From Eledone cirrhosa (lineage: Eukaryota): a stretch of 64,000 nucleotides of DNA. The DNA is taken from the NCBI GenBank assembly GCA_964016885.1, contig OZ024740.1, positions 282,596,001-282,660,000 on the forward strand, read 5' to 3'. Under the pieces are notes generated by a model. It was not told where the DNA came from. It saw nothing but the letters and a program-made list of their open reading frames with translations, and did no database searches. Of the stretch, positions 1 to 64,000 are shown one piece after another (within the stretch, counting starts at the first letter, position 1; every line of letters starts with the position of its first letter). The translations under genes and the position numbers were made by a program.

Positions 1-429
1 CACTATTAATTATTGATTATTATTATTACTCTTTTTCCATTTCTAATTACCTCATGTACCTCCTCCGCTATATGTATATATGTATTCTACGCCCTTTGTG
101 TTTGTGTAGCCTCTGCGCACCCTCTGCACCATACTATCCACGCCACCCCATCTATGGTTCAGCTAACCACCCGACCCCCGGGAATGAATATGACCGCAGC
201 TAGTAAACAAGGACCAACACCCCACCCTCCCGCACCAAAATTAGACTTATCGTCCCCTACTTTTGCTCTTTACCCTCTTTACTCTTTGTTCTTGGGTGTT
301 TGGTTGGTAGAGTCCATAACACCAGTCGGGCCCCTTTTGTAGCTCTGATGAATCCTACGGTTACACGTAAGGAAGAAACATTGTTAGCCAATAAAAACCT
401 TTTGATGTTGTAGACGCTCTTGTGTTCTT

Positions 430-433
<4 letters not shown>
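1..433 (+). mobile_element. 3' end fragment of a Penelope-like element with HHR
   Basis: QLTTRPPGMN resembles the PLE endonuclease C-terminal TxxPxGLN motif; followed by an HHR, AATAAA and (TA)n. Confidence 0.5.
342..389 (+). ncRNA. Minimal type I hammerhead ribozyme
   Basis: GCT-CTGATGA-stem II (TCCTACG/CGTAAGGA)-GAAAC-ATT-GTT^AGC; near-palindromic stem III. Confidence 0.6.
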
Positions 434-471
<38 letters not shown>

Positions 472-676
472 ACAATAATAAATTTGAAGACTAAAATCCA
501 AAGAGGGCTCGATAAGGATAAATATATATCAACTATATAAGAACCGTAGAGCAAATATTTATTAAAGTAACAGATTAAAGTTTAAGCAAAGAATCGCTGC
601 TTTCACCCTTAACCCAGAAGATCCCGTTAAGTGTGAGAGCATCGATTCTTTGCTTAAACTTTAATCTCTTATTTTA

Positions 677-728
<52 letters not shown>

Positions 729-829
729 TATAATATAATAATAATTATAATAAAACATCAGGACACTGACGGCTGAGCGCTTGCCGTTTCAAAAGCTACT
801 TTCAGAATATATATATATATATATATATA

Positions 830-1808
830 CTGTGCGAAATTCCTTCCTTGCTCACATTTCAACCAGGTTTGATGGTCTTTATTCTCTCTCGTTCACGATT
901 TCAGCGAATTTAAATTCATAGAAATTTGGGACTTGACTCCTTCTTCCTCATTTTTCGTTGCTTCACCATTTTTGTTTGTTTACACTCGTGTCCCCTTTAT
1001 TTACGTGTCCCAACGACTTTTTTTAGCCGTTGCTCGCACCAACCGGAGGTATATGGTCTTTAAAGCGATGAAATACCAATGATGGTTGGAAGATCACTGA
1101 TGAAGGACTAACTTTATTCATATGTAACCCATTAGCAACCCCGCAGCACGTTTATTTCATATTTACACATATTTTTTCCCCTGCTGTTACCCGTCTATTT
1201 CGTTCTTACTGCTTCCTCTTTCTCCGTATCTTTACCCTCTCTAGCAGTCACTCTCTCTGTTAGCCTCTTCCTCACCCTTCACTCACTCATTCTCCGTTAC
1301 TACCTCTCCTCCTCCTTCTTCCCGTTTGACCTGTGCGTAATTCTTTTCTTTCGCACGCTTGGCCAGGCCGGTCGGCATTTTTTCTCTCTCTCGTCTACGA
1401 TTTCACAGAACTTATGTTTACCGAATTCACAGACTACACCCCTTCTTCCTCCCGTTAGACCTGTGCGAAATTCCTTCCTTTCTCACATTTCAACCAGGTT
1501 TGATGGTCTTTATTCTCTCTCGTTCACGATTTCACCGAATTTAAATTCATAAAAATTTGGGACTTGACTCCTTCTTCCTCACTTTTCGTTGCTTCACCAT
1601 CTTTGTTTGTTTACACTCGTGTCCCCTTTATTTACGTGTCCCAACGACTTTTTTTAGCCGTTGCTCGCACCAACCGGAGGTATATGGTCTTTAAAGCGAT
1701 GAAATACCGATGATGGTTGGAAGATCACTGATGAAGGACTAACTTTATTCATATGTAACCCATTAGCAACCCCGCAGCACGTTTATTTCATATTTACACA
1801 TATTTTTA
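830..1808 (+). repeat. Partial tandem (about 1.55 x 631 bp) non-coding interspersed element
   Basis: Near-identical repeat starts at 831 and 1462; a diverged copy lies on the minus strand at about 39070-39360; flanked by (TA)n. Confidence 0.8.
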
Positions 1809-1883
1809 TATATACCCTCACAGACGCACAACACACACACGCGCTTGCCAGCACACACACACTCACACACGTATATATATTAT

Positions 1884-2760
1884 AACTGTTTCTACTTTTG
1901 GCACAAGGGCAGCAATCATCCCAGTGCATTACTGGTACTTTATTTTATCGACCCCATAAGGATGAAAGGCAAAGTTAACCTCGGCGGGATTTGAACTCAG
2001 AATGGCAAGGGACGTATATATACTATAACATCATATAGACAAGGAAAATTAACCAGAAAAAAAAAATATTTAGTAGTCTCCAAAAATTGATTTAATGGGA
2101 AATAATTCTATAATTGGAATTAAGAGTTCTTTCCCTTTACAATTCTTTATAGTTTTGTAATTAATTTATGCTAAAAATAAAAAACAACTAACACTTTAAG
2201 AAATATTTTTTATATATAATTCTTAATGCTTATTTATATATTCGTTTATTTTTCATATTGTTAGTCTATATTTAAGGAACACCATTCGTGAAAGAAAAAT
2301 AGCTGATAATTTTCGAATTAAATAATTGTTTCTACTTTAGGTACAAGGCCAGCAATTTGAAGGTGAGAGAGTGGGGAGAAAGTCGATTAAATCGACACCA
2401 GTGCATTGCTGGTGCTTTATTTTATCGACCCCGTAAAGATGAAGGTCAAAGATAACCTTGACGGGATATGAACTCAGAACGTTGTTCAAAGCATGGTGTG
2501 CGACAATCTACCGATACTAACAATCCACCACCCTTTGTCGCATTAAATAATGATTTCTAGTATAGAAACAAGGGTGGGGAGAGGAAAGTCGATTAAATCG
2601 AACCCAGTACGTTACTGGTGCTTTATTTCATCGACCCCACAAGGATGAAAGGCAAAGTTAACCTCGGCGGGATTTGAACTCAGATCGTAAAGAAACGTAA
2701 CTCTATGCTGCAAAGCATGGTGTCCGCCTCTCTACCGATACTGCCAATCCACAACCCCTC
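1884..2760 (-). mobile_element. Cluster of three tRNA-derived SINE copies with a Nin/Deu-like domain (about 1884-2015, 2325-2535, 2551-2760)
   Basis: Minus strand reads GAGTTCAAATCCCGCC (B box) then GCCTTTCATCC...GGGGTCGATAAAATAAAGTACCAG. Confidence 0.75.
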
Positions 2761-2974
2761 GTTGCATTAAATAATAGGAACTTTTAAATAAATGACTATA
2801 TTGGAGTTATGTTTTAATAGAAAAATAACATATCACATATTTCGGAGCTATACTTGTCTGGCAATTGTGTTGAAACTAAAGGGGTTAGGATCTTCCACGA
2901 TGTAATATCCCATAACGTTCTCAAAACAAAAACTTATATATTATATATACATATATATATACCTATATACACGC

Positions 2975-3094
<120 letters not shown>

Positions 3095-3379
3095 AGTAAG
3101 AATATTTTCGAAACAGTGACTGGGTTTGAAATTATTATAAATGTAAGTTATCGCCGTATTTTGACTAAAGAAATTAAAGAAATTATTTAGCCTGATAGTG
3201 GGGTTAAGACCCCTCGGAGAAAAATGGAAAAAGATGAGTATTGACGTATATGTACGTCAATACTCATCTTTTTCCATTTTTCCATTTTTCTCCGAGGGTT
3301 CTTAACCCCACTATCAGGCTAAATAATTTCTTTAAATTCTTTAGTCAAAATACGGCGACAACTTACATTTCTAATAATA

Positions 3380-3415
<36 letters not shown>

Positions 3416-3753
3416 TGTATGTATGTATGTATGTATGTATGTATGTATGTATGTATGTATGTTCTTCTGGTTTTATAATTTCACAAATAGAGAGAGAGAG
3501 CGTCAGTTTCTAACATAGACACAAGACTCTCTCATTGGAATTTACACAACATCAACTAGTTAGATATGTCTGCATGTCTGCATGCATGCATGTGTAGATA
3601 TGGATGTTATTGTATGCGTGGATGTGTATGTTTTGAGTTGTATGTGTGCATGTGTATATGCTTTGTATCTGTACATGTGTATATGCAGTTATTAGAGGCA
3701 AAATATTTGGAATGTTTACATATTTTTACTGTTCCATGAATGTATGTATGTAT

Positions 3754-4197
3754 GACTTAAGAGTCAATGGCTATCCAAAATCACCGGGAGAGATGACCCC
3801 TTAGCCTTTGTCAAGGCAGAATTCTAGGAGAAGGAAAACTCTGATATAACACCTTCAACCCTGATGGTATCCAATGATGTTGACTTGTTCTTCTTTTTGG
3901 TAAATATCATCTTGGTTAAGAGAGTGGGACTTGCTTTGTGCAGTGCCTTTGCTCACTATAAAAGCTTCACGGCACAGGCACTGCTTTATATCTGGAGATC
4001 TCTCTGCACTTGTCGTCACATGGTATCATGGGCCCAGCACTATGTGTCAGTAATTGTCACAAGTGTAGTGTTTGTACCAGAGTTTTCAAGTCGCTGGCTG
4101 GACTAAAATGTCACACTCGTTCAGCGCATCGGTAGGGGTTCTCCTACACGGATATAAAGTAGTGGCCGTACTCGAAAACGAGTTGGCAACCACCATC
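3754..4197 (+). mobile_element. About 600-bp non-autonomous retroelement (SINE-like), truncated copy
   Basis: Near-identical to 9700-10309 and 15151-15763; ends GGCARCCACCAT followed by microsatellite. Orientation is inferred. Confidence 0.75.
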
Positions 4198-4212
4198 TAT
4201 GTATGTAATATT

Positions 4213-4434
4213 GAAAGTGCGTGGCTGAGTGGTTACAGAATCGGATTTGCACTCATGAGCCTGTGAGTTCGATTCCTGGACCAGGCGATGCGTTATGTCC
4301 TTGAGCAAGACACTTTATTTCACGTTGCTCCTTCTACCTGGAGTTGCGACCGATAGATAGTATTTGCAAATGGAAAGACCAAGGGGAAACATTGTTTCCT
4401 CGGTCCGATCTGACGAAAGTCGATCGACTATCGA
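4213..4434 (+). mobile_element. tRNA-derived SINE with CORE-like domain
   Basis: TGGCTGAGTGG A box, GTTCGATTCC B box, GTCCTTGAGCAAGACACTT; further copies at 4787-5001(-) and 54558-54772(+). Confidence 0.78.
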
Positions 4435-4625
4435 TGTATGTAATCATGTATGAATGTCTACATATATGTATGTATGAGTGTAAATATATATACAACGACA
4501 GTCACTACTTCATGACATTAACATCAATATTAATATCTTTAAGGATTATTCTAAATACAAGAAACAAATAATGGATTTGAGAGAAAAGCCTGTACAGCCA
4601 CTAAAATTTAGTTCATTCTTTAAAG

Positions 4626-5208
4626 CAGAGGTTTTCAAAGTGGGTGTTACCACCCGCCTAGGCTCGTTGTGAAGGTCCAAGGGAGTGCTGAGGATCAGTA
4701 TTGATGATATAATAGTATATTAAATATAAAATGATTCATATTATATATAATTATATTAAAATAAAAAAATATTTAATTATATATAGTATCGACAATCGAT
4801 TGACTTTCGTCAAATCGGAGCGAGGAAACAATGTTTCCGTTGGTCTTTCCAATTACTATCTATCGGTCGCAACTCCAGTTAAGAGGTGCAATGTTAAATA
4901 AATTTCTTGCCCAAGGACATAACACATCACCCGGTCCAGGAATGGAACTCATAACCTCACAATTACGAATCCAATTCTCTAACCACTCAGCCACACGCCT
5001 TTACAAATATATGTAGTATATATTATATTATTTTATTATATTTTATTATATATTATATTATTTATTATATATAAATTAACGATTTTATTTATTATATATT
5101 ATTTACAATTTGCGTGTAGGCAGGTGCCTCTGGAAATAGGGGTGGGGGCGCTGAGGGTATTATGTGGCCATGAAGGGATCCGTGGTCCCAAAAGTTTGAG
5201 AACCTCTG
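4626..5208. mobile_element. hAT-superfamily (Charlie-like) MITE
   Basis: TIRs CAGAGGTTTTCAAA / TTTGAGAACCTCTG; perfect 8-bp TSD CTTTAAAG at 4618-4625 and 5209-5216. Confidence 0.85.
4787..5001 (-). mobile_element. CORE-like SINE nested inside the hAT MITE
   Basis: Reverse-complement copy of the 4213-4434 family. Confidence 0.75.
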
Positions 5209-5714
5209 CTTTAAAGAGACATGACGTTAGTGAATTTCATTAAGCAAATTGAATATTTAGCATCTTCAGGTTTTCTTTAAATATCACAATAATTCTATTT
5301 TAATTACAAAGATCGTAGAGAATTATTAAAGAATATAAAAGGATCAGAATAATAATATATAAAAATATGTTTTTAATTTCACAAAAATTGAATGAAAAAG
5401 AAATGTATATTCAAAATAAAATAAGATGGATTGATAATTTGTAATAATTTCTCTTTATCAAAAAGCGTATGTCATTTATTTTTAAATTTTTCTTTTTTGG
5501 AAAGTCCTCGCAAAGCATTGAATTATCAACATTATTTCTTTCAACACAAGGTTAGTGCGGTAGCCCGGACACAGAATCTATTTTATTACATTAGGGTGAA
5601 TTTTATGACGTGAAACAAAAGAAATAGAAAAGAAAAAAACATGTTAGTACTGAAGTGTTCTTGGCATATCAGAGTAATATTTGATTTCAAATAAGTTCTG
5701 ATACGAACTAAAAG

Positions 5715-6253
5715 TTAGCAGTGTTTCTTAGAAATTAATTCAGTTAACGACGAAGAAAACGTTTTGTAAGAGGGAATTCTTAATGTTGGTAAAGCAACAA
5801 ATGAGGCAAACATATTTCTATCAAAATTATCTCCGATTATCACAATAATTAATTGGATCTTTTCTTTAAAAAGTCTTTTAATTTCTTGTCGTGACCGTTT
5901 ATCCGTAAGGTGAATTGCTTGGTCAATAAATATCATCACAATTTTGTTAGCGTAGACATGACTGTTTAGTGTAAATTTATCTAAACTTATTCGTTTGAGT
6001 AGTGAACTGAAGCTTTCGCTTTCAAATTTGTTAAGTTTGTCCATGAATTCTTCATTGTCTTTTATTGATCCCACGGAAATATCCAAATTTGGAGAACAAT
6101 CATCTAATATGATTCCGAACCGTACATTGAGATCAGTATTAAATTTTGTATTAACATCTTTTATCCCTTCCAGTATTATTTTAGTTTTATTATGCCCGAA
6201 ATGTTTGTTACTGACCGCGAACAAGATGCCTGTTGAAGAAGTATTACTGCAGC
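5715..6253 (-). CDS. VWA gene A, terminal exon 7 (degenerate VWA-like domain lacking MIDAS)
   Basis: TTTCCAG acceptor, phase 1, TAA stop; VWA-like strands (ILFAVS, VRFGII, IVMIFID, LIIVIIG); clearly homologous to 52570-53138. Confidence 0.82.
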
Positions 6254-6549
6254 CTGGAAAGACAAAAGAACACAATGATATCATAACTAGTATTAAATAC
6301 ATTAATAAATTGATAAAATAGGAGGAAAGCGTGCTAAGAGAAGAAAGTCAATCCACAAATTGACCATAGTCGCACTAGAATCGTATTGGATAATATATTT
6401 GTGAAATAAGGTATTACTGAAATTTACAGAAAGGACACACTAACAAATTATGAAAAAAAAAAAAAAAAAAAACATAAATGTATTTAAAGCAAAAATAGTT
6501 ATTGAAGAAGATGCCATTCTTTTCAATACGCAGTAATTAATCAAAAAAA

Positions 6550-6583
<34 letters not shown>

Positions 6584-6597
6584 TATATGTATAATAG

Positions 6598-6640
6598 TAC
6601 CACTGATGATGTCGCATATGTGTGACGAAAGTACTTTGAT
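6598..6640 (+). ncRNA. Isolated minimal HHR-like motif between TA repeats
   Basis: CTGATGA-T-GTCGCA/TGTGAC-GAAAGTACTT with palindromic stem III; stem I is only about 2 bp. Confidence 0.5.
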
Positions 6641-6837
6641 AGACTATATATATATATTTATATCTGTATATTTAACCGTTGGTCAATCAATGATAAACAT
6701 TGATTGCCAAATAAATTAACTATGGAGATATAAAAAAAATACAGAACCGTAAACCAACCAAACAGTGAGTGTGTTCTGTTATTATTTCTGGCAATATTAT
6801 AACAATATGACCCACGATTTCATATAAAAAAACCTTG

Positions 6838-6892
<55 letters not shown>

Positions 6893-6893
<1 letters not shown>

Positions 6894-7473
6894 GATGGCT
6901 GCCCCCTCGTTATCGAGTATGGCCATTGCACGATACACCATTATTAATAATCATTAATTAATGCTATCATGCAATGCCTGTGCGTGAAGTTTTTTTTAAA
7001 GGGAGAAAGACTGTGCACTGAGCCAATCCCACTCTCTGAGCGACAGTAGCTATAACCCGAAAAGAAGAAAAGGTCAACATCATCGGTAACTACTGAGTTG
7101 CATGTTTTATGTCGGAGTTATCCCAGTTTACTGAGTTGCCTTCTCCTAGAAGAATGCCCTGACAAATGCTAGAGGTTCTCCACTCCCAGTGGTTTAACCG
7201 CGAGATTGGGTATCCAGTCCGATTATTACTATGTGCCCGCGCAAACATATGTAGATGTGTATATATACATATTTACAGATTTTTGGATGGCCGTTGACTC
7301 TTATGAGTTCTTCCGCCCTTTGTCAGGTTTTGATTTTTGTCCTGCAGGGTTTCCAAAATCACCGTCCTCACCAAGTAAACATGGTGGGGTTGCTGGTTTA
7401 GTCACCGACGACCCGACCATGTGACAGGTTGTACTGGGTTACATGTTACCAGTAGCACTCAAGAGTGACCCGA
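6893..7473 (-). mobile_element. Diverged relative of the about 600-bp SINE-like family
   Basis: Shares ATGGCTGCC, GCAATGCCTGTG, CCTTCTCCTAGA and GACAGGTTGTACTGGG blocks; 5'-part relics also at about 24730-24925 and 45318-45440. Confidence 0.65.
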
Positions 7474-7498
7474 TATACATATACATACATACATGCAT

Positions 7499-7530
<32 letters not shown>

Positions 7531-8045
7531 TTATACACATACACACACACACACACATACACATACACACACACACACATATATATATATTTATATATAT
7601 ACACTCATACAAATAACATGCCATTTTATTAATGTCTCTGGCTGCATAGTAAATATTGATTTCTAAATACGAAACTTATTTCTCGAGGGAAAATATTCTA
7701 GTCGATCGTATCCGTTTAGTATATAACTGCTATTTTCTCATCGATTATAGAGTGATGCAAGACGAAAGGAAATACTGTGATCCATTTAATTCTGAATATT
7801 CATTAGAATCCCTGTTAAAAAGATTGACAATATCCAGAAATAAAAATTTGAAATATTTTAGTAGGCCGTTGGGGTGCAATTGCAAGTCCTCATTTCTACA
7901 AAAGAAATTGTGATGAAAAATATGGTTTTGTCGGAAAGTTCTTAAATTTTCAAAAGATATTGTATACTTTTCGCGTTTATTTTAATTACACGAAACATAA
8001 TAAAATATATACAATACAATAAATGAATAAAGATGTCATAATTAT

Positions 8046-8228
8046 CGTTTCTACTTTTGGCACAAGGCCAACAATTATCCCAGTGCATTACGGGTACTTT
8101 ATTTTATCGACCCGTAAGGAGGAAAAGCAAAGTTAACCTTGGTGGGATTTGTACTCAGACCGTAAAGGGACGTAATTCTATGCTGGAAAGCATGGCGTCC
8201 GACATTGTACTGATACTGCCAATCAACG
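8046..8228 (-). mobile_element. Nin/Deu-like SINE copy
   Basis: Same family as 1884-2760. Confidence 0.72.
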
Positions 8229-8855
8229 GCCCAAAAATGTCATAATAATGATTGGCGTGTATAAAAAAGATCCTTGACCTTATATTGTATATTGTATATA
8301 CCTGTCATCCTATAGAGCACATTTCTTGTTTTATATAAAGATGACATAAAAATAATGACATATTCGTATTCTACCTTATTATTATTTTTAATTACATTTT
8401 AAAAAAAATGTAGTAAATTTGAACTTTCAAAATATTTTTTTCATATTATCAATATCATCTATCATAGCTTTCTTTCACTTTTTTTTTTCTACCACTGTCA
8501 ATATATTTATCTATGTATTTTATAGATTGTTAATGTTGCTGCCTTCATAGAATAGACTTCATCAAGTCTGTAAAGTAGTTGTACTGGTGTCGCAAATAAT
8601 GCACCCAGTATCCACTCTAAAATTAATCATTTTTATTGGAAAATTAATCATTTTTGTCGGAAAATTATGAACACCTGCACGTCCAAACATGATAAGCAAT
8701 ACGCTTATGTTAGTAGGCTTTCAGATTTCCTATATATGACCTTCATCAAGACTATTTTATGGATAATAAATATCCCTGCATCAAAACTAATTATCCAAAA
8801 GAAATATAATTTCATATCTACAATGCTCAGTTAGCAGGTACAAATATAAACTTAC

Positions 8856-9458
8856 CTAGTATAATAGAATATGTTTTTTTAAAAACATTGTTGCAAGTCT
8901 TGTAATTGAGAAGTCCATATTTAAGAAGATATTTATCAAAACTTTCTAAGTTATGAGCAAATTGTTTGTGTGGCTCACTTGCAATGTCTTGTACATTTTC
9001 CATTTTAATATCAGAACGGACACCAACAACGAATACTTTTACTCCGGAATCTTTTAAAGAATTTGCTTCTCCCCTCGTTATTTCATCATTGCTCGAATTA
9101 CCATCAGTAAACATAACAAGTATACGGTCCGCTTTATATCTTGTTCTCTCTTCCATTTGGCACCAAAAATCATGACGTGCATTCTTCAAGGCATTACCTG
9201 TTCTTGTACCTCCACCTGTATGTTGAATGTTAGGTATCCATCTAATAAGTTCTTCTTTGTCATTACTGTCACCAAACTTTATAACAGGTATATATTTGTG
9301 ATTAAAAACAGATACAGCTACACGTGTCATTGTTGCGTTGATATCAAAACTACGAACACTATTTTCAACGACGTTTAACAGCTTTCTAAATTTGGGATAT
9401 GGGATGCTCGAAGATGTATCCAATAGAAACAAAATATCGGCAACATTATTTTTACACA
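8856..9458 (-). CDS. VWA gene A, exon 6 (VWA domain 2)
   Basis: CKNNVADILFLLDTSSSI...TRVAVSVF...GGGTRTGNAL...VMFTDG...IASEP; TTTGCAG acceptor and GTAAG donor; 603 nt, phase 1-1. Confidence 0.93.
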
Positions 9459-9635
9459 CTGCAAATTAATAATGAAAAAAATTATGTAATTGTCATTAAG
9501 CCACACAAAAAAAACAAACAAAAAAAAAACATTATGATACGAATACAAAGGTTATGAAGGACGTGAAGAATTAAAGAATTATTTGGAACATTTGATAATG
9601 CAGACAGGTTCGGTTTCTCAGTGTATTTAGGACAT

Positions 9636-9673
<38 letters not shown>

Positions 9674-9699
9674 CATACATACATACATACATACATACA

Positions 9700-10309
9700 T
9701 GGTGGCTGCCAACTCGTTTTCGAGTACGGCCACTACTTTATATCCATGTAGGAGAATCCCTACCGATGCGCTGAACGAATGTGACTTTTTAGTCCAGCCA
9801 GCGACTTGAAAACTCTGGTACAAAGACTACACTTGTGACCATTATTGACACATAGTGCAGGGCCCATGGTACCATGTGATGACAAGTGCAGAGAGATCTC
9901 CAGATATAAAGCAATGCCTGTGCTGTGAAGCTTTTATAGTGAGCAAAGGCACTGCACAAAGCCAGTCCCACTCTCTTAACCAAGATGATATTTACCAAAA
10001 AGAAGAACAAGTCAACATCATTGGATACCATCAGGGTTGCAGGTGTTATATCAGAGTTTTCCTTCTCCTAGAATTCTGCCTTGACAAAGGCTAAGGGGTC
10101 ATCTCTCCCGGTGATTTTGGATGGCTATTGAGTCTTAAGAGCTCCCTTGCCCTTTGACAGGTTTTGTTTTTAGTCCTGCAGGATGTCCAAAGTCACCCTC
10201 CTCACCAAGAAACCTTGGTGGGGTTGCCAGTTTAGTCGCCAACGACCCGACCATGAGACAGGTTGTACTGGGATACATGTTACCAGTAGCACCAACTGGT
10301 GACCTGACA
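9700..10309 (-). mobile_element. About 600-bp SINE-like element
   Basis: Embedded in (TACA)n; near-identical to 15151-15763. Confidence 0.8.
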
Positions 10310-12947
10310 TAGCATACATACATACATACATACATACATACATACATACATACATACTCCACCCTAACTATACCTTCAGATTTATAACTGTAATTATTGG
10401 GGCACTGTGATATGTTAGTAACTGCCTCAGTACAAATCTTGAGAAGCTGGGCTTCACAGAAACAGAACGAACACGACTAGTTAGTAAATTACAAGTACAA
10501 TCCATTAATGGAACAGTAAAAATATGTAAAACATTCCAAAAATTCTGCATCTAATAACTGCATGTACATTTGTACAGATACAGAGTATATGCACATGCAC
10601 ACATATAACTCAAAACATCCATATCCGCACATACAATAACATCCATACCTGCTCGCACATGCATGGATAAAGACATGCATACATATCTACCTAGTTGCTG
10701 TTGTGTAAATTCCATTGAGAGAGTCTTGTGTCTATGTTAGAAACCGACTCTCACTATTGGTAAACATTTATAAAATTATAAAACCAGAACATACATACAT
10801 ACATACATACATACATACATACATACATACATACATACATACATACATACATACATACATACATACATACGAACCTCGAAGCGTAGGAGCCCATCTATCT
10901 GCATGAGATAGATAAGATCATGAGAGTTGAGAAGGAATTTCTTGAAAGATATTCTCTGCATGATAATCAAAAACTCACACCCAGTGAAGTTGCCCAGCAG
11001 AACCTACTCTCTCTCTATTGGCAAACATTTGTGGAATTATAAAACCATAAGAACATACATACATAGAAAATCTGGATAACTCTATAATTGAAGATAAGCT
11101 TAGTCTTAACTTCAGGAAATCCTCAAACCTAGCGTTTGCTTTTTCCTATTAATTGAAACAGAAATACCAAACATATCACTTTCGGTCAAAAAATTTGAAA
11201 TATCTGTACAGGTTCGACAACTTTTCCGCATATTCAAAAGCAAAGATTACTGAGTTTTACTCAGATAGAAAACTTGCATTAAACCACATTCATTAAGGTA
11301 AAAATATGTAATGGAGCAGATCAGCGATCATTTTAGCAAGTGTGCTGTGCACACACACACACACATTCACAACCACACACACGAACAGATAAGTTCTTCG
11401 CTTCACAGTTAAGAGGTTCTGGTGTCAGTGTCGATTCCACTGCCTGGCATCTAGTGTAATTTGTTCTTTTAATCCATCGTTGTGAGAGAAATTAAGTAGA
11501 CAGAAACTAAGTGCTAGCCCGTCCGATGAACTGCACCGATAGATCAAGAAATCCACCCTGATTCTACTTGAATTATGTAAAAGATACATGTTTCTATTGA
11601 ATACTCAATCACCTCCAGCAGAGTCAACTCTGTTGTATTATTCGGACCATGTCTCCGATTGGCCGATTTAACTGTACCTTCCTACTTAACAGTAACAATT
11701 TTACATACACGCTAATTCATTGAGTAGGTAGGTTCAGTCGTGTTTGTGTGCGCCAGTGTTTGTAACTTGGAAATAGCATTTTCTCTTAAATATGTTACAT
11801 TAAAGCACATCTGTGCTCGACTTTTTATCTATCTTGCTAAGGATGATTTTCATTTCCTTGTTTCGTCAGGAACAATAACATCCTTACATCAATCGTTTTA
11901 TTAACGTTTCGAGACAGCCACGGTCATATCTTAAGAATAATATTGATAGTAATAATGGTGGGCTGGTCGCAATGGATTGAGGGAATACCAGTAAAATGTT
12001 CAACACCGGATTAAAAGAATATATGCAATGTTTAAGGTTTGGTAATTTTGATAGATAATTTCACGTTAACTGTATCTCTATGTTGAATTTTGGTTTGTAT
12101 TTGCTAGTAAAATCCTTCATATTTACTCTCCTCGTTTTATGTGAGATTCTATATAGAATTGTAGTACAATTTATTAATGTTTTCATTCTAAAGTTATTAT
12201 ATGTTCTGTATATTGCAATGGTCCCTTGTATATGTATGGCGCCAATAATTTGATATAACAGAATTAGCAACCAGTATTAATATACAAACCAGATATATTA
12301 TATACTACAACAACCAGATACATCCTAGTCCGGAATGGATAAATATACCAATAAAAAACTTATAAACCCAAAAGAACGCCTCTAACCATAAATAATAGAA
12401 TAATTGTTAGAATCTTGTATAAAAACACCAAAACGAAAAGCTTTATCATCACGAAACTACAAAATAGCACAGCACAAAATGTACTACAGACAACTAATGA
12501 AATACAATAATTCCAATGTAACTATGAACATTGTTACATCGAATATACAAGTATATACAATTTCACGCCGATTGATCAGGAATTTACAAGAAGACATGTT
12601 ATTTTTTCCTCTAGATTATATACTACAAACGCTACTGTATAATATACAATACAAAAAATATACAATATAGAAATTGGTAAAACGTAAAAGAATTCGAAAC
12701 AGTTAAAGTAGAATTACATGACTATTGACGAAAAACGAATTAAACATAAAATTACTATAAAATCTTACTGTAAAATAGTAAATTCAGCATAAATATAGAA
12801 CTAGTAGGAAAATAAGAATACGAAGCGTTGATAATATTTTGGGGAAAAACAGAAATGATAAAGAAATATATTGAGCTCGAAGAAACTTTGAAGGAGAATA
12901 ATATGATCTTATAAATGATTAAAGCGTAAGTAAAGTATGGTAGGTAC

Positions 12948-13187
12948 CACTTTCATCAGCCTGTGCAATATTAGCTGCTGATAATGGTGGCGCCAGAGTG
13001 ACTCTTCCGACTGCAGTTTTAGTTGTGGTTGAAATTTCTTCATTCGTAGAAGATTGTATAAGATTTGGTGTTGAGGCAACAATTGTGTGTTGTTTTGATG
13101 CAGTTGATGCCTTCTTCGTTGTATTATTTCCATGGCCCTGGGATAAACGCGTCATTAATATAGTAGCTTGCGAAGAAGTGATTAACT
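12948..13187 (-). CDS. VWA gene A, exon 5 (Thr/Ser-rich linker)
   Basis: TTCTTTACAG acceptor and GT donor; 240 nt symmetric phase 1; open and T/S/A-rich (ELITSSQAT...STTTKTAV...ADES). Confidence 0.75.
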
Positions 13188-14005
13188 CTGTAAAGAAAAC
13201 ATTAGTGTTTGAAATAATTCATGCTTTAACGAGGAATAACATTAAGAGCAGCAAAAATAGTTCAATGAAAAGTCATAAAGTTTTAATAAAATAATGTGTT
13301 TGTTAAATGTTGAGATAAATCTCAGAAAGAATTTTTAGTATTTGGCCATACCATTTCCATTTTAAACTTATTCGTTTTACCCAATTACTTTGCAGACTTG
13401 ATTAAGATAATATATCTGTCAAACTCAACTAAGGGACAAATTGTATATATACAGTTCAATGTGTACAAGTTAGCTAAATCATATTGACTTTTAGGCTTAT
13501 TGGTGAATTAACAGTAAACCATCGCATCTATAAATGTTTACAAAAATACTGGGATATACCATACCTATTAAGATATATTAATTTGCACATAAATCTATGT
13601 AGTTCAATTAAAGTTTTTCTTCTTCAATGTCACATGTCTTATATATAGTGTCTGAACAAAACTGTACATTACGAAAGAAAAATTCAATTTTAGAGAAGAA
13701 GGTGTAGCCGGGACTAGTGGAGAGGATGGCAAAAATGATTTTCATTCCAGAGACCTAGTTCGTGTTCATGCAGCAGAGTGGATATCGATAAAGGCAATAA
13801 CAACTTGATGGCTGGTATTTATCACTATTAGAGCTAAACTGAACTCGTTTTCTCTTTTTAAAATTAATTTTCAACTAGAAAATCTTATGATTTGTTTCGA
13901 TATATGCTGTGGTTTATGAACTAAAAGGTGAGGGCCATTGGTTCTATGACTAATTCATTATCGGTGATTTTTTTTTTTTTTTTAAATGGATGTAATTTAT
14001 CTTAC

Positions 14006-14444
14006 CTTCTTCACATGTTGTCTTTATAACATCAGCTTCAATACGATTCAGAAATTCATAGCTAACAGTTTGGATAATAAACCTACTCTTTGGCTCACTG
14101 GCAATACCTCTCAGTTCGTTATAATCAACACTTTTGCCAATACCAATGGTGAATAGCTTGATATTGGAATCACGACATTTCTTTGCAGCGGCTTGTGTGG
14201 CTTTAGGGTCGTAAGAAGCTCCGTCAGTTATTAAAATTGCTAAACGTTCAACACCATTCCTAGCACCATATTCCGGTTTAAACATCTCTGTGACTGTATA
14301 CAGAGCATCACCCGTGTTAGTCGTATCTCCTTTCAGTTGTATTATACCCTTAATTTTCTTGTTGATACTTTCATGGTCCGTCGATTCTTTCAGGTAAATA
14401 TTAATAACAGGCCAGTTACTAAAGGACAGAACCCCTACTCTTAT
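14006..14444 (-). CDS. VWA gene A, exon 4 (remainder of VWA domain 1)
   Basis: IRVGVLSFS...GDTTNTGDAL...ILITDG...FTIGIG...IASEP; TTCCAG acceptor and GTAAG donor; 439 nt, phase 0 to 1. Confidence 0.92.
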
Positions 14445-14555
14445 CTGGAATAAATAAGTAATATCGATTTAATTTACAGTGAAACATGAAGCAAAGAAAA
14501 ATGTTTGATTTAAATATTAGTGTCTATCGAAAACTTACAAACAATAAATATGTAC

Positions 14556-14698
14556 CTTATGTTGTTCGAGGCCAATCTCAAAATTGTCTGTTAGATATTT
14601 CACGAAGTCAAGTTGTTTCTGGAAATGAATAGGCCAGACACTTGCAGAAGAATCCAGTACAAAAACAATATCAGCAGGCATCCATTTGCAGTTCCTTG
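14556..14698 (-). CDS. VWA gene A, exon 3 (N-terminal part of VWA domain 1)
   Basis: [18 protein letters not shown] contains the MIDAS DxSxS motif; TTTAG acceptor and GT donor; 143 nt, phase 1 to 0. Confidence 0.9.
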
Positions 14699-14716
14699 CT
14701 AAATAATCAAAACAAT

Positions 14717-14767
<51 letters not shown>

Positions 14768-14817
14768 GCATACATACACACATACACACACATATATATA
14801 TACATATACATATATAC

Positions 14818-14904
<87 letters not shown>

Positions 14905-15081
14905 TATACACACACACACACATATATATATATATACACACATATATACCTATATAACCAAAGATTAGTATGGTTCGTTGATTACTCAATGAATAACATT
15001 TTACAATCGATTAGAAGCACTCAACAGTCAAATTTCCCTAGAGTTTTTAATATTATTGCAATTTTTATATACCTATATATA

Positions 15082-15150
<69 letters not shown>

Positions 15151-15154
<4 letters not shown>

Positions 15155-15762
15155 TGGCTGCCAACTCGTTTTCGAGTATGGCCACTACTTTATATCCATG
15201 TAGGAGAACCCCTACCGATGCGCTGAACGAGTGTAACTTTTTAGTCCAGCCAGCGACTTGAAAACTCTGGTACAAACACTACACTTGTGACAATTATTGT
15301 CACATACTGCTGAGCCCATGGTACCATGTGACGACAAGTGCAGAGAGATCTCCAGATATAAAGCAATGCCTGTGCTGTGAAGCTTTTATAGTGAGCAAAG
15401 GCACTGCACAAAGCCAGTCCCACTCTCTTAACCAAGATGATATTTACCAAAAAGAAGAACAAGTCAACATCATTGGATACACTCAGGGTTGCAGGTGTTA
15501 TATCAGAGTTTTCCTTCTCCTAGAATTCTGCCTTGACAAAGGCTAAGGGGTCATCTCTCCCGGTGATTTTGGATGCCCATTGACTCTTAAGAGCTCCTTT
15601 GCCCTTTGACAGGTTTTGTTTTTAGTCCTGCAGGATGTCCAAAGTCACCCTCCTCACCAAGAAACCTTGGTGGGGTTGCCAGTTTAGTCGCCAACGACCA
15701 GACCATGAGACAGGTTGTACTTGGATACATGTTACCAGTAGCACCAACTGGTGACCTGACAC

Positions 15763-15763
<1 letters not shown>
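15151..15763 (-). mobile_element. About 600-bp SINE-like element
   Basis: Embedded in (TA)n; same family as 9700-10309. Confidence 0.8.
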
Positions 15764-15818
<55 letters not shown>

Positions 15819-15887
15819 TACATAAATATATATCTATATACATATATATATACACACACGCACATATATATATATAAACATACATAC

Positions 15888-15938
<51 letters not shown>

Positions 15939-16067
15939 CATACATATATACATATGCATATATATATACATACATATATATATATGTATGTGCATATATA
16001 TATATGTGTGTATGTATATATATATATATTTATGTATATATATGTATATATATATGTATGTAAAATG

Positions 16068-16116
<49 letters not shown>

Positions 16117-16155
16117 GTATATATATGTATATATATATATGTATATATATATATG

Positions 16156-16186
<31 letters not shown>

Positions 16187-16197
16187 GTATATATATG

Positions 16198-16280
<83 letters not shown>

Positions 16281-16533
16281 CGAAGGAAATGTGGTAAGGA
16301 ACCAGGTGGACCATAACGCACCAAAGTACTCAATACTTGAGGTAGTAGAGTGGGTAATAGGAACCAGTAAGACCCCGACAGCTGAGCTCAAGCCGTTTCG
16401 ACGGCTAATTCGAATTAGCCGTCGAAACGGCTTGAGCTCAGCTGTCGGGGTCTTACTGGTTCCTATATATATATATATATATAGATATAGATAGGTAAAT
16501 ATACACGGGTGTGTATGATTGTGTATAGAAGAT

Positions 16534-16921
16534 TATATTAATAAGAGGAATTCCAACTTTGTCTGATTTACTCGTTTTATTTACAATCCTTTAAAATATA
16601 TATAATGGTATTATAATGAAATAGTATGATAGAATATTAAATTCTAAGTGTTAATTGAACAAGTACTTTCATGCTTTCGCAATCTTCAAGTTCATGATAT
16701 GTGGTGACAGTCGAGTTTGCAATTTTCGAAAATTGCAAACTCGACTGTCACCACACATTATGAACCTGAAGATTGCGAAAGCATGAAAGTACTTGTTCAA
16801 TTAACACTTAGAATTTAATATTCTATCATACTATTTCATTATAATACCATTATATATATTTTAAAGGATTGTAAATAAAACGAGTAAATCAGATAAAGTT
16901 GGAATTCCTCTTATTAATATA
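16534..16921. repeat. About 388-bp fold-back palindrome carrying an HHR in each arm
   Basis: Arms symmetric about 16727/16728 with few mismatches. Confidence 0.9.
16762..16798 (+). ncRNA. Minimal type I HHR
   Basis: GAAC-CTGAAGA-T-TGC GAAA GCA-T-GAAAGTACTT^GTTC; 4-bp stem I, GNRA-capped stem II, palindromic AGTACT stem III. Confidence 0.82.
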
Positions 16922-16939
16922 TATATATATATATATATA

Positions 16940-19686
16940 TAATATAAGATCAAAAGATGGTTAAAGGAGTTCCATGTATTTTATTATGCGCATTTCAAAA
17001 ACAAACATCATCATGCAATAATATTTGTGTTTTCATCAGATAAAACAGGAGAACATGATATGAAGGCTAAAAAAACACTTGTGGATAGTGCAGTTTTAAA
17101 TCAACATATGAAAAGTGGTTTTAGATTGATGTGTGATATTGGGAAAAATATTTTATTTAGAGAGGAGGGGTGGAAAGGATGAAAAAGGGGAGGAGATGAG
17201 AGGGAGAGATGGGTGATAGAGAGAAAGAAAGAGATAGTTTTTATAACTGAGAGGAGATATATTGTTTTACATAGAGAGGTTGAAAACCGTTGGAAGATAA
17301 TGTATAAATTAAAAATTTGAAATTAACGAAGGGAGGATATGTGCGAGGAAAGAATATTTTATTTATGGAGGGGGGGGGGGAAGGATGAAAAAAGGGGGAG
17401 GAGATGAGAGTGAAGGTGGAGAGGGAGAGATGGGTGATAGAAAGAAAGAGATAGTTTTTATAACTGAGAAAAAGATATATTGTTTTACATAAATTAAAGG
17501 AATTTGAAAATTAACGAAGGGAATTTATGTATGAAGATAGAGAGAAAAAATAATAATTGTGGATGAATATTCTAACGTCAAAAAAAGTGTGTGTTGATAA
17601 GTATTGTGGCAATTTCAAAATTAACGAAGAGAAAAATTATTAAGGTTTGTGTGTAGAAGGATTTGAGAAAAATAATGTGAAGTTAAAGTTTGTATATTGG
17701 AGGAATTGATAATATATGCGAAATAAAGAGTTAATATGTATTAAGAATGAGTTCGTTGATGGGGAGAAAAAAATAATAAATTAAGGATGAAATTGAGATT
17801 AAAAAGATTTATGATAGAGAGAAAAAATAATAATGATTGCGGATGAATATTCTAACGTCAAAAAAATAAATGTATATGTTATGAAGGATTTTACAAGGTG
17901 AAGATAGAATGAGGGTAATGAGTAAACAAGTATTATGGAGTGTATAATGCCCTTTAAGGTAAGGTGGGAAGATGGGTATATTTTAAAGAGGTGTATGTAT
18001 ATGTGCCTTTGAGAAAAGATTCTAAATTGATAAAGAATTGAATATTAACTGTATACTTTGTGAAAAGTTCTATGGAATTTATGCAGGCAGATAGAAAATA
18101 AATCTTTACGTCTATTTATTATAGAATCTAGGTCAGAGATAATGGTAAATTTTTCATTTAGGCAGAGATTACAGATTTTAGATAGAGAGCTGTTCAAGTA
18201 TGAGGATGCAGAAGAAACCTTCCAAAAGATGGTATATTTAATGTTTTTGTCTTTTAAGGACCATATGAGTTCTGAGAGAGCAGTGTTGGTTCTTTTAAGT
18301 TTGTATTTGAAAGATGAATGATGATTATAGAGACGAGCTTTAAAAGAGGTGGAAGTGGAGCCAAAATAGGTGAAGGAATTGGTGCTAGTTATAATTTTAC
18401 ATTCATAAATTAAGTTTTTATCGAGACAATGGTTGTTGAGAGGACATTTATTTTTAGTGCGGCAGTTGCAATTAGAGAGATTATTAATGAGTGACCTAGT
18501 GTTATCTATAGAAGGAATTGGATTGGAGAAGTTGTTTGCGATAGGAATAATAGGAATAATAGTTTCTTGATTTAGAGTTGGATTATGAACATTTAGCGAA
18601 GTTGTGTTTGACGTTGTATTTGTGTTTACAGAAGTTAGCCTAGGGTTTACAATGACGTCGGGAGTACTATTATTGTTATTATGAAATTCAATGTTGGAAG
18701 GAAGAGATTTAGTATTTAGTATTTTATTGTTGTGTTTACTAACAACCCCCAGATCAGATTTAGAGGGGGCGATTAATCTAACAGGTAGTTCAGTGCGAAA
18801 ATTGTTTTTGTGATCCTTGAGATTTATCCTCGGAACCATTCCTCCCAAGAACTCGGAGGATAAATCTCAAGGATCACAAAAACAATTTTCGCACTGAACT
18901 ACCTGTTAGATTAATCGCCCCCTCTAAATCTGATCTGGGGGTTGTTAGTAAAGCCATCTTGGATAGAATTATCCCACAGGTTAGTTCTAATTGCTCTTCT
19001 TTGAACCTAAATTTATGGTTTGGTACTTCTGAAGTGATTGGCTGGTTCAACAAATTGGATAATAAAAACAAACTAAAATTTATTCAATTTGATATTGCCA
19101 GCTACTATTCCTCCATTTCGCCTTCACTTCTCAATAATGCTCTATCTTTCGCACTTAAATATTCTGACATCACCACAGATGAACTTCACATCATCCTCAC
19201 CGCACGTAAAACCATCCTAGAGTTCAACAACGAATATTGGACCAGAGCCGATACCTCTAACAACTTCGATATCACAATGGGAGCATCCGATTCATCCCAA
19301 TTGACTGATTTAATTGGTATCTTCATTTTGAACTCTTTGAGTCGGAAAATTCCTCAACTTCGCGGTGGAATTTATCGTGACGATGGACTCTTTACTATCC
19401 TAAATTGCAATATAGTTAACCTTAATATTATTAAGAACAATATACGTAATCTCTTTAACCAACATAACCTAAAAATTGAATTTGATAATAGTATCAAACT
19501 AGCTAATTTCTTGGATGTATCTCTTAATCTTGACACTGGCCTATATTACCCTTACCATAAAAACAATGAGAACCTAAATTATGTTAACTTTAAATCTAAC
19601 CATCCTACCAATATCAAGAATGCTATAGTTAGTAATATTGGAAAAAGAATATCTAACATATCCTCTAATAAAAACATCTTATCTTT
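16940..19686. mobile_element. Rearranged PLE family 1 (Hydra-clade-like): minus-strand GIY-YIG and 3'UTR/pLTR (16940-18740), hairpin, plus-strand RT fragment (18856-19686)
   Basis: RT motifs LKDHK, VRLI, FIQFDI, ITMG, IYRDDGL, FLDV; CNCRTKNKC (CxCx5C) linker; LIY...YFG endonuclease. Confidence 0.88.
16979..17045 (-). ncRNA. PLE family 1 HHR copy
   Basis: Reverse complement of the 24549-24615 motif; differences fall at the stem II loop. Confidence 0.8.
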
Positions 19687-20248
19687 GATGTACATTTTTA
19701 ACTTAATTGTTTAAGCGTCAGTCATACAAAAGTGAGTTACAAACGAAACGAAATTTAATTTCGTTTCGTTATTTGTTTTTATCGTCTCCGTTGAACCGGT
19801 ACGTACTCACACTCTATGCAAATTGGTCTGCCCACTACTAATTTTCATAGAAAAAGCATATAACGATATGTGCTTTTACGATTCTCCAGAAAGGCCGGTA
19901 GATAGGTAAATATTGCTGATGAGTTGTAACAACAACGAAACTAGTTCAATATTCCTTGTCTGGCTTTCTGGAGAATAGAGGAAAGGTGTTTCCTCAAAAA
20001 CCAGTATGACTCTAAAAACCGGTTTGTCTGTGTGTTTACATACAGAATAGCTGGATACTCACAGTAAAGTAACCAGTGAAAGACTTGGTACATCTACATA
20101 TGTATACGTGTGTGTATTCATATGCATACTAGTATTTCAGTATGCATATGTAGATGTACATTTTTAACTTAATTGTTTAAGCGTCAGTCATACAAAAGTG
20201 AGTTACAAACGAAACGAAATTTAATTTCGTTTCGTTATTTGTTTTTAT
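19687..20248 (+). mobile_element. Retrozyme-like non-coding element (466-bp unit plus 96-bp terminal redundancy)
   Basis: Exact direct repeat at 19687-19782 and 20153-20248; internal HHR; multiple hairpins; no ORF; ends in (TA)n. Confidence 0.72.
19909..19953 (+). ncRNA. Type I HHR with extended stem I
   Basis: AATATTG-CTGATGA-GTTG TAACAA CAAC-GAAACTAGTT^CAATATT; stem I continues via ATTCTCCAGAAAG (19881-19893) / CTTTCTGGAGAAT (about 19964-19976). Confidence 0.9.
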
Positions 20249-20314
20249 ATATATATATATATATATATCACAAAAAAAGAGAATCAGTGTTGCGACGAAT
20301 GGAATTTATTGGAC

Positions 20315-20404
20315 ATATTACAATCGTTTCTCTGGCGACCAGCTCGAGGCTCGATCGATGTGATGAGCGAACCTGACTCTGAAAATCGCAAGGTCCTCAG
20401 ATAC
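20315..20404 (-). ncRNA. HHR with long stem II insertion
   Basis: Minus strand reads GTAT-CTGAGGA-about 63 nt-GAAACGATTGTA^ATAT, then AATAAA; related to 53759-53845. Confidence 0.55.
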
Positions 20405-20870
20405 GTCTTGATTTTACGCAGCAGATTTCTTATTTATTTTTTTTTTGTGATATCATACTCTGTTCTATCAGACCATCGAGTGCTCAAACGGCCTACCGCA
20501 TACAGACGCTTTAGGCCGTTTGAGCACTCGATGGTCTCATAGAATATATATATATATAGGTTGTAATAGAATGAAAACGAAGTTCCATTTCTCACTCTTA
20601 GTACGGCACTTACTTAAATGTAAGTATGTATGTATGTGTACATACATATATGTATACAGACGTACAGTAGCATGCATATATATATATATATATATATATA
20701 CAGGTACACATACATATATGTACGTATCAGTTTAGCGGACGTTTATTATAACGTCCGCTTTGTCCGTTTGTAAACAAACTGACAGCCTGAATTTATGCCG
20801 TACGGTGTTAAGGCAACCACGTCACCTTTTTGTTCAACACTGACACAGGAACGATGTACTAGTTTCAAGT

Positions 20871-20903
<33 letters not shown>

Positions 20904-20957
20904 TTATACACACACACGCACACAACCACACACATATATATATATATATATATACAT

Positions 20958-21048
<91 letters not shown>

Positions 21049-21171
21049 GGAGGTGAGTTTTATTGTAGTACAATAAAGCAATGCAGATATCGGATAAGAA
21101 GCACTCTACAGTTTGTGGGACTGGAGTATGCATAATATAAGATCAAAAGATGGTTAAAGGAGTTCAATATA

Positions 21172-21238
21172 TTTTATTATGCGCATTTCAAAAACAAACA
21201 TCATCAAACAATAATATTTGTGTTTTCATCAGATAAAA
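21172..21238 (-). ncRNA. PLE family 1 HHR copy
   Basis: Reverse complement of 24549-24615. Confidence 0.8.
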
Positions 21239-24200
21239 CAGGAGAACATGATATGAAGGCTAAAAAAACACTTGTTGATAGTGCAGTTTTAAATCAACAT
21301 ATGAAAAGTGGTTTTAGATTGATGTGTGATATTGGGAAAAATATTTTATTTAGAGAGGGGGGGAGAGAAAAGGATGAAAAGGGAAGGAGATGAGAGGGAG
21401 AGATGGGTGATAGAGAGAAAGAGATAGTTTTTATAACAGAGAGGAGATATATTTTATATAGAGGGGTTGAAAACCGTTGGAAGATACTGTATAAATTAAA
21501 AATTTTGAAAATTAACGAAGGGAGGATATGTGCGAGGAAAAAATATATTATATTTAGGGAGGGGTGGGGGTGGAAAGGATGAAAAAAAGGGAGGAGATGA
21601 GAGTGAAGGTGGAAAGGGAGAGATGGGTGATAGAGAGAAAGAGATAGTTTTTATAACTGAGAAAAAGATATAATGTTTTAATATAGAGAGGTTGGGAACC
21701 GTTGGAAGATAATGTATAAATTAAAGGAATTTGAAAATTAACGAAGGGAAATTATGTATGGAGATAGAGAGAAAAAAATAACGAAGGGAGATTATGTATG
21801 GAGATAGAGAGAAAAAAATAATAATTGTGGGTGAATATTCAAAAGGAGAAATGTAGGAATCTTAAAATTAGCAAAGAGAAAAAGTTTATGTATAGGATTT
21901 GAGAAAAATTTATATTGAATTCATATGTATTAATAATGAGTTCGTTGATGGGGAGAAAAAAATAATAATAATAAATTAAGGATGAAATTGAGATTAAAAA
22001 GATTTATGATAGAGAGAAAAAATAATAATGATTGCGGATGAATACTCAAAATGTCAAAAACAAATGTTATTGTTTTACGAAGAGATATAATGAGGGTGAT
22101 GAGTAAACGGGTATTATAGAGTGTATAATGCCCTTTAAAGTAAGGTAGATGGGTATATTTTAAAGAATATATGAGTATATATTAAAAAAAATATATATAA
22201 TAATAAATTAAGGATGAAATTGAGATTAAAAAGATTTATGATAGAGGGAAAAAAAAAAAAAAAAAAAAAAAAATAATAATGATTGCGGATGAATATTCAA
22301 AATGTCAAAAACAAATGTTATTGTTTTACGAGAAGATAGGATGAGGTAAATGAATAAACGAGTACTATAGAGTGTATAATGCCCTTTAAAGTAAGGTAGA
22401 TGGGTATATTTTAAAGAGGTGTATGTATATGTGCCTTTGAGAAAAGATTCTAAATTGATAAAGAATTGAATATTAACTGTATACTTTGTGAAAAGTTCTA
22501 TGGAATTTATGAAGGCAGATGGAAAACAAATCCGAGCGTATCTATAGTAAAATATTTAACAAACACACCATTAAATTTTCGTATTCTACATCCTCCAATA
22601 TTTCCAACATCATTTCTAAACACAACAACAAAATATTAAATACTAAATCTCTTCCTTCCAATATTGAATCTCATAATAACAATAATAGTACTCCTGACGT
22701 CATTGTAAACCCTAGGCTAACTTCTGTAAACCCAAATGCAACGTCAAACACAACTTCGCTAAATGTTCATAATCCAACTCTAAATCAAGAAACTATTATT
22801 CCTATTATTCCTATCGCAAACAACTTCTCCAATCCAATTCCTTCTATAGATAACACTAGATCACTCATTAATAATCTCTCTAATTGCAACTGCCGCATTA
22901 AAAATAAATGTCCTCTCAACAACCATTGCCTCGATAAAAACTTAATTTATGAATGTAAAATTATAACTAGCACCAACTCCTTCACCTATTTTGGCTCCAC
23001 TTCCACCTCTTTTAAAGCTCGTCTCTATAATCATCATTCATCTTTCAAATACAAACTTAAAAGAACTAACACTGCTCTCTCAGAACTCATATGGTCCTTA
23101 AAAGACAAAAACATTAAATATAACATCTTTTGGAAAAAGATTTCTTCTGCATCCTCGTACTTGAACAGTTCTCTATCTAAAATCTGTAATCTCTGCCTAA
23201 ATGAAAAATTTACCATTATCTCTAACCTAGAATCCATAATAAATAGACGCTCGGATTTGTTTTCCATCTGCCTTCATAAATTCCATAGAACTTTTCACAA
23301 AGTATACAGTTAATATTCAATTCTTTATCAATTTAGAATCTTTTCTCAAAGGCACATATACATACACCTCTTTAAAATATACCCATCTACCTTACTTTAA
23401 AGGGCATTATACACTCTATAGTACTCGTTTATTCATTTACCTCATCCTATCTTCTCGTAAAACAATAACATTTGTTTTTGACATTTTGAATATTCATCCG
23501 CAATCATTATTATTTTTTTTTTTTTTTTTTTTTTTCCCTCTATCATAAATCTTTTTAATCTCAATTTCATCCTTAATTTATTATTATATATATTTTTTTT
23601 AATATATACTCATATATTCTTTAAAATATACCCATCTACCTTACTTTAAAGGGCATTATACACTCTATAATACCCGTTTACTCATCACCCTCATTATATC
23701 TCTTCGTAAAACAATAACATTTGTTTTTGACATTTTGAGTATTCATCCGCAATCATTATTATTTTTTTTTCTCTCTATCATAAATCTTTTTAATCTCAAT
23801 TTCATCCTTAATTTATTATTATTATTTTTTTCTCCCCATCAACGAACTCATTATTAATACATATGAATTCAATATAAATTTTTCTCAAATCCTATACATA
23901 AACTTTTTCTCTTTGCTAATTTTAAGATTCCTACATTTCTCCTTTTGAATATTCACCCACAATTATTATTTTTTTCTCTCTATCTCCATACATAATCTCC
24001 CTTCGTTATTTTTTTCTCTCTATCTCCATACATAATTTCCCTTCGTTAATTTTCAAATTCCTTTAATTTATACATTATCTTCCAACGGTTCCCAACCTCT
24101 CTATATTAAAACATTATATCTTTTTCTCAGTTATAAAAACTATCTCTTTCTCTCTATCACCCATCTCTCCCTTTCCACCTTCACTCTCATCTCCTCCCTT

Positions 24201-24548
24201 TTTTTCATCCTTTCCACCCCCACCCCTCCCTAAATATAATATATTTTTTCCTCGCACATATCCTCCCTTCGTTAATTTTCAAAATTTTTAATTTATACAG
24301 TATCTTCCAACGGTTTTCAACCCCTCTATATAAAATATATCTCCTCTCTGTTATAAAAACTATCTCTTTCTCTCTATCACCCATCTCTCCCTCTCATCTC
24401 CTTCCCTTTTCATCCTTTTCTCTCCCCCCCTCTCTAAATAAAATATTTTTCCCAATATCACACATCAATCTAAAACCACTTTTCATATGTTGATTTAAAA
24501 CTGCACTATCAACAAGTGTTTTTTTAGCCTTCATATCATGTTCTCCTG

Positions 24549-24615
24549 TTTTATCTGATGAAAACACAAATATTATTGTTTGATGATGTTTGTTTTTGAA
24601 ATGCGCATAATAAAA
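24549..24615 (+). ncRNA. PLE family 1 HHR
   Basis: TTTTAT-CTGATGA-long GU-rich stem II-GAAATGCGCATA^ATAAAA; 6-bp stem I; palindromic ATGCGCAT stem III; AATAAA overlaps the cleavage site. Confidence 0.82.
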
Positions 24616-24647
24616 TATATTGAACTCCTTTAACCATCTTTTGATCT

Positions 24648-24713
<66 letters not shown>

Positions 24714-24937
24714 ATATATATGCCTATATGTGACATGTCTTTCGTGATCCCCGCAGCTAATATGTAACCCAGTACAACCTTGTACTTGACGGGTCGTCGC
24801 CGACTATTTCGGCAAACCCACCAAGATCTCATTCATGGTGAGAGGAGTGATATTTTCACACAATGCGGGATGAAAAACAAAAGATGTTAAACAGCTGTTG
24901 AAGTCAGTATATTCAACCGCCAAGTAATAGTGTATAT

Positions 24938-25040
<103 letters not shown>

Positions 25041-26080
25041 TGTGCATAAATATGTATATTTGCATATGTATATAAATGCACACGAGAAATATACCCTTCT
25101 TCAAAGTCTACAGTATTTGTAATGACTCGCTATTTTGCATTTTTATTATTCTTGTTCCTTTTTTACCGTTTTTGCTGAGCCAAGAGATGTTTGTTATTGT
25201 TCTCGTAAGTTTTATTTTATTATTTTAAATGTTGTTATTGCAAATAATTTTAGTCCTGAGGATTATTAAGTGACATGGTTTCAAAAGAAACTCGGTAGCA
25301 ACTTCTTGGTAATTGTTGCTTAGGGCAAAACCTTAAAAAATATTTTCGCTTAGTCAAGTCAAGTCTACAATAATGGCGTTGCCTTTGTCATTGTTCGTGA
25401 AAACCGGTCAACAACAGAGATGAGTGGAAGTTCAATCATCGTAAATATATCTTGCACGCTGACATTTCTGCCCCGAGTCTCAACCATAGACGCTATCACA
25501 GCTTGTGAAAGTGAGAACAATAACAGCGTTCTTATCGTGTATGACGATAAGTCAGCAAATTAGGGAGCCAACCAGAAAGACACGTAGAGAGCCAGTCAGA
25601 CAACCAGTCATCTAACTCCGCTACGAGGGCGACGCGTGATAACGATGGCATCAAAAATACCACCACCGCCATCACTTCCGAAATTCTTCTGCTACCATCA
25701 CTATTATTATCAGTTCTTCCTCGAGCACCACTACGGTTTCAAATCTAACTGAGGTCTGTGAAGTAACAACAACAGCAACAGCGGTTACAGCCAAACATCT
25801 ACAAAGAGCATTTTCTTTACAATTGTTGCAAGGTGCCTAGAAGAAATTAATTTGAATAAGAGGGAGTAAAACGGACTCGCTGTAGTTTGTTAAAAAACAA
25901 ATGGACGGAGAATGACCCTGAATAATTCACCCCAAGTGATGGCGTACACGCAGCTGTGCACCGTAAAATAATATAGCTTCGGAGAAAAATCAAGTCGAGT
26001 GGAGCAAGTAAACGAGGACCAAATTTAATATGGCTCGACTTTGTGTCAGAAGAAACAACACACATCAGCCAAGGAATGAG

Positions 26081-29020
26081 GCATGGAACAGTGGCAGTCT
26101 TGCATGGAACAGTGGCAGTCTTGCATGGAACAGTGGCAGTCTTGCATGGAACAGTGGCAGTCTTGCATGGAACAGTGGCAGTCTTGAATGGAACAGTGGC
26201 AGTCTTGCATGGAACAGTGGCAGTCTTGCATGGAACAGTGGCAGTCTTGCATGGAACAGTGGCAGTCTTGAATGGAACAGTGGCAGTCTTGCATGGAACA
26301 GTGGCAGTCTTGCATGGAACAGTGGCAGTCTTGCATGGAACAGTGGCAGTCTTGCATGGAACAGTGGCAGTCTTGCATGGAACAGTGGCAGTCTTGAATG
26401 GAACAGTGGCAGTCTTGCATGGAACAGTGGCAGTCTTGCATGGAACAGTGGCAGTCTTGAATGGAACAGTGGCAGTCTTGCATGGAACAGTAGCAGTCTT
26501 GCATGGAACAGTGGCAGTCTTGAATGGAACAGTGGCAGTCTTGCATGGAACAGTGGCAGTCTTGCATGGAACAGTGGCAGTCTTGCATGGAACAGTGGCA
26601 GTCTTGCATGGAACAGTGGCAGTCTTGCATGGAACAGTGGCAATCTTGCATGGAACAGTGGCAGTCTTGCATGGAACAGTGGCAGTCTTGCATGGAACAG
26701 TGGCAGTCTTGCATGGAACAGTGGCAGTCTTGCATGGAACAGTGGCAGTCTTGCATGGAACAGTGGCAGCCTTGCATGGAACAGTGGCAGTCTTGCATGG
26801 AACAGTGGCAGTCTTGCATGGAACAGTGGCAGTCTTGCATGGAACAGTGGCAGTCTTGCATGGAACAGTGGCAATCTTGCATGGAACAGTGGCAATCTTG
26901 CATGGAACAGTGGCAGTCTTGCATGGAACAGTGGCAGTCTTGCATGGAACAGTGGCAGTCTTGCATGGAACAGTGGCAGTCTTGCATGGAACAGTGGCAG
27001 TCTTGCATGGAACAGTGGCAGTCTTGCATGGAACAGTGGCAGTCTTGCATGGAACAGTGGCAGTCTTGCATGGAACAGTGGCAGTCTTGCATGGAACAGT
27101 GGCAGTCTTGCATGGAACAGTGGCAGTCTTGCATGGAACAGTGGCAGTCTTGCATGGAACAGTGGCAGTCTTGCATGGAACAGTGGCAGTCTTGCATGGA
27201 ACAGTGGCAGTCTTGCATGGAACAGTGGCAGTCTTGCATGGAACAGTGGCAGTCTTGCATGGAACAGTGGCAGTCTTGCATGGAACAGTGGCAGTCTTGC
27301 ATGGAACAGTGGCAATCTTGCATGGAACAGTGGCAGTCTTGCATGGAACAGTGGCAGTCTTGCATGGAACAGTGGCAGTCTTGCATGGAACAGTGGCAAT
27401 CTTGCATGGAACAGTGGCAGTCTTGCATGGAACAGTGGCAGTCTTGCATGGAACAGTGGCAGTCTTGCATGGAACAGTGGCAGTCTTGCATGGAACAGTG
27501 GCAGTCTTGCATGGAACAGTGGCAATCTTGCATGGAACAGTGGCAATCTTGAATGGAACAGTGGCAGTCTTGCATGGAACAGTGGCAGTCTTGCATGGAA
27601 CAGTGGCAGTCTTGCATGGAACAGTGGCAGTCTTGCATGGAACAGTGGCAGTCTTGCATGGAACAGTGGCAATCTTGCATGGAACAGTGGCAATCTTGAA
27701 TGGAACAGTGGCAGTCTTGCATGGAACAGTGGCAGTCTTGCATGGAACAGTGGCAGTCTTGCATGGAACAGTGGCAGTCTTGCATGGAACAGTGGCAGTC
27801 TTGCATGGAACAGTGGCAGTCTTGCATGGAACAGTGGCAGTCTTGCATGGAACAGTGGCAGTCTTGCATGGAACAGTGGCAGTCTTGCATGGAACAGTGG
27901 CAGTCTTGCATGGAACAGTGGCAGTCTTGCATGGAACAGTGGCAGTCTTGCATGGAACAGTGGCAGTCTTGCATGGAACAGTGGCAGTTTTGCATGGAAC
28001 AGTGGCAGTCTTGAATGGAACAGTGGCAGTCTTGCATGGAACAGTGGCAGTCTTGAATGGAACAGTGGCAGTCTTGCATGGAACAGTGGCAGTCTTGCAT
28101 GGAACAGTGGCAGTCTTGCATGGAACAGTGGCAGTCTTACATGGAACAGTGGCAGTCTTACATGGAACAGTGGCAGTCTTGCATGGAACAGTGGCAGTCT
28201 TGCATGAAACAGTGGCAGTTTTGCATGGAACAGTGGCAGTCTTGCATGGAACAGTGGCAGTCTTGCATGGAACAGTGGCAGTCTTGCATGGAACAGTGGC
28301 AGTCTTGCATGGAACAGTGGCAGTCTTGCATGGAACAATGGCAGTCTTGCATGGAACAGTGGCAGTCTTGCATGGAACAGTGGCAGTCTTGCATGGAACA
28401 GTGGCAGTCTTGCATGGAACAGTGGCAGTCTTGCATGGAACAGTGGCAGTCTTGCATGGAACAGTGACAGTCTTGCATGGAACAGTGGCAGTCTTGCATG
28501 GAACAGTGGCAGTCTTGCATGGAACAGTGGCAGTCTTGCATGGAACAGTAACAGTCTTGCATGGAACAGTGGCAGTCTTGCATGGAACAGTGGCAGTCTT
28601 GCATGGAACAGTGACAGTCTTGCATGGAACAGTAACAGTCTTGCATGGAACAGTGGCAGTCTTGCATGGAACAGTAACAGTCTTGCATGGAACAGTGGCA
28701 GTCTTGCATGGAACAGTGGCAGTCTTGCATGGAACAGTAACAGTCTTGCATGGAACAGTGGCAGTCTTGCATGGAACAGTGGCAGTCTTGCATGGAACAG
28801 TGGCAGTCTTGCATGGAACAGTGGCAGTTTTGCATGGAACAGTGGCAGTCTTGCATGGAACAGTGGCAGTCTTGCATGGAACAGTGGCAGTTTTGCATGG
28901 AACAGTGGCAGTCTTGCATGGAACAGTGGCAGTCTTGCATGGAACAGTGGCAGTCTTGCATGGAACAGTGGCAGTCTTGCATGGAACAGTGGCAGTCTTG
29001 CATGGAACAGTGGCAGTCTT
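26081..29020. repeat. Minisatellite, 140 x 21 bp (GCATGGAACAGTGGCAGTCTT)
   Basis: 2940 bp with no indels; frames stay open across the array; only sparse substitutions. Confidence 0.97.
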
Positions 29021-29628
29021 ATCACAGAGACAGAAAAAAAGATACGAATCTTTGAGACCGCTAAGGAGTTAGTATCTAAACCTAGCCCCCACCTATTGTG
29101 ACCAGCAAATGTAAGGATCACCAATGTGGTTTCCGAAATAACTAATAGTGGCTGTTCTTGCTGACTTAAAAAAGGGCAGAACAATCTTCAATGTTTAGCA
29201 GATGAGGTGGAAAGTTGAGTTGGGATGGGGTGGAAACTGTCATCCTTGACATAATAGACCTTCCAGGTGAAATCAGAGGGTGGGAAATCACAATGTGACT
29301 TGGTTGCCGAGTCCGTTGAAAGTCCTTCTCCGCACAGCAAACAATCACAAATGCAGCAGCAGCCACAGAGACTGCAATGACAACAACAGCAACGATAAGA
29401 ACATCAGCTCGGGAAACATCAACAAAATCAAGACTACTAGCTGAAGCATTAACGTCAACAGCAGGATGAACATCAATAGTAGCATTAACTCCTACAACAG
29501 CAAAACAACAGATTCATAACACAAAACTCCAGGACCCAATTTGGAATTCATGGACATGCTGTGTCACAAACCACCTACCTGTCGAACTGTCGTATAATAG
29601 ACAAGCATGTATGGCAAAATGTACATAT

Positions 29629-29670
<42 letters not shown>

Positions 29671-29930
29671 AGAGAGAGAAAAGACAAAGGAAAAATGGAA
29701 CAAACCTTGCATATACAGGAAGTGGGCAGGAGGAAAATAAAAATCGCTCGGCCAGCACCCGCACCCACAAGCCCCCCACTACGACAAATACCATAGACAC
29801 CACCAACACTAAACACACCAAAACAAATGAAATTACAACCTAATTCGCATCAACATCAAGAAAAAAAAAATCAGCGCCCGCAAGACACACCAAAGAAAAG
29901 TATCATCAACTACAGGGTCATAGATGTAAG

Positions 29931-29969
<39 letters not shown>

Positions 29970-30235
29970 GTCCCTCGACTTCTGTAGTCGTCGGGGGGGG
30001 GGGTCCTACTGCAGAAGTAGCACACATTCAAAATAGTCCATCAACGGCGGCCGTCAACAAATCTGGTGTCGTCATTTGCATCCATTCTTTGACACTGTCA
30101 AACCAGCTTTTGCGTTGGCGTCCTCTCCTGCATCCACCTTCAGCAGTGCCTTGCATGATGGTCTTACACAGTCTGTTATGTCGTGTGTAGTGGCCAAACC
30201 ACGCCAGTTTCCTCCTCTTGACAGATATAAGTAAC
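29931..30235 (-). mobile_element. RTE-clade LINE 3' end with (TGA)n tail
   Basis: VKRRKLAWFGHYTR...IMQGTAEGGCRRGRQRKSW, then a short UTR and GGGAC(TGA)n. Confidence 0.85.
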
Positions 30236-31264
30236 AACGAATTAATGCGCTACAAACATCAACTTAAAGACATAACTCATAATGACTACATTACACATAC
30301 ATTTAGCTTACCAACACACATAGATACCAGAAAAGGACACAAAACACATATTTCGAACATTATCGTGTTTGTCTGATTAAAAGATAATTAATCGGACTGC
30401 AATAATTAACTGAATTATATCTGATGAAACGACCCATATAAATTTAGATTGATATTTTCGAAACCTTATGATCTGCATAAAAACAATCTTTCAGAAAGCC
30501 ATTATTTATATTCTGTATCTATATTTAATAATTTATTTTCATTTCATCTTAATATATAAAGATCGAAAGATTGATATATTCAAATTACAATATATACTAC
30601 GATCTTATTGCAGAATATTCACGGAAATAGCCTTCATTGTTTCATTCCCGATATCGCAATAACTAGAATTAGTGTATTAAATTTTCATTCAAATTTTTCT
30701 ACTTCTAAGATATATTGTCTCCTTGTCTTTAAAATGGGTGATTTTGTTGAAAGACAGATTTTGATAATAATCGAAGAGGGAGATGTAATATTTTTTAGAC
30801 AACGAATAACATTGGTAAAAATAATTAATTTGAGCTTTAGATAGATAGAGCAAACAAAGATAGTAGGCCATACAAATGAGAGTTTTCGAGATTCAGAAAC
30901 ATGAACTAAAATATTACAATTTTAAAATGTATCTGCCAAGGTTTGACTGTATATTTGCGAGTTAGCCTTTTAATTTGAATGTCCTTCATATATGAAAAAT
31001 TGTAAATTAGTTTAACATTAGCAATCCTTATTGAAAAGATGAGAATATTGAGTAATTAATGAAAATGCATAACATCAAAAAATTGTCAGGATTAGTACGA
31101 CACAACCTTTCCTTGATGGGTAAATGGATATAGATTATCCTGCATAAATGTCAATTGTTAAAACGGGAAACAATTGCATGATGCATGTTCTAAATGATAG
31201 GCTTCAAGACGAAACTATTAAACTTTATCTTTAGTCTTCACCATTATCTTAAATTGTTCATGTC

Positions 31265-31295
<31 letters not shown>

Positions 31296-31436
31296 ATATT
31301 AGGCTGTATGATTACAATGAAAATATCATTACAAAACATATGGGAGAAATATTGGAAACGGAAAACGTGGAAGAGACATGTACATGAAAAATACCTGCTC
31401 ATCGGCTGTCTTTCAGGGGATCGTTATTGTTTCGGA

Positions 31437-31595
31437 TGTGAGTGGATTGGCAGTATCGGTAGGGGGTCGGACGCCATGATTTGACGCATAGTTATGGCCC
31501 TTGCCATTCTGAGTTCAAATCCCGTCGAGGTTAGCTTTGCCTTTCATCCTTACGGTGGTAATTGCTGGCCTTGTGCCAAAAGTAGAAACAATTAT
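31437..31595 (+). mobile_element. Nin/Deu-like SINE copy (internally deleted)
   Basis: TGGCAGTATCGG A box, GAGTTCAAATCCC B box, GCCTTTCATCC. Confidence 0.7.
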
Positions 31596-31619
31596 TGTTT
31601 CGGATGTTTTATGTAAATA

Positions 31620-31682
<63 letters not shown>

Positions 31683-31684
<2 letters not shown>

Positions 31685-34600
31685 ACGCGTTCGTCGATGC
31701 CAGCCGTAGCACCGTAAATCGTTTCGACTTCCGCCACCGTTCCAAAGGGAATAACATCACACGGGGCGAAATCCTCGCTCTCCGCTCCCTCTGTAGCCGA
31801 GATGACATCGTCATCAAACCGGCGGAAAAGGGAGGCGCCGTGGTGGTGTGGCGCGCGGACCTCTACACGGCCGAAGGCCTCAGGCAGCTCCGTAACCCTC
31901 TCTTCTACCGCCCTCTACCCTCCGTTCCCACACCCCTCTACCAACAACAAGTTTCCTCCACCATCCAACACCTTGTCTCCTCCCCCCCCCCACCGCTTCC
32001 CACCTCATCGTCCGCACCCTCCGCACCCCCACCATCTACTTCCTCCCCAAAATCCACAAACCCGACAACCCCGGCCGCCCCATCGTCTCCGCTTGCAACT
32101 GCCCCACCGAACTCATCTCCGCCTTTCTTGACTCCATCCTCGCCCCCCTTGTCACCACCCTCCTCTCCCACATCTCCGACACCAACCACGCCCTGCGCCT
32201 TTTCGACTCCTTCACCTACCCACCCGGCCCACAGCCCTTCCTCTTCACCCTAGACATCAAGTCCCTCTATACCGTCATCCCCCACGCCGACGGCCTACGT
32301 GCCCTCAAGCACAACCTCGACCTTCGCCCCTCCTACATCCCCTCCACCCCACCCTCCTTCGCCTCGCCGAGCTGGTCCTCACCCTTAACTGTTTCTCCTT
32401 CTCGGGTGAGTTTTACCAACAGGTCACGGGGGTAGCCATGGGTACAAGAATGGGCCCAAACTATGCCAACCTTTTTGTTAGCCATGTTGAGGCCCAAATC
32501 TTTGCCCAGTACACCGGCCCCACGCCCGAACTGTACGGTCGTTACATCAACGACTGTATCGGAGCCACGACCCTCACCCGAGAACAGCTCGACTCCTTTC
32601 TCTCCTTCTTCTGCTCCTTCCACCCCTCCCTCCACTCCACCACCTCTATCTCCACCACCCATGTCCACTTCTTAGACATCTCCGTCGCCTTCGACCCCGC
32701 CCACCACTCCCTCGTCACCTCCGCCTTCTTCAAACCCACCGACTCCCACTCCTACCTCGACTTCACCTCTTCCCACCCCACACACATTAAACACTCTATT
32801 CCCTACTCCGAACTCCTCAGGATCCGCCGCCTCTGTAGCCGAGATGCTGACTTTGAGTCCCAGGCCCTTTCCCTAGTCAGCCATTCCATCCGCAGAGGTT
32901 ACCCCCCCCCTCTTTCGTCCACACCGCTCTCACCCGCGCCCGTGCTGTCCATCTCTCCACCACCCTCAGCCCCCGCCACCGCACACCTACCCACCGTCTC
33001 CCCTTCCCCATCACCTACCACCCCTCCATCATACCCCTCCACCGCACCATCCTCCGCCTCTTCCGACGCCTCCAGTCCGACCCCTCCATCTCCCACATCT
33101 TCCCAGCCCCACCACTCCCCTCCTTCAAACGCGCACGCAATCTCCGCACCCTCGTCGTCCACAGCTCCCTATCCCCCAACCCACGCTCCCCCCGGTTCCT
33201 TTCCCTGTCCCAGGCCCCGCTGCAACACCTGTCCCGACATCACCAACACCACCACCTTCCAGGGTCCCAACAGCCACTCTCTCTCTGTCCGGCATGTCTT
33301 CCGCTGCACCTCCTCCAATTTAGTCTACGTACTTCGCTGCACGGAGTGTAGCGCGACTTACGTCGGACAGACTGGACGTCGCCTGGCGGACAGATTTACT
33401 GAACACCTCCGGGATATTCGTCTCGGTGGTAGTTCCCCCATCGCCCGCCACTTTGGTGCCCCTGGACATTCGGCACACCACCTCACAGTCTGTGGCATAC
33501 TCCAATGCCACGGAACAGCCGCCACTCTCCTCAGGGTCGAACAACGAACCATCTTCACCCTACACACCCACACTCCCCCGGCCTGAACTCCCCACCCTTA
33601 TTCCTTTAGCCTTCGACCGCCCCTTCCCCCACACATATCCCCCATTAACACCACTAACACACCCCTCCTTTTCACCGCCCACCCCACAACTAACAATACT
33701 TACACCTCCACATCACACCCGACCACCCTTCCCCAACTAACATAGTAACATCCCTCCCTTCTTCTCCCCCCTTCCTTATCACACGCACACACCCACCGGT
33801 ACATATAAACACGCGCTCACACTAAACACACACCCTAATACCACCACTAACCCTCACCCCCACACGTCCACCCCACCACCCCGCAACTAACATCACTAAC
33901 ACCCCCCGACCCCAAGCACACGAACACACACACCCAGTTACACCACCCACTTTACACGCAATTAACATCACTAACACCTCCCAACCCTACGCACACGAAC
34001 ACACACACTCCCTTACACCACCCACTCTACACACCTTACCACCACTGACCCCCACTCACACCCGCATTCAACCCTTTCTCCACCTCCAGTATACTAACAC
34101 CCACTAACACCCCCTTCACCACACACACACTCATCCAAACACGCACGCACACACCAGTACACTACACTCCCTCCATCGGCCCCCACACCCTTCTCTCCCC
34201 GCTCCACCCACACCCTTTCTCAAACACACACACATCCCACTAACACCTCTACTAATACACACACACCCCTCATCACTCCAACGTTCACACCTAGCCATCC
34301 TCTCCCCTGTCCACCGCACCTCCGCACACACTGACACACCGACTTTCTTCACTTACCATTCTACCCTACTGCTGCTATGCCTCTCTGACCACCTCCCCGC
34401 ACACACAGACACACAACCTTCCTCCTGCCTTGACCCTCTGACCACTTCCTGTTGCGCGGGCACCCCACATCTCCCCTCTTCCGACCAATCTCTTCACGGA
34501 TTACACATATGTGAACCTTGATCCCGAGAATCCACCACATCCCAAGGATATTACTCAGCATTTCACCACACCGTCTACGGAATTACCTTAACGTCTCACC

Positions 34601-34826
34601 CTCGGACATACACCCCCAACATTTTTTTTTCCCACACGCCACCTACATCCACAACACGCATAAACACCACACACACACGTGCGTACCACCACATATTTAC
34701 ACATTCAGCCTCCAGAATCCTCTCACCCCACCCATCTATCCACACACGCACACACACTCCGACCTACACCCCACCCCACACACATCTGTTCCTGAACATG
34801 CAGCCCCGTTCTTCCCCCAACTCTTA

Positions 34827-34897
<71 letters not shown>

Positions 34898-35287
34898 ACA
34901 GACACACACGTACACCTACACATACACACCACCGTCAACCTTCCCCGCTTGGACACCCCGTCTCCCTCTCCCCACTCCACCCGCCACCACCCCTACACGC
35001 CCCACACCCTTCCAACCTGTTTTACTCCATGTGTATTTTTAATTTTATTTTGATCATGCCTTTATATTTAATTTCATTTGTACCGTTTCCTCTCACGCCC
35101 TTTTTTCTATATGTCTCTCGACCACTCCCCTACACACCCTTGGAACTCTCTTCCCACACACTTTTCACCTGAAGAAGGGCTTATGCCCGAAACGTCGTTC
35201 CCCACCACCACCCCACTCTCAAGAGCGTGAAACTAATAAACCTTTGTTCGTACTGCCTCTCTGTTTTGTTCCCGCTCAATTTTTGAC

Positions 35288-35290
<3 letters not shown>
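31683..35290 (+). mobile_element. PLE family 2 (Neptune-like), 5'-truncated and frameshifted
   Basis: [46 protein letters not shown] (D to N), HFLD, CPRPRCNTC linker, LVY...YVGQTGRRLADRFTEH; long C-rich 3'UTR; (TA)n on both sides. Confidence 0.92.
35166..35200 (+). ncRNA. PLE family 2 minimal HHR
   Basis: CTGAAGA-A-GGGC TTAT GCCC-GAAACGTC^GT; loopless ACGT stem III (dimer type); stem I only about 2 bp. Confidence 0.65.
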
Positions 35291-35352
<62 letters not shown>

Positions 35353-35467
35353 ATGTGTGTGTATGCGTTTGTTTTGAAGGCAGTGACATTAAGTTTGAAA
35401 TTAAGTAGAAATATAAGCTCTCGCCGTATTTTGACTAAAAAGATGAGTATTGACGTACATGTACTTT

Positions 35468-35553
<86 letters not shown>

Positions 35554-35711
35554 ATACTTTGGGAGGGTCATGTTGCCAATAAGAAACACACGCACCAGTT
35601 GCTTTCACTTCAATTTATTATATATTTATAAATTTATAAATTTACAAATCTACAAATTTATAAATTTCTGGTTGGTTGGTTGGTTCCACAACCAGATAGT
35701 TGTTTATATAT

Positions 35712-35756
35712 AGTCATAGTCCTTTCGTCACACACTCTGTGACCTCTTCAGTGACT
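35712..35756 (-). ncRNA. PLE family 3 HHR copy (inverted arm)
   Basis: Reverse complement of 38713-38757. Confidence 0.8.
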
Positions 35757-38712
35757 GGGGATTCCTTTCTTTGTTTCTGTGCCTTTCCTTTCTTCTGTCC
35801 TACGCCATTTTGTTTCTGTGTGTGTGTGTTGTGTGCTCAGTTTGCGCATGCGCCACATCCGGGTGTCTGTGTGTGTTTGTGTTCATTTATCTATTTGTTT
35901 ATTTATTTACATGTTGTTGGTTGGTTGTTTGTTCTATGTGTGTGTGTGTTTTCATTTTGTCCTTAATTGTAAGTTGTGATGTTGCTGTTCCACTCATATT
36001 TTCTATTTAATTTTGGTTGTAATTCTTTTATGTTTATTGCCTCTGTAATTTGTCTAAACATTGCATCTTTTCTGTGTGTAGATTCTATTTTTATTTCTAT
36101 GTTCTCTAATTTACCCTTGTGTTCTATCTTAGCATGTTGGTAGAGTACAGATGATTCTTTATTATCTTGAAGGTCTCGCCAGTGTTCATTTATCCGTTCC
36201 CCTATACTACGAGCTGTCTTACCTATGTACACTATATTTTTGTTTCTACATTGTTCTTCAGTACATCTTATGCTATACACTACATTTCTAGTTTTACAGT
36301 TAATATGGGGGCTTATTTTACAGGTTATACATTTCTTATCTATACATGAGGGTCTTTGGAACGGGTATGTCTTGCTAATAAGTGTTTTTACGGAGGTACC
36401 TGGTCTTTCTACTATCTTAATATTGAGTTTATGTTTATTTAGGGCCCTTCTAAATTTGTAGGCTAGTTCGCCTCTAGGGGTTGTATAGAAATAGAAACAA
36501 CACAACTAACAATAACAATAGCACTAGTACACATAAAGCAGCAGCCTGGAACTCTCCGTTTTATAATCCCTCCGATAAATCATTCGACCTGCGACGAGTC
36601 CACGCCACGACTTTACCATTTAACAAACGCACGCAGTTGCCGTCGCAGGTCGATGAACAAACAGAAGCACAATTTAGTATAGCTAGATCCGAACTAGATT
36701 AGAAATATTATAGAACAGTATAGCAAGAAGCATAATAGAATAGAGGCCCAGCAACTGGGAGAAGAATCTGCAAATGGCTTGCGTAAGCTCATGCAGCGCT
36801 CACGTAATGGAGAGATAGCATGCTTTCCAACAGACAAGTCTGGTAGAATGTCGGTTGACAGCCTGCCAAACTACATCCAGGCAATGCAACCCCACATCAC
36901 TAACACAAGAGAGGTAACACCACAGGAGCATGAGGATATAGAAAAAGCCCTCAATGCCCATATGGTGATGTGGACGAATATAATGCAGCCCAACAAAAGG
37001 ACTGCCAACAACTTCCAGGCCTGGAACAATGACGTGTCGGCGTTGTATGGGCTTCGAAAAGACCATAAAACGGGCTGTGACCCTGTCGCGGGACCACCAA
37101 CACGGCCAGTCTGTGGAGCTAACATTGCTAGTAACTACAGACTGTCCTACTTCCTCTCCCTGATCATACGCCCCATCATTGAGATGTCCCCAGATGTATG
37201 TGACAGCACGGAGGACCTCCTCAGCAGAATCGGCGTGAGTAACCGATCTGGGGACCTAACAAACTGCATAATAGGCAGTATGGATGTTGTGTCCCTGTAT
37301 CCATCTTTTGACGTGGATTTTGCTGTGGAGAAATGCGTAGAAATGATCAGCGAGAGCAAGGTTGAGTTCCGTGGGATTGATACCAGTGAGCTGGGACTTC
37401 TACTTAAGCTTACCCATAGTAATAGTTACCTAGACACATATGACCTTAGCAACATGTGCCCTACAAGACCAGCAAGAGGCAGACCACCTACCATTACCTC
37501 AATGGACAAGAAAACCCACACAGATAGATGGAACGGGTGGACCAGAGCTATACGGACACCCGAAAACCACGATGAACTGAAGAAAATGATTGCACATGCG
37601 GTAGGGGCCAGCATAAAATTAACCCTTAAGGAACATATGTTCAAATTTAATGGAAAAACATATGCCCAAGAAGAAGGAGCAGCCATTGGTGTTAGCATTG
37701 CAGGCGACATAGCTAACTTATTCATAGTATGGTGGGACAGTAGACTTAAACTTAAACATAAAGAACAATTAGAAGACAGCTTAACCCTGATAATGTACTC
37801 CCGCTACGTAGATGATATAAACATCGTAGTTAAGACACCCCCCACTAGAGAACAGTCAGGAACTAGAGAAAAACACAATGGAAAGCATCCAGCAAATAGC
37901 AAACTCCATCCACCAGAGCATTAGAGTTACTATAGACTACCCAAGTAGACACCCCAACCATCGATTACCTGTACTAGACACAGAGCTCTGTACTAGAGGC
38001 GAACTAGCCTACAAATTTAGAAGGGCCCTAAATAAACATAAACTCAATATTAAGATAGTAGAAAGACCAGGTACCTCCGTAAAAACACTTATTAGCAAGA
38101 CATACCCGTTCCAAAGACCCTCATGTATAGATAAGAAATGTATAACCTGTAAAATAAGCCCCCATATTAACTGTAAAACTAGAAATGTAGTGTATAGCAT
38201 AAGATGTACTGAAGAACAATGTAGAAACAAAAATATAGTGTACATAGGTGAGACAGCTCGTAGTATAGGGGAACGAATAAATGAACATTGGCGAGACCTT
38301 CAAGATAATAAAGAATCATCTGTACTCTACCAACATGCTAAGATAGAACACAAGGGTAAATTAGAGAACATAGAAATAAAAATAGAATCTACACACAGAA
38401 AAGATGCAATGTTTAGACAAAATTACAGAGGCAATAAACATAAAAGAATTACAACCAAAATTAAATAGAAAATATGAGTGGAACAGCAACATCACAACTT
38501 ACAATTAAGGACAAAATGAAAACACACACACACATAGAACAAACAACCAACCAACAACATGTAAATAAATAAACAAATAGATAAATGAACACAAAAACAC
38601 ACAGACACCCGGATGTGGCGCATGCGCAAACTGAGCACACAACACACACACAGAAACAAAATGGCGTAGGACAGAAGAAAGGAAAGGCACAGAAACAAAG
38701 AAAGGAATCCCC

Positions 38713-38757
38713 AGTCACTGAAGAGGTCACAGAGTGTGTGACGAAAGGACTATGACT
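38713..38757 (+). ncRNA. PLE family 3 HHR
   Basis: AGTCA-CTGAAGA-G-GTCACA/TGTGAC-GAAAGGACTA^TGACT; 5-bp stem I, 6-bp stem II. Confidence 0.82.
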
Positions 38758-39069
38758 ATATATAAACAACTATCTGGTTGTGGAACCAACCAACCAACCA
38801 GAAATTTATAAATTTGTAGATTTGTAAATTTATAAATTTATAAATATATAATAAATTGAAGTGAAAGCAACTGGTGCGTGTGTTTCTTATTGGCAACATG
38901 ACCCTCCCAAAGTATAACAATATCGGTTTCAACACACGATTTCAGATAAAGAATCTTGCTAAACAAATTCAGAAACGAAATATATATATATATATATATA
39001 TAAAATTTCAGGTTATCAATAATGTAGTGATAATATATCGTTACGTTAGAGATGAACATATATATATAT

Positions 39070-39360
39070 ATGAATAAAGTTAGTCCTTCATCAGTGTTCT
39101 TCCAACCATCATTGGTATTTCATCGCTTTAATACCATATACCTCCGGTTGGTTTGAGCAACGGCTAAAAAAAGTCGTTGGGACACGTAATTAAAGGGGAC
39201 ACGAGTGTAAACAAACAAAATGGTGAAGCAACGGAAAGTGTGGAAGAAGGAGTCAAGTCCCAAATTTCTATGAATTTAAATTCGGTGAAATCGTGAACGA
39301 GAGAGAATAAAGACCATCAAACTTGGTTGGAATGTAAGCAAGGAAGGAATTCCGTGCAGT
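39070..39360 (-). repeat. Copy of the 830-1808 element
   Basis: Reverse complement of about 831-1120. Confidence 0.8.
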
Positions 39361-39385
39361 TGTATGGTTGCATGAATCCTTATAG

Positions 39386-39452
<67 letters not shown>

Positions 39453-39543
39453 ACAGTATATAGTGAAAAATACACAAAGAGGTATGTGTTCAATTATAGG
39501 GGATAGAATTAGATAGATAGATAGATATAGGAAATAAACTTAC

Positions 39544-39571
39544 TTGAAAATCCACTTGTTCTCTGTAAAAC
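39544..39571 (-). CDS. VWA gene A, 28-nt microexon 2 (VLQRTSGFS)
   Basis: TTTCAG acceptor and GTAAGT donor; phase 0 in, phase 1 out, matching exon 3; completes a plausible signal peptide cleavage region. Confidence 0.62.
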
Positions 39572-40309
39572 CTGAAATTGGATATTATTATTGTCTTGTG
39601 ACATTTTATGAATCGCTTAGGTAATTAAGTTAACATATTGTGGCATATTTGTAAAATGGATATTAAATGAATTCAAAATCCACTCTGAATTTACAAAACT
39701 ACCATTTAAAAAATAAGATTAATAATTCATTCCTCATATTATAAATGATTGTAAATGACATCTGTGCTAAGGTTTTAAGGGACAATTCAACAAAATGTGA
39801 TCAGTACGAGGAAGGATAAACAAAGTGAAAATTTTGCATGAAAAATTTTATAGGAAGGAAGATCATTGGATGACTTATATAATATGTTAGCTGGCTCATT
39901 GGTTGGATGAACATTTAATGAATAGAAGTTGGCTTGGTAGATAGATAGATATGGTAACGATGAATCCATATTGTCAATCATTTCTGTTAGAGAATGCGAT
40001 AATGTGGATCGAACTGTTGTGAACATTATTTCAAACAAATAATTTGCTAAGTATTCCAAGCGTTTCAAGTGTTTGTGGTTAGTGACTCACACTATATTCA
40101 AATATACTTCGGGATATATATTGTATTCGATACAAGTTTATGTTTTACATCCAAATATGATTCGTTCTTCATCCTATCAAACAAAGAGGGGTTTATGGGG
40201 GCATTTTTACGATGGTAAAGGATTCTCGAACAGTAACTCCATTTAGAAATAATTGTTAGTATAGAAATTGTGATTTGAAATTAAAAATAATACACAAATA
40301 TTAACTTAC

Positions 40310-40357
40310 TAGGCACAAACAACAGAGGATAGTGCAGCTGATGTGAACCGGCTCCAT
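40310..40357 (-). CDS. VWA-domain secreted protein gene A, coding exon 1 (signal peptide MEPVHISCTILCCLCL)
   Basis: ATG at 40357-40355, 16 hydrophobic codons, then a canonical GTAAGT donor (phase 0); phase matches the 39544-39571 microexon. Confidence 0.7.
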
Positions 40358-40390
40358 TAGAATTATTCTCTTTTACCCGAAACAGTTTTT

Positions 40391-40430
40391 CGGTAGTGAG
40401 ACCTCACATCAACAAAGAAGCATTTATATG
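40391..40430 (-). promoter_or_regulatory. Putative TATA box plus initiator of VWA gene A
   Basis: TATAAAT at 40428-40422 and TCACT with A at 40397 (31 nt spacing), 40 nt upstream of the ATG. Confidence 0.5.
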
Positions 40431-40603
40431 CATAGTTTCTATTGTTCATTAAATCAGTTGAAAAACAGAACATTTTTTCTTTTATGCTAAAATTAGAAAG
40501 TATTCTTTTTAGTAGGCGGTACATTTGATTAAAAATTTCAATAAACATTTATTTCATTGTTATCATTATGAAATATACGCATTTGTATATACCACCGAAT
40601 GTT

Positions 40604-42655
40604 ATTCTTGATCATGAGGTAGATACTCGATTAATAAAGCTGAATTGCCATGAAATATACAGGTTCAATGGATGTTTACCATGTCCAGCCTGCTCATAAG
40701 GGTCGTGAGCTTCTGGAACCTGGACCTGATGGTGGCGCGGATGGCTGGCGGGAAGATCGATGACCCGATGATGAGGACATCCTCTTTCGGGGTCATCTAC
40801 ACCTGGCAGAGAATGGATTACACGTCCGGCTGCAAAGCACTTTGCATCGTGGTTGACAATCACTATGTCCGACTTGGACGAGTTGACCTCGAGGCGATTA
40901 TAGGTCATGGCAAACAGTCTCTACGGGCATGTCCAAAGTAGCATCATCCAAGTACCAAACGCTGAAAGGGTGCGTGATGTTCCAAGCAATGTGGTCTATA
41001 CCGAGAGCAAAGAGTAGAGGACCAAAAGGATCACCCTGTTGGACCCAATTGGCTGACGGACGGTATAACTGTTTCAGCAGCAAAGAGCATGCTCAGGGAT
41101 CCATACGACAGAGGGACCAGCGGGTAGGCAGAGGGGGCTCGGCTGAAGCAGGTCTCGAGCAGATGGTCACGGCATAGTCAGTTGAAAGCGTTCCTTGTGT
41201 CGAGCTTGACAATGAGGTGTCTGGCATCCCTCGACGCCGGTTCCAGTGGGCAGCTGTTGAAGAAGTGCCTAGTTGAGTGTGCGGCCCCCATACGCCCACC
41301 GAACACGCCGATCCCTAGTTGCACCGGGCTGAGCTCCTCGCCCAGTTCAGGTGTGATGGACCTGCAGAGTACCTTGGCCGCCAGCGATGGGACGTATGGC
41401 ACCCTCTTCCTTCCTGAGAGCGATCAGGCTGGCTGAAAAGAAGAGGCCTCGGGTATAAGAGTCCAGGGCGCCATGGATGAATCTGTTGATGAGTGCCACT
41501 ATTGCACTCAGAAGGCGGCACCCGGCTTGAGCCGATAGGGAGGATAGCAAAGCTTTGAGGTGACTATGTCGGAGACCATCAGTACCTCCGCTGCTACTAG
41601 GAGAGAAAGACTTAATAGCAAACATGGTGACTGCATCTGATGCCAGAAAGAGCAGGTGAGGATGAGGTGGAGGGTATGCGTATGAGGTCTGTGGGTGGCT
41701 CAGGCTGCTTGAGCCAAAGGGCAGCTAAAATCTCCTTGGTGGGGTGGAGAACGGTTTCCTCCGAGGCAACCGCACTGACCAAGGCCGAGACATCATACTC
41801 GAATAGTTCAGCTTTTAGGCGGTCGCGTAAATGCTTTGTGCTGGCCTCAGGAGTGGAGGACTGAGGACACCTGAGAGCAGAGGGTGTGGAGTCATTGGGA
41901 ACACTTGGGATGGATGCTTACCCAAAGGACGAAATGTTGGCCTTGATAAACGCTGCTGTCGACAAGCAGCCTCGGTCAGCGCCAGAGTTGGAAGGTCGAG
42001 AGTGAGTGGGGCGAGATAGAAAAATCGCTCCCAGTCGCTGGCTCGATTAGAATCCAAGGCCCTCTTGATTGAGGGTGCGAGAGCATCAGCCACCTGCACC
42101 CGGGCTGCTCTTGGGATCTGAGCGGAATCTTCCGGAGGTTTCTGAGCCGAGCGATATTGACCAGCAAAGCTTAAAAGTCAGACGAGCTCGCTATCTCATC
42201 TGGTGGTGTAGTGGTTGGCCGCAGCTTTGTAGACGGTGGAAAGAGACAGTTGGGAAGCTACATCTCAACGCTGTGAGGGCAGTTGAAGTTCGGCGCGTCA
42301 AGCCAATACAAGAAAGATGATGGAAACATCCGCAACACGAACACTTCCGGCTTTTCTTCCGCCTGTTCGTGGTGGTGCATATACTGCAACTGTCACCTAG
42401 TTGGGATGAGGTGGAGATAAAGCTCGGGACAGGAGCACTATGTGGCAACATGGGTGTGTGGCTGGCTGTCTACGGCAAGGATGCTTAGGTCAATGGTTAT
42501 TAGTTGAGGGGAAAAACTGTAAACAGGTGAAATTAGGCTGAGTAATGTGGTACGAAGGAGGCATCATATCTCACCTACAACATATCCGAAGGTAACAGGA
42601 GAAAGGACAAAAAAAAGAACCCAGAGGGTGTCCCAGGGGAAATATTAGAGATCGA
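40604..42655 (-). mobile_element. Decayed CRE-like non-LTR retrotransposon (PHD-like finger plus RT), 3' part missing
   Basis: CSIC...CSCC..FHHLSC; SSGGTDGLR, IRPIA, LDTRNAFN, VQQGDPFGPLLF, WYLDD, LEVNSSKS; several frameshifts. Confidence 0.78.
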
Positions 42656-43831
42656 TATATATATATATATATGTATATATACACACACACACATCCTCAT
42701 CAACGCGCACACACGCACTCCCAAATTTTGGCTATGATACCAAAGTATATGTTGTATGTACATGCTTGTATGTGGACATTCTTATGGCCATGTGTATGTG
42801 TGAGTGCTTACATATAAATCTTGGTTCGATTATAAAATTTATCGATAGTAAATAATGTAGTTATGTATATACATAGATTATATGATATGGACAGATGTAC
42901 AATGCGTGTTTGTGTACGTAAACACGAAGACAAGCAAATTAGGCATAGTGTGGGTGTAATGTGAGTGTAATTATCAACAGATAAGAATTATTAATCAATA
43001 TCATAATATAATAAAGGGAGGAGTGCGGGACTGTGTCCTGAATATATTTTCTTTTATCCCGTTTGTAAAATAAGTTGGATTACTTTGAATAAATAATGAA
43101 TGAATATTACATAATTTATGTAATAAATTTCGTAGTTGTTGATTAGATATAAATAATTTTATGGCTTATTTCAAGATTCACTTCTTTAAAATTTTAAAAT
43201 GTCATCACTTACGGTTAGTGTCCGTTATATTATAACACTTATTACATCGCTTATATAAACGTTCATATATTTGCATCGTTATATAAGGTTTATATTCCCG
43301 TCGCTAATTTTCTGCTAGTATGTGTATGTTTATATTTAATGACTGAAAATTGTAAAAGAATAAAAGAACATAATACTAATAACATCAAAGAAACCTATCT
43401 CTCGAAAATAACTTTAGAAGGTTTATATATAATATCGTCATTTTTAAATGTATCATGGATTACTTTACTGATCGCAGAAGAGTGTAACACAGTCTCTCTT
43501 CTATTTCTGTGCATATTCTCAATCATGATTTTATTTGACGTATCACGCTAAATGCATATATATTTGCGTATAATATCAATATTCACACTACACATGTTAG
43601 CAGAAAAACGACCCGAAGGGTGGTTTTTCTGCTAGTGTATGTAATTGTCTATATATATGCGTGGTACAATTGATCCTGGCTAATTCCTTGATCCTCTTTT
43701 GATGATCTTGGAGTTCTGTTGTTTCTCTCCGTTTTCTTCTAGACATATAAACACGTGTATACTCTGTCAGTGATCACGGTGGTGGTGATGATGGTGTTGA
43801 TGTTCGTTTAGTTGTAATGATTTAAATATGT

Positions 43832-43860
<29 letters not shown>

Positions 43861-43867
<7 letters not shown>

Positions 43868-44778
43868 AATTAGTATATCTACCAACATATATATACAAAT
43901 GCATACCTATGCTAGCAAATATATAGGTTTTGTCTTAGTAACTTTGTGGTTCAATGCATGGAGATGCAGAACAATTATATGAAAGACGTAAAATAAGAAA
44001 ATTATAAAAATTAACTTACTTACTAAAATTTCACTCCAACTAATTAGTTTCTGAAAGGGAATAAACATGGTTTCCAAATAGAAAACATGGAGAAGCCATT
44101 TCGTTATCAGGAAGTCGTTCTCAGCTAAGATCCCTGGTGATGCGTGGACACAGGGAACTTATACAAAAATAATTCAGTGGATGGAAAAAAGCAAGCGTGG
44201 ACTAAATTCCAAGACATTGAAAAAATAACTGCCTACTTGGTCGGTGGCAAATTCAAAAGAATCAATCACGTGACATCGAAGTTAATCAGTGAGGAGTGGG
44301 GTGTTAAAAAGACAGTAGCCAAGCTGTTACTATGAACTATAGCAGTAATTTTGGCAAATTTTTGCTCAACAAAATAATTTGGAGATAACTATAAAGAATT
44401 AGTATATCTACCAACATATATATATACAACATATATCTACCAACATATATTAACACCCCACTCCTCACTGATTAACCTCGATGTCACGTGATTGATTCTT
44501 TTGAATTTGCCACCGACCAAGTAGGCAGTGATTTTTTCAATGTCTTGAAATTTAGTCCACGCTTCATTTTTTCCATCCACTGAATTATTTTTGTATAAGT
44601 TCCCTGTGTCCATGCATCGCCAGGGATCTTAGCTGAGAACGACTTCCTGATGATGAAATGGCTTCTCGATGTTTTCTATTTGGAAACCATGTTTATTCCC
44701 TTTCAGAAACTAATTAGTTGGAGTGAAATTTTAGTAAGTAAGTTAATTTTTATAATTTTAATTTTCTTATTTAACGTC

Positions 44779-44786
<8 letters not shown>
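43861..44786. mobile_element. Second retrozyme-like or non-autonomous PLE-type element: 529-bp unit with terminal redundancy plus inverted arm
   Basis: Direct repeat at 43861 and 44390; inverted repeat 43977-44307 / 44450-44786; HHR in both arms; (TA)n flanks. Confidence 0.68.
44642..44724 (+). ncRNA. HHR with about 52-nt stem II domain
   Basis: ACTTC-CTGATGA-TGAAA...TTTCA-GAAACTAATTAGTT^GGAGT; the minus-strand twin at 44033-44115 has CTGATAA. Confidence 0.72.
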
Positions 44787-44824
<38 letters not shown>

Positions 44825-45900
44825 TGATGAAATAAATCCCCGTTGTTGTAGTTGAACGAGGCTGATAACAGATAACATTTAGGCGTCCCCGTGTAAGTTC
44901 ATTTCGTTCATGAAGTTGCATGTGTCTGTGTAGGCGCGCCTGTGTGTGTGTGTGTGCACGCGTTTATGTGTGTGTGTGTACATATATATATAATCCCCAA
45001 ATTCACTACAAATACTATAAACCTTCATAAGATTCTCTTTATGAAGGAGATTCCGCTCAAAGACATCATTAAACGAACGTTATCTGGCTTGATGGCAAAA
45101 CCCTACTTACCTAGAGGCTTCAACGACCAACACACACACCCTCAACTCTTATCTCTAATAGCATCTTTCCCTCAGATCTATTGCACTCACCCTTTATCCT
45201 TTCATCAAGCCTACAATATGGCACACTTAAAACAATCCTTCCCATAAATTATCTCTCTGTATGAATTTGTATATCACACACATTATCATATATTACTCAT
45301 ATGTAACATCATATATTAGGTCAGGTCATGTTTCTGCCTGCTACTGTTACCATGTAACCCAGTACAACCTGCTACATGGTCGAGTCGTTGGGGACTAAAT
45401 CGGCTACCCCACCAGAACCTGGTTTGGTGTGGTGGGTAACTTGAAACCCAAAGGAACAAACAACGAGAGGCATTAATGAGGCAAATCAACTCCTTAGAAT
45501 CATAGGTCATACGTCCCATCTATGGATTAAATATCCTCATTAACCCGAAATTGACCGATCGTGGTGAGTACGCCTACACCCCTGACATGACCAAAATCAA
45601 GCAGAAAGTGGTAGAGATCAACCAGGGAGGGGTTACTCAAACAAGAGTGAGAAGGCCCTGGACTGAGACATCATATAACGCTTTGAAATATTCCTCTTAG
45701 TCAAACGATGGATGTAGTCGAATACTTTGATATCATTGTTCATACTTTTCCTTTTCATCATCCCTAAAAACATATATCGAATAAAGAATCATATTTAGAT
45801 ATTGCCGATGCTCTAACGATTCAATTCTATCAGGGGAGCTTCAATATGATCTCTTATTAGTGTATTGTCTTCTGATACACTGTACAAGGGTGTATATAAT

Positions 45901-46070
45901 AATTGTTTCTACTTTTGCACAAGGCCATCAATTACCCAGTACATTACTTGTACTTTATTTTATCGACCCCGAAGGATGAAAGGCAAAGTTAACCTCAGCG
46001 GGATTTGAACTCAGATCATAATGGGCCGTAACTCTATGCGGCAAAGCGACTGACCCTCTACCGATACTGC
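45901..46070 (-). mobile_element. Nin/Deu-like SINE copy
   Basis: Same family as 1884-2760. Confidence 0.72.
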
Positions 46071-46382
46071 AAAATAATATTTATTATATCCTTTGTTTAA
46101 CAAACTTTTATGTTTATGAATTGGCTGATACAGTAGGAAGCCAGAAAATATCTTACTGCTATTTGTTTTGTTTATTCTAGGTAATGAATTGATGTAATAA
46201 AGATAAGTACAAGTAGTATACGCTTTTGATTTCAATGTTCCATTAAAAAAATATATATATTGCATTTAATTATTGATATTTCACATTATGCCAGTATAAG
46301 AAAGGGCAACCTATAAATAACTTTACTACCTAAAGATTTAAAAACTTTTGTCTTTACTATTTATTATTATCATATACAATAG

Positions 46383-46502
46383 GACGGTGGATTGGCAGTA
46401 TCGGTAGAGGGTCGGATGCCATGCTTTGCAGCATAGAGTTACGGCCCTTTATGATCTGAGTTCAAATCCCGCTGGTCTTGTGCCAATATAAGAAACCATT
46501 AT
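46383..46502 (+). mobile_element. Nin/Deu-like SINE copy (internally deleted)
   Basis: A and B boxes and the family 3' end are present. Confidence 0.68.
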
Positions 46503-47257
46503 TATATGTAATTTTTTATTACAGATTTTGAAAATATGATAACATGGAATATTCCGTTATAAACTCCTAGATAACATATATCTGAAATATGAAATAAAAA
46601 TTAAAAGTAAATTATTGATGAAAAAAAATACGTTAGTAGATTTTCCAATAGTGTAGTCATTTATTGCGTCACCCTGTACAATTCTACAATCTGCATATGA
46701 ACAGAAAATGTTCTAAAGCAACCTAAATACATCCCATTGAATGTCTAGTTAGCAATACACAGTTCTATTGTTTTGTTTTGTTTCTTTTCTATTCAAACCA
46801 CATTATTTAATAGACATATCTGCTAAATTCCAAATAAGTTGAATTTATATGACATTTAACATATAATGGTTTGTCACAATAATGAATTAATTATGAATAT
46901 ATATATTTATGCTCCAAACATAATGACAACTAGGCTATGCTTTAACCCGACAAAAGTAATCCTTTCAAAGAGTATAATGCACATGGCTTGTATGTATAAA
47001 AATAACGTGCCCACGTATTCAAGATGGTAACCCTAAGTTTTAGTCAGGTCTATATAGGAAAGAAATACTACAGTGTGTAGAATAAACGAAATATTTTAAA
47101 ATATTTAAAACAAGATAAAGAGAATATACGTTGAGCCAACGAAAAACCTATACGCGGTAGCTAAATATAATTTTATTAAGGCCTAACTTGCTTGCATCTT
47201 GTTTTTCCAGTGCAGAATTCTACACTGGTTTTGAGCACTCATTCTCACAACGATCAT

Positions 47258-47391
<134 letters not shown>

Positions 47392-48133
47392 ACTTTTCAT
47401 TGTTGATGCAAATTTAAATTGTTGTTTAGAATTGACATACAAATGGTGATTATAAAATTTCATATTTCTTTCACAAGTGTTTCTACCAGAAATTTTATGA
47501 ACTTGTTCACGTGACAGTCATAATTTCATTTATAACCAATCAAATTACATTTATTTTAAAAAAGCCTTCGTGAGCCACTTTCTTTAAGTAAAAGGAAATT
47601 CAAACAAACTTACGCGAAAGCTGATATACTTATTCACGTGACTACATCAACCAACCAAACTTCACTCATATATGAAAAAACAACCTGCCATATTCACTGA
47701 ACCAGAACAATTCCCCCCATCCCATTTCTCTTGACCATTATCTTTTGTTTGTAATAAAATTCTCTAAAAGGCTACAGAATAAATTCCCAAATACGGGCAC
47801 GAATTTTAATGAACTTGTTCACGTGACAACTGTAATTTCTTTTATAACCAATCAAATTACTTCTCTAAAAACCTGCGTTTCGAACCACTTTTTTCCATAT
47901 AAAACAAGTAACATTCAAAGACCAACCAGATGTGAGAAAAACCACAGACCTCCATCTCAACTCTACTTTTGAAAAGCAGAAGAACTGCGAAACCGGTAAA
48001 GGAACCAAATAAATATATATATTTTTTTTTTAAATAAGACTCCAGTTGCATTTTCGATTTCATCTTTTTTTCTTTATACTTTCACTCGTGTAGGACACCT
48101 CGGTTATTTTTCATTTTGTAAAAAAAACCTCAC

Positions 48134-48234
<101 letters not shown>

Positions 48235-48845
48235 ATATCTTTATTACAAGTTATTCGTTAGTTCGTCAAACCTTTTTACGTCACACATTGTGTGCCCTTC
48301 TCAATGACGATTTTTTCTCTTTTGTGCCTTTTCTTTTTTCTGGTTTTAATCTGCTACTCCATCTTGTCGCGATAGATTCATTAAAGTCTTGGACAAAATA
48401 TCTTGCCGTATGCATTTGTTCCGGATATTTACGCACTACTTATGTCAATCTCTATTGACCCTTGAATTCACTAGGACAACATTAATCGCATGAAAAAAGA
48501 AACCTACTGCGTTTGTAACATTTAGTTTATCATAGGATGTTGTACAAGCCATGAGTGAACCTTCAAGTTTCACTTCAATGCTCACTATTAACATAAGATG
48601 CAGTGAAATTTTCTAGGGGCAGATCCATTGTCTCGCGAACATACGGATTTATCATTTACTGGGGAAATAAAGAAAACATAAGATAATAAATACATAAAGA
48701 AAACATTATTTGCTGGAGAAAAGAACTGTGCGCAAGCTCTTCATAGGCCCCCCGAGACCGATGAAACTGATGTTTTAGATGTTTCACTTAAATCGTTGCA
48801 ACTCAAAGTCTGTATGTAAGATATGAGGTTCGACGTTTTGGACAG

Positions 48846-49279
48846 GAAGGACCAGATTTATTGTCCGGTTTGGAGTAGATGATGAGAGGAGAAGAGACCC
48901 GTGAGTCTGGAAGGCCAGAGTGGAGTGGCTATGAAACCAGCAATTCCGAAATGCTGACGTAATGATATTAGCAATAGAAAATACAGAGATAAGGACCAGG
49001 TTTAGTGTCTGGTTTGGAGTAGATGATGAGAGAAGAAGAGACGTGTGAGTCTGGAAGGCCAGAGTGGAGGAGCTATGAAACCAGCAATTCCGAAATGCTG
49101 ACGTAATGATATTATCAATAGAAAATACAGAGATAAGGACCAGGTTTAGTGTCTGGTTTGGAGTAGATGATGAGAGGAGAAGAGACCCGTGAGTCTGGAA
49201 GGCCAGAGTGGAGGAGCTATGAAACCAGCAATTCCGAAATGCTGACGTAATGATATTAGCAATAGAAAATACAGAGATA
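48846..49279. repeat. 3 x 144-bp tandem repeat
   Basis: TGGAGTAGATGATGAG recurs at 48871, 49015 and 49159. Confidence 0.92.
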
Positions 49280-49499
49280 AAACCATGCTTCTCTGGACCA
49301 GTATCTTTGAACAGAACGCCAAGCACTTCTCAGAATGAAATCAGCACCAGCTAAACATATCGTACTGTAAGAGACATAACATGTAGAATAGAATAATTAG
49401 TGCGCTCTTGACTATTTGGAAACACTATGATTTTGTATTGAAACGGTAAGAAAATCGGGAAAATACGAGGAATGAGCGAAACTGAAGAGGTAATGGTGT

Positions 49500-51280
49500 T
49501 ACCCCACAATGAGTTCGGGCATTTTACAAAGGAATTTTACCTCTAACATTGATGTCAAAACTGAAATATTAATCTGATTCATTGAAAATTTCTCGAAATT
49601 CTACTGTGGTAACAGTAACATCTCAGTCGAGGCTGTTCAAAAATTTCAAAATCGTCGACGCATGTGATATATCGATGTTCAACCAGAATTCAAAGATGTG
49701 ACCACCCTCCAGAGATTGAAGCATGGCAAACCTGCTGGGGAAGTTGCTATTCCAAGTGAACTTATTGAAACTGAAACTGTTTCTCTTGCTGATCATATAC
49801 CTTAATTGTTATCACCATGCCTGTCCCCGAAAAGTATATCCAGGTCTTCAAAGACCCTGAAATAACCGCCGTCTATAAGTAAATAGCAAGTAGTGGAGGC
49901 TGCAGCAATTTCGTGGAATTTCCCTGCTGGTGGCATTGTAAATGTGTCAGATCGCATCATATTGTCCTATTCACAAACTATTCTGTTAGAGCAGCCATCG
50001 CCCGAGTTTTAGTGTGTTTAGCGACAATTGTCATGAATTCTCTTCGTGAAATATCTTAGGTAAATATCAAGAGGGGTATATTTGGAATTTGTTGGCTTTC
50101 GATATGCCTATTTCTGGTTTAAAAGAAAACCGAATGTGCTGCCATATTTTGGTTCTGATAAAAGTTTTCCATAATTGTACGTAAGGTTACCAGTGAAAAA
50201 TGGTAAAATTTCAGAAATTTTTCCTATAAAGAGAGAAGTCAAATAGGGCTGTGACCATGCCCCTACACGTTCTGGAATATATATCTGATTTATTTTTAAA
50301 TCGACTGTAGAATCTGGTCCGTCATGATGGAATCTTCCATGATCGATACAGTTTCTGTTTGCCCACTGCTAACCATGGCCTTACAAACAATAATGTTCGA
50401 GTTTATGAAAATGAGACTTACCTGATTCCGAAACGTTGTACATTATGCATTTTCACGTGCTAAATGGTAATCAATGAATCACATTTAATATCATTAAAAG
50501 AGAAATGACACTATTGAAGCAGGAATGCACTGAGTAATTACAATTTAAGCTCTTGATTCCCCAAAATTCAAACTCATCATACAAATTACCTTTATTAGAT
50601 ACTATTGTGTGCTTGCTTCCCAATGTTCATTTCATTCTTTGAGATATATCACCGACGTACCATTGTCATCTTTCTGATACTCTAAATCAACTGTTGAGAT
50701 GAATAATGTGATGATTAACGATACATTATTCAGAGGCCAATTACTTTTTCTTGGACGAGGTGGATTTTAGGCTGATTCTCTTAATAATACGAAGAGCTCA
50801 GCAGTTTTCCATCATTAACTCACTTTTGAAAAAATATTGCATTTCGATCTTTTGCAAAGGTTTTCGTCTCAATACTAATATAGAAACTCTAAATTTTTTC
50901 TATTCTAACGATATAATACCTCATGCCTGACTTGCATCCTGGATGGTTGGTACAATTTGATATAATGCTTAAGATTGTTAGCCAGCTATGCATTGATACC
51001 ATCGGCATTCTTACTCGTGTTTATGTCGACAGCAAGTATGGCTTAATTTAACATGTATACGAAAACGTAGAGAATGATTTTTAATATCTGCAATGCTTAT
51101 CATCAAAAGCTATTTTCCCCACAGAAAAGGAGAATGTTGACAAACTAAATAGCGAAAATATGACGAAATTCATCCAGGAGGTACTACTCATTTTAAAAGT
51201 GGTGGTTCCCTTGTTGATGTAACCCTCCACCTCCACCAAAAATCTCTTAATTCTTTTGATATCAGTAATGTGCCCCCGCA
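49500..51280 (+). mobile_element. Highly decayed RTE-like LINE RT relic
   Basis: Residual motifs KPAG..IPSEL, CSNFRGISLL (about 49900) and VK*GCDHAPT (about 50240); boundaries approximate. Confidence 0.6.
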
Positions 51281-52415
51281 TTATCAATAAAAACTGGAGC
51301 TTAAATAATGTTGAAAGTCCTTGACTACAGAAACACCCATTGTAACGGGAGACGCTATAGAGGTTTACTCAGTAAAAAGCAACATTTCGTGCTTTGTTAA
51401 TTCCTCATATCAACCTGCATCCATCCGTTAAAGATGCGCCTTTTATTAAAAAAAAGTTATAAATTCTTCTTCAGACCTGTAGTTGTCTTGTCAACAGTGC
51501 CAGATTCGCCATTGTGCTTAGGTGTGCTGAAGCACAGGGCCTCGTTGGTCAGGTGGGGGGGGGGGGGGGGGGGGCATCTTCCTGCCAAAAATAATTTTTA
51601 CGATGAACTTTTCAAATATTTCGGGCCTCATAACTTAACTAGCACAGGGCCTCATTTGTCCTAAATGCATCTCAATAACCAAATGTTAAAGGCAAAGCAT
51701 ATAAAGATACGAAATTTATTTCTCTGCTCCAGTGTTCGCACATGGATAACTGCATGCTGTTGTCAGGAATGATGTTTGCTAAATTGATTTTCTACAAGTG
51801 GGTTTTAAAGCCATCTTAACGTTGTATACAGAAATTTAAAGGTAACAAGTAATGCATATTTTATTTTATTAAACAGTTATATTATTTTCAAATTTGATTT
51901 TTGTTCTTTTATATATTTATATCTTGAATAGATCTGTTTCCAGCAAACAAAATATTTTTCATTATGTTCATAAAACAAACAAGCTCATTAGGCGCAGTGT
52001 AACTATTTTCATGTAGAATATATTTACGTGTAACAAGCTCTCTAAAATATCTGGGAAAAGATATTACAATGAAACACAAACACAATATGGAATATAATTA
52101 TACTTTCTGTATAATTGTAAAAGATATATTGTTATATATTATGAATAAATATCATTCAGCTTTAGCTGGAAAGATATTCTAATTATGAATATAAGTCAAA
52201 GTCATTCTATTGACTTCATCATTAAATGTATTTTTTAATGAAAATTTGGCTTAAAAAAATTAAGACGCAATGAAAATGTTCTTTTACAAAAATAACTGGA
52301 GAGTGGATATTTATAGTTTATTCCACTTCTTGTTGGGTAGGATGCATTTGAAACGAATGTTTACACACATGCGCACACACACAGAGAAACGCGCGCGCAC
52401 ACACACACACACACC

Positions 52416-52480
<65 letters not shown>

Positions 52481-52569
52481 GCGTGCTTGGAATGTTGATG
52501 TTTCTAATAAGTTACTATATTTATTTTTGTTAAATGTTTTATCAAATAAATTTTATTTCTGCGATAACA

Positions 52570-53138
52570 TTATGAAATGTCTGGACGTGTTCTCTCCTGG
52601 CATATCTTGTTCGAAAGTAATATTGGAAAAGTTGTAACTAAGGCTTCATATGAAGGTATTCGGATAATCTGATGATCTGGAATCATTGTTCCGGTTATTT
52701 TAGACATATCCACATCATCTCCAATGACAATAACTAATACATATATATTCTCATTATAAAGTCTTAGGACTTCGTCATTTATTCTTGGGCTACTAAGATC
52801 CACAGTGCTGTCGATAAATATCATTCCGAAACGACGCACTAATACTTGCGGATGTGACAAGAAGCTTTTCACTTTCAATTTGCGAAAAAGTGTTATAATA
52901 TTACCATGCATGAAGTTATTATTTTTCTTTATAATTTCCACTTCTCCAAGCGAACCTACTTTAATATCTTGGTTTGGTAAACATTCTTCAAATATTCTTC
53001 CAAATCGAAACTTTCCTCCAACATTCAGCCTTTTCATTGCTTCGTTAATACCTTCGAGAATAATGTTAGTTCTGTAACTTCCAAAATTATTGTTACTAAC
53101 CATAAACATGATATCACTTGCAATGGATTCCAGGCATG
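52570..53138 (-). CDS. Terminal exon of paralogous VWA gene B (degenerate VWA-like domain)
   Basis: AG acceptor at 53140-53139, phase 1; CLESIASDIMFMVSNNNFG...IILEGI...RFG...MIFID...VIVIGD...RIPSY aligns with exon 7 of gene A; AATAAA at 52557-52552; no upstream exons seen in the window. Confidence 0.82.
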
Positions 53139-53758
53139 CTATAATACAAATAAAAAGATATTATATATTACAATAAGATTAATCAACTCGTTACAGAGCA
53201 TATGTATAAAATAGAATGAATGAACTAAGATGTTGTTTTAGTATATATTAAATTACAGATGATCTAAAGAAACGTACGGAATATATTTAAAGGAAATGAT
53301 TTTAATGAGTTATTTTTATGAAGATTGGATATTATTCATGCATTTACTCATACATTTACTGACGCATGCAAACATGTACACATACATACATACGTACATA
53401 CATACAAACATATATACATATATATATATATATTATATTATATTTTGAGAATAAACTCTCAGTCGTTTACAATAATTAAGCTCCAGGAAGGGGCTCTTCC
53501 GAGCAGTTAAATACATTTAAAGTATATGATAAACACGAAATGTGTTTATATTGCAACAGACAAAGTTAGCTAACTTTGTCTGTTGCAATATAAACACATT
53601 TCGTGTTTATCATATACTTTAAATGTACATATATATATATATATGATATTTGGTGGTTCGGTGAACCGAGACTATGTATATATATATATATATATATATA
53701 TCTTTGTATATATATATATAAGTTATACATTTGGACGTAAGTCTACATGTTAGAACAT

Positions 53759-53845
53759 AAATCTGAGGAGCTTTCGACTCCAGAGTCAGGAACGAACATA
53801 TTCGATTGTTCCTAGAGCTGATCGACAGTGAAACATATGTAATAT
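53759..53845 (+). ncRNA. HHR with long stem II insertion
   Basis: CTGAGGA-60 nt structured-GAAACATATGTA^ATAT; palindromic ACATATGT stem III; weak stem I. Confidence 0.55.
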
Positions 53846-53901
53846 CTGATTGAATATGTACACGATGCAATAGTGATATCTTTGTTCTTTAATTATTATA
53901 T

Positions 53902-53939
<38 letters not shown>

Positions 53940-54109
53940 GTGAGGTTTTTTTTACAAAATGAAAAATAACCGAGGTGTCCTACACGAGTGGAAGTATAAA
54001 GAAAAAGGGATGAAATCGAAAATGCAACTGAAGTCTTATTTTTTTTAAAAATATATATATTTAAAAAAAAAATAAGACTTCAGTTGCATTTTCGATTTCA
54101 TCCCTTTTT

Positions 54110-54194
<85 letters not shown>

Positions 54195-54225
54195 CATATA
54201 TATATATATACATATATATATATAC

Positions 54226-54276
<51 letters not shown>

Positions 54277-54277
54277 C

Positions 54278-54386
<109 letters not shown>

Positions 54387-54407
54387 CATACATATATATA
54401 TATATAT

Positions 54408-54438
<31 letters not shown>

Positions 54439-54439
54439 C

Positions 54440-54472
<33 letters not shown>

Positions 54473-54511
54473 CATACATACATACATATATATATATATA
54501 TACATACATAC

Positions 54512-54557
<46 letters not shown>

Positions 54558-54560
<3 letters not shown>

Positions 54561-54772
54561 AGGCGTGTGGCTGAGTGATTAGAGAATTGGATTCGCAATC
54601 GTAAGGTTGTGAGTTCGATTCCTGGACCAGGCGATGCGTTATGTCCTTGAGCAAGACACTTTATTTCACGTTGCTCCTTCTACCTGGAGTTGCGACCGAT
54701 AGATAGTATTAGCAATTGGAAAGACCAACGGAAACATTGTTCCCTCGGTCCGATTTGACGAAAGTCGATCGT
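54558..54772 (+). mobile_element. CORE-like SINE
   Basis: Highly similar to 4213-4434. Confidence 0.78.
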
Positions 54773-55358
54773 TCCTTTATATTTATATATATATATATAT
54801 ATATATGCCTTGTGCCAACAGTAGAATCAATTATCTTAAATTGTTCCAAAAGTCTTGGTTTAGTGGAGACAAAAGTAGTTCCCTCCTTGCTTGATTTTCA
54901 CCAGTAGGCACCTCTAATGGAAGTTTCGGTCTGGAATTCGAAAGCATAATCTTGAATGATTGAATGCTTTATCCATTCAGCATATTCGAAGAGTTATGCT
55001 CTACCTGTGAGAATACATACAGGCTGTCCATAAATTATGTTTAGAACTTCTATCATTGACTAGGGGATACTCCAAAGTCTAGATGCGTTGCGTACAATCA
55101 ACGGACCCTACATTGAAGGTGGGCAGGCTTAAATTTAAAATTAATATTGGTGCTTGTTTTTGCAACGTATGCAAATGCGCTTCATCAGCTTATATACATA
55201 GGCGAGAAATTCATAAGATTCTAGCTTATCTTTATATCGGTAGAAACCTGATGGATATACAGAAGGCTATCTAATCTTTTTCATAAGCTTCCTCTATAAT
55301 ATTCGATATACAACACATACATATCTCTGTATAAGGCTATGTTGGAGCACCAATAAAC

Positions 55359-55480
<122 letters not shown>

Positions 55481-55495
55481 GTATATATATATATG

Positions 55496-55815
<320 letters not shown>

Positions 55816-55860
55816 TATATGTAATATAAGATCAAAAGATGGTTAAAGGAGTTCAATATA

Positions 55861-55927
55861 TTTTATTATGCGCATTTCAAAAACAAACATCATCAAACAA
55901 TAATATTTGTGTTTTCATCAGATAAAA
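55861..55927 (-). ncRNA. PLE family 1 HHR copy
   Basis: Reverse complement of 24549-24615. Confidence 0.8.
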
Positions 55928-58264
55928 CAGGAGAACATGATATGAAGGCTAAAAAAACACTTGTTGATAGTGCAGTTTTAAATCAACATATGAAAAGTGG
56001 TTTTAGATTGATGTGTGATATTGGGAAAAATATTTTATTTAGAGAGGGGGGGAGAGAAAAGGATGAAAAGGGAAGGAGATGAGAGGGAGAGATGGGTGAT
56101 AGAGAGAAAGAGATAGTTTTTATAACAGAGAGGAGATATATTTTATATAGAGGGGTTGAAAACCGTTGGAAGATACTGTATAAATTAAAAATTTTGAAAA
56201 TTAACGAAGGGAGGATATGTGCGAGGAAAAAATATATTATATTTAGGGAGGGGTGGGGGTGGAAAGGATGAAAAAAAGGGGAGGAGATGAGAGTGAAGGT
56301 GGAAAGGGAGAGATGGGTGATAGAGAGAAAGAGATAGTTTTTATAACTGAGAAAAAGATATAATGTTTTAATATAGAGAGGTTGGGAACCGTTGGAAGAT
56401 AATGTATAAATTAAAGGAATTTGAAAATTAACGAAGGGAAATTATGTATGGAGATAGAGAGAAAAAAATAACGAAGGGAGATTATGTATGGAGATAGAGA
56501 GAAAAAAATAATAATTGTGGGTGAATATTCAAAAGGAGAAATGTAGGAATCTTAAAATTAGCAAAGAGAAAATGTTTATGTATAGGATTTGAGAAAAATT
56601 TATATTGAATTCATATGTATTAATAATGAGTTCGTTGATGGGGAGAAAAAAATAATAATAATAAATTAAGGATGAAATTGAGATTAAAAAGATTTATGAT
56701 AGAGAGAAAAAATAATAATGATTGCGGATGAATACTCAAAATGTCAAAAACAAATGTTATTGTTTTACGAAGAGATATAATGAGGGTGATGAGTAAACGG
56801 GTATTATAGAGTGTATAATGCCCTTTAAAGTAAGGTAGATGGGTATATTTTAAAGAATATATGAGTATATATTAAAAAAAATATATATAATAATAAATTA
56901 AGGATGAAATTGAGATTAAAAAGATTTATGATAGAGGGAAAAAAAATAATAATGATTGCGGATGAATATTCAAAATGTCAAAAACAAATGTTATTGTTTT
57001 ACGAGAAGATAGGATGAGGTAAATGAATAAACGAGTACTATAGAGTGTATAATGCCCTTTAAAGTAAGGTAGATGGGTATATTTTAAAGAGGTGTATGTA
57101 TATGTGCCTTTGAGAAAAGATTCTAAATTGATAAAGAATTGAATATTAACTGTATACTTTGTGAAAAGTTCTATGGAATTTATGAAGGCAGATGGAAAAC
57201 AAATCCGAGCGTCTATTTATTATGGATTCTAGGTTAGAGATAATGGTAAATTTTTCATTTAGGCAGAGATTACAGATTTTAGATAGAGAACTGTTCAAGT
57301 ACGAGGATGCAGAAGAAATCTTTTTCCAAAAGATGTTATATTTAATGTTTTTGTCTTTTAAGGACCATATGAGTTCTGAGAGAGCAGTGTTAGTTCTTTT
57401 AAGTTTGTATTTGAAAGATGAATGATGATTATAGAGACGAGCTTTAAAAGAGGTGGAAGTGGAGCCAAAATAGGTGAAGGAGTTGGTGCTAGTTATAATT
57501 TTACATTCATAAATTAAGTTTTTATCGAGGCAATGGTTGTTGAGAGGACATTTATTTTTAATGCGGCAGTTGCAATTAGAGAGATTATTAATGAGTGATC
57601 TAGTGTTATCTATAGAAGGAATTGGATTGGAGAAGTTGTTTGCGATAGGAATAATAGGAATAATAGTTTCTTGATTTAGAGTTGGATTATGAACATTTAG
57701 CGAAGTTGTGTTTGACGTTGCATTTGGGTTTACAGAAGTTAGCCTAGGGTTTACAATGACGTCAGGAGTACTATTATTGTTATTATGAGATTCAATATTG
57801 GAAGGAAGAGATTTAGTATTTAATATTTTGTTGTTGTGTTTAGAAATGATGTTGGAAATATTGGAGGATGTAGAATACGAAAATTTAATGGTGTGTTTGT
57901 TAAATATTTTACTATAGATATGTGAGGGAGGGAAGCATTTATTTAAGGCACTAAAAAATAATTTAGGAATATTGTTATTAATAGAGATGGAGAAAGGAGC
58001 ATTATACCAGATTATGTTTTTGTATCTAGGTCTTTTATTAAAATTATTGGAATGGTTATGATTAAATATTCTACTGTAAGTTTTCCTAGAATTTGTTTCT
58101 TTATTATATTTGATTTTATCTGGATAGCCAGCTTTCTCTCCCCCCCTCTCTAAATAAAATATTTTTCCCAATATCACACATCAATCTAAAACCACTTTTC
58201 ATATGTTGATTTAAAACTGCACTATCAACAAGTGTTTTTTTAGCCTTCATATCATGTTCTCCTG

Positions 58265-58331
58265 TTTTATCTGATGAAAACACAAATATTATTGTTTGAT
58301 GATGTTTGTTTTTGAAATGCGCATAATAAAA
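58265..58331 (+). ncRNA. PLE family 1 HHR copy
   Basis: Same motif as 24549-24615. Confidence 0.8.
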
Positions 58332-58457
58332 TATATTGAACTCCTTTAACCATCTTTTGATCTTATATTATGCATACTCCAGTCCCACAAACTGTAGAGT
58401 GCTTCTTATCCGATATCTGCATTGCTTTATTGTACTACAATAAAACTCACCTCCTAC

Positions 58458-64000
<5,543 letters not shown>

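Follow-up and report, generated by a model that had tools for sequence, protein, structure and literature searches.

A retrozyme-like hammerhead repeat joined to a reverse transcriptase fragment in what is likely one head-to-head Penelope-like insertion

The window analysed here is a stretch of 64,000 nucleotides whose mobile elements appear to sit in introns of a VWA host gene or gene cluster. Exons with VWA or VWA-like domains lie on the minus strand at 5715-14981 and 52570-53160, and a search with a VWA exon found no homologue of the host gene. Our subject is the interval 16939-20248. This is likely one head-to-head insertion of a Penelope-like element (PLE) that we call family 1, a reverse transcriptase (RT) piece being its inverted arm. 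The right part of the interval is a short repeat with a hammerhead ribozyme, which we call the unit.

The left edge lies in a (TA)n target tract at 16917-16940, common to this insertion and a neighbouring palindromic pair of PLE ends. From there the 3' non-coding region of family 1 occupies 16939-18044 on the minus strand, with a tail-less 3' end and a type I hammerhead (core 17039, TGCGCA loop). It matches other family-1 arms at 81% overall and at 96% across the last 240 nt. The linker and endonuclease half follow on the same strand at 18045-18738, with the motifs CxCX5C, CxxC and CxH. They complete the left cDNA arm, which is 5'-truncated at 18738; its normal continuation beyond that point is seen as a contig loose end. 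A 100-nt fold-back copy of the RT piece (18735-18834, minus strand) is joined to the left arm via a 4-nt overlap at 18735-18738 and forms a 99% inverted repeat with 18853-18952. The RT fragment itself (18833-19690, plus strand) corresponds to about residues 199-465 of a full Hydra-type ORF and is the inner part of the right arm; contigs in two public runs, X1 and X5, match it from 18833. It is inverted relative to the rest of the insertion (16939-18738, minus strand), a point absent from the preliminary description of this DNA. The RT piece stops about 100 codons short of the sequence with which the left arm begins, and these codons are absent.

The motifs of family 1 appear to fit the Hydra clade of PLEs. 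There is a C-terminal GIY-YIG endonuclease with a CxCX5C linker, CxxC and CxH and no CCHH, as read by eye in the ORFs 18045-18866 and 57146-58180 against section 11 of PMC8557442, and Pfam gave no match on the family-1 endonuclease region. The targets are (TA)n, and the end repeat has a hammerhead of its own. The passages of PMC8557442 at hand describe Hydra-clade PLEs as having the same C-terminal endonuclease (CxCX5C, CxxC, CxH). They too insert in (TA)n, have a hammerhead close to the 3' end and form inverted, 5'-truncated arms of which only one is tailed. The tail of family 1 measures about 88 nt versus 30-40 there, and unlike those elements one arm here ends in foreign RNA rather than in the family's own end. 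The N-terminal RT region (RWK, DKT site) is absent from the window, and the motif counts come from relatives: among 26 relatives of at least 690 aa, RW[KR] occurs in 17, ADK[TS] in 18, ADKG in none and CxCX5C in 14. Only three of the eight top RT relatives looked up are named proteins, all of them from Argonauta hians. This would be compatible with a cephalopod, which the preliminary description had called the probable host, but such matches are weak evidence of the host because they are transposon proteins.

The unit was first described as a non-coding 466-bp sequence with an exact 96-bp terminal redundancy and a 3' end in (TA)n, and we confirm each of these points. Positions 19687-19782 and 20153-20248 are 100% identical over 96 nt at an offset of 466. 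The first copy is a partial upstream unit, and the full unit, measured from the 3' end, is 19783-20248 on the plus strand. The copy at this locus is 1.2 units long with a single hammerhead, and its 3' end sits in the right target tract, an (AT)11 at 20247-20268. The GC content is 35%. Sequence comparison found neither an ORF nor a PLE-like coding remnant in the unit, tblastx giving low-complexity matches only, and there is no second copy within the 64-kb window, where the unit matches itself and TA-rich sequence. To its right are a further multi-copy repeat (20270-20430), whose depth in X1 is 87-129 thousand, and an imperfect 82-nt palindrome at 20456-20545 that ends in (TA)n.

By motif, fold and covariance match, the unit has a type I hammerhead with an extended helix I (19881-19976, plus strand), a core at 19916-19946 and a predicted cut after 19946. 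The core begins with CTGATGA at 19916; helix II (GTTG/CAAC) has four to five pairs and is followed by GAAA, helix III is one pair with the palindrome CTAG as its loop, and proximal helix I has 7 bp. Helix I reaches about 19881-19976. The claim of a complete hammerhead at the tip of a long stem I is borne out. The Rfam model Hammerhead_HH9, run at a relaxed threshold, is covered in full (1-77, including the helix I bulge and loop 2) with E 3e-8 at 38.6 bits, which falls below its gathering score of 52. At gathering scores, Rfam has no match anywhere in the 64-kb window. Rfam miRNA and sRNA matches over the hairpins of the unit lie far under their gathering scores, and we take them as chance. 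Type I with an intact core is the hammerhead form of non-LTR retrozymes. As far as the axolotl ribozyme HHR_Amex1 is described in the sources at hand, the one-pair helix III and palindromic tetraloop of the unit resemble it, and the portions of PMC4209133 and PMC7229834 available to us give such an architecture as the canonical metazoan form, which cleaves efficiently only as a dimer. Because this copy has only one hammerhead, with a one-pair helix III, we predict that it should not release a monomer unaided.

Folding the circularised unit, a check that the preliminary description proposed, gives -156.6 kcal/mol with 67% of bases paired and, relative to 40 shuffles, a z of -9.8. For the minus strand z is -8.8, and the strand can therefore not be read from the fold. 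Among six control stretches, five have z of -0.2 to -2.3, and the sixth (20270-20735, in which a palindrome and microsatellites lie) has -7.6. In the predicted circular fold helices I and II of the ribozyme form, as would be expected of a self-paired retrozyme monomer. A perfect 13-bp triloop hairpin occurs twice, at 19742-19770 and 20208-20236 (plus strand); the second is 10 nt before (AT)n and is a candidate start signal for RT. A long hairpin is predicted at 20088-20159 on the plus strand, and in the circularised unit the junction point would fall 7 nt inside its 3' arm. Among the additional hairpins listed previously, the triloop is present and one at about 19850-19875 is found in the predicted fold, whereas the 12-bp CATATGCATACT pairing is possible but competes with the longer helix at 20088-20159.

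Public reads show that the unit is not confined to this locus. Its words occur in 20 of the 24 runs listed (16 studies, 17 organism labels), none of the runs with such words being recorded as RNA, and contigs of four of the 24 were compared with window positions 18000-20460. X1 and X5 are two runs of organism A, and X4 is a run of another organism. The contig depth of the unit relative to the RT piece is 15 in X1, 7.6 in X5 and about 1.6 in X4, and relative to the endonuclease half it is 8.8 in X1 and only 1.0 in X5, where depth is summed contig depth and is not equal to copy number. Many variant contigs match the unit, which has the multiple copies of a retrozyme. The unit is a multi-copy, non-coding, hammerhead-bearing repeat family, and the single-copy sequence that the preliminary description named as its own refutation is not what the contigs show. 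In X4 it is held by four contigs with depths of 2.6-4.5. Raw reads from another sample of organism F (X22, 1,938 million letters) contained none of it, a result from which we draw nothing. X4 is the sole run of another organism whose contigs were compared; we take its contigs to be probable trace DNA and make no claim of horizontal transfer of the unit across species.

Depth along the unit is flat in X1 and X5 (maximum over minimum 1.4-1.5), and in the same runs the depth of family 1 varies 6- to 22-fold and is lowest toward the 5' part. A 496-nt contig in X4 (466+30) runs from 20152 into 19687 and so closes a 466-nt cycle. It is important to realize that this proves neither arrays nor circles because any copy with a redundancy of at least 31 nt yields such a contig. 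Flat depth and the closed contig are compatible with tandem arrays and are also produced by 1.2-mers. Among the 14 loose ends listed (there are 218 others) no well-supported branch leads from the unit into other sequence.

A search of metagenomes with the hammerhead pattern gave 34 matches, and the unit itself is not among them. About 24 do not fold as hammerheads. The remaining ten or so fold as type I hammerheads with the identical CTAG loop, seven of them being located within or next to PLE-like coding sequence or the homologous region upstream of it. The exact pattern has no match in viral contigs and prokaryote genomes, where none is expected. Four metagenome contigs (L011, L014, L024 and L034) belong to a two-ORF PLE-like family in which the CTAG-loop hammerhead is directly 5' of a 450-aa ORF1, with telomere-like CCCTAA repeats before the hammerhead and an RT ORF downstream. 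Another, L006, is a nearly full Hydra-type PLE with a 725-aa open frame; its hammerhead, again with a CTAG loop, precedes (TA)n by about 35 nt.

This bears on the idea that the unit is the end repeat (a pLTR with a partial tandem) or a gutted form of another coding PLE family, which would make the junction a chimera of two PLEs. The company that CTAG-loop hammerheads keep with PLE coding sequence speaks for it, as does a preprint (bioRxiv 10.64898/2026.07.22.740005) that, in the text available, traces animal retrozymes to pLTRs. However, the unit has no ORF remnant, its depth is flat, its contig is closed and its listed loose ends lack a well-supported branch. At E 0.01 the unit matches the HH9 model, and the eight metagenome hammerhead loci that were scanned do not. 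We consider this explanation very improbable, although the preliminary description had set it out as a possible refutation. Family 1 does not supply the end repeat either: the unit has no similarity to three family-1 3' regions (best blastn E 0.085), so a family-1 pLTR is rejected. An ancestry of the unit from some pLTR is compatible with the explanation that we prefer below.

The unit has the features of a metazoan non-LTR retrozyme that could be judged from its sequence, and we call it retrozyme-like. The accessible parts of PMC7229834 and bioRxiv 10.64898/2026.07.22.740005 describe such retrozymes as non-coding, low in GC, self-paired and provided with a canonical type I hammerhead, and also as multi-copy and co-occurring with PLEs; in the short, non-coding and low-GC character of its 466 nt the unit agrees. 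Its length slightly exceeds the range of 150-450 bp given in the former and lies within the 51-972 bp of the families in the latter. Tandems of two or more units are usual for retrozymes, whereas this copy has 1.2 units, one hammerhead and no target site duplication. Dispersed monomers are described in the passages seen of both papers, and in the terms of the preprint, as far as they are set out there, this copy would be a monomer-class derivative. The clearest difference is that the unit is physically joined to PLE coding sequence, while both papers, in the same parts, infer the PLE link from a shared motif, co-occurrence or pLTR homology rather than from junctions.

The junction was first described as the 5' end of the unit abutting a family-1 RT of the same orientation that breaks off at about 19680, with no microsatellite between them. 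This is correct, and the join can be refined. Family-1 copies elsewhere stay in a normal ORF past 19680 (eight contigs in X1, one in X4). Comparison of the window with this loose-end continuation places the junction at 19681-19690 (plus strand): after 19680 there is a 5-nt duplication (19681-19685) and then five further RT bases; the final four (19687-19690) belong to the unit as well. An RT/unit microhomology of at least 4 nt is expected at 2.1% of random joins. There is neither (TA)n nor any other microsatellite at the join. Two further joins of the microhomology type lie at this locus, the fold-back and 18735-18738, and because of these the insertion event appears to have been jump-prone. 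Divergence from the X4 contigs is 6/456 for the unit and 7/594 for the RT piece, which would be compatible with one age for both. The reading that two RNAs were ligated at ribozyme-made ends was rejected, the junction being 260 nt upstream of the cut site.

One might suspect a chimera of assembly or library, for the locus is repeat-dense and none of the 21 contig pieces listed (3973 others exist) spans the junction. Such a product would hardly be expected to combine microhomology and a 5-nt duplication with an exact repeat of 96 nt and the right polarity for a head-to-head arrangement, and we regard an artefact as extremely improbable.

The neighbouring insertions provide the frame in which the junction should be read. 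In all three other head-to-head PLE insertions examined (21047-24655, 55812-58457 and 16505-16921) the element's 3' end stands against (TA)n at both edges, and exactly one arm of each is tailed. The same two-ended, one-tail pattern is published in the legend of Fig. 2 of PMC8557442. In 16939-20248 the family-1 arm is tail-less, and the other outer edge is formed by the 3' end of the unit, which has the polarity of a template. The insertions at 21047-24655 and 55812-58457 are young family-1 copies whose endonuclease regions are 100% identical along 710 nt; one arm of each carries a tail of about 88 nt beginning with ATG and a 30-codon open frame, possibly the start of the ORF. The interval 16505-16921 contains a 387-nt near-perfect palindrome made of the head-to-head 3' ends of another PLE family. 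Each of its arms has a small hammerhead (cores 16766 on the plus and 16689 on the minus strand) with a GTAC loop, and the left one is extended by about 35 nt of AC-rich sequence.

Biochemical work on another PLE suggests how two RNAs could enter one insertion. As reported in the passages of PMC11167929 at hand, the Poseidon element PAc nicks and extends both target strands, its protein is predicted to be a dimer, and two fixed internal RNA start sites give the tail; hammerhead cleavage is dispensable in vitro for this one PLE. PAc is of another clade than family 1, and those passages report neither trans-use of a non-coding RNA nor template switching. With a PLE protein of this kind, which nicks and extends both strands, is a predicted dimer and has fixed starts, the simplest single event would be a left cDNA made on family-1 mRNA and a right cDNA begun on unit RNA. 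Our preferred reading, in which we place about even confidence, is that 16939-20248 is one two-ended family-1 insertion whose right cDNA began on unit RNA and switched to family-1 mRNA.

The steps would be as follows. By analogy with the part of PMC11167929 just cited, the PLE protein would nick both strands of a (TA)n tract and extend both ends. The left arm, as far as 18738, has the make-up of an ordinary family-1 3' end without a tail. The right end would start on unit RNA at 20246 and be carried over a complete unit and a further 96 nt. At 7 nt into the long hairpin the RT would jump via the 4-nt microhomology to a part of the same family-1 mRNA not yet copied, landing about 300 nt upstream of the left-cDNA stop, slip by 5 nt and then copy about 850 nt of RT. 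Finally the right cDNA, which does carry the inverted 100 nt described above, would have folded back, copied 100 nt of its own sequence and paired with the left cDNA over 4 nt. That the RT piece lies about 100 codons upstream of the left-arm break and does not overlap it is what one expects if both come from one mRNA. The template must have crossed the cut site intact, so it would be a circle or an uncleaved tandem transcript. The preliminary description took the more-than-unit length to fit reverse transcription around a circle; a circle is compatible, but a tandem transcript fits the 1.2-unit copy equally.

The same bases can be produced in another way. Microhomology with a short templated duplication is also a mark of end-joining deletions, and the 4-nt microhomology and 5-nt duplication at this junction suit such a process. 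The unit could have been moved by another PLE family and inserted separately, and about 2 kb of the family-1 right arm could then have been lost. A complete right arm would have ended in (TA)n, and the loss could have occurred at the attachment of the unit's 5' end or in later microhomology-mediated end joining. This agrees with the common preference of the unit and family 1 for (TA)n and with a region that is a nest of insertions; the two have no sequence in common, and related hammerhead cores exist in PLEs of other types (L023 and L011/L014/L024/L034). Yet two events are needed, with the inner break falling just upstream of the left-arm break, the unit and the RT piece show similar divergence from the X4 contigs, and the same arm contains two more unusual joins. 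We judge a deletion between two insertions to be somewhat unlikely, though a serious rival. On what PMC3846280 shows in the parts available, microhomology-mediated deletions do occur in PLE copies.

In a third scenario the unit would be the target rather than a template. Family 1 would have landed beside an older unit, and a trimmed DNA 3' end would have primed internally on family-1 mRNA, as in twin priming. The locus does have the L1 twin-priming pattern of inverted, non-overlapping, in-order pieces of one mRNA joined with microhomology. A PLE 5' junction made by microhomology is reported in the accessible portion of PMC3846280. This scenario would require that every (TA) between the nick and the unit was lost, both arms of the other three insertions begin at fixed element ends, and PAc, on the available account in PMC11167929, starts at fixed internal RNA sites without target homology. 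A literature search found no study of twin priming in PLEs, and we consider the scenario distinctly unlikely here. Given the head-to-head position, the microhomology and the absence of a tailed arm, no other single origin of the junction is as likely as a template switch, which the preliminary description had ventured. Chimeric L1 retrogenes (U6/L1) and L1 twin-priming inversions are known cases of two RNAs or two priming events in one insertion. Unlike in the U6/L1 chimeras, the non-autonomous RNA here would be the outer one and copied first, and the junction is 260 nt from a ribozyme cut site.

How a family-1 protein might accept the unit is a more speculative matter. The family-1 tail ends about 13 nt past the only perfect triloop hairpin of at least 8 bp in the roughly 3.4 kb scanned. 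The unit, too, has only one such hairpin, and its end is 10 nt past it; both observations are post hoc. Nine of the 466 unit positions would satisfy this distance from hairpin to end. We tentatively suggest, while holding it to be rather doubtful, that the locus is the fossil of a Hydra-clade PLE dimer with its own mRNA in one half and, in the other, an unrelated, possibly circular hammerhead RNA recognised by shape alone. The triloop hairpin, about 10 nt ahead of where copying starts, would then mimic the tail of the helper without shared sequence, a post hoc hint. The parallel is not general, because L006, scanned over its first 260 nt and behind the hammerhead, has no triloop hairpin of at least 6 bp.

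The preliminary description had suggested that a retrozyme would be physically linked to its helper RT. The sequence confirms the join, but it is one junction, and family 1 would be a candidate for the regular helper. Chance adjacency is common because the (TA)n tracts are crowded with independent insertions (16535-16921, 20270-20430, 20456-20545 and 21047 onward). From hammerhead to end the unit measures about 300 nt, as against 48 and about 135 nt for family 1 and about 35 nt for L006. Of the hammerhead cores found, that of L023, a PLE of another type, comes closest to the unit's (87% over 38 nt). No cross-mobilisation between two PLE types in one rotifer is reported in the part of PMC3846280 at hand.

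PLEs have been called a strong candidate for spreading animal retrozymes (PMC7229834, in its accessible text), and animal retrozymes have been argued to be non-autonomous PLE derivatives from co-occurrence and pLTR homology (bioRxiv 10.64898/2026.07.22.740005, likewise). What seems new here is a physical chimera of a retrozyme-like RNA and a PLE inside a two-ended insertion of the PLE type; a literature search, which covered mostly titles and abstracts and had subscription papers outside its coverage, found no report of a chimeric retrozyme/PLE insertion. Seen as a whole, the observations of the preliminary description hold, and so do its reading of the unit as a repeat distinct from a family-1 end and its suggestion of a template switch, but its circle is not distinguished from a tandem transcript. 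A junction that places a retrozyme-type RNA within a PLE insertion names a specific protein and RNA pair on which the helper question would be testable. If the one-event reading is true, it would name a helper that spreads such repeats, and should the pair function with no sequence in common, retrozymes could be parasites of PLEs from which they do not descend. If the junction is the product of a deletion, we would have a new but ordinary retrozyme-like family of a probable cephalopod, a group on which our search yielded PMC8557442 only.

Several other elements of the window deserve mention. Two copies of a C-rich PLE of another type, with RT and GIY-YIG, lie at 31500-35300 and 60000-62870; their 3' region is very long, and near 35170, just ahead of (TA)n, there is a minimal hammerhead-like motif. 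An additional RT/GIY-YIG element at 35546-38923 has inverted arms of 933 nt with 99% identity. Finally, a 21-nt minisatellite of about 140 copies at 26081-29020 is open in several frames on both strands.
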